Positions 1-64,000 of a stretch of 64,000 nt of DNA are shown piece after piece. The DNA is from Nitrospirota bacterium. GTDB taxonomy: Bacteria > Nitrospirota > Thermodesulfovibrionia > UBA6902. The stretch lies in the NCBI GenBank assembly GCA_016213945.1, contig JACQZF010000048.1, positions 33,854 to 97,853 on the forward strand, written 5' to 3'. A program made the position numbers and the translations under genes. How positions within the stretch are numbered: the stretch's first letter is position 1; the number at the start of each line of letters is the position of its first letter. The notes under the pieces are model-generated. The model had not been told where the DNA came from. It was given only the letters and a program-made list of their open reading frames with translations, and did not search any database.

Positions 1-2
1 CG

Positions 3-380
3 GGTGTTTTCTCAAGTCATTATCTCCTTGAACGCCTGCCGCAGGCAGGACCAAAATTATGGCCCTCAGATGAAGAAGTATCTTCGCTCAAAGGCTTCCT
101 CAAATGGCTTGAGCGTGAGATCGGCACGGCAATTGACGAACTAACAAATAAAACAGCAATCAAGGAATATCATGAACACGACTTCAATCAGTTTCTTGAC
201 GTTCTCAAGAGAAATAAAAACAAACTCTCAATAGACCCTTCAGACCGCAAGAAACAGGAACTCCTCGAAAAGCATTTCACAATAAGTATGTCGAGACTTG
301 AGCCATTGAAAAAAAGAATTGCTGAAACAGATAACTTAATAGATGAAATTGTCTTTAGGCTATACGGATTGACGGATGAG
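3..380 (+). CDS. C-terminal fragment (gene runs off the window start) of an N6-adenine DNA methyltransferase / Type IIG-IIL R-M enzyme (MmeI/Eco57I/BREX PglX-like). There is an apparent +1 frameshift at ~359-361: the canonical tail ...VFRLYGLTDEEIKIVKGGSVDG* lies in another frame and ends at 420.
   Basis: Frame 3 translates ...LSIDPSDRKKQELLEKHFTISMSRLEPLKKRIAETDNLIDEIVFR then reads PIRIDG*. The neighbouring frame reads LGLYGLTDEEIKIVKG*, the hallmark C-terminus of this methyltransferase family. The sequence aggcctatac looks like agg-cta-tac with one extra c. Confidence 0.5.
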
Positions 381-621
381 GAGATAAAGATTGTGAAAGG
401 TGGAAGTGTAGACGGGTGAATGAGAACAGGAGTACTTGCGCTGGTTCAATCTTGCAGATTGAACCAAGATTAACTCCATGATTAATTTTTTTGGTTTAGG
501 TTGCAAGCCTGAACCAGCAGGAAGGCGAGTTGGTGAAATATAAATAAGGGAGCTACGAAAAGTTTGAGGTTAATTAGCTCAAAGGATATACTATGTCCAT
601 AATAAACATGGGAGGTTTTAT

Positions 622-855
622 ATGACCACACAATCGTATAAAGAAAAGATAACGGCAAACCCGGACATAATGCTTGGCAAGCCGGTCATTAAAGGCACAA
701 GGATTACAGTTGAGTTGATATTGAGAAAATTGTCGGAGGGCGTTTCAATAGAAGAATTATTGACCTCCTACCCGCATCTGACAAAAGACGATATTTTGGC
801 AGCTCTTTCATATTCCGCAGACGTAATATCACAGGAGGAGTTAATTGCCTCTTAA
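622..855 (+). CDS. DUF433 family protein (HTH-like; antitoxin-like partner of DUF5615)
   Basis: 77 aa, MTTQSYKEKITANPDIMLGKPVIKGTRITVELIL..., which fits the DUF433 signature. It overlaps the next gene by 11 nt. Confidence 0.6.
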   Translation: MTTQSYKEKITANPDIMLGKPVIKGTRITVELILRKLSEGVSIEELLTSYPHLTKDDILAALSYSADVISQEELIAS

Positions 856-1207
856 ACTCATTGCAGATGAAAGCCTTGATTTTAGAATTGTAGTAAAACT
901 GAGGGATATGGGCTTTGATGTTATATCAGTCTTAAAAGAATACCAGGGCATATCCGACAAAAAGGTGTTAGAGCTGACAAGGCAGCATAATGCAATACTG
1001 ATAACAGAAGACAGCGATTTCGGGGAATGGGTATTTGCGCACAAAGAGAAGAATATCAGCGTCGTATTTTTAAGATACAAGCATGAGCAGATTGAAGACA
1101 TTTCATCTTCATTGGTCAAGCTTTTGAATAAATATCAGATCGATCTATACGGTAAATTTGTCGTGATTACGCCTCGCAAGATAAGAATCAGAGAGATTTA
1201 CAAATAA
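845..1207 (+). CDS. DUF5615 family PIN-like protein (putative toxin partner of DUF433)
   Basis: 120 aa with the conserved pairing and overlap with DUF433. The acidic residues (DES...TEDSDF) are consistent with a PIN-like fold. Confidence 0.5.
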   Translation: MPLKLIADESLDFRIVVKLRDMGFDVISVLKEYQGISDKKVLELTRQHNAILITEDSDFGEWVFAHKEKNISVVFLRYKHEQIEDISSSLVKLLNKYQIDLYGKFVVITPRKIRIREIYK

Positions 1208-1344
1208 ACATTCTTTCAAGAAGAGGGGGATACTGTCTTATTTAAGTAAAGCAGAGGCGCAATCAGCGGCTGTTTAAACTCGTCAATAATTGAAATCAGT
1301 AAAGAGGATCGACTTAACGGCGAGATTAGATTAGTTATCGTCCC

Positions 1345-3678
1345 TCAAATATTCTCCGTCATCTCCCACACGCCGCAGGGGCAGATGCCGGCGCAGAAGC
1401 TGCAGCCGATGCAGAGGTTTTCGTCAACCACGTATTCGTATGAGCCGTCGGGATTGTCCTTCCTGCTGATCGCCCCGTAATAGCATGTCGCCTCGCACAT
1501 GTGGCAGTCCCTGCATACGGCGCAGGACATGCAGCGGTTGGCCTCTTTTTCAGGGGTGAAGGGCTCGCCTTTGCAGATATCGTAATAGGAGGTTTTTATC
1601 TTTTCATAGGGGACCAGCGGTTTTTTAGCCGGCATGTAATAAGACCTTCCTGCAAGCAGGGCGTGTACGGCGTCAGCGGCCTTTCTGCCGTGACCGATGG
1701 CGTGCGTCACGAGTCCGAGCCTGGTTGCATCGCCGATCGCATAAACCTTGGGATCGGAGGTATGCCCGACTTCGTCAGATTCTATCCAGCCGTTCTTGTT
1801 TGTGTGAATACTTGGAATCAGGAACTCGGTCATTGGCGTATCGCCGATTGATATCACAACAACATCCGCGTCAAGCGATGAGCCGTCGGTGAAGTAGATC
1901 TTCTTTTCTTCCTTTACAAATTTTTCGGTGAACTTCGGCCAGAGGATCTTCGTTCCCAATGCCTGGGCGATCTCAAGCTCCTTGCCGAATGCCGCGGGTT
2001 TCTGAATATCAACTGCCGTCACCTCTTTCGCGCCGCAGTGGAAGGCCTGGGCCGCAACGTCCATTCCTACATTTCCCGCTCCGATGACGACAACTCTCTT
2101 GTCTTTCAATTTCGGGGCATCGCCGATATTTATTCCCTTCAAAAAGTCATATGCGGAAACCGTGTCCTCCGCCCCGGGGACATTCATCATCCTCGGCTTG
2201 TGCGCCCCGCACGCAACTACTACAGCATCATGCTTTTTGTATATATCTTCAAACTTCTTTTTATTCACCGCTGCCTTCAAATGGACTTTCACGCCGATCT
2301 TTTCAAAACGCGAAAGTTCATTTATAAGGACCTCCTGAGGAAGCCTTTCTCTTGGGATGCAGAGTTCGAGTTTGCCGCCAAGCTTTTCCGCTGCCTCGTA
2401 AAGGTCAACGTCATGCCCTTTCAGCGCAAGCTGCCATGCTGCGGACAGTCCGCCGGGGCCGCCGCCGATGATGGCAACTTTTTTGTTTGTCTTTTTCTCG
2501 CGCTTTGGAAGCTTTAAATCAACACTCGCCCTGCCCAGTTCCTTGATATTGAAAGGCGTATCAACTTGCGCCCTTGTGCATGTCTGCATACAGAGGTTGG
2601 GGCATATCTCGCCGCATACTGAAGCGGGAAGCGGGCTGTATTGCAAAACAAGCTCCAATGCCTCATGGAGTTTTCCAGCCCGGATTAGCTGCGCGCGTTT
2701 TTGCGTAGGTATTCCGCTTGGGCATGCGTATTCGCAGGGTGGAGCGTATTTATAATTATTCCAGACAGGCTTATATCTCCTGTCTTCGCCTGTTGTTATA
2801 TACGGAAGAACAGTGAAAGGGTGATTCAGATATTCCGCGAAGATCCCGCCCTTGCCGACACCCGTTTCCCAGATATTACTCCGGAATTCGGCGATGGGCA
2901 TCTTGAAGACTTTCTTCTTCGCGCGTTCCTGCGCTGTGTAGGGGGCGAGCTTTTTCCAATCGTCCTTTGAGCGGGTAAGTGTGTCAAGATATTCGGTGCG
3001 CTCTATTGCCGCAAGATAGGGCTTCATGTTTTCTGTGAGCCATTGCCAGTCCTGATCGGTAAGATCAAGGAGCCTGACATCGCCTTCGCTGTAGCCCTGG
3101 ATCGGCCCGCGGAAATACACCATGCCGCCAACCATGCCGACACACGGGCGGTAGCCTAAAACATTGTCAGGATTCCTCGGATCTACTCCGCAGACAACAG
3201 CAATGCCGCCTGCCTTGAATTCCGCGAATGTATCTCCCACGTCCCTGAAATACCATGACTGAGGCGGGTCGAATTTCGGGTTGTGCTTTGTCATCGTATC
3301 GCAGCGCGCGCCTCCGCTTCCCTGCACATAGAGGACCCCCTGTGCAGCGGCATTGTGTGCGCCGTTAGTGACATCGCCTAACACGGTTATCTTCGCGCCG
3401 CAGTTTATCCAGCCCACATCGTCAGAGGAGCTCCCTTTTACAATAATCTCTGTGCCGTACATGCCCATACTGCCGAGCCTCTGCCCGACAGGCCCTTCCA
3501 CGGTAAGCTTTACAGCCTCGCCTCTTGGCCAAACCCTTCCGCCGATGCCGTGCTGACCGTCAGCAATAATCTGAATTTCGCGCGCGCCCTGTCTGACTGC
3601 GTCCTGGATCTCTTCTTCAAAAATCCTTGACGGGGTGCGCTTGCCTTTGATGTTTCCTTGTAGAGTTATCTTTTTCAT
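1345..3678 (-). CDS. Glutamate synthase domain 3 (GXGXG) fused to a GltD-like NADPH-dependent FAD oxidoreductase and C-terminal 4Fe-4S ferredoxin domains
   Basis: The N-terminus has GXGXG-domain repeats (GQRLGSMGMYG, VLGDVTNGA, VQGSGGARC). The centre has the Fe-S cysteines CEYACPSG/CGEICPNLC, a dinucleotide motif AIIGGGPGGLSAAWQLA and a second motif VVVIGAGNVGMDVA. The C-terminus reads CMSCAVCRDCHMC...CIGCSFCAGICPC. Confidence 0.8.
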   Translation of the reverse strand: MKKITLQGNIKGKRTPSRIFEEEIQDAVRQGAREIQIIADGQHGIGGRVWPRGEAVKLTVEGPVGQRLGSMGMYGTEIIVKGSSSDDVGWINCGAKITVLGDVTNGAHNAAAQGVLYVQGSGGARCDTMTKHNPKFDPPQSWYFRDVGDTFAEFKAGGIAVVCGVDPRNPDNVLGYRPCVGMVGGMVYFRGPIQGYSEGDVRLLDLTDQDWQWLTENMKPYLAAIERTEYLDTLTRSKDDWKKLAPYTAQERAKKKVFKMPIAEFRSNIWETGVGKGGIFAEYLNHPFTVLPYITTGEDRRYKPVWNNYKYAPPCEYACPSGIPTQKRAQLIRAGKLHEALELVLQYSPLPASVCGEICPNLCMQTCTRAQVDTPFNIKELGRASVDLKLPKREKKTNKKVAIIGGGPGGLSAAWQLALKGHDVDLYEAAEKLGGKLELCIPRERLPQEVLINELSRFEKIGVKVHLKAAVNKKKFEDIYKKHDAVVVACGAHKPRMMNVPGAEDTVSAYDFLKGINIGDAPKLKDKRVVVIGAGNVGMDVAAQAFHCGAKEVTAVDIQKPAAFGKELEIAQALGTKILWPKFTEKFVKEEKKIYFTDGSSLDADVVVISIGDTPMTEFLIPSIHTNKNGWIESDEVGHTSDPKVYAIGDATRLGLVTHAIGHGRKAADAVHALLAGRSYYMPAKKPLVPYEKIKTSYYDICKGEPFTPEKEANRCMSCAVCRDCHMCEATCYYGAISRKDNPDGSYEYVVDENLCIGCSFCAGICPCGVWEMTENI

Positions 3679-3698
3679 ATTATCTATATTTCTTGGCT

Positions 3699-3755
3699 GT
3701 CATTCCGGCTTGTTCGGAATCCTTTTTAAGAAGATTCCCGACAAGCGGGAATGAC
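3699..3755. repeat. REP-like palindromic element copy 1 (GTCATTCCGGCTTGTTCGGAATCC...GATTCCCGACAAGCGGGAATGAC) between two glutamate synthase genes
   Basis: Two inverted ~24-nt hairpin units. The termini GTCATTCC...GGAATGAC are shared by all copies. Confidence 0.7.
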
Positions 3756-3803
3756 ATCATTCGGTAACTTCCGCGCTTTTGCTCTTCTGCGCTATTGAAC
3801 TTT

Positions 3804-5465
3804 TTAACATACATAATTAATCTGTAGTCTCTCTGCAATCGCATGGTCGTCTGTGCTGATGCCGTCTGACATGCCGATTGGCAGTTCCGTGCTTCGGCCC
3901 ATTGGGGCGAATATTTTCTTCAACTCTATATCCAATGATTTGTAAACTTCAACCACCCTCTCTGCAACCACATCAGGGTCAAGCCTCCTGTAGAGTTTTG
4001 GGTCCTGAGTCGTGATGCCTCTCGGGCATTTGCCAAGGTTGCATACGTTGCAGCGGTTCATCTCATCTCCATGACAGGCTGCTGCCGCCTGCATGATATA
4101 TTTCCCGATTGAAACAGCGGATGCGCCTAACATGAAGAGCGCTGCAGCATTCGCCGCAAGGTTGCCCTTCTTTCCGACACCTCCTGCCGCAATGAGAGGC
4201 AGTTCATTCTGTTTGCCGTATTTTACGAGGTCGAGATAGCATTCTCTAATATTGGATGCGATGGGATGCCCCATCGTGTCCATTGATACGGCGTATGCCG
4301 CGCCTGTCCCGCCGTCCTCACCGTCAATCGAAAGGGCAGCGGCATACTGATTTCTGACTAAATTATTCAGGACCGCCTTTGCAGTCCGCGTTCCTGAGAT
4401 CTTCGGATAGACAGGGACCCTGAAGCCCCACGCCATGGACATTGACTGGATCATCTTTGCGACAGACTCTTCAATCGAATATTTCGTCTGATGCGTCGGA
4501 GGCGAGGGGAGGTCTACACCCATCGGCACTCCCCGAATCTCTGAGATTAATTTCAAAACCTTGTGCGCCATCAGGAGCCCGCCGTCTCCGGGCTTTGCGC
4601 CCTGCCCGTATTTGATCTCAATCGCGCAGGGGTCTTCGATCATATGAGGGAGCGTCCTGATAATCTCGTCCCAGCCGAAATAACCTGAGGCGATCTGGGG
4701 TATAAAATATTTAATGAACCTCGACTTGAGAAGCCTGTGCGGCATCCCGCCTTCACCTGAGCACATGACAACCGGCATCCCTTCAACTTCATTGAGATAC
4801 GTAATGCCCATTGCAAGCCCTTCCCACATGGTGGGAGAAAGCGCGCCGATGGACATGCTGCCTATCATCACAGGGTATATTTCCCGGACAGGCGGTATGA
4901 ATTTACCGGTAGTTTTATCAGCATCGAGCTTGCCGTCAATCATCTTCAGCGGCAGTTCTTCCGCAGGCAGTATCCTGCCTAAGTACGTACGTATCCTGAA
5001 TTCGTGCCTGCCTGCGTCAAGCGCAGGGTCGGTGAGCATGGAGATTCTTGTAAATCTCAATCTGTCCAAAGTGGAAGGCGACGGATCGTTTCTCCTGCCG
5101 CCCCTTCTGTAGGGATGACCGCCTTTGTTTTTATGGAAGTTGAATTTATGCTGCGGATTATACTCCGGCTCAATTGCCTCGTTGGGACAAACGAGTGTGC
5201 AGGTCCCGCAGCCAATGCAATAGCGTTCTATATTGGTTGTCTGTTTGACCATAGTCGTGACAACCCGCGCTGCTTTGGGTTCAGGTGTCATTCCTTCTGA
5301 CTGTAAAACCCGTTTTACAACAACAACCGGTTCTATTGAAAGCATCGGGCAGACGGCTGTGCACCTGCCGCAGCGTTTGCACCTGTCATCACGCCATCTA
5401 ACAACGTATGGTAGATCTTTTACTGAAAGCTCATGATTATGGTCTAAGCGTGAAGCTGGTTCCAT
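3804..5465 (-). CDS. Glutamate synthase FMN-binding domain protein (archaeal-type domain 2) with an N-terminal 2x[4Fe-4S] ferredoxin
   Basis: It carries CKRCGRCTAVCP / CIGCGTCTLVCP and the Glu_synthase core (GVDLPSPPTHQ..., IDGEDGGTGAA, LIAAGGVGKKGN). Confidence 0.8.
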   Translation of the reverse strand: MEPASRLDHNHELSVKDLPYVVRWRDDRCKRCGRCTAVCPMLSIEPVVVVKRVLQSEGMTPEPKAARVVTTMVKQTTNIERYCIGCGTCTLVCPNEAIEPEYNPQHKFNFHKNKGGHPYRRGGRRNDPSPSTLDRLRFTRISMLTDPALDAGRHEFRIRTYLGRILPAEELPLKMIDGKLDADKTTGKFIPPVREIYPVMIGSMSIGALSPTMWEGLAMGITYLNEVEGMPVVMCSGEGGMPHRLLKSRFIKYFIPQIASGYFGWDEIIRTLPHMIEDPCAIEIKYGQGAKPGDGGLLMAHKVLKLISEIRGVPMGVDLPSPPTHQTKYSIEESVAKMIQSMSMAWGFRVPVYPKISGTRTAKAVLNNLVRNQYAAALSIDGEDGGTGAAYAVSMDTMGHPIASNIRECYLDLVKYGKQNELPLIAAGGVGKKGNLAANAAALFMLGASAVSIGKYIMQAAAACHGDEMNRCNVCNLGKCPRGITTQDPKLYRRLDPDVVAERVVEVYKSLDIELKKIFAPMGRSTELPIGMSDGISTDDHAIAERLQINYVC

Positions 5466-6553
5466 ACCATCACCTCCTGCGCTCCCGGCTTGACGATAAC
5501 CATGTCGTACTTCATGGGGAATATATCCTGAGCTTTATCTCTCACAGATATTACGCTGTCAAGCCCGCACTCCTCGGACATAAATCCGTACTTGCCTTTC
5601 ACGCCGCCGACAACACCCGGCCTGAGTTTCTTGGCGTCCTGGACCATAAGGCACGTCCCGTCCGGCGTAAAGGCAATGACGCAATTCGGGCCGTCTATGC
5701 AGAGCGGTCTCAAGGATATTTTTAACAATCTCGCGACTTCGCTGTCACTTCTTTTATCAATCTCAGACTGTTTAAGCGGCGTAATTACGTCCTTATAATA
5801 TGTAAGCGGATAACCAAGCTGCTTGCAGGTGTAATGCAAAATGTGACAGAAGACTTCGCTGTCGCTGTTGTAACCGATATATCCGGAAAAGTTCCTGCTC
5901 ATTAAAAATTCTCTTATAGGCACGAACGCCGTATTCTCGCCGTTTGTCATCGAGCCGTAACCCTGAATGAAAAAAGGATGACACGCATACATGTTGATAG
6001 CATAATTGGTATTCTGTCTTCCCTGGGCAAAGATAATCTTTGCTTTAAGCGGGGATTTATCAAGGCCGAAAAACTCACTGAGTTCAAGAGGATCGCCTAC
6101 CTCTTTCAATGTCAGGATATCAGGATAGAATGAGAAAACTATAATTGACTCATCACCCTCTCCGAATTTTCTGAGGGCGAGTCTCGTCTTCAGGAGCAGG
6201 TCTTCCTTATCTTCCTGAGCGCTGTATTTGTAGACATCCGGATAATCATAGACACGTGCAAAATAGTGATCGCGGCCAACAATCCCCCTGACCGTTCTGA
6301 GCTTGGGGGTCCAGGTGTATTTCAGTTTGAACCCGAGCTTGTTCATGTAATCATCAAGCGTCTTCATCCCCTCCTTGGAACAAATGCCTGACAGGATAGG
6401 GTATTCCTTCAGCTCCTCAAATTCACCGCCGAGGCTTTTCAGGATAAGCCCCATACCGGAGCCGTCATGCCCTTCCTTCATGGTCTCAAGGGCATTGATA
6501 TTCTCCATCGGAGAGAAGTATTCACTTGATGTTATCGCGGCAAGTCTGCACAT
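5444..6553 (-). CDS. Class II (Ntn) glutamine amidotransferase domain protein (archaeal-type glutamate synthase domain 1)
   Basis: It starts MCRLAAI, giving a Cys2 nucleophile. It is the first gene of a three-gene operon whose order mirrors domain 1-2-3 of GltB. Confidence 0.7.
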   Translation of the reverse strand: MCRLAAITSSEYFSPMENINALETMKEGHDGSGMGLILKSLGGEFEELKEYPILSGICSKEGMKTLDDYMNKLGFKLKYTWTPKLRTVRGIVGRDHYFARVYDYPDVYKYSAQEDKEDLLLKTRLALRKFGEGDESIIVFSFYPDILTLKEVGDPLELSEFFGLDKSPLKAKIIFAQGRQNTNYAINMYACHPFFIQGYGSMTNGENTAFVPIREFLMSRNFSGYIGYNSDSEVFCHILHYTCKQLGYPLTYYKDVITPLKQSEIDKRSDSEVARLLKISLRPLCIDGPNCVIAFTPDGTCLMVQDAKKLRPGVVGGVKGKYGFMSEECGLDSVISVRDKAQDIFPMKYDMVIVKPGAQEVMVWNQLHA

Positions 6554-6886
6554 ATCTTTTTCGTAACTATGCTTTTTATTCAGGCAAAAAGAGCGTCCAT
6601 ACCATTCCCTAAAACATCTTTATGGTAGTAGACGCTGCTGAATGGTTAAAGCGTTCCTCCGAATAATAATACCAATTAGATATGGTTTTTGTAAACTTGG
6701 TTACCGGCCCCGAATCTGCTTTAGAAAAATTGTCAGTGCTAACGAAGCTAAGCAATCACTGTTTTTTGACAATTGCCACGAACCCTCCGGATTTCAGCAA
6801 TGACACGTCAATAAAGGCTTAATGCTTTCTATATCGGAATTCGGGTTGACAGTTGCGCTTTTCTTATTTCGCACTATAATTAAATT

Positions 6887-7369
6887 ATGAAACGTCTCAT
6901 GGCCTTATTCGCTTTTATTATTTACGTCTCAGGCTGCGCCCACGTCGTGCCACAAGAGTTAAGGGACAAAGCAGAGAAGGGGACATCAGTTCCCGCGCTC
7001 TTCAAGGACCCTGATGAATACAAAGGCAGGATTTTCATTCTTGGAGGCGCTATTGTAAGCGCTGTAAACATGCAGGACGGGACATATATTGAGGTGGTTG
7101 AAAAGCCGCTCGATTATCGTGGAAGGCCGGAGTACACGGACATATCCCGCGGCAGGTTTCTTGTTTTATACGAAGGGTATCTTGATACGGCAGTGTTCTC
7201 TCCCGGCAGGGACGTTACCGTGGCCGGCGAGGTTATAGGGACAAGGGTCCGCCATCTTGGAGAAATTAACTACTCATATCTTCTTTTGAGAAGCAGGGGG
7301 CTTTATTTATTAAAACAGGGAAACGGGGTTCCTATTCAGTTTGGGATTGGCATATGGCACAGCTTTTAG
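6887..7369 (+). CDS. slp: Slp family outer-membrane lipoprotein
   Basis: Signal peptide with lipobox VSGC. Its length and sequence (DPDEYKGRIFILGGAIV...) resemble starvation lipoprotein Slp. Confidence 0.6.
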   Translation: MKRLMALFAFIIYVSGCAHVVPQELRDKAEKGTSVPALFKDPDEYKGRIFILGGAIVSAVNMQDGTYIEVVEKPLDYRGRPEYTDISRGRFLVLYEGYLDTAVFSPGRDVTVAGEVIGTRVRHLGEINYSYLLLRSRGLYLLKQGNGVPIQFGIGIWHSF

Positions 7370-7435
7370 TGCGAGTAATACAGACATTATTAAATAAATT
7401 GCATGGTATGTTTTGTTGATAAACCCGGCTGATTT

Positions 7436-7503
7436 GTCATTCCCGCAAGCGAAGCGCGTCGGGAATCCTTCTTGAAGAAAGATTCCGGACAAGCCGGAAT
7501 GAC
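7436..7503. repeat. REP-like palindromic element copy 2 (between slp and tpx)
   Basis: GTCATTCCCGCAAGCGAAGCGCGTCGGGAATCC-N12-GATTCCGGACAAGCCGGAATGAC. Confidence 0.7.
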
Positions 7504-7541
7504 AGAAACAAACACTATTTATTTCATAACGCAAGGAGGAA

Positions 7542-8045
7542 GTGATGGCGGAAATAACATTTAAAGGTTCACCGGTAAACACTATTGGAGAGCTGCCACA
7601 GGCAGGGGAACAGGCGCCGGATTTTCTTCTCACAAAGACCGACCTGTCCGACATATCGTTAAAAGACGTAGCCGGTAAGATAGTGGTCCTGAACATTTTC
7701 CTCAGCATTGACACCCCTGTTTGCGCGGCCTCTGTGCGAAGGTTCAATGCTGAGGTTGATAAGTTGAGCAATACAGTTGTTCTCTGTGTTTCCTCAGACC
7801 TGCCTTTTGCACTTTCCCGTTTCTGCTGCGCAGAAGGTCTCAATAACGTTATTCCCGTATCTGAACTGCGCAACAGGGCCTTTGGCAACCGTTACGGGGT
7901 CAGGATAGCTGAAGGCCCTCTCGCGGGCCTGTTAGCGCGCTCCGTAGTTATCCTTGATGAAAAAGGGAAAGTGATATACACTGAGCTGGTAAAAGAGATT
8001 ACTGAAGAACCCGATTATGAAAAAGTTCTGCGAGCATTGCGATAG
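7542..8045 (+). CDS. tpx: Thiol peroxidase (atypical 2-Cys peroxiredoxin Tpx)
   Basis: Near end-to-end similarity to Tpx (…[21 protein letters not shown]…, [14 protein letters not shown]). Confidence 0.85.
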
Positions 8046-8073
8046 CCTATAAAAAACAAGACAAGGAGGGTTT

Positions 8074-8523
8074 ATGATCTCAAAGATTCTCGTGCCCACA
8101 GATGGTTCCGGCACATCGCAGAAAGCTGTTGACTTTGCAATAGGGCTTGCAAAACAGACAGATGCATCCATAATTCTTATCAGCGTAATCGATCAAAGCG
8201 CCTATATTGCCACAGCCATATCAGCGGAGGCCGCGCCTACTCACCTCATAGAGCCAATAGGGGAATATCTCCGAACTGCCGCCGAGGCATTGCTTGAAGA
8301 GGGGAAAAAATTATGCAAGAAGAACGGTATCCATGCAACAAAAATTATAAGCACGGGTCATCCCGTTGAGGAAATAATAAATGAAGCGGAAAAAGCAAAC
8401 GTTGATATCATTGTCATCGGCTCGCACGGAAGAAGCGCCATCGCCTCAGCGGTCCTCGGCAGCGTTACATTCGGGATCATACACAAAGAGTCAAGATTTC
8501 CTGTTCTCGTAGTTAGAAGGTAA
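8074..8523 (+). CDS. Universal stress protein (UspA family)
   Basis: 149 aa starting ILVPTDGS and ending ...VIGSHGRS...GSVT... A GC-rich hairpin with a T-tract follows at 8526-8560. Confidence 0.8.
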   Translation: MISKILVPTDGSGTSQKAVDFAIGLAKQTDASIILISVIDQSAYIATAISAEAAPTHLIEPIGEYLRTAAEALLEEGKKLCKKNGIHATKIISTGHPVEEIINEAEKANVDIIVIGSHGRSAIASAVLGSVTFGIIHKESRFPVLVVRR

Positions 8524-8525
8524 CC

Positions 8526-8560
8526 GCAGGGGCAGGGTAACCCCGCCCCTGCATTTTATA
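8526..8560 (+). terminator. Rho-independent terminator after usp (GCAGGGGCAGGGTAACCCCGCCCCTGC + ATTTTAT)
   Basis: GC-rich perfect stem plus a T-tract. Confidence 0.5.
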
Positions 8561-9995
8561 CACATTCTTTATTTAATGTGGTTTCAGGGACAGGCATATA
8601 ATTTTTCAATGCCGTGACGTGTTGCAGCGCGTGTAAATTTTCTACTTCCACGGGTTGGGTTAAATCCCGTGACCTTGCCCTTGCGAGACCCCAAACAACT
8701 ACGGAACAGCCTGTTGCTATAAAACATAAAATTCCCGCAAAGACAAATGCCATGACGTACTGCTGCGTTGCGTCATAGAGCACGCCTCCCACAACAGGGC
8801 CGAGGATGCCTGCAACGCCATACGCTGTAAATATCCATCCGTAGTTTACTCCGAGATTCTTAGTCCCGAAATAGTCGGCGGTTGCCGACGGGAAAAGTGC
8901 AAAGATCCCGCCGTAATTCAACCCTACCCATGCAGAGGCAAGGAATATAGATACGTGTGATTCAACGCTTACAAGTAGCATAAAAGCCATGCCTTGTGCA
9001 AGAAACATAATCATCATGGCACGCGGTCTGTCAATAAGATCACTGACCTTGCCCCAGAAGACGCGTCCGAGTGCATTGAAGATAGCAAGGATGCCGATGG
9101 GTTCGACAAAACGTCCAAAGGTGCCCATCCATTCAGGGGCAAAAGTTTTCCCCTTGAGAATTGCGCCCATCAAAGGATTCCACTGGCCGATAGCCATTAA
9201 TCCTGATGTGGCTCCAAAAATAAATGTGAGCCACAGCATACAGGAAAGCGGTGTATTGAGCATCTCTCTCCACTCTACATCATGCGGAGTCTGATTTTTG
9301 ACCTTACCTGAATTCCAGCCCACGGGCTGCCACCCTGCCGGGGGATTACACAAAAGTGAAGCGCCGAGAATAACGAAAACAGCGCTGGTAAAGCCGTGAA
9401 GGACAAAAAATGTCTGCCAGCCGATCCCAAATCCGTTCCCTTTGGAAATACCGAGGGCTATCATCAGGATTTGTGACAAACCCATGGCCTCTCCTCCTGT
9501 CCCAGGCTGTTGTAAAAGTATGGATGCGGGTCCAGCAAAAAAGAGCGCCCCTGCTCCGAAACCGGCAACTGACAAACCTGTGATCAAGCCCTTTTTATCC
9601 GGGAACCACTTTACTGCGGCGGCAATAGGACAGACATATGCAAATCCTATCCCTGCGCCACCGATAATTCCATATGTGAGATACAGCGTCCACGGATGGC
9701 TTTTGTCAACCAGCAATGCCCCGAGCAGAAAAGAAATGCCAAGAAGGATGCCGCCAAATGATGCTACCTTGCGTGGCCCGATACGGTCCTGCAAACGGCC
9801 TGCCGGGATCATGATAGCGGCAAAGGTGAGCAAAGAAAACGAGAACGCCCACTGAGTTGTTGTGCGGCTCCATCCGAATTCCGCTTCAAGAGGCTTTACA
9901 AAAACGCTGAACGCGTAAACAGTTCCCAAAACTACCTGGACAATCAATGCCCCGGCTAAAACAGTCCAGCGGTTTTTATTTTTTTCTTCATTCAT
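8556..9995 (-). CDS. MFS transporter, oxalate/formate antiporter (OFA) family-like
   Basis: 479 aa with 12 predicted TM segments. The N-terminus (WTVLAGALIVQVVLGTVYAFSVF) is OFA-like. Confidence 0.65.
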   Translation of the reverse strand: MNEEKNKNRWTVLAGALIVQVVLGTVYAFSVFVKPLEAEFGWSRTTTQWAFSFSLLTFAAIMIPAGRLQDRIGPRKVASFGGILLGISFLLGALLVDKSHPWTLYLTYGIIGGAGIGFAYVCPIAAAVKWFPDKKGLITGLSVAGFGAGALFFAGPASILLQQPGTGGEAMGLSQILMIALGISKGNGFGIGWQTFFVLHGFTSAVFVILGASLLCNPPAGWQPVGWNSGKVKNQTPHDVEWREMLNTPLSCMLWLTFIFGATSGLMAIGQWNPLMGAILKGKTFAPEWMGTFGRFVEPIGILAIFNALGRVFWGKVSDLIDRPRAMMIMFLAQGMAFMLLVSVESHVSIFLASAWVGLNYGGIFALFPSATADYFGTKNLGVNYGWIFTAYGVAGILGPVVGGVLYDATQQYVMAFVFAGILCFIATGCSVVVWGLARARSRDLTQPVEVENLHALQHVTALKNYMPVPETTLNKECV

Positions 9996-10142
9996 GCTTT
10001 TATCTCCCGAATAATTGTTATGGTGTCAGCACAGGCGGGGTAACCCCGGCCATACTGAACTAATCGGGTGATGAAGGGGAAATCTTTAGTTAAAAGAATT
10101 CCTCTTGGCTCTGCTTCGGGGTCAATCAGACACTCCTTTGAC

Positions 10143-10219
10143 TGTCATTCCCGCAATTTGTTGAGCGGGAATCCAGAGTCTTTTCATAAAGAACTGGATT
10201 CCCATTTTCATGGGAATGA
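10143..10219. repeat. REP-like palindromic element copy 3 (between the MFS and isochorismatase genes)
   Basis: GTCATTCCCGCAATTTGTTGAGCGGGAATCC...GGATTCCCATTTTCATGGGAATGAC. Confidence 0.7.
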
Positions 10220-10245
10220 CGAAAAAGCGCGGTTGCAAATAAAGT

Positions 10246-10797
10246 CTACTTTATTCTCTTTACTATCGTTACGAACTCAGGCGTCCCGGCTTTTTCGAGG
10301 AGCTGGAACAAGACCGTTTCAGTACATGTGATCACCGCGCCTGCATCGCGCATGAGCTCTCTGCCGGAGAGGAAATCATCTTTCTTCCTTGAGCAGGCAG
10401 CGTCGCTGACAAGATGAACAAAGTATCCTTTTTCTAAAAGTCCCAGACAAGTCTGCAAGACACAAACATGCGTTTCCATCCCGGTGAGAATGATATGTGT
10501 TTTTCTCAACGAGGCGATTTTCTCAAGAAAACCATCTCCCCTGCAGCAGTCGAATGTGACTTTTTCCAGAGGCTCGTAGTGCGGTACGGCTTCTTTAATT
10601 TCCTTAACTGTCTGGCCGAGTCCTTTTGGATATTGCTCTGTAACGAGGATCGGGATGTTCAGTAGCTTTGCGGCTTCAATGAGGTGAAGGCAGTTATCTG
10701 TCACCCGCTGTTTGTGTTTCATCACAACCGCGAGTTTGTCCTGAATGTCCACGATGACGAGTATAGAGTTGTTTCTGTCGAGGATGAATTTGTCCAT
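10246..10797 (-). CDS. Isochorismatase-family cysteine hydrolase
   Basis: It has the ILVIVDIQ... start and a catalytic Cys region (VHLVSDAACS). Confidence 0.7.
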   Translation of the reverse strand: MDKFILDRNNSILVIVDIQDKLAVVMKHKQRVTDNCLHLIEAAKLLNIPILVTEQYPKGLGQTVKEIKEAVPHYEPLEKVTFDCCRGDGFLEKIASLRKTHIILTGMETHVCVLQTCLGLLEKGYFVHLVSDAACSRKKDDFLSGRELMRDAGAVITCTETVLFQLLEKAGTPEFVTIVKRIK

Positions 10798-10808
10798 GAT
10801 TAAAGATG

Positions 10809-11090
10809 CTATTTGCTGCTTGCTCTAAAATTTTCATAAAACTTTTTGCCAAGAGTATCAACGGGCGGAATATTATAATCCTGTTTTTTCACTAATCCGA
10901 GGCAATTCATTTTCTTTAGAAAATTTTGAAGCTTAATAATATCAGGATTCGCTTTACACTTTTGTTGTGCCTTTTCAAGAGTCTCTATGAGCTTATCGAC
11001 TGTATTCATTTTTCCAGCAAGATATCCCTGACTGTTCTGTCTAAATTTTGCATGTAAAATGTCCCCGCATTTTTGTATAAATTTTATCAC
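10809..11090 (-). CDS. Hypothetical small protein (93 aa) directly downstream of res
   Basis: ORF only; no family recognised. Confidence 0.3.
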   Translation of the reverse strand: MIKFIQKCGDILHAKFRQNSQGYLAGKMNTVDKLIETLEKAQQKCKANPDIIKLQNFLKKMNCLGLVKKQDYNIPPVDTLGKKFYENFRASSK

Positions 11091-11123
11091 AGCACTCTAT
11101 AACGTGTGAAGTTAACTCTTAAA

Positions 11124-14048
11124 TCAAAACAACTGACTCTTCACCTTCTGATGTGTGAGCTTTGCGAATTCCATAATGTCTTTAATTGATGCTCCCTTAT
11201 CCCTCAGACTATAAAAAGTGTTTTCACCAAGCAGCGCATAGTTCCACTCGCACTCCATTCTGTCATCTGGTTTCAGATCATTAATTTTATTGAGCCAATC
11301 CAAAGCAGCAAGTTCTTTTTGCCGCACGTTGGCATCGTTCAAATCTTTGGTTGCCTTTGTTTCGACGAGGTAGATTGATGAATTCACCTTTACGATAAAG
11401 TCCGGATAATAAGACGACAGCATACCGTCGTTGCGGATATAATTTAAGTGGGCGAAATCATGATAATTCTCATTGATCTTCACGAAGCTGTTAACCAGAG
11501 AATCGCTGTCACAGAAGAGCATGAATTTTCTCTCTAATTCTCCTTTGTTTGAAGGGTAAGGAAGTTTCTCATATATTGTCTTTGTAATATCGAGAGAATA
11601 ATTTTCACGCATCTTCAATTCATTTACTTCAGAAAAGTATTTCTTGATTACAACCGCCTCTTCAACATCGATATTGTTCTGCATATCATAAATAATCTGG
11701 CTGAGTTCTTTCACGATATGCTGGATAATGCCTGCCTTTGAAAGCATCAGGACACGCCAGTTGTTGTCCTTAAACGGATCAAAGGTCTCATTGAACAGGC
11801 GGTTTCGAATAAAGTCGTCAACAACCTTTATGAGAGATGCATTATTTATTTGCATTACAGGATAATCCTTCATCGTTCTCTGACTGACTTTGACGAGAGT
11901 GCTGGTAATCACTTTAATGATTTTCGCCATCAATTCGTTATAACTTTTGGCGGTGAATAGGTCGCCTGTTACTTTGTAATCTCCAAAACGGGTCTTAACG
12001 GTTATTTCCTCTGAAACAAAAATCTCCTCTTTGGGAACCATCGCCTTGAGTTTATCCAGTTGATACCAGTCAACTCCTGCAAAATATTTTGTGGATGGCT
12101 CCATTACCTGCAAGGTCTCCTCTCTGTCCCTAATAACAATAGGCCAATAAAGATCATAGTCTTTATAGTTGCTTTTCAATCCGACCTTTATGATATCTCC
12201 GAGGATGCTTTCCCGATCTTCAGGCAAATCATGCGTTTCAGCGATAGAACCTTCCTTAACAAGTTCATCATAAAATTCGATAAAGGCAGGGTGCTCAACA
12301 ATACTCAGAATATCGAGATAATTTGACGGCTCTTCTTTTCTTTGTAAAAGCTTGATCCTGTTCTCAGTCTTTATCTCCTGATAATCCGGTTCGCGCCACA
12401 TGAGGCGCAGACCTCTGCCGATGATCTGTTCAAGAAGGATCGGGGCCTGCGTTGACCGCAACGGAACGATAACACAGATATTGCTTACATCAAAACCTTC
12501 CCGAAGCATCAGGACAGATACAATGACCTTCGGGCTGGAATGATTATCTATGTTAAAAAGCCGCTGTTTAACTTTCCCCCATTCCTTTGCAGGTATTGAG
12601 CCTTTCTTGTCTGAATCTATCTGAACAACATCTTCTTCGCCAAGCCCTTCGTTGTCAGCAAGAAACTGCGTCACAAAAGGAGAAACCTTTGTATCCTCGC
12701 ATATCACCAGCATCTTTGGATGCTTGTCTGACATTCCAGATGTATCAGAAGTTAAAGTCACAAACTGTTCTTCCAGTATCATTAATTTCTGCAAGCCTGC
12801 CCTGAGCATGAGCTTCTGCCCGTCAGAAAGACCGACCACTGTATTCCCTTCACGGACAGCTTTGAAATCAAGCTCCATTGTGGCAATCTCCTTACGCTTA
12901 TCAAGAGTAATTGTCTTCACAAGTCCCTGATGAATGGCTGTCTTAAGATCAAAGTCCACGACAATATGAGGGAAGAAATGTTTCGTCCTTTTCTGTCCGC
13001 TTCCGGTCACATCATAGGGAGTTGCTGAAAAATCAATCTGGATAAAACTTCTGCCTTTGCCTTCGGCAATTTTGTTCAGCGATTTCTGCCATTCAACTTC
13101 AGAGACGATACCGGCCTTCTTTGTTTCATGAATGTGGTGCGCCTCGTCATTAAAGACGACCATATTCTCAAGTCCTGCGAGATATTCAATCTCACCCCCG
13201 CTCAAATACTGATTATCGAGAGTTTCGAGGGAATGTCCTGTTGACGTGCCGGGCGTGATCGGGAATATTTCCTTTACCGCCTTTGAAGGGTCTTCCAATG
13301 GAGCTGTCTCAGTGTATTCCTCTTCTTCAACTCCTGACAAGAGATGCCAATTGGTAATGGCGATCATTCCGTCACCGGTAATCTTCTTTCCTATCTCTTC
13401 TTTTCTAACAACATTGGATTGGATAAAGCCAAAGAGTGTTTCTTTATATGCAGAAGGGATGAACAAGTCCTCGAACTTTTTGAAGTCCGATGTGGCAAAG
13501 TTCCTTGTACCGTCCTGTCCTTCCTTGCCCAGATAAGCGTCCAGAAGTCGTTCATATACAATTAAACCCGGCGCTACGATTAAAAACCTTTGGGAATAAA
13601 GACCGCTTGGCGATTCTTCATGTCTTGCATTGAGATATTGCCATATCAAGAGAGCATTCAGCACCCATGTCTTGCCAGTGCCTGTAGCCATCTTGATGCA
13701 GTATTTTGGATGGCTGAATTTGTCTTTTTTGAGATAGGACAGATCCATCTCGGCAGTAATGTCACTGCTAACTGAGGAATACATATCGAACACAGACTCT
13801 GCCTTCAAAATTTCATGAGTATAGATTGTATTCAGGATTGCCTGTCTCTGTCCTTCGTGAAAGTTGACTGTCCTTGCGTCACAGAAGGGACCGGAGAACC
13901 AGAACCTGAGCAGGTCTTGCGTAACCGGCGTAGTTTTGCTGATGAAGCTGCCGTTTTCCCATTCGCTGATTACCAGCGCTGAGAGTTCTTTAGCAAATTT
14001 CAATGGTATGTCGCGCGTGCCTGTGTTAAGAGCAATACTCATAATCAA
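11124..14048 (-). CDS. res: Type III restriction enzyme Res subunit (SF2 helicase plus C-terminal PD-(D/E)xK endonuclease)
   Basis: Walker A MATGTGKT, DEAH box VVFNDEAHH, and a C-terminal ...YLVETKATKD endonuclease-type motif. Confidence 0.85.
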   Translation of the reverse strand: MIMSIALNTGTRDIPLKFAKELSALVISEWENGSFISKTTPVTQDLLRFWFSGPFCDARTVNFHEGQRQAILNTIYTHEILKAESVFDMYSSVSSDITAEMDLSYLKKDKFSHPKYCIKMATGTGKTWVLNALLIWQYLNARHEESPSGLYSQRFLIVAPGLIVYERLLDAYLGKEGQDGTRNFATSDFKKFEDLFIPSAYKETLFGFIQSNVVRKEEIGKKITGDGMIAITNWHLLSGVEEEEYTETAPLEDPSKAVKEIFPITPGTSTGHSLETLDNQYLSGGEIEYLAGLENMVVFNDEAHHIHETKKAGIVSEVEWQKSLNKIAEGKGRSFIQIDFSATPYDVTGSGQKRTKHFFPHIVVDFDLKTAIHQGLVKTITLDKRKEIATMELDFKAVREGNTVVGLSDGQKLMLRAGLQKLMILEEQFVTLTSDTSGMSDKHPKMLVICEDTKVSPFVTQFLADNEGLGEEDVVQIDSDKKGSIPAKEWGKVKQRLFNIDNHSSPKVIVSVLMLREGFDVSNICVIVPLRSTQAPILLEQIIGRGLRLMWREPDYQEIKTENRIKLLQRKEEPSNYLDILSIVEHPAFIEFYDELVKEGSIAETHDLPEDRESILGDIIKVGLKSNYKDYDLYWPIVIRDREETLQVMEPSTKYFAGVDWYQLDKLKAMVPKEEIFVSEEITVKTRFGDYKVTGDLFTAKSYNELMAKIIKVITSTLVKVSQRTMKDYPVMQINNASLIKVVDDFIRNRLFNETFDPFKDNNWRVLMLSKAGIIQHIVKELSQIIYDMQNNIDVEEAVVIKKYFSEVNELKMRENYSLDITKTIYEKLPYPSNKGELERKFMLFCDSDSLVNSFVKINENYHDFAHLNYIRNDGMLSSYYPDFIVKVNSSIYLVETKATKDLNDANVRQKELAALDWLNKINDLKPDDRMECEWNYALLGENTFYSLRDKGASIKDIMEFAKLTHQKVKSQLF

Positions 14049-14364
14049 CTACCCGTCAACTAAATATTATCTTAATAATCAGCTTGTTATCGTAATTGTC
14101 GGTCAAATCTATAATCTCCAATCAAGTATCCAGCTTTGTTAGCCATTTGTTAAACGAATCTTCAGTTTTGCCTTTTTAACAAAGGATAACCCCTTGAAAT
14201 AAATATAGTTAGATGCATAGGACCTTTGATTATTCTTTAATCTCCTTTGTTAAAATCGTGTTCGTTCTGCCTCAGTTGCCTAAGGAGCTATTCTTTGTGC
14301 CTGCATTCAATGAGATGGACATTATCTACCAGCAGCCGCTAAATTATTTTGCCTGCCGAATAAA

Positions 14365-14387
14365 GATTCTGGACAAGCCAGAATGAC
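14365..14387. repeat. Half copy of the REP-like element (GATTCTGGACAAGCCAGAATGAC) in the vapC-res intergenic region
   Basis: It matches the right-hand hairpin unit of the family. Confidence 0.5.
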
Positions 14388-14403
14388 AAAGTTAAGGAAA
14401 ACA

Positions 14404-14787
14404 TTACACAAGTTCAACACCGGCAATCCTTTTGAAATGGTTTTTGTTAATAGTTGCGAGCGGGAGGTTGTAAGCCAGTGAAGTTGCAGCGATAAAAATA
14501 TCCGGAATTTCTATAAGCTTATTTTGGGATTTAAGACCACTGTAAATATCTCTTGCTTTTAGAGCGCATTTTGAATCAAACGGTAGGACATCAATGTTTT
14601 TCAACAGGCTTTTGCCGAACTCCAATTCTCTATCTTTAAAGCCCACCAGCCATTCAAATTCGGTTATAACAGAAATTACCACGCTGTGCTTCCTGGCTAT
14701 CTCTACCAGGATGGCAGTCTCTTTTTTCTGCTTTCTGAAATACTCAACAAGAATTGAAGTGTCAACTAAAACTTTGCCGGTTTCCAT
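14404..14787 (-). CDS. vapC: PIN-domain toxin (VapC-like)
   Basis: 127 aa starting VLVDTSILVEY... with conserved acidic residues. It overlaps the upstream antitoxin. Confidence 0.7.
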   Translation of the reverse strand: METGKVLVDTSILVEYFRKQKKETAILVEIARKHSVVISVITEFEWLVGFKDRELEFGKSLLKNIDVLPFDSKCALKARDIYSGLKSQNKLIEIPDIFIAATSLAYNLPLATINKNHFKRIAGVELV

Positions 14788-14999
14788 CTTTTCATGTCCT
14801 CCCTTACAGCAAGAAAAGCTTTAATGTCATCTTCTCCTAATACAGGTCCCTTCATAAGAACTTCTGAAAGTTTCTTTTTTGTCTCTCTTTTTGTATAAGG
14901 CAAAATAATCACTTCAACCTTTTCATCTTTAAAATCTTCGGGAAGATCGATAACTACCCTTCTGTTTTTCACATTCTTAATCTCTCTTAATGCCCGCAT
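14766..14999 (-). CDS. Antitoxin (VapB/Phd-like) partnered with the PIN toxin
   Basis: 77 aa, overlaps vapC by 22 nt, small charged protein. Confidence 0.5.
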   Translation of the reverse strand: MRALREIKNVKNRRVVIDLPEDFKDEKVEVIILPYTKRETKKKLSEVLMKGPVLGEDDIKAFLAVREDMKRWKPAKF

Positions 15000-15040
15000 A
15001 CAGTTACCTCCTTTCTCATGCTTACTCTATATTATACCCA

Positions 15041-16972
15041 TTACCCCACTTCCTCCACTACCACGCTTTCAAACCCAAACACATCAACCGCCTTCACGCA
15101 GATCCTGCGTTTGCCTTTGACTTTTGGTGATAAGATGCTGACTTCTTTCACGACCCTGAAGGGGTCTGCATCATTGCCAACATTGCTTCTGTAATCCTGC
15201 CATTTACTGCGGAAGGTTTCGCCGTCGTAGTCAGGGTCTACGCTCCAGTATTCAATAAGCGCAAGAGGGTCATGCGCGATGATGTCCTGCAATTTTTCCT
15301 TGTTTGCGTCATCAAGGGGCAGGGCGTCAGGAGAGAGCAGGATGTAATTGTCCAGTTCGATAGTTATTTCATCAATATCGGATGAATAGTTTTTCAGAAC
15401 AGGCTTTTTGATGGAGAGATACTGAAGCGATGAGAAGCGTATCTTGCCGCTTTTCAGGAGGCTTTCATAACTGGACTTTGTCTTGAGCTTGTCGAGAAGA
15501 TCAGGAGGAATAACCAGCACCTCAAGTTTATCGTCGTTGAAGTTCTTGATGACCGTTGCAATATCAAAAACAAAGTTCCAGCCGAGGACTACCACCTTGT
15601 TCCACCCGCCAAGAAAGGACTCCCTCAATTCCTGCGCCTTCTTCAATGTTGCATAGCCGGTCAGTTTTGAAGGGGAATCAACCATGACGAGGGTGCGTGA
15701 ATTTTTGATATATCCAAGGTTGCGATTTGGATTCTGCTCATCAGGGAAGGGTAATGCGCCGTAGAGGTTGAGGACGACCTGCGACAAATCACCGATGCGC
15801 CTGAACAGTCGGCTTGAGGTAAAGGCCTCTTTCTGGTAATCCCCGATTGATTGGTAGAGGAATGGCTTCGCCTCCTGATCTATAAGCCGCTGCCTCGTAA
15901 TCATGATAGCAGGCTTGCCGATGTCGGACATTATCCACCTGCGGCCATTTTTTTCGGCAACTGTTCCGGTAGAGCCGGAGCCGGAGAAGAAGTCGGCGAT
16001 GATGGAATTTTCGTTGGAAGAACTTTTGATGATGCGCTCAAATAGTTTTTCAGGTTTTTGTGTCGTATAGTCAACTCTTTCTTTTGCAACTGGATTGACT
16101 GGCGGAATATCGTCCCAGACCGAATCAACAATATCGCCTTCAACGTCATCTAAATATATTTTTCTTGTACCGCCGCCTGTGGGGTTCACATCCGTTCTGC
16201 ATAATCTTCCTGTTTCATCAGGCTTGAACCTTTTCAAATACTGCTCATTATGCGGTTTGTATTGTGTATTCCAAATGTATGATGCAGACTTCGTGTAAGA
16301 ATAAATCACATCGTGCTTTTGAGGAAACTTTTTTGCCGTAGCTCGCTTAAAACCAAAATATGTCCACACAATTTCATTTCTGAAATTTTCTTTCCCAAAC
16401 ACATCATCCATCAACACCTTCACATAATGCCCGACATGCCAATCAAGATGGACATAGATTGATCCCTGCTCGCTCAGCAATTCTCTCATCAATGCAAGTC
16501 TCGGATACATCATTCGCAGATAACTGACTGTCCCGTCTTTCCATGTGTCGGAATAGGCAAACTGCTCCAGTACGGTCGGCTTCTGTTCGATGGTGGTTCC
16601 GGGCAGGGTGATCTTTGTCCGGTAATCAGCTTTGCTGTCAAAAGGCGGGTCATTATAGATAAGATCAACCTTGCCGCGCATGGAAGGCAAACCGGTTGCC
16701 GGATCACCGGCAAGCAATGCCTGCATCACAAGCAGGTTGTCGCCATAAATAAGCCTGTTGTGCCATTCCTGCTCTGAAATTTCCTTCAGTTGCCCGCGAT
16801 AAAGCCCGGACTTGTCCTTGGATGGCAGCACATACTCATTGGTCTGCAAGGTAAGCTTATTGGTCCCGGACAACCTCTCAAGTATCCGCTCCACTTCCTT
16901 CTTACCCTCGGCAACAATCTTTGATAGTTGGTCGATTAAAGATTCAGGCATGATAAATATATGTCCCTTCAA
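15041..16972 (-). CDS. mod: Type III R-M Mod subunit (beta-class N6-adenine DNA methyltransferase)
   Basis: Motif IV (DLIYNDPPF) precedes motif I (FFSGSGSTG), which is the beta-class order. It lies in the same transcriptional direction as res. Confidence 0.85.
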
Positions 16973-17071
16973 AATTCGACTATTGCTCTATTTTGGTTAA
17001 TACCCTTACTAATAACTTCGTCTATTATACAAAACCAATGGAACAATGATGGGTAATTTTTTGAAACGCGG

Positions 17072-17098
17072 GGTATATTGCAGGGGCGGGTTTGAAAC
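17072..17098 (-). terminator. Perfect hairpin CAGGGGCGGGTTTGAAACCCGCCCCTG downstream of acs
   Basis: Inverted repeat; the T-tract is weak. Confidence 0.4.
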
Positions 17099-17122
17099 CC
17101 GCCCCTGTAGGGAAATTAAAAG

Positions 17123-19099
17123 TTACAATCTCTCTTTCACCAGATTATCAACCACTGACGGGTCGGCAAGGGTCGATGTATCGCCGAGGTCTTCGACATC
17201 TCCCTTTGCGATCTTCCTGAGGATCCTTCTCATGATCTTGCCGCTTCTGGTCTTTGGAAGTCCAGGAGCAAACTGGAGTTTGTCCGGCGATGCAATCGGG
17301 CCGATGACCGTTCTGACATGGCCTATGAGGATCTTTTTGAGTTCATCAGAAGGCGTCTGTCCATCCTTTAAAGTTACATATACATATATGCCTTCGCCTT
17401 TAATTGCGTGAGGGAATCCTACAACCGCAGCCTCTGCTACTGCCTCGTGGCTGACAAGCGCTGATTCCACTTCGGCTGTTCCAAGCCTGTGGCCGGAGAT
17501 ATTGATAACGTCATCAATCCTTCCCATAAGCCAGTAGTCGCCGTCTTTATCGATACGCGCCCCATCGCCTGTGAGGTATTTCCCGGCGAATCTTGCAAAA
17601 TAAACCTCTTTCACCCGCTTCTGTTCAGGATCGCCGTAGGTACCGCGTATCATTCCGGGCCACGGTTTATCAATTACAAGATAGCCGCCTTCGTCAACAG
17701 CCGCTTCTGAGCCGTCCTCTTTTAAAATCTTTGGCACTACGCCGGGGAACGGCCTGTTTGCGGAGCCTGGCTTCAATGTCATTGCGCCGGGAAGCGCCGT
17801 GAGTAATATACCGCCTGTCTCTGTCTGCCACCATGTGTCAACGATCGGAAGTTTTTCTTTTCCTACATTGACGTGATACCACATCCACGCCTCAGGATTG
17901 ATAGGCTCTCCAACTGAACCGAGCACCCTGAGAGATGAAAGGTCATGCTTGTTCACATAGCTTTCTCCTTCTTTCATCAAGGCCCTGATTGCGGTTGGCG
18001 CGGTGTAGAAAATACTTACTTTATGTTTATCGCAAATTTGCCAGAACCTTCCTGCGTCAGGATACGTGGGAATGCCTTCAAACATCAGGCTTGTGGCCCC
18101 GCTTGCAAGCGGTCCGTACACAACATAACTGTGTCCTGTCACCCAACCGATGTCTGCTGTGCAGAAGTGAATGTCTTCATCATGATAATCGAATATCCAT
18201 TTAAATGTAAGATTGGCAAAAAGGAGATAACCTCCTGTCGTGTGCAGAACGCCTTTGGGCTTCCCTGTTGAACCTGAGGTGTAAAGAATGAAAAGAGGAT
18301 CTTCCGCGTCCATCTGTTCAGGCTCGCAGAAGTTTGCGATATCAGGGGCACTCATCTCATCATGCCACCAAAGGTCTCTCTTCGGCTCCATGTCGATATT
18401 CTGGTCGGTCCTTTTTACAATAATTGCCTTTTCAACTGTCGGGCATTCCTGCAGCGCGGTATCGCAGTTAACCTTTAGAGGGACAAACCTTCCGCCTCTT
18501 ACACTCCTGTCCGCAGTGATAACAAGTTTTGATTTGCAGTCCTGGATCCTGTCCCTGAGGGCTGAGGCGCTGAAGCCGCCAAATACTATAGTGTGAATGG
18601 CCCCTATCCTTGCACAGGCCAGCATCGAGATCGCCAGTTCCGGGATCATCGGCAGGTAGATGGTTACCCGGTCTCCTTTTCCCACGCCGTGTTTTTTCAA
18701 CACGTTGGCAAACCTGTTTACCTCGTAATAAAGCTGCTGATATGTGAAAGTTCGGTAGGTCCCGCTGTCGGCCTCCCATATGATCGCAGCCTTGTTTCTT
18801 GTTGCAGATGTTATATGCCTGTCAAGACAATTGACTGATGCGTTGAGCTTGCCGCCCTGAAACCATTTTATCTCAGGCTTGTGGAAATCATATTCAAGAA
18901 CCTTGTCCCATTTTCTATACCATGTCAGATTTTTCTCAGCCATTTCAGCCCAGAAACCTTCCGGATCTTCAACTGAACGTTTGTAAATCTTCTCATACTC
19001 TTCCATGCTCTTGATGTGAGCCTTGCTGCTGAAATCCTTTGACGGCGGAAAGGTCCTTTCCTCAGTCATCAGGACTTCAATCTTTTTGTCATCTGCCAT
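17123..19099 (-). CDS. acs: Acetyl-CoA synthetase
   Basis: 658 aa with the AMP-binding motif [12 protein letters not shown] and an Acs-typical N- and C-terminus. A perfect hairpin at 17072-17098 follows it. Confidence 0.9.
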
Positions 19100-19222
19100 T
19101 TCCTGGGCCTCCTTTTGTTTTGAGATATTCTTATTTCGGTTTATTCAATCGGGCTTCTTTTAACCATCTCTTAACTATTAAACGGACAATCATGATATAA
19201 ACTTTATCACTGTCCCTGTTGT

Positions 19223-20371
19223 TTACCACTTTAAATTCCTTACGGCAACCGGAGTAATTACAGTAGTTACAAGAGACATCATCACTATCGACACATACAA
19301 ATTCTGGCTTATTATGTTTGAGGTCAAACCGATCAGGGCAACTATCATCGCAACCTCGCCCCTTGGAGACATACCAAACCCGATGATCAAGGATTCCGAA
19401 TTACTGAAACGGACCATTTTCGCCGCGATCCCGCAACCGATGACCTTTGTTAAAACCGCCACTAAAATTAATGCCCCGAAAAAAGGCAGGATGTTAAATG
19501 TCAGTTCCTTCAAATTCACCAGTATCCCCAGGCTTATGAAAAATATCGCGCCGAAGATTACGTGCAGGTATTCAGCCCCTTCCTTAAGGTCCTTGCTGTT
19601 CTTAAACTTCAGGCCTTCCAGCACCACTCCGGACAAAAAGGCCCCGACAATCGCTGATAGCCCGATTATCTCCGCAACAGACGCATATAAGAAACAGAAC
19701 ATGATCGACATGATGAATAAAAAATCCGGAAATTCTTTAGCGACTCCCTGCTCATCAAGCTTCATGAACAGTTTTTTTATGTACGGGGCCGCAAAGATCC
19801 CTGCGATCAAAAAGGCTGCCGCTTTCATTGCTGTCAAAACTATTTTCATGAGCTCAATATTGCCTTCTCTTACGGATTGCGCGGCTATTGACAGCGCCAA
19901 TAAACCGAGGACATCGTCTATAACCGCCGCCCCGATTATCGCCTTTGCCGCCGGGGTATTCAGTTTCTTCATCTCTTTTAATACGCTTGCTGTGATAGCT
20001 ATGCTGGTGGCGGTCAACGATACCCCGATAAACATTGATTCCTGAAAATTATAATCAAAGATATTCGCGAGGAAATAACCTGCTGTCCATGGAAGGATTA
20101 TGCCGATAAACGCAATGAGCAAATATTTTGTCTGGTAGATTTCCCTGTTCTTAAATTCAAGCCCTATCGCAAACAAAAGCATTATCGCGCCGAGATGCGC
20201 CAGCATCTTGATAGCGTCGCTGTATTTTATGATCGCAAGGAAGCTTGGGCCTATTATTATTCCGACAATGATTATGCCGACAACTGCGGACTGATTGATT
20301 CTCGAGGAAAGCAGATATCCTGCTAAAGCAAACAGGAGGATTAAACTTATCTGTAATTCAATCGTGGCCAT
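19223..20371 (-). CDS. Cation:proton antiporter (CPA family Na+/H+ exchanger)
   Basis: 382 aa, polytopic, KefB/NhaP-like N-terminus. Confidence 0.7.
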   Translation of the reverse strand: MATIELQISLILLFALAGYLLSSRINQSAVVGIIIVGIIIGPSFLAIIKYSDAIKMLAHLGAIMLLFAIGLEFKNREIYQTKYLLIAFIGIILPWTAGYFLANIFDYNFQESMFIGVSLTATSIAITASVLKEMKKLNTPAAKAIIGAAVIDDVLGLLALSIAAQSVREGNIELMKIVLTAMKAAAFLIAGIFAAPYIKKLFMKLDEQGVAKEFPDFLFIMSIMFCFLYASVAEIIGLSAIVGAFLSGVVLEGLKFKNSKDLKEGAEYLHVIFGAIFFISLGILVNLKELTFNILPFFGALILVAVLTKVIGCGIAAKMVRFSNSESLIIGFGMSPRGEVAMIVALIGLTSNIISQNLYVSIVMMSLVTTVITPVAVRNLKW

Positions 20372-20418
20372 ATCGTTTATAACCAGTTACCAAAAACATA
20401 AGTATGATAACTTGATTT

Positions 20419-20476
20419 GTCACTCCGGCTTGTCCAGAGTCTTTCTTAAAAAGGATTCCCGACAAGCGGGAATGAC
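20419..20476. repeat. REP-like palindromic element copy 5 (between the antiporter and kinase genes)
   Basis: GTCACTCCGGCTTGTCCAGAGTC...GGATTCCCGACAAGCGGGAATGAC. Confidence 0.7.
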
Positions 20477-20483
20477 CTCTTAT

Positions 20484-21965
20484 TTATAAACTTGTTAGTA
20501 AATATACCATGTAATAATAAACAATGCCTCTCCTAACCCGCGGCTTCGCCACCTGCTCCATGATCTCCGGCCTGATGCGCCCGCGCACAACGGTCACTGT
20601 GCAGGGCGCTTCCGCGACAACCTGAGAAGACACGCTTCCAAGGAAACGCCGCAGGGTCGAGCTGCCGCGCGCGCCTATGACGATATGATCAACATGATTC
20701 GCCCTTGCATAATTGACGAGGGCCGCTGCAGGGTCGGGAAATTCAAGGACATGAAACGATATCCTGTCAGCCGGGATTTCCAGCGCGCGCGCCCAGTGCT
20801 TAAGTTCTATCAGAAATTGCACATGCAGATTTTGTCCCGCTTCGTCAACGCCGAGGTCGAGGCCCACGAGAGGCGTTTTACGGACAGTGACGCAGGTGAG
20901 GCGGGCGTTTCTTTCCGTACGAAAAATACGCTTTACGGCTTTGCGCAGTGAATCGGAGAGGGCCTCCATTTCAGGAGAGGTATCCACGGCAGCCATGACA
21001 ATCGGCACAGTATCAAGATGTCTGGCTATCGATCTGTTTGCGGATGGACCGAATTTATTATAATTCATCCAGCGCTTAAAAATTGTCCAGTGACTGTCCC
21101 GCCTGCCTCGTTCCGCGCGCGGCGTAAGCACGACCTGTTCAGGGTGCTGAAGGGCAAAGGCAAGCTGTGCCGCGCTGCCGTACCGCTTTGCGGGATCTAC
21201 CTCAAGACATCGTAAAACTATCTCCTGCAGCCAGCGGGGGCATTCTTTGTTTAATGCCCGTGGAGGAACGAAATCAACATACAGGCGTCTCCTGAGGCCG
21301 GCCTTGCTTTTCGGGTCGCCGAAAGGCTGTTCCCCGGTGCTCAATTCATACAAGATCACTCCGAGGGCGAAGATGTCGCTGCGCGAATCACTGCGCACAT
21401 TCAGCACCTGCTCAGGTGAGATATACGGGGCAGTGCCCATCGGCAGGTGAAACTCCTCGGCCATCAGGTCGGGGAGCTGATCATGCCGTGAAAGGCCGAA
21501 GTCTATAAGCACGGCTTCCCCACTTTTACGGAAGAGTATGTTGTCCGGCGTAAGATCGAGGTGAATGACACGCTGACAGTGAAGATCATGCAGCGCAGCA
21601 GCCGTTTTTGCCCCGATGCCAGCTATTTTATCCGGCGGCAGCGGCGCCTCAGGCAGGCGGGATTCAAGCGAACCGCCCGGAATATGCTCCATGACAAGAA
21701 ACGGTTGCTGCGAGAAATCGCCGGAAGCGATGAAGCGCGGGACATGCGGCCCTGAAAGCTTAGGCAGGACCATCTGCTCGACTTCGAAGCTTACGATAAA
21801 TGATGGATCATCTCCATCCTTAAGACGCGGGACTTTCATTACCATTGGTAAAGAAAGGTCTTCTCTCGTCACCTTCCATATGGTTGCCATTCCGCCCGCG
21901 TGAATTCTTTTCACAAGCTTGAAGCCGCCCAGGAATGCCCCTGCTGAAAGTGATTCCGCAACCAC
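20484..21965 (-). CDS. Ser/Thr protein kinase fused to a C-terminal universal stress protein (USP) domain
   Basis: Kinase motifs HLDLTPDNILF, DFGLS and APE-like PYISPE. The C-terminus is a USP (…HIVIGARGSSTLRRFLGSVSSQVV). Confidence 0.8.
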   Translation of the reverse strand: MVAESLSAGAFLGGFKLVKRIHAGGMATIWKVTREDLSLPMVMKVPRLKDGDDPSFIVSFEVEQMVLPKLSGPHVPRFIASGDFSQQPFLVMEHIPGGSLESRLPEAPLPPDKIAGIGAKTAAALHDLHCQRVIHLDLTPDNILFRKSGEAVLIDFGLSRHDQLPDLMAEEFHLPMGTAPYISPEQVLNVRSDSRSDIFALGVILYELSTGEQPFGDPKSKAGLRRRLYVDFVPPRALNKECPRWLQEIVLRCLEVDPAKRYGSAAQLAFALQHPEQVVLTPRAERGRRDSHWTIFKRWMNYNKFGPSANRSIARHLDTVPIVMAAVDTSPEMEALSDSLRKAVKRIFRTERNARLTCVTVRKTPLVGLDLGVDEAGQNLHVQFLIELKHWARALEIPADRISFHVLEFPDPAAALVNYARANHVDHIVIGARGSSTLRRFLGSVSSQVVAEAPCTVTVVRGRIRPEIMEQVAKPRVRRGIVYYYMVYLLTSL

Positions 21966-21971
21966 CCTAAT

Positions 21972-22715
21972 TTATACTCCCTGTTCCAAACGTGTCCCAA
22001 ACCATTCAGGCAGTCCAGCCTCTTTTATCTTCCTTGCTGCCGCTTCCACGTCAAACGGCACACGAAAATATGTCAGCATGTTAAGAGCTGAATCGTATAC
22101 AGCATAACATGCCGCAGGGTTTCCGTCACGCGGCTGCCCCACGGACCCCGCATTGATAAGCCAGCGGCGATGCGTGCTGAGCGGAATGTCCACACCCGGT
22201 TGAGGGACAAAAGCATTAACGCTCCTGCTGCCGTTCTGGTGATACAGGTACCGTTCATGAACATGGCCGCAGAATGTTAACCGGCAGCGGGTAAAGGCAA
22301 GGCTGCGTGCTGTATCAAATGTATCAGTTATATAGCCCCATTGATTCGGGGCCCAGGCGTTTGCGTGCACGTAAAGGCGGTCATGCTCGTCAATCTGGAG
22401 CGGAAGTCCCGACAGAAATTTCATCTGATGCCTATTAAGACGGGTACGCGTCCATTCAACAGCATAGCGCGCGTCGGAATGCATCCCGTTACGTGATCTC
22501 TGCAATACCGCTTCGTCGTGGTTGCCAAGTACGACTATCGCTCCGTTTTCATAGTAACGCATGACGGTGTCGAGTACCCATTCCGGATCAGCGCCATAGC
22601 CGATCAAGTCCCCTAAGAAAACATGCTTGTCAACACCTTGTAAGATTGAGTGATAGATGCATGCTTCTAAAGCTTCACGATTAGCGTGAATATCTGCAAA
22701 AAAAGCTATCCGCAT
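21972..22715 (-). CDS. Metallophosphoesterase (calcineurin-like Ser/Thr phosphatase family)
   Basis: Motifs DIHAN, GDLIGYG and GNHD. It sits immediately downstream of the kinase. Confidence 0.75.
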   Translation of the reverse strand: MRIAFFADIHANREALEACIYHSILQGVDKHVFLGDLIGYGADPEWVLDTVMRYYENGAIVVLGNHDEAVLQRSRNGMHSDARYAVEWTRTRLNRHQMKFLSGLPLQIDEHDRLYVHANAWAPNQWGYITDTFDTARSLAFTRCRLTFCGHVHERYLYHQNGSRSVNAFVPQPGVDIPLSTHRRWLINAGSVGQPRDGNPAACYAVYDSALNMLTYFRVPFDVEAAARKIKEAGLPEWFGTRLEQGV

Positions 22716-22803
22716 ATCAAATTAATAAAAAGCATCCGGCAGGATGGCAGGCGCCATCCACCGGACACCTCAAGTAAAGAAAGGGGCTTCCCAACCGTCC
22801 GAA

Positions 22804-24065
22804 TTAATGCTCGTAAGAGGTAATGTCCCTTTCTTTTGTTTCTTTCAAAAAAAGCTCTCCAATGACTACTGTCGCAATCGAAACAACGATCGGATACCAT
22901 AGTCCGTAATAGATATCCCCTGTTGCCGCTACCATCGCCGTAGCTGTAAGCGGCAGCAAACCGCCGAACCAGCCATTGCCTATGTGATACGGCAAAGACA
23001 TGGATGTGTAGCGAATCCGGGTCGGGAACAACTCGACCAGGAACGCCGCGATCGGGCCATACACCATGGTGACGTAGATAACGAAGATAAACAGGATGAG
23101 CAGGACCATAGGATAGTTGATCTTGCTCTTGTCAGCTTCAGCAGGATAGCCCTGGGCTTTCAGCGCCTCTTTTACTGCCTGCTCGTTCCAGCCGACGATC
23201 TCGGTCGTTCCAATTGTTGTTACAACATCCTTGCCCTCCACTCCAGGGAGCGTAGTGAAGCTTAATCCCTGCTTGGTCATGTAGTCCTTAGCACGGTCAC
23301 AGTTGCTGAACTTGCTCCACGGGCCGACAAAAATGTGGAAGTTGCAATCGGATTCGTTTGCGGCAACAGAGATCTGCGTCCTGTTCTGAAAATCCTCCAG
23401 CGCCGGGTTGACATAGTGCGTCAGAGCCTTGAACATCGGGAAGTAGGTCACTGCCGCTATCAAACAGCCGACCAGGATGATCTTGAGCCGGCCTATCTTG
23501 TCCGACAGTTTGCCGAAGACGATGAAAAAGGGTGTCCCGAGGAGCAGAGACGCACCTATCAGTGTGTAAGTTGTAAGGAAATCGAGCTTCAGCGTGATCC
23601 GCCGTATTCTCCGCCAAGCGCAAGTCCCTGAAGCAGACGCAGCGTCACAAGAATAACCGGGGCGAACCAGCCGACCGAATCGAAAGTAGGCAGAAGGCCG
23701 ACCCCGAAAGTCGCAAGACCCATAACGACGATTGTTACTAAAAATGTGTATTTGCGGCCTACCAGATCACCGATGCGGCCAAACACGAGCGCGCCGAAAG
23801 GACGCACAAGAAAGCCCGCGGCGTATGTTGCGAATGCCGAAAGGAGTGCTGCCGTTTCGTTACCTTTCGGAAAAAACAGCGCGGCAAAGAACGGCGCCAG
23901 CGTTGCGTACAGGTAAAAGTCGTACCACTCGAATACCGTTCCAACCGATGAAGCGACGATAACCAGCTTTTCATCTTTGGATATCGGAGCTTTTTCTGCT
24001 ACTTGATCTGTTGCTATAGTTGTGCTCATTGAGCAATACCTCCTTTTTATTTTGTTGTTTGGCAA
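22804..24065 (-). pseudogene. MFS transporter of the metabolite:H+ symporter (MHS) family, interrupted by a frameshift/stop near 23589-23625 and carrying a ~100 aa hydrophilic insertion
   Basis: The N-terminal ORF (23589..24065) ends ...LGGEYGGSR*. The continuing frame reads ...LDFLTTYTLIGASLLLGTPFFIVFGKLSDKIGR... then ...ELFPTRIRYTSMSL... Both are MHS hallmarks, but they lie in different frames. Confidence 0.5.
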
Positions 24066-24130
24066 CAGGGTTGTAGAATCAACGCCTTGATAAGCGTTTT
24101 GTTTGGGTTTTTACATATAAAATACCTCCT

Positions 24131-24568
24131 TTATTTCTTATTGCGGCGCGCCCTGAGTGCGCCGGCTTTTCTTCCTGTTGTCAGCACCAGTCCGGAATAT
24201 CCTGACATTGACGGATGCGTTTCCAGAATTCCGAATAATATTTCTTTACTAATGAGATAGCATGTAGTATCTTCAACTGCTGAGACCCTGATTTTTGATC
24301 CAGCCTTGTCCCGGAGACAGCCGAATGAGTTGCCTTCCCGCCTGTATTCTGTGGCGTCTTTTTCACTCTCTTTAAACTTTACCCTTACATACCCTTTTTT
24401 AATAATCTGAAGATATTCGCAAGGCGGATTTTCTTCATTAATGATCACGGTATCTTTCGGATAGAATTCCACTATGACGCCTCCGGCAATTTGTCTTAAA
24501 GCGATATCGTCAAGTTCCTGAAATGGTTGAAGCTTACTGAGAAATTCTTTTACTTCTTCGATGGTCAT
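24131..24568 (-). CDS. Cyclic nucleotide-binding domain protein (the ORF could extend to 24679)
   Basis: cNMP-binding beta-barrel (…FGILETHP…) with a Gly-rich loop. The start is assigned to the internal Met of MTIEEVKEF. Confidence 0.55.
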   Translation of the reverse strand: MTIEEVKEFLSKLQPFQELDDIALRQIAGGVIVEFYPKDTVIINEENPPCEYLQIIKKGYVRVKFKESEKDATEYRREGNSFGCLRDKAGSKIRVSAVEDTTCYLISKEILFGILETHPSMSGYSGLVLTTGRKAGALRARRNKK

Positions 24569-24889
24569 CTTTATGATGACAAAGGAAGAGCAAATCATAT
24601 GCCTGAAAAAGGCAGAACCGTATTGACTGCTTAACTCATTGGAATAAAAAAGAATAAATGGGAATAAGGTGCTTTCCAAGATACGGGAAATGCTTAAACA
24701 AAAAGATGGAATGATACTTTATATAGCACAGCAAGAGGAAATTCTAAATAATCTTTATTTTTCATAATAGTTACGATGGTTACTTTTTGTAATGCAAATT
24801 TGTACTTGACGTAGAGATAAGTAACATGCCCAAACTGTTTTTGTCTTGATAGTTAATTAATACCATCAAAACTAAAATGACCTGGTCCT

Positions 24890-24912
24890 GTCATTCCGCA
24901 GTCTCTTAGGTA
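24890..24912. repeat. Degenerate partial copy of the REP-like element (GTCATTCCGCAGTCTCTTAGG) in the cNMP/galU divergent region
   Basis: It matches only the first ~20 nt of copy 6. Confidence 0.3.
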
Positions 24913-25086
24913 CTCTAAGGTGTCTTGCGATACTGAATTTATACTAAGCTGACGCATCACGAAACACATTATCATATAAGGGAAAGTTTGATTTGCCCTC
25001 TTTCAATAACTCATGCAACATGGTAGAATAAAAAATATTTTTTTCTCTGTTTTTCTATTTGCTAAAATTACAAAGGAGAAAAGTGT

Positions 25087-25974
25087 ATGCCTAATATCGT
25101 TAAGAAAGCTGTATTTCCTGCTGCAGGGTTAGGCACAAGGTTTTTACCTGCAACAAAGGCATCTCCCAAGGAGATGCTGCCCATTGTCGATAAGCCGTTG
25201 ATACAGTACGCAGTTGAAGAAGCGGAGAATTGCGGCATAAAGGAATTTATCATGATTACAGGTAAATCCAAGAGGGCAATTGAAGACCACTTTGATTCTG
25301 CCTGGGAGCTTGAGGAAAACCTTAAAAGCAAAGGCAAGCAAGCAATGCTCGAAGAAATACGCAAGCTGTCACGGCATCAGTTCGCTTACATAAGGCAGGG
25401 GGCCCCTCTCGGCCTCGGTCATGCGATTCTCTGTTCCAAGGCGTTTGTAAATAACGAACCTTTTGCAGTGATCCTGAGTGATGATATAATTGATCCAGAG
25501 GACAATCTTCTTGGAGAGATGCTGAAAATATATAATGAACATGGGGCAACGGTGCTCGCCCTGCAAAGAGTGCCACAAGAAGAAGTACACCGTTACGGAA
25601 TAATAGCCGGAAAAGAAGTCAAAAAAAATATTTTCAGGATTACCGATATGGTTGAAAAACCGAAACAGTCTTCCGCTCCTTCTGACATTGCCGTTATCGG
25701 AAGGTATATACTTACTCCGGATATTTTTAATTTCCTCGAAAAAACATTACCGGGCAAGGGCGGAGAAATTCAATTAACCGATGCATTAAATGCTCTTTTG
25801 CAAAAGAAGCCGGTTTATGGTTACCTTTTTGAGGGCACACGCTATGACGCGGGAGACAAGCTTGGTTATCTAAAGGCAACTGTTGAATTTGCATTAAAGA
25901 CACCGACTGTCAGAGACGAGTTTAAAAAATATCTTTTATCCACAGTTGCATCAATCATAAACAAGGAGCAATAA
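25087..25974 (+). CDS. galU: UTP--glucose-1-phosphate uridylyltransferase
   Basis: It starts [35 protein letters not shown]. Confidence 0.9.
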
Positions 25975-28340
25975 TGGCCGAAATAGATGTAAGAGAAGAG
26001 CGCGAAATTGAGATTCCGACATCCTTGCCCATCCTGCCTGTAAGAGACGTTGTTATTTTCCCCTACATGATCCTTCCGCTTTTTGTGGGACGGGACATAT
26101 CGATCAAGGCGATTGAGCATGCCGTCGGAGAAAACAAGATGATACTGCTTGTGTCACAAAAAGACGTTAATATCGAAGTCCCCTCCAAAGATGACCTTTA
26201 CACCGTTGGGACAGTCGGAACAATTCTGAGGATGCTGAAACTCCCTGACGGGCGTCTCAAGATACTTGTGCAGGGCGTTGCAAAGGCAAAGATACTTAAA
26301 TATATCCAGACGGACCCGTTCTATATCGGCGAAATTGGAAAGGTCATTGACCAGCAACAGCCGGAGATGACACTCGAAGTTGAGGCCCTGATGCGCAATG
26401 TAAAAGAGCTTGTGGACAAATCATTAGCGCTCGGAAAGTCTTTTCTTCCCGATATCATTGTCCTTATAGAAAATATAGAGGACCCCGGCAGGCTTGCAGA
26501 TTTAGTAGCGTCGAACCTCGGCTTAAAGGCCGATCAGGCCCAATCATTGCTGGAACAGACAGAACCTATACTGAGGCTTAAAAAAATCAGCGAACTGCTC
26601 AGCAGGGAGGTTGAACTCCTGCTTGTGCAGCAGAAAATACAGTCTGACGTCAAGGGTGAAATTGACAAGACCCAGCGCGAATATTTCCTGAGAGAACAGA
26701 TGAAGGCCATACAGAGAGAACTCGGTGAGATTGATGAAAAGGCTGAGGAGGTCATGGAGCTTCGTAAAAAGATTGAAAAGGCGAAGATGCCGGAGAAGGT
26801 CGAGAAGGAGGCCATAAAACAGATCAACCGTCTCGAAAAGATGCATCCGGACAGCGCTGAAGCAGGCACAATAAGAACATATGTGGACTGGCTTGTTGAA
26901 CTGCCGTGGTCGAAGAGCTCAAAAGACATCCTCGACCTGAAAAAGGCGAAAAAGATCCTCGACGACGACCATTACGACCTTGAAAAGGTCAAAGAGCGCA
27001 TACTCGAATATCTCGGGGTGAGAAAGCTCAAAGAGAAGATGAAAGGCCCCATCCTGTGTTTTGTCGGGCCGCCCGGAGTCGGCAAGACCTCGCTTGGCAA
27101 ATCCATTGCTCGCTCATTAGGCCGTGAATTCTTCAGGATGTCCCTCGGCGGCATGAGAGACGAAGCCGAAATAAGGGGACACAGAAGGACATATGTCGGG
27201 GCAATGCCCGGCAGGATCATTCAGGGCATTAAAACATCAGGCAAAAACAATCCCGTGTTCATGTTAGATGAGGTCGATAAAATAGGCATGGATTTCAGGG
27301 GCGATCCCGCCTCCGCGCTGCTGGAGGTTTTGGACCCGGAACAGAATTATGCCTTTGCAGACCATTATCTCGGGGTCCCTTTTGATCTAAGCAACGTGAT
27401 GTTCATAACAACCGCTAATCTCATAGACCCCATTCCTTCTCCTTTAAGGGACAGGATGGAGATAATCGCATTGTCGGGATATACCGCCGAGGAAAAAATC
27501 GGCATAGCGAGAAACTACCTTATTCCCAAGCAGTTAAAAGAACACGGCATCTCGGATAAAAACATAAAAATTTACGACAGCGCGCTACTCAGTATTACCA
27601 CAAATTATACCGCCGAGGCAGGCGTGAGAAATCTTGAACGCGAGATCGCAAACCTCTGCAGGAAGGTAGCGAGAAAGATTGCTGAGGGGAAGATTAAAAA
27701 ATACATTATTTCATCAAAGAACATCTCAAAGTATCTCGGCGTACAGAAATACATGCCTGAAGAAGAAATCAAAAAAGACGAGATCGGGGTATCTACCGGG
27801 CTTGCGTGGACGGAGAGCGGCGGAGACATAATCTACATCGAAGCCACGATAATGAAGGGCAAGGGCAGCCTGACGCTTACGGGGCAGCTCGGCGATGTTA
27901 TGAAGGAGTCGGCCCATGCGGCGTTGACTTATGTGCGCTCAAGGGCCAAAACACTCGGCATAAAAAACTCGATGTTTTCACAAAACGATATCCACATTCA
28001 TGTCCCCGCGGGCGGGATCCCCAAAGACGGGCCTTCCGCCGGCATAACAATGGCTACCGCTATCGCCTCGGTTTTTACCGGCAAGCCTGTTCATAAGAGC
28101 GTTGCCATGACAGGCGAGGTAACACTGCGGGGGAAGGTGCTCCCGATAGGGGGCCTGAAAGAGAAGTCCCTGGCGGCAAAGAGGATGGGCATCAAGAAGG
28201 TGATAATTCCCAAGCGCAATGAAAAGGACCTCGAGGATATTCCAAAGTATGTGAAGAAGGACATGCAGTTTATACCGGTGGAGACAATGGATGAAGTTTT
28301 AAAGAATGCCCTTATTACGAGCAAGAAAAAGAGAAAATGA
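25974..28340 (+). CDS. lon: ATP-dependent Lon protease (LonA)
   Basis: Walker [10 protein letters not shown] and the protease active site [17 protein letters not shown]. Its ATG overlaps the galU stop. Confidence 0.95.
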
Positions 28341-28430
28341 AAAATATAATGGACCACTGAGACGCTGAGAAGATTAAATATATTCTTGCCTTTTTCTTTC
28401 TCATTTTTCATTTCAAGATTTTTGTATTTT

Positions 28431-28470
28431 CCTCAGTGCCTCTGTGACCTCTGTGGTTGATTTATAAACT
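28431..28470 (+). repeat. Dispersed ~19-bp motif copy A (TTTCCTCAGTGCCTCTGTG + ACCTCTGTG), ending at the thiL start codon
   Basis: Matches copies B and C at 17/19 positions. Confidence 0.6.
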
Positions 28471-29454
28471 ATGCGGCTTTCTGAACTCGGCGAATTCGGC
28501 CTTATAAAAAGGATCAGGGCTAAATGCAAAAATGTTTCCCCTGAAATCATTGAAGGCATTGGCGACGACGCGGCAATTATAAAAACAGGGGCAAAAAAAA
28601 TTCTCGTCACCACTGACATGATGATTGAAGGGACCCATTTCGACCTTTCATTTACAACGTTCTCACAACTGGGCCACAAATTTTTAGCGGTAAACATCAG
28701 CGATATCTTTGCAATGGGCGGAAGCCCGGAATATTTTTTTATCAGCCTCGGTATTCCCCAAAAATGCAAAACTGAAGATATTGATGAACTGTATTCAGGA
28801 ATATTAAAGCTCGCAAAAAAATCCGGGGTTACAATTGCGGGCGGCGATACATGTTCATCAAAAGACGGACTTGTGCTAAGCGGAACTCTCATCGGGACCG
28901 CTGACAGAATAATTACACGCTCAGGAGCAAAAGCAGGAGACGGCATTTTCATCACGGACACAGTGGGGGATTCTGCAATGGGGCTTATACTTTTAAAAAG
29001 TCAGAAGTCAGAAGTCAGAAGTCAGAAGTTAAAAAACAAGAAGCTGAAATTTGGAACTCAAAACTCAAAACTCATCAAGAAACACCTGATGCCGGAGCCG
29101 TTCCCTATGAAAAACATGTCTAAGGTTACATCAATGATTGATATTAGCGACGGGCTTCTGATAGATTTAAGTCATATTTGTGACGAAAGCAAAGTCGGCG
29201 CTTTAATTTATACAGATAAGATCCCGGTATCAAAGGAGCTTGCAGAAGCTGCCGGGACATTGCGACTGAATCCTGTAAGTCTTGCGTTAAAAGGCGGGGA
29301 AGATTATGCGCTGCTTTTCACCGCACCGCAGGACATAAAGACAGATGCATTTAAAATCGGCGAGATTGTTAAGAGGGGCCGTTTTATAGTTGACGAAAAA
29401 GGGAGAAAGAGAAGATTTCAGGCGGAAGGATATGAACACTTTAAAAGAAAGTAG
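28471..29454 (+). CDS. thiL: Thiamine-monophosphate kinase, carrying an inserted low-complexity segment encoded by tandem 7/8-mers
   Basis: ThiL N-terminus (GEFGLIKRI...GDDAAII...) and PurM-like fold. The insert reads KSQKSEVRSQKLKNKKLKFGTQNSKL. Confidence 0.8.
   Translation: MRLSELGEFGLIKRIRAKCKNVSPEIIEGIGDDAAIIKTGAKKILVTTDMMIEGTHFDLSFTTFSQLGHKFLAVNISDIFAMGGSPEYFFISLGIPQKCKTEDIDELYSGILKLAKKSGVTIAGGDTCSSKDGLVLSGTLIGTADRIITRSGAKAGDGIFITDTVGDSAMGLILLKSQKSEVRSQKLKNKKLKFGTQNSKLIKKHLMPEPFPMKNMSKVTSMIDISDGLLIDLSHICDESKVGALIYTDKIPVSKELAEAAGTLRLNPVSLALKGGEDYALLFTAPQDIKTDAFKIGEIVKRGRFIVDEKGRKRRFQAEGYEHFKRK
29000..29078. repeat. 4 x heptamer GTCAGAA array plus 2-3 x octamer AACTCAAA array, in-frame inside thiL
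   Basis: gtcagaa x4 at 29000-29027; aactcaaa aactcaaa actcatca at 29056-29078. Confidence 0.85.
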
Positions 29455-29540
29455 ACAGAAGTTAGAAGTTAGTATAATGGTAGTTAAGATAAGACGTACT
29501 GCATTTATTCCCTTAACTACTTACTACCAACTACTCTCTA
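29455..29540. repeat. Intergenic element downstream of thiL with AGAAGTT x2 and degenerate AACTACT-type heptamers flanked by a short inverted repeat (GGTAGTTAAG / CTTAACTAC)
   Basis: It uses the same unit family as the thiL and cbiD arrays. Confidence 0.5.
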
Positions 29541-29541
29541 C

Positions 29542-30045
29542 TTGTTCCCAATTAACATGTCATACATAAGAGATAAATTCAGGGCCATATTCCAGGTGAA
29601 AGACACGCCGCACCGCATCGCTATAGCTTTTGCGCTCGGCGTGTTCATGGGTATTTCCCCTCTATTGGGACTTCACTATGTCGGGGGATTTTTTCTGGCG
29701 TGGCTTTTCCGCCTGAATAAACTCGTTACTCTTGTAGGAGTGAGCGTAAATAACCCCTGGACCATTGTTCCGCTGTCCTCCTTTTGTGTCTGGTTCGGGG
29801 CGAAATTAATCGGGATAAAACAGGTTTTGCCTGACGTGGACTGGGGCAGCATAACTTTCGGTAAAATTGCAGGCAGGCTGACGGACCTGAATAATTTAAT
29901 GGCTCTCGTCAAAGAATTAATGCCTCTAATAGCATCTTTTTTTGTCGGCGCCTCCATCGTCGGTGCAGTGTCAGCGGTAGCGGGCTATTTTATTGTTCAC
30001 AACCTGGTAACCAGATACCAGCAGAAAGCACATGACGCCGCATAA
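29542..30045 (+). CDS. DUF2062 membrane protein
   Basis: The sequence RIAIAFALGVFMGISPLLGLH... is typical of the family. Confidence 0.5.
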   Translation: MFPINMSYIRDKFRAIFQVKDTPHRIAIAFALGVFMGISPLLGLHYVGGFFLAWLFRLNKLVTLVGVSVNNPWTIVPLSSFCVWFGAKLIGIKQVLPDVDWGSITFGKIAGRLTDLNNLMALVKELMPLIASFFVGASIVGAVSAVAGYFIVHNLVTRYQQKAHDAA

Positions 30046-30871
30046 ATTGACCCGCACTCATGTCCTGCTTTTCATCGCGACTTTTATAACAACCACCCTT
30101 GCGGGCGCGCTGATGAAAAACGTCATACCGTGGGAGCACCCTGAAAAACTCTACCTCGGACTGCCGTTTTCACTCACGCTGCTCCTTATTTTAATGACAC
30201 ATGAATTATCGCATTACTTCATGTCTCTGAAGCACAACGTCTCAGCAACTCTTCCGTATTTCATCCCGGCCCCCTCCATAATCGGTACGTTTGGCGCTGT
30301 TATCAAAATGAAACCCCCGATACCCGACAGGCGGTCGCTTATTGACATAGGCGCCTCAGGCCCGATCGGCGGATTCATCATAGCAGTGATCGCTACGGTC
30401 ATAGGATTAAATTTTTCTGAAGTCAAACCGATGGGACAATTGCAGGAAGGACTTTCATTCGGCAGTTCAATTCTGTTTGATTTTTTATCCAGGATAGTTC
30501 TCAATATCGATCCTGACAAATACGACGTACTGCTCCATCCCGTTGCCTTTGCCGGCTGGATCGGCCTTCTGGTCACATCGTTGAACCTGCTTCCGATCGG
30601 CCAGCTTGACGGCGGCCATATTACTTACGCCCTGCTTGGAGACAAGCATGCGTGGATCTCAAAGGGCATGATCCCTGTATTGATTATACTCGGCATTTTG
30701 TTCTGGAGCGGATGGATCGTGTGGGCGGTGATAATGATCTTTTTAGGATACCGCCATCCGCCTGTGGTCTATCCCTATATTCAGCTTGACAGGAAAAGAA
30801 AGATCATCGGATGGATCACTTTTCTAATTTTTATTTTGACCTTCACTCCCGCGCCTGTGACGGGGATGTAG
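30032..30871 (+). CDS. Site-2-protease-type M50 zinc metallopeptidase
   Basis: HELSHY (HExxH) lies in a TM helix, with the NLLPIGQLDGGH (LDG) motif. Confidence 0.7.
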   Translation: MTPHKLTRTHVLLFIATFITTTLAGALMKNVIPWEHPEKLYLGLPFSLTLLLILMTHELSHYFMSLKHNVSATLPYFIPAPSIIGTFGAVIKMKPPIPDRRSLIDIGASGPIGGFIIAVIATVIGLNFSEVKPMGQLQEGLSFGSSILFDFLSRIVLNIDPDKYDVLLHPVAFAGWIGLLVTSLNLLPIGQLDGGHITYALLGDKHAWISKGMIPVLIILGILFWSGWIVWAVIMIFLGYRHPPVVYPYIQLDRKRKIIGWITFLIFILTFTPAPVTGM

Positions 30872-30880
30872 CTTTTTCGC

Positions 30881-32077
30881 TCAACTGCCCGCGATGATCT
30901 TCCCCTCGTATGACACAAGATGTGCGGTAACTGGGATGCCATCAATTATTGTTTCAGCATATTTCTTTGCATGAACGCAAACCTTTGGAAACAGTGACAA
31001 GTGACGGGTGACGGGTGACGAGTTAATAAAGTCAAAAATCTCTCTTGCAGTATTGAAGTCCTTTTCCTCAGGCACAGTAATTCCGAGCGAGTTTAAAAAC
31101 TCTACGGCCTTCTTCATATCAATCGCTCCGAATCTCACATGAGTCTGCGGAGTCGCCATTGCTATCTTGACCATCTTGGCCCATTGCGCGCAGAGATGGA
31201 TTTTTTTAAATCCATGTTTCTTTGCCTCTCGCAGTGAGTATTCGAGATAGTCGCCGATGAGGACATATGATTCTTCGGGAAGATGATATTCCGCCATGTG
31301 CGCCTTTTCAGATGTCCGTCCCGCAGAAAGGACTATCTCCTGAAGCCCTGCCGCCTTTGCCACCTTCATTGATGAAGTAATTGTAGCCGTCCACGCTTCG
31401 GCAGATACAGGTTTGACAATACCCGTTGTGCCGAGTATCGAGATGCCGCCCGTTATGCCGAGTCTCGCATTTAAAGTCTTCTTCGCCAGCTCCTCTCCGT
31501 GAGGCACGGAGATAGTGACCTCAAGAAGAGCAGAAGTGCAAAAATGCAGAAGCGCAGAAGATGCATTGGTTTCCGAGTAGCTTTTCTCATCTTCCGCTTT
31601 TGCACTTTTGCACTTTTGCTCTTTTGCACTATTATCCAGCAACGCTTCCCTCACTGCCTCTTCTATCATCTTTCTCGGTACAGGATTGATCGCCGCTTCA
31701 CCAACAGGAACCGGCAGTCCGGGCTTCGTGACAATACCAACGCCCTTGCCGCCTTTGATTAAAATCAGGGATTGGGGATTGGGGATTGGGGATTGCTCTG
31801 TGCTCTGAATTCTGACTTCCGCCGCTATTTCAGCGCCGTTGGTTATATCCGGGTCATCTCCCGCGTCCTTTATTACCGATGCAATTGCCGTAAATATTCC
31901 GTCCTGAACTCTGAATTCTGAATTCTGAATTCTGAATTTATGCCTGCTGCCGTCAGGGAAGGGAATGTCAACATCAGTGACGGGTGACGGGTGACGGGTG
32001 GCGAGCAAGGCTGCCGCTTTCGCAGCGGCCGCCGCGCATGCGCCTGTTGTATATCCTGAGCGTAAATTCTTTTTCAT
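30881..32077 (-). CDS. cbiD: Cobalt-precorrin-5B (C1)-methyltransferase CbiD, carrying at least six in-frame tandem-repeat insertions
   Basis: N-terminus LRSGYTTGACAAAAAKAA. The inserted peptides SPVTRHPSPVT, RIQNSEFRVQ, QSPIPNPQS and AKEQKCKSAKAEDEK are encoded by heptamer/octamer arrays. Confidence 0.75.
   Translation of the reverse strand: MKKNLRSGYTTGACAAAAAKAAALLATRHPSPVTDVDIPFPDGSRHKFRIQNSEFRVQDGIFTAIASVIKDAGDDPDITNGAEIAAEVRIQSTEQSPIPNPQSLILIKGGKGVGIVTKPGLPVPVGEAAINPVPRKMIEEAVREALLDNSAKEQKCKSAKAEDEKSYSETNASSALLHFCTSALLEVTISVPHGEELAKKTLNARLGITGGISILGTTGIVKPVSAEAWTATITSSMKVAKAAGLQEIVLSAGRTSEKAHMAEYHLPEESYVLIGDYLEYSLREAKKHGFKKIHLCAQWAKMVKIAMATPQTHVRFGAIDMKKAVEFLNSLGITVPEEKDFNTAREIFDFINSSPVTRHLSLFPKVCVHAKKYAETIIDGIPVTAHLVSYEGKIIAGS
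30994..31021. repeat. 4 x heptamer GTGACGG tandem array, in-frame inside cbiD
   Basis: gtgacaa gtgacgg gtgacgg gtgacga. Confidence 0.9.
31530..31561. repeat. 4 x octamer GCAGAAGN tandem array inside cbiD; inverted counterpart of the 31597-31628 array
   Basis: gcagaagt gcaaaaat gcagaagc gcagaaga. Confidence 0.85.
31597..31628. repeat. 4 x octamer CTTTTGCA tandem array inside cbiD
   Basis: cttttgca x2, cttttgct, cttttgca. An 18-bp segment TTGCTCTTTTGCACTATT recurs at 43947-43964. Confidence 0.85.
31768..31795. repeat. ~4 x heptamer GGATTGG tandem array inside cbiD
   Basis: gggattggggattggggattggggattg. Confidence 0.9.
31904..31938. repeat. 5 x heptamer CTGAATT tandem array inside cbiD
   Basis: ctgaact then ctgaatt x4. 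Confidence 0.9.
31977..32004. repeat. 4 x heptamer GTGACGG tandem array inside cbiD (same unit and orientation as 30994-31021)
   Basis: gtgacgg x3, then gtggcga. Confidence 0.9.
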
Positions 32078-32123
32078 TGATCAAAATTAAACCAGATAGA
32101 AAATGATAAAATCATCCGCAGAT

Positions 32124-32190
32124 TCCGCAGATTAAACACACGAATTAATATTTTTAAATCTGTGTAGCTCTGTGTAATCTGTGGATGGAG
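32124..32190. repeat. Intergenic cbiD-manC spacer packed with 9-10-mer tandem repeats (TCCGCAGAT x2; ATCTGTGTA / GCTCTGTGTA / ATCTGTGGA)
   Basis: Visible tandem units. Confidence 0.7.
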
Positions 32191-32228
32191 TTTTCTCCGT
32201 GCCTCTGTGGTTAATTTGTTTATAGCGG
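32191..32228 (+). repeat. Dispersed 19-bp motif copy B (TTTTCTCCGTGCCTCTGTG) in the cbiD/manC spacer
   Basis: Identical 19-mer to copy C. Confidence 0.65.
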
Positions 32229-32231
32229 AAT

Positions 32232-33662
32232 CTACTTCCTGCCGAAGTCGTCGTCAAAACGGACGATGTCGTCCTCTTCAAGATAATTGCCAAGTTGCAC
32301 TTCAATGAGATGAAGGGGAATCTTGCCGGGGTTTTCAAGGCGGTGCGGCATAGTTTTGGCAACATATGTTGACTGGTTTTCTTCCAGGAAGATAGTCTGA
32401 TCTCCGTTTACAATTTTTGCCGTGCCCTGGACCACTATCCAGTGTTCGCTTCTGTGATGGTGCATTTGCAGGGACAGTTTTGCCCCGGGATAAACAACGA
32501 TGCGTTTTATCTTGGTAGTCTTGTTTTCTTCCAGAATAGTGTAAGTCCCCCACGGCCTGTATACCGTTGTATGCGCCTTGTATTCCGGGCGTCCCTGCTT
32601 TTTCAGTTCCTGCACTATTGCTTTAACATTCTTGCTTTTTTCGAGGTCGGACACAAAAACCGTGTCAGGCGTTTCCACCACCACAATGTTTTCAATATCG
32701 TTTGTTACAACCAGCCGGTTATTGCCGCGTATCAAACAGTTCTTTGTGTTCTTGAGAATTACGTCACCTTCAACAACATTGTTGTTTGCCCCCTTTGGTA
32801 AAAAATCATAAAGAGATTTCCAGGAGCCGATGTCGCTCCACCCGAAATCAGACGGAAGCACAACGCCTTTTTTGGTTTTCTCCATTATGGCGTAATCAAT
32901 GGAGATATCCGGCAGGGACTGATATTTGCTCAGAGGGACAGAGGCCGTCTTTGAAACCATCCTTTGAATATTTTTCAAAAGGTCAGGGGCATATGTCCTG
33001 AATTCGTTTAAAAGCACAGATGCCTTGAAGGCAAACATCCCGCTGTTCCAGAAAAAGTTGCCTGCTTTGAGATAATGCTGTGCAGTTTTTTCATCGGGTT
33101 TCTCCACAAACCGTTTGATGGCAAAAGCGCCGTTTTGCACAGGTTTGGCTCCCTCTATATATCCGTAACCTGTTTCCGGATAGTCGGGTTTTATTCCAAA
33201 CGTTACGATGTAGTCCCTCTTTGCGAGTGATACAGCTGTCATCAATCTCTCCTGAAATCCTTCAACATCTTTAATCACATGATCAGAGGGGAATATCAAT
33301 ATCACCGCATCTTTTTCCGTCTTCAGAATATTCATGATCGCAAGCAGTATGGCTGGAGCTGTGTTGCGTCCGCAGGGCTCGGCAATGATTTTCCCTTTAG
33401 CCGGTACGCCGATTTCCTCAAGGTGCCGCGCTATTTCAAAAAAATGTTCATCTCCGCAGACAACCCGGATATCATCGGCCTCGAAAAGGGGGAACAATCT
33501 CTTGATCGTGCCTTGAATCAGCGAGTCGGACCCGACAAGGCTAACTAATTGTTTTGGGAAAAGCTCTCTGGAAACGGGCCATAATCTTGAGCCGCTGCCG
33601 CCGGCCAGCAGGACAGGGAATGTTTTAATTTCTTTTTTTGGCATGAAGTATTTCTCCCTCAC
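32232..33662 (-). CDS. manC: Bifunctional mannose-1-phosphate guanylyltransferase / mannose-6-phosphate isomerase
   Basis: Nucleotidyltransferase N-terminus (LLAGGSGSRLWP) and a C-terminal cupin. Confidence 0.85.
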   Translation of the reverse strand: MREKYFMPKKEIKTFPVLLAGGSGSRLWPVSRELFPKQLVSLVGSDSLIQGTIKRLFPLFEADDIRVVCGDEHFFEIARHLEEIGVPAKGKIIAEPCGRNTAPAILLAIMNILKTEKDAVILIFPSDHVIKDVEGFQERLMTAVSLAKRDYIVTFGIKPDYPETGYGYIEGAKPVQNGAFAIKRFVEKPDEKTAQHYLKAGNFFWNSGMFAFKASVLLNEFRTYAPDLLKNIQRMVSKTASVPLSKYQSLPDISIDYAIMEKTKKGVVLPSDFGWSDIGSWKSLYDFLPKGANNNVVEGDVILKNTKNCLIRGNNRLVVTNDIENIVVVETPDTVFVSDLEKSKNVKAIVQELKKQGRPEYKAHTTVYRPWGTYTILEENKTTKIKRIVVYPGAKLSLQMHHHRSEHWIVVQGTAKIVNGDQTIFLEENQSTYVAKTMPHRLENPGKIPLHLIEVQLGNYLEEDDIVRFDDDFGRK

Positions 33663-33763
33663 GAAGAAAAAGATAGTTTGGAAGTTTCAAATCCTTAAAA
33701 CATTATATTAGTTTATAATCGGGAAGGTCAACAAATTGTCATTACGAGGATAGAAATACCAAT

Positions 33764-34759
33764 CTACAAAAGCCCTGTTCCCCAGGGATGCGCATTTTTC
33801 CCAAGCTGGATGGTGTCTATTACTTTGTTGTTTTTCAGATCGATCACCGAAATACTGTTGTCGGCCTTGTTGGCGACATAGGCTTTCCTGGCCGCATGAT
33901 CTATCGCAATGCCTTTGGGCGATGCCCCGACCTTTATTGAGCCTGTCACAGTATCAGTGGTGGTATCAATTACTGCAACGCTGTTGTCCCCGGCGCAAGT
34001 AACGTAAATCCTGTTGGCAGACGCATCAACGCCTATATACCAGGGATTTAAGCCAACCGGTACCGTCCCTTCAACCTTATTGGCTGCCGTATCTATAATA
34101 GCAACGGCATTGTCATCGTGGCTTGTTACATACACTTTTTTGCTTGCGGAACTGTATGCCAGGCCCAAAGGTATTTTGCCGACGGGTATCTTTGTGATTT
34201 CCGTGTTGTCCCTGAGACTGATGACCGAAACATACTGGCCGCCTGAAATAACAATATATGCAAGTTTCTTATCAGGGACAAGCGCCGTTTCAAACGGCTC
34301 GATACCATCAAATTTTATTCTGCCTTTTATTGAATCATTTGTAATATCAATGATGGTTACGCTTTTATTTTCCTTGTCATCGGTATTTGTGACATAAGCG
34401 AGATTTGATTCAGGATCAATTGCCATATGCATCGGACCAATGTCTGTTTTTATGGTATTGACAACCTCATTGGTTGTCGTGTCAATCACAGATACTGAAC
34501 TGCTTTCGGCGCTTGAGTTAAGGACGTAAATCTTCTTTTTGTCAGGACTGACCGCAAGGCCCGCAGGCCATTTTCCAACCTGAATTGTTTCCAGTATCTG
34601 ATTAGTGGCGGTATCTATGACCGCTACATTTTCAGCCCCTGAATTCACTATATAAAGCCGTGGAGCTTTTGCAGAGCGGGTGACATCGCTTCCGCTTACT
34701 GTAACAGGAGGCATTGCAAGTGACAAGAACAGAAGCAGAAAGATTCGCAGTGATTTCAT
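33764..34759 (-). CDS. Secreted YVTN-family beta-propeller repeat protein
   Basis: Signal peptide, then ~40-aa repeats of the pattern ...YV.N...SV.VIDT.TN.V..TI.VG..P.G.A. Confidence 0.6.
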   Translation of the reverse strand: MKSLRIFLLLFLSLAMPPVTVSGSDVTRSAKAPRLYIVNSGAENVAVIDTATNQILETIQVGKWPAGLAVSPDKKKIYVLNSSAESSSVSVIDTTTNEVVNTIKTDIGPMHMAIDPESNLAYVTNTDDKENKSVTIIDITNDSIKGRIKFDGIEPFETALVPDKKLAYIVISGGQYVSVISLRDNTEITKIPVGKIPLGLAYSSASKKVYVTSHDDNAVAIIDTAANKVEGTVPVGLNPWYIGVDASANRIYVTCAGDNSVAVIDTTTDTVTGSIKVGASPKGIAIDHAARKAYVANKADNSISVIDLKNNKVIDTIQLGKNAHPWGTGLL

Positions 34760-34825
34760 TAGTTACCAATTCCTATAATTGCAATCAAAAGAAGTTATTG
34801 AAGCCCTGCTTCAGGGTAGAATATT

Positions 34826-35110
34826 TTATCCTTCCAACTTTCTCCAGCAATCAGCGCTGTCCAAAGATTCCTGCAGTATGTCCGTTAACTCCCGCTCGGC
34901 GGCCGGACTGCCGTTTTTCAAATCCAGAAGCAGCTTTTTAGAAAGTTCCACAATGCACATCGTATCCTTCTTTATCAATTGCACCCTGTAAATAAGGGTA
35001 TCCAGCAAATAAAATACCCTGAACAATATTACCGTATTGTCAATCTGCCGGATCTTTGCTTCAATTATGTCATATGCCGGCACTTTATCATCCGGGACTC
35101 GTGGATCCAT
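34826..35110 (-). CDS. Hypothetical protein (94 aa)
   Basis: ORF only. Confidence 0.25.
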   Translation of the reverse strand: MDPRVPDDKVPAYDIIEAKIRQIDNTVILFRVFYLLDTLIYRVQLIKKDTMCIVELSKKLLLDLKNGSPAAERELTDILQESLDSADCWRKLEG

Positions 35111-35282
35111 GGCCTTTCCTGTTAGGACCTTGTTATCAGTATTTTTTAAAGTGTAATTTTACATTTATCATTATGTTTTGTCACTTAAAATATATTGAAT
35201 TAAAAAATAATAATACCCCGCCTTTTACTGCAAACTTTCAGAAAAGGATAAAATTAAAAAAGGGAGAGGGGGGGTTGTTATG

Positions 35283-35615
35283 TTAATGACTGTCCGGAGT
35301 TATACGAAGCAATAAGGTGCCGACCGTGCGGCAGATATTTCCTAATCCTTCCTCATCTTTCACCCTGGCATGAAATTTACATGTAGCGCAGGAGCATGTA
35401 TTGTAAAAAGGAGAGCAAAGCAGGGGATTTTTCTTTAATTTTTCAGCAATGACCCAGCAAATCCTGCCGCCGTTAATCCCGCTGTTAAGCCCATCAGCCA
35501 ATATCTCGGCTGCTACGGGACAGCGGGCAAAAGAAGCGCCGTTTTCATCAAATGACGGCCCTTGTCCGCACTTCATAAATTCCCAGCAGTTAATTTTGTC
35601 CATACGTTTCCGCAA
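35283..35615 (-). CDS. Small cysteine-rich protein with an N-terminal CWEFMKC motif (possible two-CW-like redox/metal sensor)
   Basis: It has 10 Cys in 110 aa (NCWEFMKCG...CSCATC). Confidence 0.35.
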   Translation of the reverse strand: MRKRMDKINCWEFMKCGQGPSFDENGASFARCPVAAEILADGLNSGINGGRICWVIAEKLKKNPLLCSPFYNTCSCATCKFHARVKDEEGLGNICRTVGTLLLRITPDSH

Positions 35616-35723
35616 TAAATAATTGTTAAATACGTTCAGGCTTTAATGCATTATTTCATTATCCCGATGCTAAGTAAAGGTAAAATTCACATCACAATGG
35701 CCCTGGAAATAGAAGGCAGGAAA

Positions 35724-36569
35724 TCAGGTCTGATCACTACAGAAACACAGTTCATCTGCTTGTTGTTTGAGGATGGAGGCTTTACTCTCTTTAACAGATA
35801 ATAGTTTTTGTATATCCTGTGCCCTCATCTGTGCGAGGTCTTTCATAAGGATGACCCGATGTTCGATCAGTCTCCTGATCTGGGCGGAATTCAGGGTTGA
35901 CATGACCGTTACCGGGTACAGTTTTTTATCTTCGATCATTTTTTCAAGACTGTTGTTATCCGGATAACGCCAGCTTTTTACCTTGAGGCCGATGCATCGG
36001 GAATACTGAAGGGCATCAGAAGTGAAGCGGGTATTTGTTACCAGCCATCCGGCAAAGGTCTTGTTTGGATAACGGCTTTTGATTACGGGCTTGAGGTCCT
36101 GAAAGCGCGAGTTAACATACAGCGTGGTCTTTACATCAGGAGCGCCCTCAGCGGTGTTGCGGTATTTGCATTCCACAAGGATGATTTCCTTTTCACTTTC
36201 CGCAAACACATCGATCTCGTGTTTCACGCACTGCCCTTCCATTATTACATTAACGTCCGCATGGTATCCGTAGTGCCTTAACAGTTCGGCAAAAAATTTC
36301 TCGAATGGATAGCCTGAAGGGCCAAGCCTGAAGAGGGCCCTTTTTAACGAGTACCTCAGCACAGATGCGCGATTGAATTGCCTGAGATATTTGTGCGCAA
36401 GTCTGAAGATCCTTTTCGTGCTTGCATATGGAGTTATTTCCGACACTACTTTTTCGATGACCTCTTCCGCGTTTTCCCTTTCCGCTCCCGACCTGATCAG
36501 GGATTCCAGGAGCTTCTGCGAATTGAAGTCCTCAATTATTCCCGACGCCTTTTTGATCTTTATGCTCAT
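35724..36569 (-). CDS. ATP-cone domain fused to an Mrr-cat-like restriction endonuclease domain
   Basis: N-terminus MSIKIKKASGIIEDFNSQKLLESL (ATP-cone). The core is D...E.K (IDVFAE...ILVECKY). Confidence 0.55.
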   Translation of the reverse strand: MSIKIKKASGIIEDFNSQKLLESLIRSGAERENAEEVIEKVVSEITPYASTKRIFRLAHKYLRQFNRASVLRYSLKRALFRLGPSGYPFEKFFAELLRHYGYHADVNVIMEGQCVKHEIDVFAESEKEIILVECKYRNTAEGAPDVKTTLYVNSRFQDLKPVIKSRYPNKTFAGWLVTNTRFTSDALQYSRCIGLKVKSWRYPDNNSLEKMIEDKKLYPVTVMSTLNSAQIRRLIEHRVILMKDLAQMRAQDIQKLLSVKESKASILKQQADELCFCSDQT

Positions 36570-37431
36570 TTGAAGATTCCCTACGGTTTAGGCCAATTGT
36601 TTTTTTCCAGTATGCAGCAAATATCCAAACTACAAACAACAGAGCAATAATTAATAACCATACTGTTTCCGGTGTAAAAAAAGAAAGAATTCCCCATGGG
36701 CCTGCATGTTTGTGATTATATTTAATCATTGGCTCTTCAGCCCTGAGCCATGATAAATCTTTAAAGACCTCCGTGTACCATTTTACAGCATCCGGTGTGT
36801 TGGAAAGACAGAGGCCGATTATGATTAAGTCAATAGTTATAATTCCGGCTAACAGGCTGACAGAGAATTTATTTACAGGTTTGCTGATAACTCCCGGTTT
36901 AATCCCTTTCCACATCGCAAGTTGAAATATCCCTCCGCCAAGGGTGTTAAAGCCCACATCCCTGAAATCCCAGAATCTTTGCGGTATCAACCATTGAAAA
37001 AACTCGTCCGCCGTGCCAAATAGCAGCACGCATAAAACAGTGGTCAAATATATTGTCCGGTCGTGAATCCGGTAGCTTAACGCATTGAACAGGCAATACG
37101 ACAGCAGTCCGTATTCAATAAAATGGACCGCCTCTTCAGGACTTTTTATATGTATAGTAAAGTATGAATACAGCCCTGCGCACGCGATAATCCAAATGTA
37201 CTGGAAAGCATTTTTTATCTTAAGCTTAAAAATAAAAAAACAGACAACCGCGGCCAGTCCGCTCGCTACCACAAAAAGTATCGAATAAGTAAAAAACTCC
37301 CGGCCGGCTGTTTTATAAACAAGCCGCTGAACGCCCCGCGCGACGGGGACCGTGGCCATGATCCCGGCGGCGCATAAAAAAACCCACAGCCACGCCATCC
37401 TGTTCCATGATTCAACACGCTCATTAATCAT
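36532..37431 (-). CDS. VanZ-like family membrane protein
   Basis: Polytopic, with the VanZ-like segment ...ADEFFQWLIPQR...DV.FN.LGG... Confidence 0.5.
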   Translation of the reverse strand: MINERVESWNRMAWLWVFLCAAGIMATVPVARGVQRLVYKTAGREFFTYSILFVVASGLAAVVCFFIFKLKIKNAFQYIWIIACAGLYSYFTIHIKSPEEAVHFIEYGLLSYCLFNALSYRIHDRTIYLTTVLCVLLFGTADEFFQWLIPQRFWDFRDVGFNTLGGGIFQLAMWKGIKPGVISKPVNKFSVSLLAGIITIDLIIIGLCLSNTPDAVKWYTEVFKDLSWLRAEEPMIKYNHKHAGPWGILSFFTPETVWLLIIALLFVVWIFAAYWKKTIGLNRRESSNEHKDQKGVGNN

Positions 37432-39680
37432 ATGGACCTGCCGTAAGCAGCCTGGCCGAGGGCCAAGCCGCCATCATTTGGAGGGACAAGCTGGTGGACC
37501 AGCGGCGTGAACCCGGTTTCTTTAAGACGCCGGAAGGTGTTTTCAAGAAGCACCGCGTTTTGAAATACCCCTCCTGATAATGCAACTGCGGTTATGCCGG
37601 TTTCATCCCTGACGGATTCTGAAACGTTAACGATTATCTCAACGACCGTATTGTGGAATTTTTTTGCGATCACCTCTATCGGGGTTCCGGCCTTTAGATC
37701 GTCGACTATGTTATCGATGACAGGGAATTGATAAATCATGTTGTTTTTGACAACAACCGGATACGAGTCTGTTATGTCAGATCTCTCAGCCGCCTGTTCC
37801 AGTTCAATAGCGGCCTGGGCGTGATAGGATACCCTGTGCTTTAATCCGGCAATAGAGGCAACTCCGTCAAAGAGCCTTCCCATGCTTGTTGTGAGCGGGG
37901 AGTTAATGTCCTTTTCCATCATGCTGATCAGGAACGATCTCTCCTCTTCACTCAGGGGGATGAAATCAAAATCTTTTGCCCTTTCACCAAACGTCTCGTA
38001 TAAGAGTGAAAGGGCTGTCCTGCAAGGCTCTTTAACAGCCTTGTCCCCGCCCGGAAGTTTATAGGGCTGTAAATGATACGCCCTTTTAAATCCCCTGTAT
38101 GAGGATATCAGAACCTCCCCGCCCCAGATTGTTTTGTCAGTCCCGTAACCCGTCCCGTCAAATGCGAAACCTATTACTTCCGCATCTTCAGCTATTTCGT
38201 TTTCAGCCATGCACGACAAAATGTGGGAATAATGGTGCTGCGCCTTTACCAGCCTGTCGGCGTAATGCGCTTCCCCGTATTTTGTGCTGTAATATCCGGG
38301 ATGCAGATCCGAGACAACTATTTCAGGCTGAACGTCAAATAACCTGAGAAAATCTTTTATCGTCTCATCATAAAATTCCACTGCGAGCGGGGTGTCGAGG
38401 TCTCCTATGTGCTGGGACAAAAACACCCTGTCATCAATGCCGAGAGCAATGGTGTTGTTCATATAGGGCCCAAGGGCGAGGACGGGCTTACTGAATTTAA
38501 AAGGCACGTTTACAGGCAGAGGCGCAAAACCCCTTGAACGCCTCACCGGCGCCTGTCTTTCAGCTACAATTCTTACGACTGAATCATCACATCTTCTGAC
38601 GATCTCCCTGTTATGCGAGAGAAAATAGTCGGCTATCGCTGAGAGCCGGGAAAAGGCGTCAGCATTATCTTTTGCAATCGGTTCGTCCGTGGTGTTGGCG
38701 CTTGTGGCCACAACAGGCTTTTTCAGTTTTTTTAAGATCAAATGATGCAGCGGCGTATATGGAAGAAATACTCCGGCGGTTCTGTTGCCGGGCGAGACAG
38801 AATGGGCGAGAGCAGTGCCCTCTCTTTTTTTGACTATTACAACCGGCCTCTCTATCGATTGAACTGCGCGCTCCTCCAGCATGTTAAGATGCGTTTCTTT
38901 CTTTATTGAATCCAGGTCCGGGAACATTACAGCAAGGGGCTTTTCCTCCCGGTGTTTCTTTTGTCTCAACCTGCTGACAGCGTCTTCATTTGTCGCGTCG
39001 CAGATAAGATGATATCCGCCAAGGCCTTTTACAGCAACGATATACCCTTTGCGGACCAGGTTTACGGCCTTTTCAAGCGCATCTTCTTTTTCACATAATA
39101 ACGCGCCTTCGCAGTCATAGAGGCTTATCCACGGCCCGCATTCATGACACGCGTCAGGCTGGGCGTGAAATCTCCTGTCATCGGGGAGGCTATATTCCTT
39201 CTCACATTTTGGACACATCCTGAAATCTTTCATGGCAGTATTTTTTCTGTCATAGGGCAGTTTATTGATAATGGTAAATCTGGGCCCGCAGTTTGTGCAG
39301 TTCGTAAAGGGATAGAGGAACCTGCGGTCTTTGGGATTTGTCACATCATTCAGGCATTCATCACAGACAGTTAGGTCGGGAAGAATGAGCGCACTTTTGT
39401 CGCCTTCTTCTCTGCTTTCCCGTATCTCGAACTCTCCGCAGCCGGATTCTTCAAGGAAGGTATGGCGGAGGCTGTAGATTCTTGAGAGCGCGGGTTTATC
39501 TTTTTCCACGCGGACGAGGAATTCATCGAGCTTTTCCTTTTCCCCCTCGGCTTCAATCAGTACACCGGCTGTGTCGTTTAACACATATCCTCTCAATCCC
39601 AATTCCCCGGCCAGCCTGTAAACAAACGGCCTGAAACCCACTCCCTGGACAAGTCCCGTTATGTTGACTTTTAATCTCAT
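37428..39680 (-). CDS. hypF: [NiFe]-hydrogenase maturation carbamoyltransferase HypF
   Basis: Acylphosphatase N-terminus, two CxxC...CxxC zinc fingers, and YrdC plus Kae1-like domains. Confidence 0.9.
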   Translation of the reverse strand: MRLKVNITGLVQGVGFRPFVYRLAGELGLRGYVLNDTAGVLIEAEGEKEKLDEFLVRVEKDKPALSRIYSLRHTFLEESGCGEFEIRESREEGDKSALILPDLTVCDECLNDVTNPKDRRFLYPFTNCTNCGPRFTIINKLPYDRKNTAMKDFRMCPKCEKEYSLPDDRRFHAQPDACHECGPWISLYDCEGALLCEKEDALEKAVNLVRKGYIVAVKGLGGYHLICDATNEDAVSRLRQKKHREEKPLAVMFPDLDSIKKETHLNMLEERAVQSIERPVVIVKKREGTALAHSVSPGNRTAGVFLPYTPLHHLILKKLKKPVVATSANTTDEPIAKDNADAFSRLSAIADYFLSHNREIVRRCDDSVVRIVAERQAPVRRSRGFAPLPVNVPFKFSKPVLALGPYMNNTIALGIDDRVFLSQHIGDLDTPLAVEFYDETIKDFLRLFDVQPEIVVSDLHPGYYSTKYGEAHYADRLVKAQHHYSHILSCMAENEIAEDAEVIGFAFDGTGYGTDKTIWGGEVLISSYRGFKRAYHLQPYKLPGGDKAVKEPCRTALSLLYETFGERAKDFDFIPLSEEERSFLISMMEKDINSPLTTSMGRLFDGVASIAGLKHRVSYHAQAAIELEQAAERSDITDSYPVVVKNNMIYQFPVIDNIVDDLKAGTPIEVIAKKFHNTVVEIIVNVSESVRDETGITAVALSGGVFQNAVLLENTFRRLKETGFTPLVHQLVPPNDGGLALGQAAYGRSI

Positions 39681-39698
39681 AGGGTATATTTATAATAA

Positions 39699-40478
39699 AT
39701 GATTTTAAGAAAATTCAGAATGATATTATTCTTCGGGCTGTCCATTCTCCTGTATTCCATACAGCCTGCTGGATCAGAAGCCGCTCCTGTTTTCACCTAT
39801 AAAATCGTCAACACTTATCCTCATGACCAGCAGGCCTTCACGCAGGGGCTGGTTTTTAAAGAAGGTGTTTTGTATGAAGGGACAGGGCTGAACGGACAGT
39901 CTTCGTTGCGGAAGGTAAAACTTGAAAACGGGGAGGTCCTTAAAATTCATAAACTGCCGCCGGAGTTTTTCGGTGAGGGGATTACCGTCTGCGGGGACAA
40001 GATCATCCAACTTACATGGAAGTCCCACGCCGGATTTGTTTACGATAAGGACAGCTTTAAGCTGTTCAAGCAATTCAGCTATCCCACAGAAGGATGGGGC
40101 CTTACATATGACGGCAGGCAGTTGATCATGAGTGACGGGACAGAGGGCCTGTATTTTCTTGACCCGGAAACCTTTAAAGAACTCCGCCGGATCAAAGCGC
40201 ATGACAGTAAAGGCCCTGTGATCAAGCTCAATGAACTGGAATATATTAACGGCGAGATATTCGCAAATATATGGCCGACGGACCTGATTGTAAAGATCGA
40301 TCCGCGGACAGGCCGTGTAACAGGATGGATAAACCTGGAAGGGCTTTCTCCTGTCAATGACGGACAGAAGAAAAAGGTACTTAACGGCATTGCCTATGAC
40401 GCAAAGAGCGACAGGTTGTTTGTTACGGGTAAATTGTGGCCTGCTCTTTATGAGATTAAACTGGTACCTTTAGAGTAA
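39699..40478 (+). CDS. Glutaminyl-peptide cyclotransferase (bacterial/plant beta-propeller type), secreted
   Basis: Signal peptide and a typical QC sequence (…QQAFTQGLVF…YEGTG…). Confidence 0.6.
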   Translation: MILRKFRMILFFGLSILLYSIQPAGSEAAPVFTYKIVNTYPHDQQAFTQGLVFKEGVLYEGTGLNGQSSLRKVKLENGEVLKIHKLPPEFFGEGITVCGDKIIQLTWKSHAGFVYDKDSFKLFKQFSYPTEGWGLTYDGRQLIMSDGTEGLYFLDPETFKELRRIKAHDSKGPVIKLNELEYINGEIFANIWPTDLIVKIDPRTGRVTGWINLEGLSPVNDGQKKKVLNGIAYDAKSDRLFVTGKLWPALYEIKLVPLE

Positions 40479-40500
40479 TTAGTGTCTGCCCATAAGTAAC

Positions 40501-40579
40501 GTCATTCCCGCAGTCCTTTGAGCGGGAATCCAGTTTTTCAACAAGTTCTGGATACCCGATTACAGACTTCGGGCATGAC
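40501..40579. repeat. REP-like palindromic element copy 6 (after the cyclotransferase gene)
   Basis: GTCATTCCCGCAGTCCTTTGAGCGGGAATCC...GGATACCCGATTACAGACTTCGGGCATGAC. Confidence 0.65.
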
Positions 40580-40645
40580 GAAATTGAAAACTTGCAATTT
40601 ATGGGCAAACGCCAATTAGAAAGTAGCACGAAGTTATTTTGAAAG

Positions 40646-40966
40646 TTATTGCTTTCCCCTGGTGTTCCTTTTTTCTTTCCTCCTGTCGAGTATCTCCGCA
40701 AGAAAAGGTATAAGCGCGCCTCCGGGCAAGAGAAAGATTATCAGCTTCGGGACGTAGAGTGATAAATGCTTTATGTGCGAGATGAGCAATTTCCTTTCTT
40801 CCACCGACCACTTTACGCCGGTGTTTACCGGCTTCATCAAAAGCTGCATAAAACCTTTAATGAGCGCTGCCTCGCGGTAAATGATCTCCTTGTGCGCGGA
40901 TATAATTTTATTGAGCAAACGACGCAGCATATCAGATACTTTACATTTCAGGAAAACTCCCGGCAA
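40646..40966 (-). CDS. Hypothetical protein (106 aa, one C-terminal TM)
   Basis: ORF only. Confidence 0.25.
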   Translation of the reverse strand: MPGVFLKCKVSDMLRRLLNKIISAHKEIIYREAALIKGFMQLLMKPVNTGVKWSVEERKLLISHIKHLSLYVPKLIIFLLPGGALIPFLAEILDRRKEKRNTRGKQ

Positions 40967-41006
40967 GGATTTTCAGTCTGTAGTATATTATTTAATATTA
41001 TGAGCT

Positions 41007-42383
41007 TTGAAGATAAAACAAAGGCCCCGGACCATGGCTGAAAAAATACTTATAGTGGAGGATGAGGAGACCTTGCGGGAATCCTTAAAGAGGGTGCTCT
41101 CGCATGAAGGCTATACGGTCGATACTGTCAACAGCGCGGAATCAGGACTTAAGAGCATCGAAGAAGGCAATTACGATCTCATAATAACCGACATCATCCT
41201 TCCCGGTATTGACGGCATAGAGCTTGTGCGGAGGGTAAGGGAGAAAATAACGGACCAGGCGGTAATCGTCATCACTGCGTATGCGTCGCTTGAGACTGCT
41301 GTAGGCGCGTTGAGGGCCGGCGCATATGATTATGTTGCAAAACCGATAATTCATGAAGAAATAAAAAGTACCATCAGAAACGCTTTGAAGGAAAAAGCGC
41401 TGAGGGCGGAAAACCTCATTCTTAAAAAGCAGATTGAGGGGAGATATGATTTTGAAAAGATAATAGGACAAAGCAAGGTCATTACATCTCTTATAGATGA
41501 GGTAAAAAAGATCGCCGGCTCCAAGAGCAACACCCTTCTTCTTGGCGAGACAGGCACGGGGAAAGAGCTGTTTGCGAGGGCCGTGCACTACAACAGCTCA
41601 AGGCGCGATAAGCCGTTTGTGCCGATAAACTGCAGCGCCATTCCTGACAACCTGCTGGAGTCCGAATTGTTCGGATACACGAAGGGGGCCTTTACCGGGG
41701 CCGTAAGCGCAAAGAGGGGCCTCTTTGAAGAGGCTGACGGAGGCGCTGTATTTCTTGATGAGATAGGCGACCTGAATCTCTCGTTACAGGCGAAACTGCT
41801 CCGCGTTATTGACGACCTTGAGATAAGGCCGCTTGGCAGGGTGCAGAGCAGAAAGGTCGATATCAGGATCATCACCGCAACAAACAGGGACATTGTGAAG
41901 GCCGTGAAGGAAGGGACCTTCAGGGAAGACCTTTACTACAGGATTAATGTGGTCACATTGAAGCTGCCGCCTTTACGCGAGCGCAAGGAAGACATAATAG
42001 TCCTTGCAGGACACTTCCTCGAAAAATATTCCAATGAGATCGGCAAACATATAAAGTCCATTAACGCTACCGCGCAGACGCTCTTGACGAACTATTTATG
42101 GCCCGGCAATGTCAGGGAACTGCAAAACATAATAGAAAGGGCGGTGCTGATCACGGACGGCGACACCATATTGCAGGAGCATCTGCCGGAGACGCTTCAG
42201 GACACATCGCCGTTCCCGTGCGAGGCCCTCGAAAAGGCTTTCTCGATAGAGGAATACACAAAGGAGTTCATCTTAAGATACGAGCCCAGCTACGGCGAGC
42301 AGGCCCTGGCGGACATGCTCGGCATAACAAGAAAGTCGCTCTGGGAAAAAAGGAAGCGGTGGGGCATCAGCAAAAAGAAGTGA
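41007..42383 (+). CDS. Sigma-54-dependent response regulator (NtrC family: REC, AAA+ and Fis-type HTH)
   Basis: REC Asp (IITDIILPG), Walker A GETGTGKE, GAFTGA, and a C-terminal HTH. Confidence 0.9.
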   Translation: MKIKQRPRTMAEKILIVEDEETLRESLKRVLSHEGYTVDTVNSAESGLKSIEEGNYDLIITDIILPGIDGIELVRRVREKITDQAVIVITAYASLETAVGALRAGAYDYVAKPIIHEEIKSTIRNALKEKALRAENLILKKQIEGRYDFEKIIGQSKVITSLIDEVKKIAGSKSNTLLLGETGTGKELFARAVHYNSSRRDKPFVPINCSAIPDNLLESELFGYTKGAFTGAVSAKRGLFEEADGGAVFLDEIGDLNLSLQAKLLRVIDDLEIRPLGRVQSRKVDIRIITATNRDIVKAVKEGTFREDLYYRINVVTLKLPPLRERKEDIIVLAGHFLEKYSNEIGKHIKSINATAQTLLTNYLWPGNVRELQNIIERAVLITDGDTILQEHLPETLQDTSPFPCEALEKAFSIEEYTKEFILRYEPSYGEQALADMLGITRKSLWEKRKRWGISKKK

Positions 42384-42387
42384 TGTC

Positions 42388-43611
42388 TCAATTCTTTATA
42401 TTTACGTTCCTCACTCCGGATGGCCTCCATGCCGGGGATATAACGCCTGGCGGTTTTGCCTGTTCGAGATAAGACGCCCATGTGACAGTGAACTCTCCGT
42501 GCTTGTCATTGATGGAATCAACCGCGTTGAGGATGGATTTCTCCTTTGCCCTGTGATCAAATAACGCCATCTGGTCATTATCGTCCCTCTTTAATTGTGA
42601 GATGCTGACGCCGACCAATCTGACCTTGTCACGAAGGCGTATTGAATTGAGAATGCCCAATGCGCAGTTGTAAATTTCACGGGTAATGTTTGTGTGCTCG
42701 GACAGAGTAGTCTGCTTTGTGAAGGTCTCAAAATCAGGATACCGTATGGTGAGGGTGACCTTCTTCCCTGCAAAGCCGTACTTCCTTGCCCGCCGTCCAA
42801 CCATTGCGCTTAACTTTAAAATCTGCGCCTCTATCTGCTTCCTGTTTGAAATATCCTGAGGTAATGTCATGCTGTGACCGATGGATTTCGGATCTTCTTC
42901 TTTGACGATGAGAGGCCTGTGGCAGATCCCCTGCCCCATGAGTTTCAATGTCTCCCCGACGATGCCGAATCTGTTTCTCAATAAACCTGCGGGCGCGCTG
43001 CCAAGCTCGCCGCAGGTTTTTATCCCAAGCCCGGCAAGTCTTCGCTCAATTGACGGACCGATGCCCCATAATTCCTTCACGGGCAGATCTTTGAGCACGG
43101 ATGGAATATCTTCTTCTTTAAACCAACGTAAACCGTCCGGCTTTGCAATGTCGCTGGCAAGTTTTGCCATAAGAATATTCGGGGCGATGCCGACCGTGCA
43201 ATTGATGCCGAACTGTTTTTTGACTTCCTCCTTAATTGAAAGTCCGATAGCCTCAGCCCCCCCGAACAAATGATGCGTTGTCGTCACATCAAGGAAGGCT
43301 TCATCGATGGAGTAGACCTCAATATCAGGCGTGAACCTGCTGTAGACCTTGGAAAGCTCCCTGCAGGTGTGAGTATATTTTTCACTATCTCCAACAACGA
43401 AGATGATATGCGGACACAACTTCTTCGCCTCATAAATGTTCATCCCCGTCTTAACGCCGAATTTCCTCGCCTCATACGAACGCGTGGTGACGACCGTCCT
43501 GCCGCCGGAGCCGATGACCGCAACCGGTTTGCCCCTGAGCTTCGGATTCGCCTGCTGCTCAACAGAGGCAAAGAAGGCGTCCATGTCTATGCAGAGAATG
43601 ATGGTTTTCAT
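42388..43611 (-). CDS. dinB: DNA polymerase IV
   Basis: MKTIILCIDMDAFFASVEQ... with a strong RBS (AAGGAGGGG) before the Met. The 43638 TTG extension is probably not used. Confidence 0.85.
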   Translation of the reverse strand: MKTIILCIDMDAFFASVEQQANPKLRGKPVAVIGSGGRTVVTTRSYEARKFGVKTGMNIYEAKKLCPHIIFVVGDSEKYTHTCRELSKVYSRFTPDIEVYSIDEAFLDVTTTHHLFGGAEAIGLSIKEEVKKQFGINCTVGIAPNILMAKLASDIAKPDGLRWFKEEDIPSVLKDLPVKELWGIGPSIERRLAGLGIKTCGELGSAPAGLLRNRFGIVGETLKLMGQGICHRPLIVKEEDPKSIGHSMTLPQDISNRKQIEAQILKLSAMVGRRARKYGFAGKKVTLTIRYPDFETFTKQTTLSEHTNITREIYNCALGILNSIRLRDKVRLVGVSISQLKRDDNDQMALFDHRAKEKSILNAVDSINDKHGEFTVTWASYLEQAKPPGVISPAWRPSGVRNVNIKN

Positions 43612-43684
43612 TACAGGTTGAAATCCCCTCCTTAACAAGGAGGGGCAGGGGAGGTTTTTTCATGGGATCGTTCTTGAAGTTTTA

Positions 43685-43969
43685 TTAATTAAATTCCCCG
43701 TCCTGCTCTCCCCGTGTGTCTGCGTGGTATTCGGAACTGTCTGACGATTCCTTACCGCGCTGTTCAATGATAATGCCGAGCAATTCAGTCATGAATTCCT
43801 TGTCACTGGTCATTCTTGTTACTACACCGTCTCTTTCTTTTTTTGGCAATTCCTTTAACGCCCTCCAGAACACTTCTGGTACTGCTTCATTAATTGTCAT
43901 GGTCCCTGCCTCCTTATGAAAAGTACAAAAGTATAAAACAAAGAAATTAAAGTCCTTGCTCTTTTGCAC
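43685..43969 (-). CDS. Hypothetical small protein in the lexA-dinB operon (likely starts at the internal Met of MTINEAV)
   Basis: ORF between lexA and dinB. Confidence 0.35.
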   Translation of the reverse strand: MQKSKDFNFFVLYFCTFHKEAGTMTINEAVPEVFWRALKELPKKERDGVVTRMTSDKEFMTELLGIIIEQRGKESSDSSEYHADTRGEQDGEFN

Positions 43970-43988
43970 TATTGCGCTTCTGCACTTC

Positions 43989-44231
43989 TTATGTCTCCAC
44001 GCCCTCCAGTCTCCATATCAGTGACGTTGCGTCGAAAGCAAGCTCATACAGGGTCTTGCCGTCTGTCACGGAAAAATGGTGAACCAGGTTTTGTCCATCG
44101 GTTGTTTTCCACATGTATGTGATTTCCTTAACCTCAAAAGTCTTCCCCAACCATTTAAACTTGACCGGCCGTATCCTGTAACGCGGCCCGAATGAGACGA
44201 TGACGCTTATGTGTTCACTGATCTGCATCAC
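43989..44231 (-). CDS. Hypothetical small protein (80 aa), overlaps the lexA stop by 4 nt
   Basis: The ATGA-type overlap suggests translational coupling to lexA. Confidence 0.4.
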   Translation of the reverse strand: MMQISEHISVIVSFGPRYRIRPVKFKWLGKTFEVKEITYMWKTTDGQNLVHHFSVTDGKTLYELAFDATSLIWRLEGVET

Positions 44232-44824
44232 ATCTTCCTTATGACGCCCATGACTTTTCCCATGATGGTTACTTCATCTGCGTTGTATGTCGCGGGCTTC
44301 ATAGTTTTGTTTTCCGGTCTTAAAATTATCTTTCCCTTTTCTCTGAAGACCCTCTTTACGGTAGCTTCGTCTTCTATGAGAGCGACCCCGATCTCGCCAT
44401 TCCTTATAGTGCTTTGAGGCCTTACCACTATAAAGTCGCCGTCGAGTATCCCCGCATCTATCATGCTGTCGCCTGTTACTTTTAGGGAGAAAGCGTCCTC
44501 TGCCGGGAAAAGTGTTTTATCAATAAAGATGTGCGAGTCGATCTCCTCCACCGCTAATATCGGCCTTCCTGCCCTTATCCTTCCAGCCACAGGTGCCATA
44601 ATTCCCTCTGATTGCCTGAGCCCCAATATCTCGATGCCCCTTGATTTGGCGGGGTTTATCTTTATAAATCCTTTCCGCTCGATTGCCTTCAGGTGCATCC
44701 TCGCGGCAGCCCACAGGAACCCGAAATGCTCGCCTATTTCCCTGACCGTAGGAGGGTAGCCGTGCTTTTGCGCGTACTCTTTAAGGAAGTCCAGGACCTT
44801 TTTCTGTCTGCCGGTTAATTCCAT
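44228..44824 (-). CDS. lexA: LexA repressor
   Basis: N-terminal wHTH (LTGRQKKVLDFL...YPPTVREIGE), the Ala-Gly cleavage site region, and an S24 peptidase Ser/Lys dyad. Confidence 0.9.
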   Translation of the reverse strand: MELTGRQKKVLDFLKEYAQKHGYPPTVREIGEHFGFLWAAARMHLKAIERKGFIKINPAKSRGIEILGLRQSEGIMAPVAGRIRAGRPILAVEEIDSHIFIDKTLFPAEDAFSLKVTGDSMIDAGILDGDFIVVRPQSTIRNGEIGVALIEDEATVKRVFREKGKIILRPENKTMKPATYNADEVTIMGKVMGVIRKM

Positions 44825-44828
44825 TATA

Positions 44829-44842
44829 TATACATATGTATA
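44829..44842. promoter_or_regulatory. Perfect 14-bp palindrome TATACATATGTATA directly upstream of lexA; candidate LexA operator (SOS box)
   Basis: It is self-complementary and sits in the lexA / DUF2400 divergent region, a few bp from the lexA start. Confidence 0.4.
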
Positions 44843-44900
44843 CTATATGGGGATTATTTTGTCAAGGCAAGTTTTAATCAACCTTATGTTAATATGAACT

Positions 44901-45764
44901 ATGCCGATTCGATTAAAATCTGAATTCTCACTCAAGGAAACCCTCGACAAATTCTACAATGAATATGATTTCAAGGAACGGATCAAACACGACCCGATTG
45001 AGCTTCCTCACAGGTATTCCAGACCTGAAGATATAGAAGTCGCGGGCTTTATCGCGTCATGTTTTGCTTATGGAAGGGTCGGCCTTTTCAAGCCTGTGAT
45101 AGAAAAAATTCTCAAGCCCGGCGGGAAACACCCCGCAAGCTTTATCAGGGATTTCGATCTGCAAAGAGATAAGAAGTATCTTTTGGGAATCAGCTACAGG
45201 TTCAATAAGGAGAAGGACGTCCTCTGCCTCATATATATTTTGAATCAGACGCTGGGTGAATTCGGTTCGCTGAAAAGTCTTTTCTATCATTACCACAACC
45301 CCTCTGTGTCCCCCGAAGACATCGGGCCTGCGCTTACTGAATTTGTAAATTATTTTTTAAGCATTGACACGTCGCCTGTTTACGGAAGAAATATTAAGCC
45401 CGATGGGTTGAAGCAGTTTTTCCCTTCTCCTCGAAACGGCAGCGCGTGCAAGCGCGTAAACCTTTTTCTGAGATGGATGGTAAGGAGAAAAGATATCGAC
45501 TTCGGCATCTGGAATAAGATCCTGCCTTCTAAATTAATCATTCCTCTTGATGTCCACATCGCAAGGATTTCAAGATGCCTCGGCCTGACAAAGAGAAAAG
45601 CATCCGACTGGAAGACGGCAAAAGAGATAACCGGGGCATTGAGAAAGTTTGACCCCGAGGACCCGCTCAAATACGATTTTGCCCTCTGTCATTACGGAAT
45701 ATCGAAATCATGCAGAGGTGAAAAATTCAAAGACGCTTGTTCTGCCTGCGCAATCCTGTCCTGA
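44901..45764 (+). CDS. TIGR02757/DUF2400 family protein (HhH-GPD-like)
   Basis: 287 aa containing an HhH-GPD-like motif IPLDVHIARISRCLGL. Confidence 0.45.
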   Translation: MPIRLKSEFSLKETLDKFYNEYDFKERIKHDPIELPHRYSRPEDIEVAGFIASCFAYGRVGLFKPVIEKILKPGGKHPASFIRDFDLQRDKKYLLGISYRFNKEKDVLCLIYILNQTLGEFGSLKSLFYHYHNPSVSPEDIGPALTEFVNYFLSIDTSPVYGRNIKPDGLKQFFPSPRNGSACKRVNLFLRWMVRRKDIDFGIWNKILPSKLIIPLDVHIARISRCLGLTKRKASDWKTAKEITGALRKFDPEDPLKYDFALCHYGISKSCRGEKFKDACSACAILS

Positions 45765-45784
45765 AAAATCACCTGCTTCCAACC

Positions 45785-45812
45785 GCTTGTGTTCTATGTG
45801 TTCTATGTTGCC
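45785..45812. repeat. TGTTCTATG x~3 tandem repeat downstream of the DUF2400 gene
   Basis: gcttgtgttctatgtgttctatgttgcc. Confidence 0.6.
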
Positions 45813-45975
45813 ATCATGTTTTTTGTGTGATATAAGTTACATATGACATAAATCATATGACGAAAATCATTTCATAATGTATAACATCAGGTGTATAAAA
45901 AATATGGAATTTAAATTTAACTATTCTCCTGAATTCAGGTAATCAGTATAAACAAATTAAAAAGGAGGTTACTCT

Positions 45976-46647
45976 ATGAGTACAAATGCCGCAAAAAATC
46001 TGTTCATATACGGCAGCCTGCTCTGCTTTATCGTCCTTATTGTGCTCACCATTGACACGATGGGAACACTGGACAAGAGGGCACCTGTAATTACAGACAA
46101 AGTAGACGCCGGCAAAAAGGTCTGGCACAAATATGACTGTATTGGCTGTCATACCATTTTGGGGAATGGTTCATACTTCGCCCCTGACATGACAAAGGCG
46201 GTTGAACGCAAGCCGAAAGGGTATTTGAAAAAATTTATAATGGACCCAAGGACGATAAAAGCTGATTCAGCTATGCCGGTACTTGGGATATCTGAACAAG
46301 AAGCTGACGACCTGATAGCATTCCTTGACTGGATTGCTAAAGTAGACACTAATGGCTGGCCGCCGAAACCTATCCTCGTAGCGGCTGCAGCAGGCAAGGC
46401 GGCAACTCCGGGACAGGTGCTTTTCCAGCAAAATGACTGCTCGGCATGTCATCAGATCCAGGGATTAGGCGGCACAGCAGGGCCTGATCTTACACGCATA
46501 GGTCTAAAACAGGCTGATATCGAGTGGCATATCAAGCATCTCAAAAACCCTGAATCTGTTGTACCGAAATCCGCGATGCCGGACTTTGCTCATTTAAACG
46601 ATGAGGAATTGAAGGCTCTGGCAGAGTACATGGTTACATTGAAATAA
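45976..46647 (+). CDS. norC: Nitric-oxide reductase cytochrome c subunit NorC fused to a second C-terminal monohaem cytochrome c domain
   Basis: An N-terminal TM and CIGCHTILGNGSYFAPD...VDTNGWPP match NorC. A second CSACHQ haem site lies in a ~75 aa C-terminal extension. Confidence 0.7.
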   Translation: MSTNAAKNLFIYGSLLCFIVLIVLTIDTMGTLDKRAPVITDKVDAGKKVWHKYDCIGCHTILGNGSYFAPDMTKAVERKPKGYLKKFIMDPRTIKADSAMPVLGISEQEADDLIAFLDWIAKVDTNGWPPKPILVAAAAGKAATPGQVLFQQNDCSACHQIQGLGGTAGPDLTRIGLKQADIEWHIKHLKNPESVVPKSAMPDFAHLNDEELKALAEYMVTLK

Positions 46648-46664
46648 CTACATCGGAGGAAATA

Positions 46665-48032
46665 ATGAAATATCAAAGTCAGAAAATAGCAGTCAATTTT
46701 TACACGGCTGCATTGCTGCTTTTTGCCGTGCAAGTTGTAGTAGGCATAATTGCGGCGCTGCAATTTATGTGGCCGGATTTCTTTATCCTTAACTTCAACA
46801 CCATTCGCACATTGCATATTAATGCGCTGGTTGTTTGGTTGCTGATGGGAATGATGGGCGCGACATATTATGTAGTCACTGAGGAATCGGAAACAGAGTT
46901 GTGGAGCATTCCGCTGGCGCAGCTCCAATTCTGGGCAACCGTCATTGCTGTAACCGCTGTTGTAGTCGGCTATATTGTGATGGGTGTGTTCCCACAGGCT
47001 AATATAGAAGTGTTCGGCACACAGTTGCTAAACGAAGGCCGGGAATACATTGAAGCGCCGAGATGGGCGGACATACTAATCGTCGTATCAGTGCTACTGT
47101 TTTTGTTTAACTGCCTCATGACGGTTTTCAAAACAAAAAAGTTTACCGCGGTCCAGGGAGTGCTGCTTGGCGGCCTGACCTTTCTGGCGCTTATGTATCT
47201 TCCGGGAATGTTTTATACAAAGAGCATGGTGAAAGACCAGTTCTGGTGGTGGTGGGTTGTGCATCTCTGGGTTGAAGGTTCGTGGGAATTAATTGCAGCG
47301 GCGCTTCTGGCATTTATGCTGCATAAACTCCTTGGGGCTGACGTAAAGGTGTTAGCCAAATGGATGTATATCGAGACAGGGCTTGTGCTCTTCACAGGCA
47401 TACTCGGCCTCGGTCACCATTACTACTGGATAGGCACACCGAAATACTGGCTCTGGGTCGGCGGTTTCTTCAGCTCGCTTGAGCCGATACCATTACTGCT
47501 GATGGTGTGGGACGCCTTCAGGACCACACGCGAAACACGCGTAGCTGTGCCAAATAAAATTGGATTGTACCTGACCGTTGCTCACGCAATATTTAATTTT
47601 GTCGGCGCGGGCCTCTGGGGAGTGATACATACACTTCCGCAAGTGAATAAATGGACCCACGGCACGCAGTTGACAACAGCACACGGGCACCTTGCCTTTT
47701 ACGGGGCATATGTACTTTTAATCGTTGCAATGATCTACGTTACCCTGCCGTCAATAAGGGGCGTAAAGGAATTCAACCAGTCAAAGGGTTATCTCGCCTT
47801 CTGGTGGATGACGATCTCAATGGTTTTCATAGTGATAACAATAACAGGCGCCGGAATGGTCCAGACATATCTTGAAAGGCTTCTCGGTCTTGATTATGTA
47901 ACGGTAAAAGCCAGCTACAATCTTTGGTTCTGGATATTCAGGGCGATCTTCGGGGTGGGCTTTCTTGTCGGCGTGTTGATACTTGTTGCTGATTTTTTCA
48001 CTCTCGGCAAAAAACCTTTACCCGCTAAATAA
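46665..48032 (+). CDS. norB: Nitric-oxide reductase large subunit NorB (cNOR, haem-copper oxidase superfamily)
   Basis: Motifs FWWWWVVHLWVEGSWEL, GLGHHYYWIG and THGTQLTTAHGHLAFYGAY. Confidence 0.85.
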   Translation: MKYQSQKIAVNFYTAALLLFAVQVVVGIIAALQFMWPDFFILNFNTIRTLHINALVVWLLMGMMGATYYVVTEESETELWSIPLAQLQFWATVIAVTAVVVGYIVMGVFPQANIEVFGTQLLNEGREYIEAPRWADILIVVSVLLFLFNCLMTVFKTKKFTAVQGVLLGGLTFLALMYLPGMFYTKSMVKDQFWWWWVVHLWVEGSWELIAAALLAFMLHKLLGADVKVLAKWMYIETGLVLFTGILGLGHHYYWIGTPKYWLWVGGFFSSLEPIPLLLMVWDAFRTTRETRVAVPNKIGLYLTVAHAIFNFVGAGLWGVIHTLPQVNKWTHGTQLTTAHGHLAFYGAYVLLIVAMIYVTLPSIRGVKEFNQSKGYLAFWWMTISMVFIVITITGAGMVQTYLERLLGLDYVTVKASYNLWFWIFRAIFGVGFLVGVLILVADFFTLGKKPLPAK

Positions 48033-48068
48033 ATGAAATTCTAAACCCATCCCCCCCTCAAAGAAAAA

Positions 48069-48090
48069 GGTCAGGCAGCAATGCCTGGCC
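48069..48090 (+). terminator. Possible stem-loop after norB (GGTCAGGCA-gcaa-TGCCTGGCC)
   Basis: Imperfect inverted repeat with a weak T tract. Confidence 0.25.
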
Positions 48091-48145
48091 TCCCCCTTCC
48101 TGTTTAGTAAAGCTATAAGCTAAAAGCTATTTTGTAGAATGCGGC

Positions 48146-48688
48146 CTAAAACCAGTACTCTGGATACTTCCTGTTTTTAGAGAGGTTATTTATAAGGAGA
48201 GCAATTATTAAAAGTATAAACGCGCCGAGTCCCGCAGGGATAAAGGCGTAAAGAAAGCCGAGGTCGTGTATCTTTTTGCCGCCGATAACGGCGATCAAAG
48301 CGGTTGCGCCGCCCGGCGGGTGAAGTGTCTTTGTCAGAAGCATGGCCGCAATGGCAAGCGATACAGCTAATGATGATGCCATCCAGATTGTGTCACCAAA
48401 GAGATTATAGCAGGCAACTCCTGCAAGGCCGGATATTACGTGACCGCCGATCAGATTTCTCGGCTGGGCGAGAGGGCTCTTTATCGCGCCATATGCAAGC
48501 ACTGCTGATGCGCCGAAGGAACCGATTAAAAGAGTTGAATCCCTCGGCTCGAAATAATTAATAGACAGGTACCCGCATATACCGATCCCCGCGGCAGAGC
48601 CGAGCCCTGACCAGAGTATTTCCGTGAATGAAACGCCGGGCGGGCTCTGCGCCCCGCCCTTCATCTTTGCGATGTATTTCCTGACCAT
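48146..48688 (-). CDS. HPP family membrane protein (family includes nitrite transporters)
   Basis: 180 aa, 4 TM, with Gly-rich HPP-type helices. Confidence 0.5.
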   Translation of the reverse strand: MVRKYIAKMKGGAQSPPGVSFTEILWSGLGSAAGIGICGYLSINYFEPRDSTLLIGSFGASAVLAYGAIKSPLAQPRNLIGGHVISGLAGVACYNLFGDTIWMASSLAVSLAIAAMLLTKTLHPPGGATALIAVIGGKKIHDLGFLYAFIPAGLGAFILLIIALLINNLSKNRKYPEYWF

Positions 48689-49323
48689 TATTGGGATCCC
48701 CCGATAGCCCTCACGATATCCGCGCGTGAGATAATCCCTATGAGCCTGTTTTCATCATCAACTACCGGAAGCCTCTTGATCCTTTGTTCATCCAGGATCC
48801 TTGCCGCTTCTTTTATGTCGTCATCAGCTTTTGCGGTAATTGCAGGAGAGGCCATGATGTCTTTAATTTTATTGCCTTCCCTGCGTTCAGGCAGAGGCTC
48901 TCCGAATATGTGTCTTAAGATATCTTTAAACGTGTGACCTTTCTTCATTCCGGCAGTGGACAGAATATCCGCTTCAGAGACAACGCCGACGACAATGTTT
49001 TCTTCATCTACAACTGGCAGCCCGCTTATGTTATGTTCGGAGAGAAGCCTCGCCGCCTCATGGAAATCATCCTCCTTCTTGACGGCGATTACGATTCTGG
49101 TCATTATTTCGCCGACGGTGGTCCTGGCAGCAAGCCTCTGCCGCGCATGTTTCAACGCTATTTCGTAAATCTTCCTCAGGTCTTCCTCTGTGACATCGAT
49201 ATAAGTTTTCATCTCACTGAGTGCGGCCCTTAAGTCTTCTTCAGAAATATTGCAGTATTTTTGCGAGTCGTCCATAACACTATTATCATTGAAGCAAAGC
49301 AATTTTCTTATGACGAAAATCAT
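48688..49323 (-). CDS. CBS-domain pair protein
   Basis: Two CBS motifs (…NISGLPVVDEE…, …IKRLPVVDDEN…). Confidence 0.7.
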   Translation of the reverse strand: MIFVIRKLLCFNDNSVMDDSQKYCNISEEDLRAALSEMKTYIDVTEEDLRKIYEIALKHARQRLAARTTVGEIMTRIVIAVKKEDDFHEAARLLSEHNISGLPVVDEENIVVGVVSEADILSTAGMKKGHTFKDILRHIFGEPLPERREGNKIKDIMASPAITAKADDDIKEAARILDEQRIKRLPVVDDENRLIGIISRADIVRAIGGSQ

Positions 49324-49375
49324 ATTTATGATTTAGCTCATGGCATCGCTTCTTCTGCAAATGGTATAAAAAAAC

Positions 49376-50344
49376 ATGAAGCTTACCGTTTACAGGAGAA
49401 CCACCCAGGCAGCGTTCATACTTTTCATACTCCTCATGCCGGTCTTAAACATCTTCCACTATGACGTGGATACGAAGGAGTTGATAGTCTTCGGCAATGT
49501 ATGGGGCCTCGGCCTGCCTGAAGAGTTTTACACTGACCGCAGTATCACAGGGTCGCTTCATGTAGCTTTGCAGTTTTTCCTCAAGGCAATACTGCCGTGG
49601 ATCTTAATTTTATCCGTATTCCCGCTTCTCGGCACGCTTACCGGGAGATTCTTCTGCGGATGGTTCTGCCCGGAGGGGGCAGTATTCGAGCTTTTCGATT
49701 TCTTCACGGTAAAGATCTTCGGCAGAAGAAGCCTGTTCACAAAAAAGCCCAATGACCCCGGAGAACCTGCAAGTAACCGGATGCCCTACATAATCCTTTC
49801 TCTATTCTGCATGATGGCCATTCCGCTTTTTACCGGTATTATGCTTACCGGTTATTTTGTGGCCCCCCGGACAGTGTGGGGGCAGATAATGAACTGGGAT
49901 TTTACATTTGGCGTGAAGGCAGGGATTATCGGGGTTTCCATATATCTGTTCATCTCTGCAATGATCGTCCGTCATGCACTGTGTAAATATGTATGCGGCG
50001 CGGGACTAATGCAAATGTTATTCGGATGGGCCAGCCCGGTTTCATTAAGAATAAAAGCAGACCCCGCAAAACTGGGCGCGTGCACGGATTGCAAGCAATG
50101 CGAAAAGGTATGCTTTATGAATGTAAAACCGAGGCTGTTCAGAAAAGATATCAATTGCGTAAATTGCGGCGCATGTATCTCTGCGTGCACTAAAGAGCTG
50201 GGCAAAGAGAAATGTGTATTCAGTTTTGCGCAATCGAGGCATTGCCCCCTGCCTTCAAAAGAATCCTTCAAGAAACAGGAAAACACTCCGCCGATTCTCA
50301 ACAATCCAATCAGAGATGATAACTGTGAAAAAACCTTCCGTTAA
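49376..50344 (+). CDS. NapH/CcoG/NosR-like membrane-bound polyferredoxin
   Basis: CGWFCPEGA motif, TM helices, and C-terminal 2x[4Fe-4S] (CTDCKQCEKVC / CVNCGACISAC). Confidence 0.6.
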   Translation: MKLTVYRRTTQAAFILFILLMPVLNIFHYDVDTKELIVFGNVWGLGLPEEFYTDRSITGSLHVALQFFLKAILPWILILSVFPLLGTLTGRFFCGWFCPEGAVFELFDFFTVKIFGRRSLFTKKPNDPGEPASNRMPYIILSLFCMMAIPLFTGIMLTGYFVAPRTVWGQIMNWDFTFGVKAGIIGVSIYLFISAMIVRHALCKYVCGAGLMQMLFGWASPVSLRIKADPAKLGACTDCKQCEKVCFMNVKPRLFRKDINCVNCGACISACTKELGKEKCVFSFAQSRHCPLPSKESFKKQENTPPILNNPIRDDNCEKTFR

Positions 50345-50506
50345 GATGCTCATTTTGCCGCATACTTTATAGAATCTTCCTTCACCTTGCAAATTTTCAT
50401 TAGCTTGATTTATGAATGCAGAATAATTTTTTATTAGACAACAGCCACGAACTTTGTACAAAATGAGCTTTATTTTATAAAACAGACGCAATAAGGAGGA
50501 CTTAAC

Positions 50507-50800
50507 ATGGCTTTCGTTTTCTTACGGTATAAGATTGAAAATTACAAAAAATGGAAAACCGCTTTTAATGACGCTTTTGAGATGCGGAAGAAGGGCGGCG
50601 AAAAAAGTTATAAAGTTTTCAGGAGCGCTGACAACCCGAATGAACTGGCTGTTCTCCTTGAATGGAGCAGTATCAGCAACGCCAGAAGGTTTATAAACTC
50701 AAAAGAGGTTCAGCAGTGCATGGCAAAAGCCGGGATAGTAGGAAAACGCGAAATTGCTTTTTTTAAAGAAGCTCCCCAGCCGGAACAATCAGGACATTAA
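50507..50800 (+). CDS. Small ABM/Dabb-like alpha+beta barrel protein (hypothetical)
   Basis: 97 aa; ...ELAVLLEWSSISNARRF... fits an ABM-like pattern. Confidence 0.3.
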   Translation: MAFVFLRYKIENYKKWKTAFNDAFEMRKKGGEKSYKVFRSADNPNELAVLLEWSSISNARRFINSKEVQQCMAKAGIVGKREIAFFKEAPQPEQSGH

Positions 50801-50834
50801 GACTCAGACATGTTACTGATTTTATAAATCTGCC

Positions 50835-51440
50835 TTACAATACGATGATAAAACTTTCTCTCCGGTGAAAGTCTGCCTGCGGCCCGGGATGGATCAACGC
50901 CCAGTAAGCCAATTTACCGTCCCTTGTTTTTATGACCGCGCAGATTCCGGCCTTCAATGCTTGATCTGCCCGGATGATCTTATTCAAGTCGACTTCAACA
51001 GAAAGCAGCAAGGCGCCGGACTTCCTCCGGACGCTGAAAGGGAGTGATGTAAAGGCATGTTCCTCATGCATCCCTTGTCGATAGGATATGAACCTATAGA
51101 CATTCCAGTGCCCGGCAGGAGAAAGATTGAATTCCCAATATTGATCGGATCTTTCAGCGCCGAGAAAGAACTCAAAACAGGTATCCCCCCAAAGAGCGTT
51201 TTTACGGCATGGCACATCTGCCGCCGCAGGGACCAGAAGGTCCGCAACGGGGCCATGACATGCATAGCTGATGGCAAGTGTATTGGAACGCCGGGCGGTT
51301 TTGCCGGTGATCTTTAATTTTGGCAGAAGGCCGGTTGATGAAAATGGCTTCAGGGAAAAGTGGTTAATCATTGCTGGATTATAACAAATTGCATCACAGG
51401 CCCAGATGATTATTTGGCAGTCAGACCGCGGGTATCGCAA
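50835..51440 (-). CDS. Hypothetical protein, possibly DOMON/CBM9-like
   Basis: ORF; only weak motif resemblance. Confidence 0.25.
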   Translation of the reverse strand: MRYPRSDCQIIIWACDAICYNPAMINHFSLKPFSSTGLLPKLKITGKTARRSNTLAISYACHGPVADLLVPAAADVPCRKNALWGDTCFEFFLGAERSDQYWEFNLSPAGHWNVYRFISYRQGMHEEHAFTSLPFSVRRKSGALLLSVEVDLNKIIRADQALKAGICAVIKTRDGKLAYWALIHPGPQADFHRRESFIIVL

Positions 51441-51507
51441 CCGGGCTTGCGCTTTGGCCCTGAAACAGATAGGATTAAATGAACGTTTGGTAAGTGAGGT
51501 TTGAGAG

Positions 51508-51810
51508 GTGGATTATTTTATTTCTCCGGTTTCCGATGAGGAGGTCAGGAGAGAAAAACATAAGGCTCGGGAGCTGCGGAAGACTCAGTGGTGGAAACGG
51601 AAATGCGCCGAAGGAAGGTGTTATTACTGTGGGCGGGAAGTGCCGCTTCATGAGCTGACCATGGACCATATTGTGCCTGTCATACGGGGAGGAAAATCAG
51701 AAAAGAACAACATTGTCCCCGCCTGCAAGGAATGCAATAACAAAAAGAAACACTCCCTTCCCATGGAATGGGAGGAATACCTGACACGGTTTAAGACGGA
51801 AGAAGACTGA
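51508..51810 (+). CDS. Small HNH endonuclease
   Basis: CYYCGREV...LTMDHIVP...NNIVPACKECNNKK. Confidence 0.75.
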   Translation: MDYFISPVSDEEVRREKHKARELRKTQWWKRKCAEGRCYYCGREVPLHELTMDHIVPVIRGGKSEKNNIVPACKECNNKKKHSLPMEWEEYLTRFKTEED

Positions 51811-52014
51811 CTGGTTCGGCATCATAGATGCGCCCTCTTTTATTTTCGACGCACTTACATTTTCTCCCTTGACTAACTGTTTGAGAAACTGTTATTCTGA
51901 AAACAGAATTTTAGAAGTTTTTGCGTACACAAAGGCCCCAAAGACTTTTTGACTTTGTGGCTTTTTTTAATGCCTTCTGAAATTTCAGTTTACAGAAAAG
52001 GAGGTAAAGCAATT

Positions 52015-52212
52015 ATGCAAGGAACTGTGAAATGGTTCAACGAAAGCAAAGGATACGGCTTTATTTCGTGTGAAGACGGAAGCGAAGCTTTTGTCCACCA
52101 CACGTCCATCCAGGGCAATGGTTTTAAGACACTTGCCGAAGGTGACAAGGTTAGCTTTGATACTGAGAAGAGCCCAAAAGGCCTCAAGGCTATCAACGTT
52201 GTAAAATTATAA
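52015..52212 (+). CDS. cspA: Cold-shock protein (CspA family)
   Basis: [17 protein letters not shown]...FVHHTSI, with RBS AAGGAGG 8 nt upstream. The longer ORF from 51949 is unlikely. Confidence 0.85.
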
Positions 52213-52330
52213 TTAACCGGAAAAGGCTCCCCTTTCTATAGCGGGGGCCTTTTCATTTGGGAAGCACTCAACCAACCGCACAAACAGCGTAATGCTGCTT
52301 TTGGGGAATGTATTTTTTTGCTAAAAAGAA

Positions 52331-53365
52331 TTAAAACTCGTCGCGGTCTGCTTCGGAAATAAACTCCTGATCACCGTTTCCGCTGTTTTGAGGTTGATGT
52401 TCAACCGGTAAGGTTTCCAATTCCCCTATCAATCGAGACATCTCTTCCTGCGTCACTGCGCGAAACGCCCTCGCCCTCAATTTTTTTACCCGCATTCCCC
52501 TTGCATACCATGCAAAGAATTTGCGGAAGTGCATAACGCCGACCTCTTCTCCGCGAAATGCCACGATCAGCGAAAGATGCTCTTTCATAGTTCGCGTAAT
52601 TTCAAAGACATCGGGCCTGCGCGGCTCCGCCCCGCTCTTCAAATACTCATCTGTCTCACGGAATATCCAGGGATTGCCGAGCGCGCCCCTTGCTATTGCC
52701 ACGCCGTCACAGCCTGTCTCATCCAACATTTTTTTAATGAGCGCCGGAGTGAATGCGTCCCCGCTTGCTATCACCGGTATTTGCAAGGACTTTTTTACTT
52801 CACGTATTATGTCGTAATCGACCGTTCCACTGTATCCCTGCGCCTTCGTCCTGCCGTGGATAGAAAGACAGCTCACGCCGGCATCCTGCGCGCGGAGCGC
52901 CGTATCAACTGCATTGATTGAAGAATCATCCCAGCCGGAACGTATCTTGACTGTGACGGGTAAACTGGTATTTTCAACAATTCCTCTCAGGAGTTTTTGT
53001 AACTTCCCGGGCTCTCTGAGAAGCCCGGCCCCTTTCCCTCCTGAGATAACTTTGCTTGCAGGACATGCGGCGTTAAAATCTATGATATCGAATTTGTATT
53101 CCAGGATAATATCCAGCGCCCTTTTGATTATTTCAGGATCAGCTCCGAGCATCTGCACCCCCAAAGGTTTGTCTTCCGCAGACGCAGAAAGCATTTTCAT
53201 GGTGTTCCTGCTTTTAAAAGCAAGGGCCGTGGCGCTGATCATCTCGGTAAATGCCAGTCCGCATCCGAAAGACCTGTTGATTAAACGGAAGGGCAGATCG
53301 CTAATGCCTGCCATAGGGGCAAGGACCAGAGGTGAAGCAAGCTGTAAATTTCCAATTGCAAGCAT
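52331..53365 (-). CDS. dus: tRNA-dihydrouridine synthase
   Basis: LVLAPMAGISDLPFR... and a TIM-barrel FMN site (CP...KV). Confidence 0.8.
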   Translation of the reverse strand: MLAIGNLQLASPLVLAPMAGISDLPFRLINRSFGCGLAFTEMISATALAFKSRNTMKMLSASAEDKPLGVQMLGADPEIIKRALDIILEYKFDIIDFNAACPASKVISGGKGAGLLREPGKLQKLLRGIVENTSLPVTVKIRSGWDDSSINAVDTALRAQDAGVSCLSIHGRTKAQGYSGTVDYDIIREVKKSLQIPVIASGDAFTPALIKKMLDETGCDGVAIARGALGNPWIFRETDEYLKSGAEPRRPDVFEITRTMKEHLSLIVAFRGEEVGVMHFRKFFAWYARGMRVKKLRARAFRAVTQEEMSRLIGELETLPVEHQPQNSGNGDQEFISEADRDEF

Positions 53366-53371
53366 AATGAT

Positions 53372-53974
53372 TTATTTAATTCTCACCCCGAATTTTTTGA
53401 GGCCCCCGGTCAGCGCGGATAGAGGAAGCCCCATCACGTTGAAAAAATCTCCCTCTATTTTCTCAATGAAAACCGACCCGCGTCCCTGAATCGCATATGC
53501 CCCTGCCTTATCCAGCGGTTCCTTTGATTTGACATATATCCGTATATCTTCGGCGCTGAGCTTCTTGAAATACACCTTTGTTTCCACTGAGCGGGATAAT
53601 ATTTTATCGCTGCCGGTATCCATGATTGTGAAGCCGGTTATTACTGAATGCGCCTTACCGTTCAGCCTACGCAGCATCTTCCCGGCTTCTTTTTCAGTAT
53701 GCGGCTTGCCTAACAATTTATTCTTGAAAACTATAAATGTGTCCGCCGCGATGATTATTGCATTTGAGTATTTATTTGCGACAGCTTCCGCCTTTTTGCG
53801 TGACAAGTGTCTTGCAAGCTCACGGGGTTTAAACAGCAGATCAAGGTCCTCCTCATAATCACTCGCCCGGACAGAAAATTTCAGACCTGTTAATTTCAGG
53901 ATTTCCTTTCTCCTCGGCGACGCTGATGCAAGTACTATTTTTCTCCGTGCCTCTGTGTCTCTGTGACTATTCAT
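53372..53974 (-). CDS. maf: Maf-like nucleoside triphosphate pyrophosphatase
   Basis: KIVLASASPRRKEIL... Its start overlaps the upstream gene stop as ATGA. The 19-bp dispersed motif covers the first codons. Confidence 0.8.
   Translation of the reverse strand: MNSHRDTEARRKIVLASASPRRKEILKLTGLKFSVRASDYEEDLDLLFKPRELARHLSRKKAEAVANKYSNAIIIAADTFIVFKNKLLGKPHTEKEAGKMLRRLNGKAHSVITGFTIMDTGSDKILSRSVETKVYFKKLSAEDIRIYVKSKEPLDKAGAYAIQGRGSVFIEKIEGDFFNVMGLPLSALTGGLKKFGVRIK
53938..53973 (+). repeat. Dispersed 19-bp motif copy C (TTTTCTCCGTGCCTCTGTG + TCTCTGTG), overlapping the first codons of maf on the opposite strand
   Basis: Identical 19-mer to copy B. Confidence 0.65.
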
Positions 53975-55152
53975 ACAAACTGCCCCGCTGCATGGCCCGA
54001 CGCCCAGGCCCATTGCAGATTATATCCTCCGAGTTGTCCCGTTACATCAACAACTTCTCCGATAAAATATAAACCCGGGACTTTTTTCGCCTCCATTGTC
54101 TTTGACGAGAGTTCATTTGTATCAACTCCGCCGAGAGTGACCTCGGCGCTGCTGTATCCTTCGCTGCCCGCTGGCTTTATCTCCCAGTTTTTCAGACGTC
54201 TAACGATATCTTCGATATCCTTATCCGCATACTGGTATACGGGTTTTGAGCGTATGTACAGCTCACACCACTTTTGAATAAATCTCTTTGGGAAATACAA
54301 GGCCAGCAGGTTTTTCATTTCCATCCTGCTTTGTCGCTTCTCAATAAAGGTTTCGCGGATATTAAAGTCAGGCAACAGGTCGATGTGAATTGTGTCCCCG
54401 TTGTTCCAGTATGATGAGATCTGAAGTATCGCGGGGCCGCTCAGTCCTTTGTGAGTGAAGAGTATATTACCGTAAAATTCTTTATTATTGCAGCCTACCT
54501 TTGCCTTGACAGAGACACCGCTCAACTCGCTGAAGATACTCAGGTCTTTTCTGTTGAATGTCAGAGGCACAAGCGCCGGCCTTAAGGGCGTGACCTTGAG
54601 GCCGAAGTTTTCAGCAACCTTGTGCCCGAAACCCGTCGCCCCGATTTTCGGATATGAAAGCCCCCCCGTTGCTATCACCAGCGACTTGGAGAGGAAAGTC
54701 CCTCGGCTGGTTGCCACATTAAAAAATTCCTGCTTCCTGGTCCCTGAAATCCGGCAGTTCAGATGTATCTGGACGCCAGCCGCCTCACCTTCCTTTCTGA
54801 TAATATTGATGATCGAGCCGGAACCCTCATCGCAAAACAGTTGCCCGTTTTCTTTTTCATGATATCCGATGCCGTGTTTTACGAGCAGGGAGATAACATC
54901 ACCGGGAGTAAAACGGCTCAGTGCGGATTTGCAGAAGTGCGGATTTTGAGATATATAATGTTCCGGGCCCGTGTTGAGATTAGTGAAATTGCAGTTCCCG
55001 CCGCCGGAGACACGGATCTTTTGTCCTGCTTTTCCGCTGTGGTCAATGACGGAAGCCCTGCGCCCGCGCCTACCTGCCTCGATGGCGCACATCAGCCCGG
55101 CAGCTCCTGCGCCTATAATAACGACATCCCTTTCCATCAAAGAAGTTAACAT
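53971..55152 (-). CDS. HI0933-family NAD(P)/FAD flavoprotein (BaiN / aminoacetone-oxidase-like)
   Basis: DVVIIGAGAAGLMCA..., GGGNCN, and a C-terminal GGYNLQWAWASG. Confidence 0.75.
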   Translation of the reverse strand: MLTSLMERDVVIIGAGAAGLMCAIEAGRRGRRASVIDHSGKAGQKIRVSGGGNCNFTNLNTGPEHYISQNPHFCKSALSRFTPGDVISLLVKHGIGYHEKENGQLFCDEGSGSIINIIRKEGEAAGVQIHLNCRISGTRKQEFFNVATSRGTFLSKSLVIATGGLSYPKIGATGFGHKVAENFGLKVTPLRPALVPLTFNRKDLSIFSELSGVSVKAKVGCNNKEFYGNILFTHKGLSGPAILQISSYWNNGDTIHIDLLPDFNIRETFIEKRQSRMEMKNLLALYFPKRFIQKWCELYIRSKPVYQYADKDIEDIVRRLKNWEIKPAGSEGYSSAEVTLGGVDTNELSSKTMEAKKVPGLYFIGEVVDVTGQLGGYNLQWAWASGHAAGQFV

Positions 55153-55446
55153 GGGATTATTTTACCTGAAACATACATTTGAAAAAATGCAGGGAACCTG
55201 AAGGCCATGCAAATGGGAAGAGAAACAAAAAAGGTACTGTTGGGAAAACTATACAGTTGTTATGAAAACCATACAACTCCTGATCTCCTCCCAAATAATT
55301 AAATCATGTTGTTTGAATAAGATATTCTTAATATTAAAGAGGTTATCACGGCTTTATACTTTGAGGCATTACTTTTGCATCTCAATACGATCCAGTGCTT
55401 TACTGAATAATGGTTTATTAAATTTTCTTCATTAAAGAAAGGATCC

Positions 55447-56766
55447 ATGTGCCGAATCATTGGCCTGTCACTCTTATCCAATAGGCTACGTCTTATAGTT
55501 CTTTTTATCGTCATCTTATCTCTCCATGGATGTGCTACAACGAAAAGCATTCATGAGGGATACCAACCCACTTCAGGACATCTGGAAGATAATATCGAAC
55601 AAAATGAGTTTTCAGTTGCAAAAGGAGATGGTGTCGTTGGCCGGTTGGCATTCATCAGTCTTGAAAAGGGGGATACGCTGCCGGATATTGCAAGGCACTT
55701 CAGCCTGGGAATCAATGGAGTCAGTGCAGCTAATCCAGGGGTAGATATATGGGTGCCTGAGGCCGGAGAACGTATCATGTTGCCTCTGAGTTTTATCCTG
55801 CCGGACGCTCATAGAAGCGGCATTGTGATCAACTTGGCCGCCATGAGGCTTTTTCAATTTAAAGAAGATAGTGAGTCCCTGGCGGTGTTGACCTACCCGG
55901 TCGGGGTCGGTACCGAAGAGCGACCCTCGCCCACAGGTCAAATGTATGTGGAGCGCAAGGTAATCCGGCCGACCTGGCATGTGCCTGCCTCAATTGCCAA
56001 GGATCATCTAAAAAAAGGAGATCCTCTGCCCGCTAAAGTTCTGCCGGGACCCCAAAATCCCTTGGGAGAATACGCGCTATATTTAAGTAAGTCGAGTTAT
56101 TTGATCCATGGCACTAATAAACCGGCCAGCATTGGTCTTAGGGCAACCAATGGCTGCATAAGACTCTATCCAGAAGACGTGAAGAATCTCTATGAGAACA
56201 CTCCGGTTAAAACACCTGTAAGCATCGTTAACCAGCCATATCTCGTAGGTCAGCGTGATGGAGTAGTTTACATGGAAGTTCATGCGCCCCCGGAAGATTT
56301 GGACGCTGTTGAGTTTGATAAGATATATGCAAAATTGAGAAATATTGAAAAGGAATCGGGGCGCACGCTTGACTGGAGTAAAGTTAAGAAAGTATTGGCC
56401 GAGGCCCGGGGGATTCCTGTACCCATATTCGAGATCAGGCAAGGAAGTGGAAAAGGGGTTGCGGAAACCATAGAACTCAGGCACCCGGGTGGATTATCTG
56501 GCAGACCAGAAATACCAGAACTGAAAACAGAGGCGTGGTCTGTTTTGGCTGCTGACGTGCATGACGAGATTGATGCTTTGAGGCTTGCCGCCATTATCAA
56601 CCACCAGGGCCCACAAATTCCGGCAAGGGTGTTATCAAAGAACGTTAGCTACCGTGTTATCGCTGGCCCTTTCAATGATATCAGAGAGGCCAAAGATGCA
56701 ATCAAACGCTTGAAAATTGATTTGGAAATAGATGGTATATTGATTGAACCTGTCAATAAGAGATAG
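55447..56766 (+). CDS. L,D-transpeptidase with an N-terminal LysM-like and a C-terminal SPOR-like domain
   Basis: Lipoprotein signal, GDTLPDIARHF, the YkuD catalytic region (…HGTNKPASIG...TNGCIRL), and a C-terminal YRVIAGPFNDIREA... Confidence 0.75.
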   Translation: MCRIIGLSLLSNRLRLIVLFIVILSLHGCATTKSIHEGYQPTSGHLEDNIEQNEFSVAKGDGVVGRLAFISLEKGDTLPDIARHFSLGINGVSAANPGVDIWVPEAGERIMLPLSFILPDAHRSGIVINLAAMRLFQFKEDSESLAVLTYPVGVGTEERPSPTGQMYVERKVIRPTWHVPASIAKDHLKKGDPLPAKVLPGPQNPLGEYALYLSKSSYLIHGTNKPASIGLRATNGCIRLYPEDVKNLYENTPVKTPVSIVNQPYLVGQRDGVVYMEVHAPPEDLDAVEFDKIYAKLRNIEKESGRTLDWSKVKKVLAEARGIPVPIFEIRQGSGKGVAETIELRHPGGLSGRPEIPELKTEAWSVLAADVHDEIDALRLAAIINHQGPQIPARVLSKNVSYRVIAGPFNDIREAKDAIKRLKIDLEIDGILIEPVNKR

Positions 56767-56790
56767 AAAAAGAAAGGAGGTGATTAGACA

Positions 56791-57114
56791 ATGAAGAAGA
56801 TTCTTTTGGTGATCTCAATGATGCTTGTTCTTGCTATTACTATGCTGGGTTGTGCAACAAAAGGTGACCTTGAGAGAGTTCAGTCGCAGCAAATGCTGAC
56901 TGGTGCGAAAGCTGATCAGGCAGCGCAGGATGCGCAGGATGCCAAGGCGGCAGCTGATGCGGCCACGTTAAAGGCAGAGGCTGCCGCAACCCGCGCCGAA
57001 AATGCCCTGAAGATAGCAGAGGAAAGGGAGAAGATAGCAGAGGAAAAGGCGAAGATGGCAGATGAAAAAGCGAAGATGGCTGACGACATGTTCCAGAAAT
57101 CAATGAAGAAGTAA
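56791..57114 (+). CDS. Lpp (Braun)-like alanine-rich coiled-coil lipoprotein ending in Lys
   Basis: Lipobox LGC, Ala/Lys/Glu-rich heptads, and the terminal sequence ...SMKK. Confidence 0.6.
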   Translation: MKKILLVISMMLVLAITMLGCATKGDLERVQSQQMLTGAKADQAAQDAQDAKAAADAATLKAEAAATRAENALKIAEEREKIAEEKAKMADEKAKMADDMFQKSMKK

Positions 57115-57149
57115 GTCAATTTTATGGGAGTGTAGGGGCAATTCATGAA

Positions 57150-58178
57150 TTGCCCCTACACTCTTATGTATTAACGAACACGAAGGGATATATGGGTAAA
57201 AAGCAAAGTAGGACAGGTGAGCATTTTTACTTTTTCTTTGTCTGCATCATAATAACACCAATTTTAATATGCGGATGCAGTCACCTTAATGAGGGATTTC
57301 GGGCCAAGTCAACCTTCAAGGAAGCGAATGATCTTTTCAGCCAGGGAAGCTATAAGGCCTCTCTGAGCAAATATGAGCAGCTTATTGAAAAATATCCTGC
57401 GGCGGGAGACAGGGTTCTTTTCGAGATGGGTATTATTTATGCGTATCCTATAAATGAGCAAAAAGATTATCAGAAATCTCTGGAATGTTTTCAGAAACTA
57501 ATAAAGGATTACCCGGAGAGTGGGTACAGGAAGGACAGTGAGATGATGATATTCCAGATCAATAATGTCATCTTCAAAGATAAGACGATTGGTACGCAGC
57601 AAACACAGATTGAGACTCTCCAGCAAGAAGTCAAAAGCAGAGGGCATGAGATTATTACACTGCAAGAAAAGATCGAAGCGCTTGAACAAGAGGTCAAGAG
57701 CAAAGAGAATGAGATTATTACACTGCAAAAAGAGGTTTTTGCACTCCAGAAGGGACCGGCAGATAAGATTCTGATAGAAAAGAAAGAGCGACGATTGACA
57801 TTGCTCTCAAAGGGCAAGGCGATCAAGACCTACAACATAGCCTTGGGGGGGAACCCGAATGGTCCAAAAGAAAGGCAAGGCGATAACAAAACCCCGGAGG
57901 GAATCTACGTTATCGATTCAAGAAACAGGGACAGCCCTTATCACCTGTCTCTTCATATTTCCTATCCAAACGAGAAGGACAAAAAGCGGGCAAAAGAACT
58001 TGGTGTTTCTCCGGGCGGAGACATCATGATCCACGGCATTAAGAATGGTTTCTCGTGGGTTGGTAATTTGCACACAGAGGTTGACTGGACGAAAGGGTGT
58101 ATTGCCGTTACAGACGAAGAAATAGAGGAAATTGACAAGTTAGCGCCAAATGGTACGATTGTTGAGATAAGGCCATAG
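57150..58178 (+). CDS. L,D-transpeptidase (YkuD domain) with an N-terminal TPR-like region and a coiled-coil repeat
   Basis: It ends ...HLSLHISYPN...GDIMIHG...WTKGCIAVT, with a QEVKS..EIITLQ repeat. Confidence 0.75.
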   Translation: MPLHSYVLTNTKGYMGKKQSRTGEHFYFFFVCIIITPILICGCSHLNEGFRAKSTFKEANDLFSQGSYKASLSKYEQLIEKYPAAGDRVLFEMGIIYAYPINEQKDYQKSLECFQKLIKDYPESGYRKDSEMMIFQINNVIFKDKTIGTQQTQIETLQQEVKSRGHEIITLQEKIEALEQEVKSKENEIITLQKEVFALQKGPADKILIEKKERRLTLLSKGKAIKTYNIALGGNPNGPKERQGDNKTPEGIYVIDSRNRDSPYHLSLHISYPNEKDKKRAKELGVSPGGDIMIHGIKNGFSWVGNLHTEVDWTKGCIAVTDEEIEEIDKLAPNGTIVEIRP

Positions 58179-58432
58179 AAGGCCGCATAACTTATCATGC
58201 TACCGATCATTCTACCGAATCTCAGGAGGAATCGCTCGGAGGGGGTCACAAAAAAGGTCACAGTGATGAAGAAAAAGGGGCTACGATTGCCGTAACCCCC
58301 TTAATATTGCTGGCGTCCCTTTATTGATGAATTCAGAACCTGGCTGATTCAGAATGCGGCATGAAAGACAGAATAGTGAACTATTTCTACGAAAGCAAAT
58401 TTATACGCTAATTTTTTTGCTTTCAGGCAAAT

Positions 58433-58888
58433 TTGTTGTATAATGTGAACATGCTGAAGGACAGGTATCTGGCATCTTATATCCTTGAGGATCTTAAGGA
58501 GAAAATGGTCTTTGTCGGCGGGCCTCGTCAGGTCGGAAAGACTACTCTCTGCCGTAAAATTGTTGCATCTCATTTTAGAAATCACGCGTATTTCAACTGG
58601 GACAACAGGGCGGACAGAAAAACCATTACCGCCTCTTCCTGGCCTGGGGATGCTGAACTCCTCATTTTTGATGAGATACATAAATACCGGCGGTGGAAAG
58701 GTCTCATCAAAGGCGAGTACGATAAGTTGAAAGAGATATATAAATTCCTCGTTACGGGCAGCGCACGGCTTGATCTTTATCGTAGGGGCAGCGATTCACT
58801 TCAAGTGGTAAAGCCGAACCATATCGATAAGCTTGAGAAAGGGATTAGAATCATTTCAGCAGGGAAATTCCTTTCCGGGCTAATCTGA
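58433..58888 (+). pseudogene. Truncated AAA_14/DUF4143-family ATPase (N-terminal ~125 aa only)
   Basis: Walker A GGPRQVGKTT and ...LVTGSARLDLYRRGSDSL are present, then similarity is lost. Full-length homologues are ~400 aa. Confidence 0.5.
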
Positions 58889-59247
58889 TACATTTTTAAT
58901 CCAACAAGTCGAGAGTGGGTGGCAAGGTTACAATTTATTAAACTTGAACTACACATAATTGACCAAACCAAATCTTCTGTCTGTTGACAACACCTCATTG
59001 CTATATGTTTTAATATCCTACCTTTTGGGGGGGCACATTGGCTGAGAAATATTTCAACAACAAAAGATTCTTGTGACTTAATAACAAGTTTTTTTAAAAG
59101 GCATTTTATCTGCCTGTATTAATAAAACATTTTCTAATGAGAGGATGCCGATATGAAGGGGACATGGCTGCATTTAAAAAAAGACACCAAACTTTTTTGA
59201 GTGGAAAAAAATCAAGTCGGCATCCTCTCTCCGGATCAGGTCCTGAC

Positions 59248-60081
59248 ATGTTTATAAGGATCATCTTAGCAGCGCTATTTCTTGTCGTACCCGCCTGGCC
59301 AGGCGTAAATGCCCTGGAAATCATGCTGCCTCAGGTTTATGAGCAAGGCATTGATGTCTCTAACTGGCTGATGAGCGAAAAACTTGATGGGGTGAGGGGC
59401 TATTGGGACGGCCGGCAACTGCTCTCGAAAAACGGGGCACCGTTTCATCCACCTTCGAGCTTTGTCAGGAATTTTCCGGATTTTGCGATCGAAGGCGAAA
59501 TATGGGGTGGTAGAAACACCTTTGAGAAAACCGTCGGAATAGTCAAAAAACAGGGACCCCATGACGGTTGGCTGGATTTGAAATTCGCCGTATTCGATGT
59601 CCCGGCAGCAGAAGGAGGCTTTGAAGAGCGGCTGAAGGTCGCAGAGGAATGGTTTATAAAGAACCCTTCCAGATATGCCTTTGTCATAGAGCACACCCCC
59701 ATTAAAAACAGCAGGCATTTACAGCAGGAATTAAAAAAGGTGGAAGCTCTGGAAGGTGAAGGGATAATCCTCAGAAGACCCGGTTCTCCATATACAAAGG
59801 GCCGAAGCGGAGACATCCTGAAAGTCAAAAGCTATTCGGACATGGAAGCTGTAGTAATAGGTCATATTCCCGGACAAGGCAGAAACGAAGGCAGGATGGG
59901 ATCTTTACTCGTGGAATTGCCGGGCAGCCAAACGATATTCAAAATAGGCACAGGCTTTTCCGACGAAATCAGGAAAAATCCTCCCACCGTAGGGTCGCTC
60001 ATCACCTTCAAGTATTACGGCTTCTACGAATCCGGAATTCCCAAATTCCCTTCTTTCATGAGGATCAGAGAAGAATTCTGA
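59248..60081 (+). CDS. LigE-type minimal ATP-dependent DNA ligase with an N-terminal signal peptide
   Basis: Motif I SEKLDGVRG (KxDG) and motifs III-V (AIEGEIW, EGIILRRPGSPYTKGRS). The signal peptide reads MFIRIILAALFLVVPAWPGVNA. Confidence 0.65.
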   Translation: MFIRIILAALFLVVPAWPGVNALEIMLPQVYEQGIDVSNWLMSEKLDGVRGYWDGRQLLSKNGAPFHPPSSFVRNFPDFAIEGEIWGGRNTFEKTVGIVKKQGPHDGWLDLKFAVFDVPAAEGGFEERLKVAEEWFIKNPSRYAFVIEHTPIKNSRHLQQELKKVEALEGEGIILRRPGSPYTKGRSGDILKVKSYSDMEAVVIGHIPGQGRNEGRMGSLLVELPGSQTIFKIGTGFSDEIRKNPPTVGSLITFKYYGFYESGIPKFPSFMRIREEF

Positions 60082-60727
60082 CACGGCTTGCGACTTGATG
60101 TTAAAGTGTTATCCCGAAGAAAAGAAGGTGTTTCTGACCGAGGAAGCTGTCCGAGCTTATAGCGCTTGGTGTACTTTATTTCCCCGCCAAAGAAGGTAGC
60201 TGACATCTTATGAGCTTCGTCACAGACTATAAGATCCCAGCGGCAATCCGGGGTCTTGAGCTTTTCCTGAACAGCTTCATTGCGGGACAATTTATCCAGC
60301 CGCGCTATAACGAGATTTGTCTCCAGGAACCAGTTACCAGTTCGCGCTGCCTCCAGCTTATCATTAGTGAGAATCTCAAAAGGCAGATGGAAGCGCCGAT
60401 AAAGTTCATCCTGCCACTGCTCAGCCAGGCTGCCGGGACAAACCTCAAGACACCTTTGGAGATCGCCGCGTACAATAAGTTCTTTGATTAGGAGCCCAGC
60501 CATGATCGTCTTGCCGGCGCCGCTTCATCATGGCGGTAAAGCAATTCGTTGGCAACACTGCCAGTCGGGGTCTTGTATGTAAGTTCAAGTGCTTCAGAGC
60601 CAAACCATTGAATATTAACCACGGTAACAAGGCTATTCGGTAGAATTCCTCTAACTGATGCATTAGGTTTTAAGTCTTCAAGCTTGCTCATAAGTATCCC
60701 CTTTGAATTGTTCCCTTCCTGGTGCAT
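60024..60727 (-). pseudogene. Fragments of an SNF2/DEAD-box family helicase gene (two ORFs in different frames, truncated by the ligase gene)
   Basis: DEAH-box LIVCDEAHKM in the 159-aa ORF. The 79-aa upstream ORF resembles SNF2-helicase N-termini. Confidence 0.45.
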
Positions 60728-61023
60728 TTTGCGCGTTTATGGCGTATTTGAAAAATGTCCCGATTGTCCCCATTATGTCCCCTTTCATTTTCTGCTCATA
60801 CCTGGTTCCCATCAACCTTTTCATGTCTTCTTTGTCCGGCTTTCTCTGTAAGGCATTTGGGGCATATTCAAGACAATTCCTGATCCGGTTGGCCCCTTAG
60901 CCCGATCTTACCATCATCCACATTACCCTTTTTATTACCCTCTGTTAGATGTATTACCTTTTGTCTTTCAGAGTGCCGCTCTATTTTACCTAATTCATTA
61001 CCTAATTAAATGGATATTACCTA

Positions 61024-61800
61024 TTACCTCTTTTCCCACTGGGCATTCTGTCCCCGACCGAGACATTTGACCTGTCCGGATGCTTTCATTGTCTTTAACA
61101 CCCGCCGGATCATATCCAAACTGACCCCGGGACACTCCCTCTGCATATCGCTAATGCGAAAAGGGGCAAAAGTCTTTTCAATTGCAGATTTGATCATCTC
61201 CGTCTTTGCGCCTTTCGGCGACCTCAATTGTCCTACCCGCTCCTCAAAATCACGATAGGCCGTTTTGAGCGTAAAGAGTACGTAATTGATAAAAGGCCAG
61301 GGATCATTTTTGCCTTTATGCCAGTCTTGAGAGCTTTGCTCCAGAGTTTCATAATAACGATCCTTGCTCTGTTCTATAATCCGCTCGATGCTGATATAGC
61401 GTCCGACTTCATAGCCCAAATGGTAACTTTGAAGCAATAGAAGAAGCCTTGAAGCCCTGCCGTTTCCGTCACGGAAGGGATGAATACACAGGAAATCAAG
61501 GTTGAATGCCGCAAGTGCTATCATGGGATGCACCCATTTTTCGCGGAGGCATCGGTTCCACATCTCAAGCAGCTTTGCCATATATTCAGAGGTCCTGTCA
61601 GCAGGCACTGTCTTAAAACGTATCCGGGATGTCCCATCAGGATATTTTTCAATTATATCGCTGTCCTGTTCCTTGTATTTTCCGGCATCCCATATCTGCC
61701 CCCGAGAAAGTTTATGCAGTTTGAGTATGGTATCCTCTGAAGCCGGGAGTTTGATGCCTTGCTCATGAATCAGTTTAAGAGCGTTGCGATACCCTCTCAC
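61024..61800 (-). CDS. Fic/Doc family protein
   Basis: HPFRDGNGRASR motif. Confidence 0.85.
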   Translation of the reverse strand: MRGYRNALKLIHEQGIKLPASEDTILKLHKLSRGQIWDAGKYKEQDSDIIEKYPDGTSRIRFKTVPADRTSEYMAKLLEMWNRCLREKWVHPMIALAAFNLDFLCIHPFRDGNGRASRLLLLLQSYHLGYEVGRYISIERIIEQSKDRYYETLEQSSQDWHKGKNDPWPFINYVLFTLKTAYRDFEERVGQLRSPKGAKTEMIKSAIEKTFAPFRISDMQRECPGVSLDMIRRVLKTMKASGQVKCLGRGQNAQWEKR

Positions 61801-62229
61801 TTCCTCCTCATCACGGTCGCGTAAATGTGATTTGCCGAGTATAAAATTGCTTTAATGTCATCATGCTTGTTTTCCCCCGTAAGGAGTCCGCTCTTCCCTC
61901 ACCTGTATCGACTCGTCAAATAACGGGCTTTCAATAATCAGACCTTCTCGAAATGGGAGATTGTTCATTTAACTAATAAAAAACCTGCCTCTCAGAGAAT
62001 GAAATATTATATATTAAACGAGCAAAAAGAGAGTGAAAAAGAAGGTGAGAATTTTATGCTCATTTACATGCAAACCAAAGTTATTATGATGAGGGAATAC
62101 GGATTTTAGAACTCGCTAACCATGCGTATGAATTATATAAAGTGAACAATCATCAGGAAAGGGCTAAATTACTGAAAACCGTACTTTCGAACTGCTCCCT
62201 GAAAGACGGAACTCCTTATCCCATTTATA

Positions 62230-62262
62230 AAAATCCCTTTGGCATGATAGCCAAAGGGATTC
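62230..62262 (-). terminator. Hairpin AATCCCTTTGG-N8-CCAAAGGGATT followed by a T/A-rich tract on the minus strand; terminator of the tRNA-Lys/tRNA-Glu unit
   Basis: Perfect 11-bp inverted repeat immediately 3' of tRNA-Glu. Confidence 0.5.
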
Positions 62263-62273
62263 AAAATGAGAGC

Positions 62274-62351
62274 TGGCGTCCCCAAAGGGATTCGAACCCT
62301 TGTTACCGCCGTGAAAGGGCGATGTCCTAGGCCGGGCTAGACGATGGGGAC
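62274..62351 (-). tRNA. tRNA-Glu (UUC)
   Basis: Cloverleaf: acceptor GUCCCCA/UGGGGAC, anticodon loop CUUUCAC, T-loop GGUUCGAAUCC, CCA encoded. It is very similar to the bacterial tRNA-Glu consensus. Confidence 0.85.
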
Positions 62352-62353
62352 AC

Positions 62354-62429
62354 TGGTGAGCCGCGTTGGATTCGAACCAACGACCCACGCCTTAAAAGGG
62401 CGTTGCTCTACCAACTGAGCTAGCGGCCC
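62354..62429 (-). tRNA. tRNA-Lys (UUU)
   Basis: Acceptor GGGCCGC/GCGGCUC, anticodon loop CUUUUAA, T-loop GGUUCGAAUCC, CCA encoded. Confidence 0.85.
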
Positions 62430-62575
62430 TTTTTAAAAGGGCTTAATCCGTTACCCGGTAATAACGGACAATTAGTATAGCAAAAAGTTTAATTAAAAAA
62501 AAACAGGCTTAGTTTTAGCGCTAAGCAGTCAGCAAATGTATTTTATAATTTGATTTACTCGTTACACATTACCCG

Positions 62576-63928
<1,353 letters not shown>

Positions 63929-64000
63929 TTAATTAGACAGGCAGATGAATCTGCTTTACTGAAAGGATATTCGGAAGTTTCTTGATCTCGGAAAGGACAT

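Follow-up and report, generated by a model that had tools for sequence, protein, structure and literature searches.

An in-frame hairpin of inverted octamer arrays in a Nitrospirota cbiD gene, with arms related to dispersed short tandem repeats

The cbiD gene of a Nitrospirota bacterium contains a long in-frame hairpin whose arms are arrays of short tandem repeats found at many other loci. The stretch of DNA that was analysed, 64 kb in length, is called the window, and all positions refer to it. The insert can be described as two inverted CTTYTGCN / GCARAAGN arrays, of 4-5 octamers each, around a unique spacer. Our preferred reading, to which we give a probability of roughly 0.55, is that of a tolerated and probably selfish or neutral in-frame repeat insertion drawn from a lineage-wide family of dispersed arrays. 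This family would consist of 7-8-nt units, usually in 4-5 copies, lying in intergenic DNA and in surface loops of housekeeping proteins of Thermodesulfovibrionia. The locus comprises the following features.

30881..32077, minus strand: cbiD ORF (398 aa, cobalt-precorrin-5B C1-methyltransferase; PF01888, matches PDB 1sr8), host of the insertion
31529..31642, minus strand: variable protein segment, residues 146-183 (LLDNSAKEQKCKSAKAEDEKSYSETNASSALLHFCTSA), about 30 residues above the shortest orthologues
31524..31561, plus strand: purine-rich arm, about 4.5 tandem octamers (GCAGAAGT GCAAAAAT GCAGAAGC GCAGAAGA)
31562..31596, plus strand: spacer or loop, whose outer bases lengthen the stem (GAAGATG with CATCTTC)
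31597..31636, plus strand: pyrimidine-rich arm, CTTTTGCA CTTTTGCA CTTTTGCT CTTTTGCA followed by the degenerate unit CTATTATC

At 31524-31630, an array of 4-5 tandem GCARAAGN octamers is followed by a second one of like length, made of CTTTTGCN units in inverted orientation. Tandem Repeats Finder delimited the first at 31524-31565 (period 8, 5.1 copies, 76% matches) and the second at 31597-31630 (period 8, 4.2 copies, 92% matches). An initial annotation had described the two arrays as inverted copies of each other. This was borne out by the inverted-repeat search, in which arms of 29 nt (31526-31554 and 31595-31623) were found to be 90% complementary with 40 nt between them; an alternative pairing (31527-31560 with 31597-31630) gives 34 nt at 79% with 36 nt between. 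No inverted repeat in the window ranks above this hairpin, in whose loop the central ~24 nt are unpaired. The variable first two bases of the unit are mirrored between the arms (GA, GT, AT/GT and GC, as read from the sequence and the arm alignment). On the mRNA, the purine-rich arm reads CTTCTGCN and encodes the peptide SSALLHFCTSALL, and the pyrimidine-rich arm reads GCAAAAGN and encodes SAKEQKCKSAKA.

Folding of 31520-31640 gave a stable hairpin both as RNA and as DNA, as the annotation had anticipated. The values were -54.5 kcal/mol for the plus strand as RNA (z -7.7), about -48 kcal/mol for the minus strand, which is the mRNA sense (z -5.6), and -29.8 kcal/mol for the plus strand as DNA (z -6.2). 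In each of the three cases, none of 200 shuffles matched this stability. Among 6388 segments of 120 nt taken from both strands of the window, whose background has a mean of -26.6 and an sd of 7.2, the cbiD hairpin ranks first by fold stability. The 29-nt arms contain two G-T wobbles and one A-C mismatch on the plus strand, and the reverse on the minus strand; deducing the acting strand from this asymmetry was rejected because wobbles and mismatches are too few.

The host gene is intact and the repeat insert is in frame. The encoded CbiD is 100% identical to the Nitrospirae MAG protein P0001, and the alignment shows its conserved motifs preserved. The predicted in-frame insertion of about 30 residues was recovered: the AINP and GE.LA..T motifs lie 73 aa apart here versus 38-45 aa in distant orthologues, and the variable segment counts 38 aa, whereas among 117 homologues the median is 18 and the shortest has 6. 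The AlphaFold pLDDT is 42-50 at residues 151-180 and the core is confident; helices are predicted at 132-160 and 172-181. The best explanation is that the insert sits in a permissive inter-domain linker.

Two further members of the octamer family were located in the window.

43919..43992, no strand assigned: second, degenerate inverted pair, AAAAGTAC AAAAGTAT ... CTTTTGCA CTATTGCG CTTCTGCA
3768..3807, plus strand: third octamer array (CTTCCGCG CTTTTGCT CTTCTGCG CTATTGAA CTTTTTAA), intergenic and unpaired

The second pair is flanked by two minus-strand ORFs of a LexA-to-DinB gene cluster, and its degenerate hairpin folds at -22.6 kcal/mol on the minus strand (z -2.6). Within it, 18 nt are identical to part of the cbiD arm. 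The intergenic recurrence signalled in the initial annotation is thus real, its position being 43956-43973 rather than 43947-43964, with GCGCTTCTGCAC next to it at 43974-43985. The array at 3768..3807 adjoins an unrelated hairpin at 3698-3756. The pattern CTTTTGCACTTTTGCA with at most 3 mismatches matched 10 times in the window versus 1.33 expected. When the loop (31555-31596) was searched by blastn against the window and ~1.5 Mb of fetched related DNA, the only other match was the orthologous site of the syntenic relative L001, and no full-length second copy of the cbiD hairpin was found in this material.

The view of the hairpin arms as members of a dispersed repeat family was supported by CTTYTGCN arrays at other loci of the window and of related genomes. 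The family is common in Thermodesulfovibrionia, mostly with 4-5 units. A search of GTDB species genomes with three CTTYTGCN units gave 23 Nitrospirota among the 120 matches listed, and the MAG JACRHB01 alone has at least 10 loci. The unit number of 47 arrays has its mode at 4-5. No conserved order of unit variants, which would have hinted at defined element ends, was found along the arrays. Arrays occur both in intergenic DNA and in frame within genes, the latter in CarB (at the same site in two genomes), LeuS, ferrochelatase (HemH), TrpE-like, KdsB-like and CobA/HemD proteins, and the Pfam domains of the array-bearing enzymes are stretched by 15-20 residues. A BPL_N protein carries repeat-encoded inserts of 30 and 16 aa, and its L002 orthologue has neither.

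Single CTTYTGCN arrays outnumber inverted pairs, which are a minority (two in the window and others in L011, L025, L028 and L033, with spacers of ~15-40 nt). The loops differ completely among the copies of L011, L025, L028 and L033, and polarity is the same in 6 of 6 independent hairpin copies, with the purine-rich arm 5'. The octamer arrays recurrently encode the short peptides QKCKSA and LLHFC; beyond these and the 8-nt units nothing recurs. Units are shared by unrelated loci and genomes (CTTTTGC / CTTCTGC / CTATTGC, CTGAATT, GTGACGN, GAGTTCG and GGTGAAT), even with Geobacter, and repeat-encoded peptides are common to unrelated enzymes. A viral source of the octamer array was considered and rejected: 13 stretches were present in viral contigs, mostly as long arrays of 24-nt period, with no link to Nitrospirota.

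The cbiD site is hypervariable, with 6-43 residues among 117 homologues. A hairpin of inverted 7-8-nt arrays was observed there in 7 of 8 independently sampled lineages, and its units differ from one lineage to another (GAGCAGAA, GCGGAAGC, GCAGAACA, GAGTTAT, GGTGAAT and AATCCGA elsewhere). These hairpins have z-scores of -3 to -8.6 relative to mononucleotide shuffles. L210 has no hairpin at this site, many close homologues have a short unstructured segment, down to 6-13 aa, and the distant orthologue L002 as well as P0054 carry a single sense-strand array alone. On a tree of the conserved CbiD core the insert families are interleaved, this tree being a neighbour-joining one without bootstrap, built from sequences that are all ~60-65% identical. 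The nearest relative lacking the cbiD hairpin is only ~68% identical, and no recent gain or loss of the hairpin was caught among the relatives compared.

Heptamer arrays are also present in cbiD, outside of the hairpin, and in its neighbour.

31904..31938, plus strand: (CTGAATT)x5 in cbiD, encoding FRIQNSEFRVQ; unit of the G. metallireducens class 3 sites
31768..31795, plus strand: perfect (GGGATTG)x4 in cbiD, encoding SPIPNPQS, identical in L001
31977..32000, plus strand: (GTGACGG)x3.4 in cbiD, encoding TRHPSPVT
30993..31023, plus strand: imperfect (AGTGACG)x4.4 near the cbiD 3' end, encoding SSPVTRHLSL
28998..29074, plus strand: (AAGTCAG)x4.6 and (AACTCAA)x2.9, in frame in the neighbouring AIRS-domain gene

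The (GGGATTG)x4 region corresponds to CbiD residues 95-102, where pLDDT is below 50. At the position of (CTGAATT)x5, L001 has another heptamer array of equal length; in the AIRS-domain gene the copy number of L001 is identical. A peptide of the SSPVTRHLSL type (SSLVTRHSSL) was also found in an unrelated protein of another MAG.

L001 shares 91% nucleotide identity with the window over 14.9 kb. It retains the cbiD insert, with the frame kept and no stop codons, and the insert has diverged approximately as much as the rest of cbiD. Array unit numbers are the same in both. A phase-variable simple sequence repeat was therefore rejected, since unit numbers are equal at 91% identity, the insert has diverged like the rest of the gene and a biosynthetic enzyme is kept in frame. 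In the indel census over the 14.9 kb, a single coding indel was counted, of 45 nt and in cbiD, which argues that the arrays are not contingency loci. The GCACAGA heptamer is expanded in L001 cbiD relative to the window. Two heptamer arrays, totalling 60 nt, are unchanged despite a background divergence of ~9%, which hints at constraint or homogenisation. The L001 stem has extra mismatches, and its sense-strand fold goes from ~-48 to -38.2 kcal/mol. Between the two stems, one change is both-sided (A-T to T-A), two lead to a wobble and about four break a pair. Stem covariation was rejected as not significant, template-switch correction explaining these changes equally well.

In the preferred reading of a tolerated repeat insertion, the block would persist because it keeps the frame, brings no stop codons and lies at a site tolerant of extra residues. 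New or replacement copies may arise by templated copying between blocks, through ectopic gene conversion or template switching at hairpins, and template switching inside the quasi-palindrome could maintain the likeness of the two arms. It is the dispersal of the arrays that suggests their mobility, there being no sign of a target-site duplication, a conserved core or a transposase. No evidence for a function of the insert specific to cbiD was found. In-frame palindromic repeats in unrelated housekeeping genes, at positions compatible with protein folding and in many genes per genome, are also a property of the Rickettsia palindromic elements, which are outlined in reviews as ~100-150 bp long, conserved over their full length and encoding a conserved peptide (Ogata et al. 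2000, reviewed in PMC10969869 and PMC3184786). The cbiD insert resembles them by its in-frame position in a conserved gene and differs in that recurrence is limited to the tandem-repeat arms, the loops are unlike one another and most arrays are unpaired; it has neither the conserved ~100-150-bp sequence nor the conserved peptide.

The closest precedent comes from Geobacter metallireducens, which has paired sites made of tandem octamers or heptamers (Aklujkar et al. 2009, PMC2700814). Class 1 comprises 24 pairs with four tandem GTTGCTYN units, class 2 has TCTCCGTS[Y] three times, and class 3 comprises 8 pairs with five tandem heptanucleotides MTYCTGA; they were interpreted as IHF/HU binding sites without experiment, and ISGme8/9 lie near class 1 sites (PMC2700814). 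The resemblance extends to 4-5 tandem units of 7-8 nt, blocks on opposite strands at variable distance, multiple copies, locations that are intergenic "and even within genes" and, as far as the coordinates of Fig. S5 are readable, a purine-rich block 5'. Moreover, the class 3 unit CTGAATT/CTGACTC is the heptamer of the window arrays 31904-31938 and 28998-29029. On the other hand, the octamer is CTTYTGCN here and GTTGCTYN there, so that the class 1 consensus is not matched, the phylum is another one, and the two cbiD arrays lie closer together (36-40 nt), fold into a single long hairpin and are translated in frame as part of a conserved enzyme.

A broader proposal, which we regard as tentative and well short of even odds, is that Thermodesulfovibrionia and at least G. 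metallireducens harbour mobile "micro-foldback" elements, spread by hairpin or template-switch copying or by cassette-like replacement, which repeatedly colonise permissive enzyme loops. Such elements would be made of 4-5 tandem 7-8-nt units, often as inverted pairs of fixed polarity, and would need no target-site duplication; they would create lineage-specific peptide insertions across the proteome.

An unlikely alternative is a local, non-mobile origin, in which an array grown by slippage was followed by a fold-back strand switch, the arrays elsewhere having appeared independently because slippage favours 7-8-nt units. The single sense-strand arrays of L002 and P0054 at the CbiD site, the mirrored variable positions of the two arms and the GCACAGA expansion between the window and L001 are consistent with it. 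It is opposed by a unit vocabulary that recurs across unrelated loci and genomes, even in Geobacter, by the 18-nt exact identity between two window loci, by the stable copy number between the window and L001, and by array lengths that peak at 4-5 units with no geometric decay. Cyanobacterial STRR heptamers belong to the long simple sequence repeats with 5-11-nt units, as do, reportedly, the small dispersed repeats of Elhai 2008. Slippage has been proposed for 5-11-nt repeats in general, in the summary of Mrazek 2007 given in PMC4679880, and this also agrees with a local origin. Long simple sequence repeats of this size include the GGGNATC repeats of Xanthomonas and Nostoc (PMC4692102) and the TAACTGA repeats of Beggiatoaceae, Cyanobacteria and Bacteroidetes (PMC4679880). 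Like the present arrays, they are heptamers or octamers repeated 2-6 times at many loci, with about four units preferred and a patchy phylogenetic distribution suggestive of horizontal spread; unlike them, they are mainly intergenic, under-represented in coding DNA and not described as inverted hairpin pairs in essential genes.

The initial annotation had proposed a mobile MITE inserted in frame. The in-frame insert and the dispersed arms stand, and the element itself shows neither internal conservation nor a visible target-site duplication. A classical MITE of the foldback type, with termini of tandem transposase-binding subrepeats and moved by a transposase encoded elsewhere, appears quite improbable. 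The size of ~105 bp, the inverted termini, the multi-copy arms and the common polarity of the 6 independent copies would suit it, as would the IS elements of G. metallireducens, which keep a fixed distance to comparable paired octamer sites (PMC2700814). Terminal inverted repeats are indeed present, though they are tandem octamer arrays and not unique sequences. The cbiD loop, however, is particular to its locus, and the hairpin copies share no loop sequence; unpaired arrays outnumber the pairs, unit variants follow no conserved order and no transposase is linked to the cbiD hairpin. Read by eye, neither set of arm boundaries shows a direct repeat of 3 nt or more (flanks ...GACCTCAAG before the first arm and CTATTATCCAGC after the second). 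Bacterial MITEs such as Correia, Nezha and ERIC (PMC3184786, PMC10969869) are similarly small, with inverted termini, a stable predicted hairpin and occasional in-frame ORF fusions; the cbiD insert differs from them in having no conserved interior, no visible target-site duplication and termini that are themselves tandem arrays. REP / REPIN sequences are extragenic imperfect palindromes of 20-40 nt, or inverted REP doublets, associated with a RAYT transposase; the cbiD hairpin, an inverted doublet around a short spacer, lies within a gene and is made of tandem units. The coding palindromes of Nematomorpha mitochondria also have both arms of long inverted repeats translated, but they are perfect, reach 284 bp and are not composed of tandem short units (PMC6649704).

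The hairpin could also act as a nucleic-acid element, either as an array bound by some nucleoid or regulatory protein or as an RNA hairpin, sense or antisense, that controls cbiD translation, folding pace or mRNA stability at the boundary between domains, and we consider this very unlikely. The antisense fold is more stable than the sense one in 7 of 7 hairpin-bearing lineages at the CbiD site. Together with the fact that 7 of 8 independently sampled lineages have a hairpin in this linker, despite different sequences, this could be an indication that structure is selected and not merely tolerated. The most stable fold of the window, the fixed size of 4-5 units, as expected for a binding site, and the heptamer arrays unchanged against 9% divergence point in the same direction. 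Against such a role, the antisense advantage has no counterpart at other array loci, many close homologues have short unstructured segments, down to 6-13 aa, L210 is devoid of a hairpin, and the L001 stem is more mismatched with a weaker sense fold. The Rfam scan of the window at gathering thresholds returned two tRNAs only and no family at the hairpin, and no terminator-like site was found there. A weak sigma-70-like match at 31607-31635 (9 of 12 positions), one of 4 in the region versus 1.6 expected, was rejected as promoter evidence. Finally, the presence of arrays in many unrelated essential genes suits tolerance better than regulation.

The possibility that the protein insertion itself is adaptive, a new interaction or stability feature of CbiD with an incidental DNA palindrome, is the most doubtful: the frame is kept without stop codons in both close relatives and the segment is a predicted helix-loop-helix (the two AlphaFold helices), Lys/Gln-rich then Leu/Cys/Phe-rich, but the insert has a pLDDT of 42-50, inserts are unrelated across lineages and follow DNA repeat families rather than protein properties, and the same peptides occur in unrelated enzymes.

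If the arrays are truly self-propagating, they would be a second large-scale case, following that of the Rickettsia palindromic elements, of repeat DNA residing in protein-coding genes of bacteria, and their tandem micro-units, unrelated loops and lack of a visible target-site duplication would point to a novel propagation mechanism. They would also offer a handle on the paired sites of G. metallireducens, unexplained since 2009, in a cultivable organism with genetic tools. Our literature search turned up no description of repeats of this kind from Nitrospirota or Thermodesulfovibrio. The repeat inserts inflate and diversify the housekeeping proteins of Nitrospirota MAGs and can mislead alignment, domain annotation and phylogeny; FKIQDSRF and VTRHSSL, for instance, are repeat-encoded peptides that resemble conserved residues.

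The ORF at 30881-32077 (minus strand) encodes a 398-residue CbiD (PF01888), with a match to PDB 1sr8 and full identity to a Nitrospirae MAG protein. It contains a translated, hairpin-forming pair of tandem octamer arrays (family CTTYTGCN / GCARAAGN), located in a tolerant linker of the protein and belonging to a family of short-tandem-repeat blocks found across the lineage. The octamer arrays concerned are the following.

From 31524, + strand reading: purine-rich array, GCAGAAGT GCAAAAAT GCAGAAGC GCAGAAGA
To 31636, + strand reading: second array, after the spacer, CTTTTGCA CTTTTGCA CTTTTGCT CTTTTGCA
3768-3807: third octamer array of the window, unpaired

Tandem Repeats Finder detected 5.1 copies of period 8 at 31524-31565 and 4.2 copies (period 8, 92% matches) at 31597-31630. 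The two arrays constitute the best inverted repeat in the 64-kb window (arms of 29 nt with 90% complementarity, separated by 40 nt), which bears out the initial annotation of inverted copies. The segment 31520-31640 (121 nt) folded at -54.5 kcal/mol as + strand RNA (z -7.7), at -48.0 kcal/mol as mRNA-sense RNA (z -5.6) and at -29.8 kcal/mol as DNA (z -6.2), and none of 200 shuffles matched these energies. As anticipated, a stable hairpin is predicted; it was the top-stability local fold among 6388 120-nt windows on both strands (mean -26.6, sd 7.2). An 18-nt recurrence noted at 43947-43964 is real, its position being 43956-43973.

Alignment with 18 homologues shows that the hairpin occupies a segment of variable length, flanked by the conserved motifs AINPVPRKMIEEAV and LEITISVP. 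The distance between these anchors is 73 residues in the window CbiD versus 38-45 in distant orthologues (35-50% identity), and the variable segment itself has 38 residues versus 6-43 (median 18) in the 117 closest homologues. These lengths indicate that, as had been proposed, the hairpin was inserted in frame and adds about 30 residues (146-183, window 31529-31642). In the AlphaFold model (mean pLDDT 75.9), the flanking core is confident and insert residues 151-180 are modelled as two helices with pLDDT 42-50. Residues 95-102, encoded by another repeat array, likewise score below 50.

The DNA of eight further orthologues was surveyed at this linker. Other lineages were found to carry hairpins at the same site, also made of inverted tandem arrays but with different repeat units (z of about -3 to -8.6).

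Hairpin units at the CbiD site of other lineages (L numbers, fetched loci)
L205: GAGCAGAA
L206: AGCGGAAG / CAGAAGA
L207: GCGGAAGC / CTTCCGAA
L204: GCAGAACA
L208: heptamer GAGTTAT
L209: heptamer GGTGAAT
L128 and L135: heptamer AATCCGA

This site lacks a hairpin in L210, one of the sampled lineages, and L002 carries a lone sense-strand GTGCAAAAG array. The insert families are interleaved, not clustered, on a neighbour-joining tree of the conserved CbiD core (no bootstrap). From these comparisons, we read the linker as a permissive hot spot that may have been repeatedly colonised, or its content replaced, by repeat blocks. The likeliest reading, to which we give a probability of roughly 0.55, is that the cbiD feature is selfish or neutral DNA that owes its persistence to leaving the reading frame intact. 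Alternatively, the hairpin could be kept by selection at this site. In 7 of 7 independent hairpin lineages (L204-L209, window and L001) the antisense fold is more stable than the sense fold, for example at -41.4 versus -17.4 kcal/mol for the mRNA strand in L204, and this bias is missing from same-family hairpins at other loci.

A further insert, an in-frame palindromic element of about 80 nt encoding GDCPRFTGAAPVFDGAGSESGLSPTS, was observed in the CbiD of L125 and L137. It is found in several lineages (proteins P0009, P0012, P0014 and others), twice in P0009 at two different sites, and looks like a true full-length repeated element.

A search for three CTTYTGCN units in a row, with each GTDB species represented by one genome, returned at least 120 loci; 23 of the 120 matches listed are from Nitrospirota, at least 10 of them in the single MAG JACRHB01. 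Arrays usually have 4-5 units (window and matches listed), and the variants CTTTTGC, CTTCTGC and CTATTGC are mixed within them in no fixed order. Among the matches listed, the majority are located within long open frames whose sense strand is the purine-rich one, giving K/Q/E/A/S-rich peptides such as AEVQKCRSAE. Pfam-confirmed hosts are CarB (same site, two genomes), LeuS, ferrochelatase, a TrpE-type chorismate-binding enzyme, a KdsB-type cytidylyltransferase and CobA/HemD, the host domains being lengthened by 15-20 residues. Filled and empty sites are seen in pairwise alignments: in JACRHB01, a BPL_N protein contains two inserts that are absent from the L002 orthologue, one of 30 residues encoded by heptamers (FKIQDSKFKIQDSRFTSSLVTRHSSL) and one of 16 residues encoded by octamers. 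For TrpE, one genome has an octamer array where another has a different repeat of equal length.

About one fifth of the arrays (matches listed and window) have an inverted partner within 150 nt. In the pairs of L011, L025, L028, L033, the window cbiD and window 43.9 kb, the purine-rich arm is always 5' and the loop differs in each. The degenerate octamer hairpin at 43.9 kb occupies the gap between two small ORFs of a minus-strand cluster (42388-44824) that also comprises a LexA gene and a DinB/ImpB-type polymerase gene. A hairpin with 29-nt arms (TGTCATTCCGGCTTGTTCGGAATCC..GATTCCCGACAAGCGGGAATGACA, 3698-3756) lies directly upstream of the array at 3768-3807, and a similar motif, TGTCATTCCCGCG, adjoins an octamer array in the viral contig L219.

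The initial annotation saw in the cbiD hairpin a MITE-like element, an interpretation supported in part, the underlying observation being confirmed. The inverted ends, the small size and the recurrence of the arms agree with it. The recurring part is the arms only: apart from L001, none of the fetched loci contains the loop (31555-31596), nor is it repeated in the window, and no flanking direct repeat was seen when the sequence was read by eye. The element therefore shows no MITE-defining feature beyond inverted ends and size. The hairpin does not overlap any Rfam family, terminator or convincing promoter.

The syntenic relative L001 (GCA_016214845.1; 91.3% identity over 14.9 kb) carries the insert at the same cbiD site, with the loop almost unaltered and the arms about 10% substituted. 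One stem pair was altered on both sides (A-T to T-A), two pairs turned into wobbles and about four now mismatch; the sense-strand fold is weaker, at -38.2 versus -48.1 kcal/mol for the corresponding segment of the window. Array copy numbers are identical, and the sole coding indel across the shared 14.9 kb is a 45-nt expansion in cbiD, (GCACAGA)n plus 24 nt; a fast-slipping contingency repeat is therefore ruled out. The 5' part of cbiD shows an equal-length replacement of 60 nt (window 31860-31990 versus L001 10136-10196, flanks at least 95% identical), the (AATTCAG)x4.5 array of the window corresponding to (AACTCWN)x4 in L001, a pattern resembling the turnover of a heptamer array as a cassette.

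No literature on such blocks in Nitrospirota was found. The closest description is that of paired sites in Geobacter metallireducens, located between genes "and even within genes" and interpreted by the authors as putative IHF/HU sites (PMC2700814): 24 pairs on opposite strands at variable distance with four tandem GTTGCTYN octanucleotides each, 21 pairs with three TCTCCGTS[Y] units and 8 with five tandem MTYCTGA heptanucleotides; some class 1 sites have IS elements at a constant distance. The class 3 sequences (CTGAATTCTGAATTCTGACTCCTGA) of this bacterium, from a different phylum, share their heptamer with the window: (CTGAATT)x5 at 31904-31938 and, in reverse complement, (CTGACTT)x4.6 at 28998-29029 fit the class 3 consensus MTYCTGA. 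Dispersed GGGNATC (PMC4692102) and TAACTGA (PMC4679880) heptamers also prefer about four units and are phylogenetically patchy. A perfect (GGGGATT)x4 array on the cbiD non-coding strand (31768-31795), unchanged in L001 although the background divergence is about 9%, shares unit and four-copy preference with the G-quadruplex-forming GGGGA(C/T)T repeats of Nostoc (PMC4692102). Rickettsia palindromic elements are likewise in-frame palindromic insertions in housekeeping genes, but they are conserved at full length (PMC10969869, PMC3184786).

Two other repeats were observed in the window. A perfect 36-nt palindrome (GAGTGTAGGGGCAATTCA/TGAATTGCCCCTACACTC, 57128-57163) lies in a short gap between two + strand ORFs; its GTAGGGGC...GCCCCTAC motif is also found in L046 and is seemingly translated (CRGKARLAP, VGAGLKPAPT) inside CbiD and TrpE orthologues. 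At 57009-57077, 3.3 copies of a 21-nt repeat (GAAGATAGCAGAGGAAAAGGC) within an ORF encode a KIAEEK-type heptad repeat.

Follow-up and report, generated by a model that had tools for sequence, protein, structure and literature searches.

A nitric oxide reductase with a two-haem NorC and a signature of NorQD independence in Nitrospirota, and its predicted regulon

A 64-kb stretch of DNA from an anaerobic Nitrospirota bacterium of the Thermodesulfovibrionia (the window, analysed at its full length) contains five neighbouring open reading frames, located exactly at the positions given by an earlier note made from the sequence. On the plus strand, norC (45976-46647; 223 aa, with the haem motifs CIGCH (residues 55-59) and CSACH (residues 155-159)) is followed by norB (46665-48032; 455 aa), which encodes the catalytic subunit of a cNOR with HLWVEG and GHHYY motifs. 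Genes encoding an HPP-family membrane protein (48146-48688; 180 aa; PF04982, 5e-60) and a stand-alone CBS-pair protein (48688-49323; 211 aa; two repeats, CBS family, 6e-34) lie on the minus strand, the HPP start overlapping the CBS stop (ATGA), and a polyferredoxin gene (49376-50344; 322 aa; CGWFCPEG at residues 94-101) lies on the plus strand. The family matches are far above chance and uphold the gene identities claimed in that note. norB and the HPP gene are convergent, and a GC-rich hairpin between them, CAGGCATTGCTGCCTG (48072-48087), is terminator-like on the minus strand, where it has a T-rich tail. No nir, nos or other N-oxide genes were found in the 64-kb window besides norCB. The locus was compared with 28 Nitrospirota/Thermodesulfovibrionia genome loci (hereafter related loci), among which counts such as 27/28 overstate independence because the loci share phylogeny. 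In every locus compared, including those of other clades, norC and norB are adjacent.

NorB matches P. aeruginosa NorB (3o0r_B) with an E value of 1.3e-107 in sequence searches, and is homologous over its full length to the canonical cNORs of P. aeruginosa, Paracoccus denitrificans and Roseobacter denitrificans (3O0R, 4XYD), with all ligands and glutamates kept. The ligands H51, H340, H342, H200, H251 and H252, the FeB glutamate E204, and E208, E273, E127 and E130 are present, and residue mapping found the six histidine ligands and E211, E215, E280, E135 and E138 to be conserved. Unlike the canonical systems, the nor cluster lacks norE and norF, no norQ or norD occurs within +/-8 kb of the nor genes in the window or the related loci inspected, and the host is an anaerobic Nitrospirota with neither nir nor nos in the window. 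The acidic pair used for NorD docking is not conserved in NorB, and P. aeruginosa I244 and F290 are replaced by Glu and Asp in 27/27 relatives and in other clades too. E237 and D283 of NorB constitute the signature of cNORs without NorQD, which carry hydrophilic residues at two 'K-pathway analogue' positions, the second being 'often H' (PMC12067857). This match predicts that NorB belongs to the subfamily working without NorQD chaperones, for which FeB has been proposed to enter by way of a hydrophilic channel without the help of a dedicated factor, with the remark that unknown chaperones could exist (PMC12067857). Thermus thermophilus NorCBH (Appelgren & Adelroth 2025, PMC12067857) likewise has no norQD, a non-conserved acidic pair and hydrophilic residues at both positions; however, norH is absent here, NorC has two haems, the second position holds Asp rather than the frequent His, and the accessory genes are a polyferredoxin here and CopD-cyt b5 in relatives.

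Canonical NorC proteins comprise approximately 146-150 aa and one haem, whereas the 223-aa protein encoded here contains two haem c domains. It had been described as NorC-like over its first ~150 aa; the likeness holds, but the NorC domain stops at residue 131, ending in WPPKP (45976-46368, plus strand; residues 1-131). This domain shares with canonical NorC the TM anchor (residues 8-26), the haem c site (C55-x-x-C58-H59, nt 46138-46152), the axial Met (Met100) and the Ca-site Gly/Tyr (Gly65/Tyr67), as well as the norC-norB gene order, and its haem and Ca-site residues form invariant columns in the alignment of homologues. Residues 4-131 align to residues 8-143 of the 146 residues of 3o0r_C (E 1.3e-24), and alignment with characterised NorC confirmed the extension beyond the 3o0r_C-like part. 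An Ala/Gly/Pro-rich linker (46369-46404, plus strand; residues 132-143; pLDDT 54), whose length differs between homologues, leads to an extra class I cytochrome c domain of 80 residues (46405-46647, plus strand; residues 144-223), containing C155-S-A-C158-H159 (nt 46438-46452) and an axial Met201-Pro202 about 45 residues after the CxxCH. The absence of a class I distal-ligand context had been named beforehand as evidence that would count against such a domain; the ligand set is present, and C155, C158, H159, M201 and P202 stay unchanged across 42 sequences, the haem ligands being kept across sequences just 30-45% identical.

The C-terminal part of NorC matches the Pfam families Cytochrom_C (3.5e-25) and Cytochrome_CBB3 (1e-21), and the extra domain also matches c552/c551/c555 and caa3 subunit II in sequence searches. 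In the AF2 single-chain model (pLDDT 86, with a low-confidence linker), it is predicted to adopt an all-alpha cytochrome c fold, and the best Foldseek matches of the NorC model are 3o0r_C and 4xyd_B, others being c552, caa3 subunit II and SorU. The additional haem domain (CSACHQ) claimed earlier is thus borne out by its Pfam match, its CxxCH and Met-Pro motifs and its modelled fold, and comparison at the sequence level confirmed norCB as a genuine nitric oxide reductase gene pair whose NorC carries a predicted extra built-in cytochrome c. Subunit II of caa3 (2YEV_B), CcoP of cbb3 and PRK14486 likewise join a class I cytochrome c to a small subunit, presumably for electron entry, and 2yev_B and cbb3 subunits are among the sequence and fold matches of the two-haem NorC. 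Here, however, the partner is the NorC of an NO reductase, and the added domain is C-terminal on a short flexible linker. By analogy with these oxidases, we infer that the second NorC haem may serve as a tethered electron-entry site.

The earlier note had named diheme NorC proteins being the norm in the clade as evidence against its reading, and this proved to be so: the two-haem NorC occurs in 28/28 related loci and, in clustered sequences, in at least 120 clusters at the 90% identity level and about 25-30 at 50%. It is also present in Dissulfurispira thermophila and, in other phyla, in separate Thermodesulfobacteriota/'Deltaproteobacteria' MAG clades. Judged from these sequences, it is a family trait and no peculiarity of one genome. 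In a bioreactor, the norBC genes of Ca. Nitrobium versatile, which is placed in the Dissulfurispira genus, ranked among those that it transcribed most (PMC8906906). A single passing remark on the NorC fusion was found in the literature: Schwartz et al. 2022 described Chloroflexi fusions of NirS or NirK with a c551/552-like 'C1' domain, and reported that several Nitrospirae genomes and one from the Geobacteraceae have 'C1' homologues in NOR-annotated ORFs, similar to norC (PMC8756737). Some of the related loci come from the SURF metagenome set used in that study. PMC8756737 devotes one sentence to the NorC fusion and does not analyse its distribution, partners or regulation. At the level of sequence, the common operator described below and the no-NorQD signature of the NorB are new.

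A 16-bp FNR-type palindrome, TATGAT-N4-ATCATA, occurs upstream of norC and recurs in the stretch that separates the CBS-HPP operon from the polyferredoxin gene. Tandem boxes lie 5' of norC at 45842-45871 (TATGACATAAATCATA, 45842-45857, 23.1 bits; TATGACGAAAATCATT, 45856-45871, 16.7 bits), and two boxes lie in the divergent CBS/polyferredoxin promoter region at 49309-49342 (TATGACGAAAATCATA, 49309-49324, 19.6 bits; TATGATTTAGCTCATG, 49327-49342, 18.4 bits). With a PWM trained on related loci alone, the window's own sites being excluded, these four are the only operator matches in the 64-kb window, all of at least 16.7 bits, and 0.2 matches at 14 bits or more are expected from surrogate sequences. 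The operator precedes norC in 27/28 related loci, and nearly all matches in relatives are 5' of norC, polyferredoxin or CBS genes; a scan of two loci of the Thermodesulfobacteriota clade (L029 and L031) did not find it 5' of norC. A putative -10 element of the norC promoter (TATAAA, 45894-45899, plus strand, preceded by TG) can be read from the sequence, which would place the centre of the second norC box at about -42.5. The centre of TATGATTTAGCTCATG lies 41.5 bp upstream of the ATG of the polyferredoxin gene, and that of TATGACGAAAATCATA is 41.5 bp from an ATG at 49275 (M17), which is tentatively considered the true CBS start, probably giving a protein of 195 aa; CBS homologues have approximately 194-207 aa, and a -10-like GATAAT is present nearby (49287-49282). 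The polyferredoxin gene has no Shine-Dalgarno sequence and has a TATAAA 6 nt 5' of its ATG, and its mRNA is therefore probably leaderless. In 14-16 of 18 loci, the distance from the start of the box to the polyferredoxin ATG is 49 nt, a -10-like element is present and a Shine-Dalgarno sequence is missing; this conserved spacing suggests a class II activator and a leaderless mRNA.

The common conserved operator, placed at class II distance (-41.5), suggests that norCB, the polyferredoxin gene and CBS-HPP form one predicted regulon. NO-responsive CRP/FNR regulons (DNR, NnrR and HcpR) were described by Rodionov et al. 2005, HcpR regulons often including ferredoxin-like genes (PMC1274295). The sites found here share with theirs the FNR geometry, the TGAT-N4-ATCA core and a position upstream of nor (compare the DNR site CTTGATnnnnATCAAG), but differ in their outer bases (TATGAT, not TTGAT, TTGAC, TGTGA or TTGCG), and one target here is apparently leaderless. 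Neither the window nor the neighbourhood of the related loci yielded a regulator gene. An activator from the CRP/FNR family, similar to DNR, NnrR or HcpR and encoded outside the window, may turn the gene set on with NO or anoxia, and the candidate operator could also serve a repressor instead of an activator.

The polyferredoxin matches Fer4_5 and Fer4_18 and has a NapH-like topology with four TM helices (9-27, 67-85, 139-157 and 180-198) and the N terminus inside. Its motifs, CX3CP (94-98), CX3CG (203-207) and two CxxCxxCxxxC (236-246 and 261-271), are all predicted on the cytoplasmic side. Like NapH/NosH/MauN and CcoG/RdxA/FixG, it combines Fer4_5 bearing CGWFCP with two C-terminal [4Fe-4S] motifs and a 4-TM N-in arrangement; however, it stays below every curated cut-off, its gene belongs to a nor cluster and not to a nap, nos or cco one, and neither a NapG/NosG partner nor a CcoG C-terminal domain is found. 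The best NCBIfam match is CcoG (70 bits against a cut-off of 317), and two NapH models give 60 (cut-off 213) and 56 bits (cut-off 234), aligning residues 53-274 to 43-249 of 255 and residues 2-275 to 23-273 of 286. The NapH/CcoG likeness noted earlier therefore holds for Fer4_5 and topology, but the scores fall under the cut-offs of both families. Orthologues are named '4Fe-4S binding protein', 'polyferredoxin' or 'NapH', and all named ones are from Nitrospirota. The gene follows norB in 17/28 related loci and is missing from 11/28 and from other clades, whose slot after norB holds CopD plus cyt b5 or DUF4213/DUF364 ('putative heavy-metal chelation'); by this distribution, the polyferredoxin is apparently not needed for the two-haem cNOR.

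Collectively, the locus is fairly probably explained by a NorQD-free cNOR with a tethered haem entry site on NorC, a coregulated polyferredoxin and an optional HPP-CBS pair. The electron route would run from the extra haem c through the NorC haem c and haem b to haem b3/FeB, the extra domain being reduced by some donor outside the norCB pair. The polyferredoxin would be an accessory protein induced together with norCB, its Fe-S clusters lying in the cytoplasm; it would act either in electron feeding, like NapH and NosH, or, like CcoG, in maturing or maintaining the metal centre, and the CcoG-like role fits as well as the other. That the enzyme is a cbb3-related oxygen reductase (a CcoN/CcoO-CcoP-like fusion) in place of an NO reductase is extremely improbable: the C-terminal domain of NorC does match FixO/CcoO and CcoP models too, and a 'CcoO/cytochrome c' fusion model exists in NCBIfam (PRK14486), but NorB scores 1e-107 to cNOR structures against 1e-6 to cbb3 CcoN, retains the FeB glutamate (HLWVEG) and the cNOR glutamates, and is accompanied by ccoN, ccoO and ccoP model scores far under their cut-offs. 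It is also improbable that the genes are chance neighbours, with the extra haem a neutral accretion and polyferredoxin, HPP and CBS unlinked to NO reduction. The variable position and orientation of HPP-CBS near nor and the window's lack of other N-oxide genes would fit this disfavoured reading; against it stand the common operator found nowhere else in 64 kb and kept before each gene in relatives (with constant spacing before the polyferredoxin gene), and the invariant haem ligands of the fused domain.

The role of the polyferredoxin bears on two further readings. NapGH, and NosGH of epsilonproteobacterial Nos systems, supply electrons to periplasmic N-oxide reductases, a precedent for a model that builds on the earlier note, in which a NapH/NosH-like quinol dehydrogenase feeds the extra NorC haem, forming a self-contained, bc1-independent quinol:NO oxidoreductase. 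The end-to-end alignment with both NapH models, the NapH size, topology and motif order, and the synteny and operator shared with norCB are consistent with this model. However, it is unlikely, given the sub-threshold NapH scores, the second motif of CX3CG rather than CX3CP, and predicted cytoplasmic redox motifs facing periplasmic haem c domains. In addition, no NapG-like periplasmic ferredoxin was found in the window or related loci, and the two-haem NorC is widespread without the polyferredoxin, which argues against an origin of the extra haem as an acceptor dedicated to that protein; an electron input of the cluster's own, as first proposed, was not borne out. A CcoG-like factor that matures or maintains the FeB site in place of NorQD, unrelated to the extra haem, is a possible but doubtful alternative; its cytoplasmic Fe-S clusters would reduce the metal destined for FeB or pass it on, or keep the site competent. 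It would fit the top NCBIfam match, a protein standing alone with cytoplasmic clusters beside a haem-copper-superfamily enzyme, as CcoG does, the predicted co-induction from its own operator copy, the missing norQD with the matching NorB signature and possible unknown chaperones (PMC12067857), and the putative metal-handling genes after norB in other clades. Against it are the score far under the cut-off, the missing C-terminal domain (no further Pfam match in the 322 aa), the absence of the gene from 11 loci, and the proposed channel insertion of FeB. CcoG is a cupric reductase, and there is no obvious need for ferric reduction in the cytoplasm of a strict anaerobe.

That the flanking genes belong with nor holds for the polyferredoxin by synteny and for all of them by the common operator, but less so for HPP-CBS by linkage, since the pair lies near nor in about 7/28 related loci, at differing positions and orientations. 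Absent from about three quarters of the loci, HPP-CBS is apparently not needed for the two-haem cNOR. The nitrite role assigned to the pair earlier comes solely from the family name; the pair would most simply be a ligand-gated nitrite or anion channel, optional to the module.

The ORF list for positions 45976-50344 of the window gives exactly the five genes named in an earlier note. On the plus strand lie the two-haem norC (45976-46647, 223 aa, CIGCH at 55-59 and CSACH at 155-159), norB (46665-48032, 455 aa, HLWVEG and GHHYY motifs, Pfam COX1), and the gene for a membrane Fe-S protein, here called the polyferredoxin (49376-50344, 322 aa, CGWFCPEG motif, Pfam Fer4_5 and Fer4_18). The minus strand carries genes for an HPP protein (48146-48688, 180 aa, Pfam TM_HPP at 5e-60) and a CBS pair (48688-49323, 211 aa, two CBS repeats, 6e-34), with the CBS stop overlapping the HPP start. 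[quoted passage not shown] Whereas the norm for NorC is a monohaem protein of about 150 aa, the protein in the window has 223 residues and two CxxCH motifs, and the enzyme was therefore classed as a cNOR variant.

NorC residues 4-131 match residues 8-143 of the 146-residue P. aeruginosa NorC chain (E 1.3e-24 against solved structures), and this part terminates at WPPKP (residue 131), the same endpoint as in P. aeruginosa. It carries a transmembrane anchor at residues 8-26 according to hydropathy, and C55, C58, H59, the axial Met100, Gly65, and Tyr67 are invariant in an alignment of distant homologues with P. aeruginosa NorC; Gly65 and Tyr67 are presumably the counterparts of the Ca2+-binding Gly71 and Tyr73 in the 3O0R structure. 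An Ala/Gly/Pro-rich linker, variable in length among homologues, leads to residues 146-223, which separately match solved structures of c552, c551, c555, cbb3 subunits, and the cytochrome c domain of caa3 subunit II. The Pfam matches of the whole protein comprise two cytochrome c stretches, NorB_cytochrome_c-like, and FixO. In the extra domain, C155, C158, H159, Met201, and Pro202 are invariant in 42/42 sequences, and its cysteines, histidine, and methionine are also kept in all 18 distant homologues, whose mutual identity is only 30-50%. An AlphaFold2 model (mean pLDDT 86, linker block 54) places helices of the extra domain at 145-152, 182-195, and 209-221 (pLDDT 82-95), and Foldseek ranks the two solved NorC chains at the top (TM 0.67-0.71), with class I cytochromes next in rank, among them caa3 subunit II, Paracoccus c552, c551, and SorU. 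As modelled, the extra domain adopts a small all-alpha class I cytochrome c fold. The second haem domain proposed in the earlier note is upheld by the distal ligand context (Met201-Pro202), and the domain looks fully functional.

NorB residues 1-444 match P. aeruginosa NorB (3o0r_B) 8-458 with an E value of 1.3e-107, and Roseobacter NorB matches at 3e-104, whereas matches to qNOR are far weaker (1.6e-43 and worse) and cbb3 CcoN barely matches; the qNOR N-terminal extension is lacking in the window protein. The six His ligands of haem b, haem b3, and FeB, together with the glutamates E211, E215, E280, E135, and E138 (P. aeruginosa numbering, used for NorB unless stated otherwise), are retained by the window protein and by 26-27 of the 27 relatives. 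At the level of prediction, the NorCB of the window is shown to be a cNOR with intact catalytic machinery. The presence of norQ and norD in a cNOR cluster is typical, not universal. Appelgren & Adelroth 2025 (PMC12067857) counted 34 cNORs without NorQD among 259, which lack the acidic NorD-docking pair, have I244 replaced (often by E), and have F290 swapped for a hydrophilic residue; the authors name FeB insertion without NorQD as an open question. The window protein and all 27 relatives have E at position 244 and D at 290, as do the Thermodesulfobacteriota-clade and Dissulfurispira proteins, and the second acidic residue of the docking pair is mostly K in NorBs of the window type. Clustering of all ORFs in 28 related two-haem norCB loci and the window, with Pfam scans of 46 window ORFs, returned no norQ, norD, or norE; neither norQ nor norD occurs within +/-8 kb of the 28 loci, and MoxR-type or VWA genes are absent from the window and from among the conserved neighbours. 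Given the I244-to-E and F290-to-D signature and the lack of MoxR-type or VWA neighbours, the window enzyme is, by sequence, a cNOR of the class without NorQD.

The two-haem NorC is very common and is the norm in its clade, which counts against the earlier note, since the note had named this as an observation that would refute it. In a word-indexed search, at least 120 clusters at 90% identity (214-232 aa) carry the same four Pfam matches, and every one that has a name belongs to Nitrospirota/Thermodesulfovibrionia, the cultured Dissulfurispira thermophila among them. Scanning one genome per species gave 28 loci, of which one is from a Thermodesulfobacteriota MAG and the rest are from Nitrospirota MAGs; these loci are kin to each other, and counts over them are not counts of independent events. 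An exhaustive search of 50%-identity representatives added about 25-30 further clusters that share one CxxCH at about residue 55, a WPP at about 130, and another CxxCH at about 150-215, and their profile led to a second large clade of 231-aa proteins, whose named members, on few MAG labels, are Thermodesulfobacteriota and 'Deltaproteobacteria' MAGs. The window polyferredoxin is 100% identical to a Nitrospirae MAG protein. In the literature, norBC has been reported as prevalent in Thermodesulfovibrionia (PMC11033732), and one sentence of Schwartz et al. 2022 (PMC8756737) mentions homologues of a c551/552-like domain in NOR-annotated ORFs similar to norC from several Nitrospirae and one Geobacteraceae; apart from that sentence, searches for diheme or di-heme NorC turned up nothing on the variant. 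We found the enzyme class to be known and the two-haem NorC to have been noted once in passing, not analysed or characterised. What appears new is its breadth, its tie to the NorB signature of enzymes lacking NorQD, the polyferredoxin that shares its regulation, and the operator.

Comparison of the window proteins with the 28 loci by tblastn shows norC and norB adjacent in 27/27 loci, the 28th being broken by a contig end. In 17 loci the polyferredoxin gene sits just past the end of norB in the same orientation, in about seven HPP and CBS genes lie near nor, with varying positions and orientations, and in 12 a DUF2400 gene lies upstream. The window and one related locus (L002) are alike in having CBS-HPP inserted, inverted, between norB and the polyferredoxin gene. 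The most widely shared partner of the two-haem cNOR is a CopD-cyt b5 protein of some 305 aa, which has a signal peptide, an N-terminal CxxCH, and a membrane domain of the CopD type, and whose C-terminal domain resembles cytochrome b5. Its gene stands by or near two-haem norCB in three separate clades (Nitrospirota, one Thermodesulfobacteriota MAG, and another MAG), namely at L033:10147-11064 in D. thermophila, at L036:9124-10077, and at L029:12910-13836 and L031:15206-16123 in two Thermodesulfobacteriota-clade loci; it directly follows norB in L018, L019, L024, and L026 and is further off in L021, L022, L023, and L025, while tblastn gave no match to it in the window. In the 231-aa clade, the first gene after norB (L029:10193-11050, L031:10309-11139) codes for a DUF4213/DUF364 protein, to which Pfam gives the description 'putative heavy-metal chelation' and which may be another candidate metal-insertion factor for cNORs without NorQD. 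By eye, Fur-family-like and FeoB-like ORFs occur beyond the polyferredoxin gene, ~4-7 kb downstream of norC, in L007, L012, L014, and L017; these could be linked to FeB supply or reflect mere clade synteny. A small cupin gene comes after the polyferredoxin gene in seven loci, three of which belong to this group of four.

A shared operator connects norCB, the polyferredoxin gene, and CBS-HPP in the window. The 14-mer ATGACGAAAATCAT occurs at 45857 and is repeated at 49310, within a 16-bp palindrome (TATGA-N6-TCATA) that is present as a pair upstream of norC (45842 and 45856) and as a second pair between the CBS and polyferredoxin genes (49309 and 49327). The consensus TATGATTTAAATCATA has TGA-N6-TCA geometry, with positions 2-5 and 12-15 at least 98% conserved. 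A PWM built from related-locus sites only finds exactly four matches above 10 bits in the window, all of at least 16.7 bits, while 0.2 matches at 14 bits or more are expected in surrogate sequences; across 358 kb of related loci, nearly all matches of at least 14 bits lie upstream of norC, the polyferredoxin gene, or CBS-HPP. The box precedes norC in 27/28 loci, frequently in two tandem copies at 14-bp spacing, and precedes the polyferredoxin gene in all loci that have one, even where this gene is directly behind norB. CBS-HPP has its own site in L017 and shares one divergently in the window, L002, L024, and L025, and in D. thermophila boxes stand before norC and before the polyferredoxin gene. 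The box is absent upstream of norC in the scanned Thermodesulfobacteriota-clade loci L029 and L031, and the operator was therefore taken as specific to the Nitrospirota lineage. In L018, a perfect copy TATGATCTAAATCATA (11176-11191, 23.9 bits) lies after the CopD-cyt b5 gene, at the usual place of the polyferredoxin gene; speD, pgk, and gap follow with no polyferredoxin gene, and the copy looks like a relic of gene loss.

The position of the boxes is also conserved. In 14-16 of 18 loci, the polyferredoxin ATG starts exactly 49 nt downstream of the box's first base, so that 41.5 bp separate the box centre from the ATG; a TATAAT-like element lies 6-8 nt upstream of the ATG, no Shine-Dalgarno sequence is present, and the -35 region is poor on inspection. 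Given this spacing, the -10-like element, and the missing Shine-Dalgarno sequence, the promoter would look like a class II CRP/FNR-activated one giving a leaderless mRNA. If TGTATAAA (45892-45899), upstream of norC, is taken as the -10 region, the second box lies near -42.5. The listed CBS start, 49323 on the minus strand, falls within the operator, and the ATG of Met17 (49275) likewise lies 41.5 bp from the centre of the first box in the second pair, with GATAAT at 49287-49282. On homologue lengths and this promoter geometry, the CBS start was tentatively reassigned to Met17, perhaps also on a leaderless transcript; the spacing between CBS start and box in L002 and L017 is unlike that in the window.

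The core TGAT-N4-ATCA has the geometry of FNR and DNR sites (DNR: CTTGATnnnnATCAAG), but the flanking bases are unlike the published DNR, NnrR, HcpR, and NsrR motifs (PMC1274295). We infer that norCB, the polyferredoxin gene, and CBS-HPP form one regulon under a putative CRP/FNR-family activator, and this set would probably be switched on jointly by NO or anoxia. The operator could instead bind a repressor, for which NsrR was considered; it was set aside as first choice because its half-site spacing (ATGyAT-N5-ATrCAT) differs from the FNR geometry here (PMC1274295), and the -41.5 position and the poor -35 element fit an activator. No regulator gene lies by nor in the window or the loci, and no transcription factor occurs among the ORFs divergent from norC, which encode thioredoxin-reductase-like, ArgG, membrane, GYD, GGDEF-EAL, and L,D-transpeptidase proteins. 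A cNMP-binding ORF in the window (24131-24679, minus strand, 182 aa, TTG start) was rejected as the regulator, as it is too short to hold an HTH beside its cNMP domain (71-155) and has no DNA-binding domain. No regulatory RNA was returned when 45500-50900 was scanned with Rfam (E<=1).

The polyferredoxin has four hydrophobic segments, and the positive-inside charges fit an N-in orientation, by which hydropathy places CX3CP (94-98), CX3CG (203-207), and both CxxCxxCxxxC motifs on the cytoplasmic side. This predicted arrangement resembles the layout of NapH, but the second motif is CX3CG where NapH has CX3CP. The alignment with NapH models runs from end to end and that with CcoG is partial, and the scores are well below all curated cut-offs: 60.3 against 213 bits for TIGR02163 (NapH), 56 against 234 bits for PRK09477, and 70 against 316.7 bits for TIGR02745 (CcoG), where the best stretch covers profile positions 56-189 of 435. 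No related solved structure was found at E<=1. A role as a NapH-like electron input, to which this resemblance points, seems unlikely to us, since the clusters are predicted to be cytoplasmic, a NapG-type periplasmic ferredoxin and any nap/nos context are missing from the window and the conserved neighbours, and many two-haem NorC loci have no polyferredoxin gene. That the protein is a CcoG-like maturation factor for metal centres, acting in place of NorQD, is a possibility we entertain with considerable doubt: the slot after norB is filled in other clades by CopD-cyt b5 or by the DUF4213/DUF364 protein annotated with heavy-metal chelation, yet the CcoG match is weak, and whereas CcoG/RdxA/FixG proteins have ~470 aa with a C-terminal domain, the polyferredoxin has 322 aa and no further Pfam domain.

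By analogy with caa3 subunit II and CcoP, the extra haem of NorC is inferred to be a tethered electron-entry site. A more far-reaching proposal, which we regard as quite improbable, is that the set constitutes a self-sufficient, energy-conserving NO-respiration module for anaerobes lacking bc1, in which electrons would pass from menaquinol or a cytoplasmic donor through the polyferredoxin to the tethered haem. In such a module, oxidation of the donor would fall to the co-induced polyferredoxin, joined in relatives by CopD-cyt b5, and NorB would draw its protons from the cytoplasm via E237/D283 (window numbering), a 'K-pathway analogue', making it electrogenic, unlike the textbook cNOR. In a variant of this proposal, the same accessory genes would form the FeB-insertion system of cNORs without NorQD. 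In a bioreactor, norBC was among the most transcribed genes of Ca. Nitrobium versatile, a close relative placed in the Dissulfurispira genus, and the authors proposed that sulfide oxidation is coupled to NO reduction (PMC8906906). The HPP protein matches PF04982 over its full length (202 bits, gathering score 27.2), and nitrite transport has been shown for one cyanobacterial/chloroplast member of this family (Maeda et al. 2014, as cited in PMC7438415); by that analogy, the simplest reading is that HPP and its CBS partner would form a gated channel for nitrite or anions, with which the module can dispense.

The two-haem variant is abundant in Nitrospirota and Desulfobacterota from groundwater, sediment, and the subsurface, which are usually counted as sulfur cyclers, and it provides a handle on how a cNOR obtains electrons in anaerobes without the usual donors. 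It also brings forward candidate genes for FeB insertion without NorQD (polyferredoxin, CopD-cyt b5, and DUF364), and the defined operator could be used to map an NO-responsive regulon in Thermodesulfovibrionia. The cultured D. thermophila (AP022873, norC at 2,019,421-2,020,095) carries the same cluster, making experiments feasible.

Elsewhere in the window, a split archaeal-type glutamate synthase set (1345-6553, minus strand) comprises a 777-aa fusion of GXGXG, Fer4_20, and pyridine-nucleotide oxidoreductase domains, a 553-aa Fer4 and Glu_synthase protein, and a 369-aa ORF with no Pfam match. Genes for a ResIII helicase/nuclease (11124-14048, minus strand, 974 aa) and an N6/N4 DNA methylase (15041-16972, minus strand, 643 aa) look like a type III restriction-modification system, and the local GC around them is lower (0.41-0.44). 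Two adjacent minus-strand ORFs (22804-23463 and 23589-24065) match the C- and N-terminal parts of one MFS/sugar-transporter family and probably represent a single gene, either disrupted or split by a frameshift from sequencing. A LexA-like gene (44228-44824) and a DinB/Pol IV-like gene (42388-43638), both on the minus strand and recognised by eye from their translations, form an SOS-type pair with two small ORFs between them (43685-43969 and 43989-44231) that have no Pfam match; in another related locus (L009), LexA and DinB genes lie between norB and the polyferredoxin gene.

Follow-up and report, generated by a model that had tools for sequence, protein, structure and literature searches.

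We consider it fairly probable that three adjacent genes in a 64,000-nucleotide stretch of a Nitrospirota genome (the window) form an operon, complete in itself, that tethers the outer membrane (OM) covalently and reversibly to peptidoglycan (PG). The genes lie on the + strand at 55447-58178 and encode a YkuD-domain enzyme of the transpeptidase type (P1), a small lipoprotein (P2), and a second YkuD-domain enzyme that is similar to the amidase DpaA, also known as YafK or LdtF (P3). Given the types of the two enzymes, the order of roles in the module would be attach, substrate, detach. The observations behind this proposal are the gene content, the family memberships, the dichotomy between the active-site motifs of the two enzymes, the conservation of a C-terminal Lys in the lipoprotein, the synteny of the trio, and a conserved hairpin.

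An earlier note on this DNA had described a lipoprotein gene between two YkuD-domain genes, and this arrangement is real, with all three open reading frames at the positions given. The note also saw a dedicated OM-to-PG tethering module. Membership of P2 in the Lpp/OprI family, its conserved C-terminal Lys, and the repeated linkage of the genes fit such a module, but "two L,D-transpeptidases" is not how we would describe the enzymes. Judging from its active-site motif and its relatives, P3 more probably detaches the lipoprotein than attaches it. The features of the region are listed in Table 1.

Table 1. Features of the three-gene region, in window coordinates.
Feature	Coordinates	Strand	Basis
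Promoter-like block TTGCAT-N15-TGCTTTACT, extended -10 type	55375..55404	+	Upstream conservation; promoter function putative
P1, probable lipoprotein L,D-transpeptidase, ErfK/YbiS/YcfS/YnhG type, 439 aa	55447-56766	+	Pfam, NCBIfam
P1 lipobox L-H-G-C, Cys29	55522..55533	+	Sequence; lipid modification predicted
P1 degenerate LysM-like N-terminal domain, residues about 60-115	55624..55791	+	LysM E = 0.11
P1 YkuD catalytic domain, His221 and Cys237	55819..56226	+	Pfam, motif
P1 motif T-N-G-C-I-R	56146-56163	+	Within YkuD domain
P1 C-terminal SPOR domain, residues 362-432	56530..56742	+	Pfam PF05036
P2 ribosome-binding site AAGGAGG, strong, 10 nt 5' of P2 ATG	56774..56780	+	Sequence
P2, Lpp/OprI-family alanine-zipper lipoprotein, 107 aa	56791-57114	+	Family scores over curated cut-offs
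P2 lipobox MLGC, Cys21	56842-56853	+	Sequence
P2 C-terminal FQKSMKK (protein end DMFQKSMKK)	57091-57111	+	Sequence
Stem-loop, 10 nt 3' of P2 stop	57124..57167	+	Hairpin analysis
P3, lipoprotein with TPR domain, coiled-coil (proposed stalk) and YafK/DpaA-like YkuD, 328 aa	57192..58178	+	Pfam, NCBIfam, model
P3 lipobox I-C-G-C, Cys29	57267..57278	+	Alignment A2
P3 TPR domain, residues about 35-110	57294..57521	+	
P3 single 74-residue helix, residues 113-186, internal 21-aa repeats	57528..57749	+	AlphaFold
P3 YkuD domain	57765..58172	+	Pfam, alignment to DpaA
P3 GPKERQGDNKTPEG, equivalents of DpaA Lys83 and Gln86	57861-57902	+	
P3 DSPYH, Tyr109 equivalent	57930-57944	+	
P3 17-residue stretch IKNGFSWVGNLHTEVDW, 5' of catalytic-Cys motif	58038-58088	+	
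P3 motif T-K-G-C-I-A, Cys303	58089-58106	+	

Conservation of the three-gene arrangement

The earlier note had suggested comparative genomics of the arrangement as a check. All three genes are together in 72 of 80 species-level loci, and in each of the other 8, the contig stops on the side on which the absent gene should lie. The trio is found in three gene orders, and P1 adjoins the lpp-like gene in 77/80 loci. The flanking genes almost always differ (just 42 of 2956 locus pairs have any in common), so the linkage of the trio is not a by-product of general synteny. The recurrence of the arrangement is far beyond chance. The genomes that carry the cassette are labelled as Nitrospirota or Desulfobacterota, and the loci include some from Geobacter-labelled genomes.

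P2 is a lipoprotein of the Lpp/OprI family

By its family scores, P2 is a bona fide Lpp/OprI-family lipoprotein. It scores 34.7 bits against Alanine_zipper from Pfam (PF11839; gathering score 23.1) and 62.3 against "Lpp/OprI family alanine-zipper lipoprotein" from NCBIfam (NF040598; cut-off 43). The database contains 548 homologues of P2 at E <= 0.001, and nearly all of the 120 that were listed have PF11839.

The features that the earlier note had pointed to in the 107-aa product are present. The claimed LGC is part of a lipobox, M-L-G-C, with Cys21 as the predicted lipidation site, and the mature protein of 87 aa is rich in Ala, Lys and Glu (24, 13 and 9 residues). The coiled coil is apparent as an unbroken stripe of Ala at one heptad position through 9 consecutive heptads, and as a single predicted helix (residues 2-106 of the AlphaFold monomer, pLDDT 85). 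In alignment A1, the G-C-A-T of the lipobox region (the Cys and the Ala-Thr that follow it) and Lys107 are both invariant, and 105 of the 120 listed homologues have a lipobox. The C-terminal Lys, whose absence from orthologues the note named as a sign against its reading, is kept in 80/80 species loci and in 113 of the 120 listed homologues. Indeed, the entire tail F-x-K-S-M-K/R-K is kept in all 80 genomes, while the remaining helix varies by whole heptads.

P2 is not the enterobacterial Braun lipoprotein proper: it scores 13.9 bits against NF011925 (cut-off 108), and a phmmer comparison to Lpp-56 gave E = 1.2. No match to LPP from Pfam (PF04728) was reported at E <= 1.

P3 is a YafK-like enzyme on a putative stalk

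The TPR and coiled-coil regions that had been claimed for P3 are borne out by TPR/BamD-like matches (TPR_6 and YfiO in Pfam, alongside YkuD at E = 4e-17), by TPR helices in the AlphaFold model, and by a modelled helix of 74 residues (pLDDT about 84-93). We propose from the model that this helix is a stalk. Its length differs among loci through the copy number of its repeats. In alignment A2, Cys29 of the P3 lipobox is invariant and Gly28 is nearly so, and 59 of 70 orthologues have a lipobox pattern. Among the 4020 homologues of P3, the best 120 are 76-89% identical to it, and several of these are labelled "murein L,D-transpeptidase YafK" by JGI.

The active site of P3 has the form SxGChA. GCIA is found in 69/70 orthologues, which lack the active-site Arg, and the TKGCIA of the window copy aligns with S140-I-G-C143-Y-A145 of DpaA. 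The catalytic His281 sits in GGDIMIHG. In E. coli, DpaA is the amidase that frees Lpp from PG (PMC8263019, PMC10653827). The only Ldt-family model that P3 matches is LdtF_DpaA_YafK from NCBIfam (NF040599, 4e-11), its best sequence match among solved structures is E. coli DpaA (8IKR, E-value 1.7e-7), and hhalign relates the P3 profile to DpaA with a probability of 97.4% (E = 1e-11; 36% identity through the catalytic Cys). The equivalents of Lys83, Gln86, Tyr109 and Met133 of DpaA are all conserved in the P3 alignments, and Lys83 is essential in DpaA (PMC10653827). Orthologues of P3 also conserve GPKERQGD (59/70) and [DN][IV]M[IV]-H (67/70).

P3 and DpaA do differ within the active-site region. 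The equivalents of Lys130 and Tyr131 of DpaA are absent from P3, where these positions align to Gly and Asp; a Y131A mutant of DpaA retains 4% activity (PMC10653827). The position of Arg108 is Pro in P3 from the window and Arg in the family consensus. The spacing from the catalytic His to the catalytic Cys is 22 in 67 of 69 P3 orthologues, as compared to 8 in DpaA and 16 in P1, and the 14-residue insertion lies in a region with pLDDT < 50. Because of this spacing, the low score against NF040599 (42.4 bits, with an equivalog cut-off of 365), and the TPR-stalk-YkuD architecture, we classify P3 as YafK-like and not as a DpaA equivalog.

Winkle et al. linked hydrolase activity, as opposed to transpeptidase activity, to loss of the Arg (PMC8263019; PMC10434034), and LD-carboxypeptidases likewise lack it (PMC8263019). 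P3 might be an L,D-carboxypeptidase of the Csd6/Pgp2/Bd1075 type that trims tetrapeptide stems to tripeptides. This would remove the donor of P1, and tethering would be regulated by substrate depletion instead of by cleavage of the lipoprotein. We think this is unlikely. The position of Met133 in DpaA is Trp in LD-carboxypeptidases (Trp158 in Csd6; PMC10653827), and Bd1075 also has Trp in a sequence alignment, but P3, like DpaA, has Met in place of this D-Ala-pocket Trp, which sits two residues ahead of the catalytic His. DpaA is the better match by E-value, besides providing the only NCBIfam Ldt model that was matched, and a general trimmer of stem peptides would not be expected to be strictly linked to an Lpp-type gene. 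Carboxypeptidases of the Csd6/Pgp2/Bd1075 type carry a C-terminal NTF2-like domain, whereas P3 ends at YkuD, with no further domain detected by Pfam or in the model. Release of the lipoprotein is our preferred role for P3.

P1 is the probable anchoring enzyme

From its setting, P1 is probably the enzyme that anchors the Lpp-like lipoprotein to PG. Its YkuD domain (Pfam, E = 4e-23) has the SxGChR signature, as do 73/73 orthologues, with 16 as the His-to-Cys spacing. From residue 60 to residue 330, P1 can be aligned with PRK10190, LdtE and PRK10260, at 161-174 bits; the equivalog cut-offs (480-583) are all higher. Ldt_C from Pfam reaches no better than E = 0.018, and the best sequence matches among solved structures are 9tyw (5e-62) and then 4lzh (1e-45). 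Of 74 orthologues, 44 fit a simple lipobox pattern (e.g., L[HLY]GCATT).

LysM and SPOR-like domains had been claimed for P1. The SPOR domain is clear (PF05036, E = 1.7e-9, 38.3 bits with a gathering score of 21), and precomputed Pfam annotations include it on the P1 orthologues of loci L001-L003, L005 and L006. The LysM match is only marginal (E = 0.11; 12.9 bits is below the gathering score of 20.9). The N-terminal region of P1 aligns with the N-terminal part of E. coli-type Ldts, and E. coli LdtE has a clear LysM (1.4e-8) at the position that is homologous to the LysM-like region.

Ldts that anchor lipoproteins and Ldts that form 3-3 cross-links do not fall into separable lineages (PMC10434034), and it is synteny alone that argues for P1 as the former. 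In an alternative scenario, the lipoprotein would serve as a spacer or surface protein that is not covalently bound, P1 would make 3-3 cross-links (e.g., at the septum, via SPOR), and P3 would remodel stem peptides. The lipoprotein gene would merely travel with genes for envelope remodelling, as in E. coli, where lpp adjoins ldtE and LdtE is a 3-3 cross-linker, not an anchor of Lpp (PMC8263019). This scenario seems quite improbable given that the terminal Lys and the tail are kept in every genome while the helix varies, that the linkage of the trio persists through three rearrangements and many changes of context, and that the partner enzyme is of a type that acts on the Lpp-PG bond. We favor covalent anchoring by P1.

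The remaining possibility is that P1 and P3 are both L,D-transpeptidases, as the earlier note had it. Both would link the lipoprotein (or also other proteins) to PG, and P3 would be a second, OM-anchored anchoring enzyme. P1 and P3 both have YkuD in which His and Cys are conserved, anchoring in E. coli is shared by three redundant Ldts (PMC8263019), and fold searches are topped by generic LD-transpeptidases, but this is very improbable, as only P1 is SxGChR and the Arg is missing from 69/70 P3 orthologues, the hhalign probability of P3 is 1.2% to LdtE as against 97.4% to DpaA, P3 matches no NCBIfam transpeptidase model, and transpeptidase activity is absent from E. coli DpaA (PMC8263019).

Proposed mechanism

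In the mechanism that we infer, P2 is lipid-anchored at Cys21, presumably in the OM, and is probably an alanine-zipper trimer, with a helix of about 80 residues (roughly 12 nm) that would place the C-terminal Lys107 at the PG layer. Using its canonical His/Cys SxGChR site, P1 would take a tetrapeptide stem as donor, release D-Ala, and transfer the mDAP carbonyl onto the epsilon-amino group of Lys107. The SPOR and LysM-like domains would keep P1 on PG, and SPOR may steer it to denuded septal glycan. The YafK/DpaA-like YkuD domain of P3 (SxGChA) would hydrolyse the mDAP-Lys amide and free the lipoprotein, which would let the cell adjust how much of it is bound and how much is free. With a strong ribosome-binding site for P2 and a hairpin directly after it, there is probably far more lipoprotein than enzyme.

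A more speculative idea, which we consider rather doubtful, is that the cassette works as a portable kit for setting how far the OM lies from the wall, with a ruler stalk, horizontal transfer, and septal focusing. P3 would be anchored in the OM, its stalk would be a ruler whose length fits that of the Lpp-like helix, and its catalytic domain would reach exactly the plane where the lipoprotein contacts the wall. If the stalk is matched to the helix, then their lengths should co-evolve as repeats are gained and lost. Horizontal transfer would carry all three genes, along with the leader and the hairpin, between Nitrospirota and Desulfobacterota. Attachment and release would be concentrated at the division septum by SPOR in P1 and by the CpoB-like TPR domain in P3.

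Comparison with known systems

In E. coli, the three functions are provided by Lpp, by the anchoring enzymes LdtA/LdtB/LdtC, and by the releasing enzyme DpaA/LdtF/YafK (PMC8263019). The cassette has the same kinds of components: a small lipoprotein that has a C-terminal Lys and a helix with an alanine/hydrophobic zipper, an SxGChR enzyme of the ErfK/YbiS/YcfS/YnhG type, and an SxGChA enzyme of the YafK type. All three genes are together in the window, whereas in E. coli K-12 the genes are scattered (ldtE adjoins lpp, but dpaA is at 245 kb and lpp is at 1757 kb). Mature P2 (87 aa) is longer than mature E. coli Lpp (58 aa). We know of no lipobox, SPOR domain, TPR domain or stalk in the E. coli enzymes; Pfam gives only LysM, YkuD and Ldt_C for LdtE, and DpaA is compact, consists of a single domain, and has a short His-to-Cys segment and a shallow active site with a single entrance. 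Relative to DpaA, P3 has the 14-residue His-Cys insertion and is without a Tyr131 equivalent.

OprI from P. aeruginosa matches the same family models as P2 (PF11839 and NF040598), and the three-function logic is the same. LdtPae2 anchors OprI via its C-terminal Lys, as shown by mass spectrometry, and a release role for the YafK-like LdtPae3 is tentative, from sequence similarity and from its having no bond-forming activity (PMC10434034). P. aeruginosa is from another phylum, the helix of P2 is longer, and the enzymes in the window have accessory domains. We take oprI and ldtPae2 to be neighbours in Pseudomonas.

A "long Lpp" from Geobacter has already been published (Mandela et al. 2022, PMC8824477; Nat Commun 2026, PMC13442872). 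This protein (at least 99 aa) probably belongs to the same subfamily as P2. Its authors treat it as a Braun lipoprotein and assume covalent binding, and the papers make no mention of L,D-transpeptidases, YkuD, or neighbour genes (PMC8824477; PMC13442872).

P3 also differs from other TPR proteins such as CpoB/YbgF (Tol-Pal) and TPR lipoproteins of the BamD/LpoP type: it has a predicted lipid anchor together with a catalytic YkuD domain at its C-terminal end. The domain order of CpoB is the reverse of that in P3, and we saw no sign of a Tol-Pal link for the cassette.

Two widely cited surveys defined Lpp solely by PF04728. Covalent tethering of the Lpp type was said to be limited to a few gammaproteobacterial orders (bioRxiv 10.1101/2021.05.31.446380), and the DpaA-like enzymes of Deltaproteobacteria and elsewhere were said to require "a different purpose" on the grounds that these organisms "lack Lpp" (PMC8263019). 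These surveys are countered by at least 72 species-level genomes labelled as Nitrospirota or Desulfobacterota in which a DpaA-like gene is physically linked both to the gene of an OprI-type lipoprotein, whose C-terminal Lys is invariant, and to a transpeptidase-type Ldt. Since each component was predictable from work on E. coli and Pseudomonas, NCBI had already named the lipoprotein correctly, and the long Lpp of Geobacter was in print, the advance is incremental: the cassette would be the known E. coli/Pseudomonas system in operon form, in Nitrospirota and Desulfobacterota. The operon and the enzyme architectures appear to be undescribed. If the proposed chemistry is true, then tethering of the Braun type is older or more mobile than believed, and the cassette offers a compact three-gene unit for studying attachment and release jointly. 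Variation of the lipoprotein's length in heptad steps, possibly tracked by the stalk of P3, would then be a natural experiment on how the width of the periplasm is set.

Hairpin and promoter-like sequences

A hairpin with dG <= -15 lies 3' of the lpp-like gene in 78/80 loci, with a mean dG of -26.0, as compared to -11.8 for shuffles. The stems are of at least two unrelated sequences among the loci, and the hairpin is kept even in clusters where lpp is the last gene. In the window, it has a perfect inverted-repeat core at 57130-57161, a 20 bp stem, a dG of -32 kcal/mol, and the tail TCTTATGTATT. We propose that it is an attenuator/terminator or a 3' stabiliser of the mRNA; being directly 3' of the lipoprotein gene, it may keep the levels of the enzymes low. 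A TTG at 57150 was rejected as the start of P3, as it is within the hairpin. The true start is almost certainly the ATG at 57192, which gives 328 aa, the length of most homologues.

The promoter-like block ends 43 nt 5' of the start of P1. About 60 nt 5' of P1 are kept in 24 loci, including Syntrophia, in which the conserved stretch is between P3 and P1. We found no RNA fold that was conserved across this upstream stretch. A strict form of the promoter pattern is present in 12/73 loci, and 12 of the 13 sites that it matches across 826 kb of loci are at the position before P1.

A cassette of one lipoprotein and two YkuD proteins

The three genes are arranged in tandem on the + strand (see table). 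They encode P1, a protein with YkuD and SPOR domains; P2, an Lpp-like lipoprotein; and P3, with TPR repeats, a coiled-coil stalk, and a YkuD domain. All three proteins have a lipobox cysteine (residue 29 of P1, residue 21 of P2, and residue 29 of P3). The listed TTG start of P3 sits within a perfect hairpin, and most homologues have the length given by the later ATG.

Coordinates of the cassette and of other features in the window and in related loci (L008 and L062)
Feature	Sequence	Position	Strand	Description
P1	window	55447-56766	+	ORF, 439 aa
P2	window	56791-57114	+	ORF, 107 aa
P3	window	57150-58178 as listed (TTG start); ATG at 57192	+	ORF, 328 aa from the ATG
Coiled-coil stalk of P3	window	57528-57749
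Stem-loop after P2	window	57124-57167		20-bp stem
Tandem direct repeat	window	55244-55276		GAAAACYATACAA, GAAAAC(T/C)ATACA(G/A) x2
Sigma-54-like element	window	55365-55379		GGCATTACTTTTGCA, GG-N10-GC
Similarity to related genomes	window	55238-58206		three genes and up to 210 bp upstream
Island-like stretch	window	58433-62429		directly 3' of the cassette
tRNA-Glu and tRNA-Lys	window	62274-62429	-	end of the island-like stretch
Palindromic element	window	3698-3756		29-nt arms
Relative of the palindrome	window	20417-20476		without its own inverted repeat
MITE-like element	window	40476-40618		143 bp; TAATTAGTGTCTGCCCATAA ... TTATGGGCAAACGCCAATTA
Second Lpp-like gene	L062	3886-4194	-	divergent
Relative of the palindrome	L008	6584-6665		inside the lpp-P3 spacer
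Match to the MITE-like element	L008	9672-9791		120 bp, 92% identical

When one genome per species was scanned, 215 relatives were found, and we searched the ORFs of the best 80 of these with P1, P2, and P3 from the window. The trio was complete in 72 of the 80 loci, and all eight incomplete loci stop at a contig boundary on the expected side of the missing gene. The order was P1-P2-P3 in 65 loci, and in one more that has an extra copy of P2. Five loci had the order P3-P1-P2: four of them are labelled Syntrophaceae or Smithella or are near-identical to a Smithella locus, and the fifth is a MAG with the generic label "delta proteobacterium". In the last locus, P1 comes after P2-P3 and is on the opposite strand. 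In a Syntrophus-labelled locus (L062), a second Lpp-like gene lies just upstream of P1, and the canonical copy is also present.

Because flanking genes are rarely shared (a gene within 6 kb is common to only 42/2956 pairs of loci) and the neighbors of the trio differ (independent look-ups found ribosomal protein genes, a methyltransferase, and others), the linkage is specific to P1, P2, and P3. The window and the other loci are similar at the nucleotide level (79-94%), and this similarity ends within about 30 bp 3' of the stop codon of P3; its upstream limit is at the start of P1 or 60-210 bp before. This holds as well for L008, the closest relative at 92-94% identity: its flanks are unrelated to those of the window. 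We conclude that the cassette is a genuine and strongly conserved feature. The module is not hyperconserved relative to its flanks: where flanks are shared they are equally or more conserved, and conservation of the module exceeded that of the flanks in only 13 of the 42 pairs.

The genomes closest to the window are labelled as Nitrospirota (P1 is up to 91% identical). The mean identity of P1 between Geobacter-labelled and Nitrospirota-labelled MAGs is 76%, which is close to the 77-81% within each group and hints at horizontal transfer of the cassette if these labels, which are the submitters' taxonomy, are taken at face value.

Within the window, a housekeeping block (an HI0933-like flavoprotein, Maf, and Dus) is transcribed divergently from the trio, which is followed on its 3' side by fragments of genes and an ATP-dependent DNA ligase. 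The island-like stretch on that side contains a truncated AAA_14 ATPase ORF, the small ligase, short ORFs that are SNF2/ResIII helicase fragments, and a Fic-family gene.

P2 is an Lpp/OprI-type lipoprotein with a conserved C-terminal lysine

P2 has a lipoprotein-type signal that ends in M-L-G-C21, and its C-terminus is ...DMFQKSMKK. It passes the curated threshold for Pfam's Alanine_zipper (PF11839; 34.7 bits, threshold 23.1) and the threshold for NCBIfam's "Lpp/OprI family alanine-zipper lipoprotein" (NF040598; 62.3 bits, threshold 43). In the Pfam search it did not match LPP (PF04728), and in a sequence search the crystallised Lpp-56 of E. coli was hit only at E of about 1. One heptad position is alanine through nine consecutive heptads, and the AlphaFold model is a single helix (residues 2-106, pLDDT 85). 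An exact-sequence look-up found no record of P2 from the window.

The earlier note proposed that a Braun-lipoprotein-like gene lies between two L,D-transpeptidases, and it named loss of the C-terminal lysine in orthologues as one refutation test. The hypothesis survives this test. Of the 120 best database homologues, 113 carry the lysine (of those without it, the ones open to inspection appear truncated or frame-shifted). It is also invariant in an alignment of 28 sequences and is found in 80/80 of the species-representative loci, mostly in the tail KSM[KR]K. The lipobox (G-C-A-T) is just as invariant.

P1 and P3 have different active-site motifs

P1 has YkuD (4e-23) and SPOR (1.7e-9) domains, and its residues 60-330 resemble the ErfK/YbiS/YcfS/YnhG enzymes of E. 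coli. The LysM domain of the earlier note is only a sub-threshold match (E = 0.11), although the homologous place in E. coli LdtE is a clear LysM. In four loci (L011, L023, L042, and L073), the ORF for P1 is about 545-556 aa and continues for ~300 nt beyond the end of similarity to P1 of the window, which points to extra C-terminal sequence beyond the SPOR domain.

In P3, BamD/CpoB-like TPR repeats and a coiled-coil region precede the C-terminal YkuD domain. The active-site motifs are T-N-G-C-I-R in P1 and T-K-G-C-I-A in P3, and this Arg/Ala split is complete across loci (GChR in 73/73 orthologues of P1 and GCIA in 69/70 orthologues of P3). DpaA lacks the active-site arginine that other L,D-transpeptidases (LDTs) conserve, and most DpaA-like proteins have Ala or Asn there (Winkle et al., PMC8263019). 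A study of P. aeruginosa condenses this contrast into SxGChR, which marks transpeptidases, and SxGChA, which marks the hydrolase (PMC10434034).

Other comparisons also link P3 to DpaA. Its sole match among Ldt-family NCBIfam models is LdtF_DpaA_YafK (4e-11), and its best match by sequence among solved structures is 8IKR, which is E. coli DpaA. A profile built from 30 homologues of P3 matched E. coli DpaA (b0224) with a probability of 97.4%, versus 1.2% for E. coli LdtE; identity to DpaA through the catalytic Cys was 36%. Of the cleft residues that are listed in the paper on the crystal structure of DpaA, P3 keeps Lys83 (essential in DpaA), Gln86, and Tyr109. It also keeps Met133, where LD-carboxypeptidases have the Trp of the D-Ala pocket instead. 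However, Lys130 and Tyr131 of DpaA are not conserved; the position of Arg108 is Pro in P3 of the window (and Arg in the family consensus); 14 residues are inserted between the catalytic His and Cys (a spacing of 22, versus 8 in DpaA and 16 in P1); and P3 scores well under the cut-off of the DpaA equivalog. Because of these differences, we describe P3 as YafK/DpaA-like and not as a DpaA equivalog.

A putative system for attaching and detaching a lipoprotein

The cassette would comprise a substrate (P2), an attaching enzyme (P1), and a detaching enzyme (P3). The counterparts are Lpp, LdtA-C, and DpaA in E. coli, and OprI, LdtPae2, and the YafK-like LdtPae3 in P. aeruginosa. By analogy, we infer that P1 would take up the tetrapeptide stem as an acyl-enzyme and pass it on to the epsilon-amino group of Lys107 of P2, and that P3 would hydrolyze the bond between the stem and Lys107. 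The E. coli precedent cuts both ways, as it also argues against an anchoring role for P1: the Ldt gene that adjoins lpp is ldtE, and LdtE is a 3-3 cross-linker. Overall, the best reading of the cassette is a variant of the known Lpp/Ldt/DpaA tethering system that is operonic, occurs outside of Gammaproteobacteria, and combines a putative anchoring enzyme that bears SPOR with a DpaA-like enzyme that has a stalk and a lipid anchor.

Both Witwinowski et al. and Winkle et al. (PMC8263019) searched for Lpp by using PF04728 only. They reported that Lpp is confined to some Gammaproteobacteria and that DpaA-like proteins occur elsewhere "without Lpp", which the cassette contradicts for its own lineages. 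An Lpp of 99 residues or more was already noted in Geobacter (Mandela et al., PMC8824477), and a 2026 paper treats Lpp of G. sulfurreducens as a Braun lipoprotein (PMC13442872); neither paper mentions the flanking YkuD genes. NCBI's names for P2-type proteins are already "Lpp/OprI family". Our literature search on PF11839 in this context, or on SPOR with YkuD as an anchoring enzyme, found no description of the operon or of the enzyme architectures, but its coverage was incomplete, so this absence does not prove novelty.

Expression signals

P2 has a strong ribosome-binding site (AAGGAGG), and ten nt after its stop codon a stem-loop begins (dG of -32 kcal/mol). A hairpin with dG <= -15 lies directly 3' of the lpp-like gene in 78 of the 80 loci (mean dG of -26.0, versus -11.8 in shuffles). 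Their stem sequences are of two or more unrelated types, and loci in which lpp is the last gene have such a hairpin as well; it is the structure that is conserved, and not merely the sequence. Since the gap between the hairpin and the start of P3 in the window is only about 25 nt, P3 is probably made by read-through. In E. coli, Lpp is in huge excess over its enzymes, and by analogy the read-through arrangement would fit such an excess. A scan for consensus promoters and terminators gave counts at the chance level and did not detect this hairpin.

Upstream of P1, the window contains a tandem direct repeat about 100 bp before a sigma-54-like element. Four close relatives (L008, L011, L023, and L042) share both with the window in near-invariant form, and the remaining loci lack them. 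The two elements may serve as regulatory input particular to this lineage, or may simply reflect shared ancestry. We rejected the idea that a sigma-54 promoter belongs to the module, as only 6 of 71 loci have the motif near the start of the module and its count in the window is at the chance level. The TTGCA of the sigma-54-like element doubles as the -35-like element of a more widely conserved upstream block. We also rejected a structured RNA leader 5' of P1 (RNAalifold gave -0.14 kcal/mol and no covariation, and there was no match in Rfam).

Length variation of the lipoprotein and the stalk

The lengths of mature Lpp-like proteins (80, 87, 94, 101, or 122 aa) differ by exact multiples of 7 residues, which correspond to the copy number of an EKAKIAD-type heptad. 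The stalk of P3 also varies in length, through internal repeats of its own. Across 60 loci, the two lengths have a Spearman correlation of 0.48 (0.44 without one outlier), uncorrected for phylogeny. Among 29 independent sister pairs, both lengths shifted in five, with concordant direction in all five; nine pairs had a change of 7 or 14 residues in the lipoprotein and none in the stalk. In the clearest of the concordant pairs (L025 and L051), P1 differs at only ~1% of aligned residues, but the length difference is 28 aa for the lipoprotein and 25 aa for the stalk. A sign-flip test on the sister pairs gave p = 0.03 (0.065 when the L025 pair was left out). The signal from sister pairs is weak, and joint change of the two lengths is suggestive only. 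The loci tied to this observation are L025, L051, L062, and L065.

Dispersed repeats

Relatives of a palindromic element in the window occur elsewhere in the window and in L008, where the copy widens the lpp-P3 spacer to about 490 bp. This family looks like a REP-type dispersed repeat that is common to the two genomes. Another element of the window, which has 20-nt imperfect inverted repeats at its ends and also matches a site in L008, is MITE-like.
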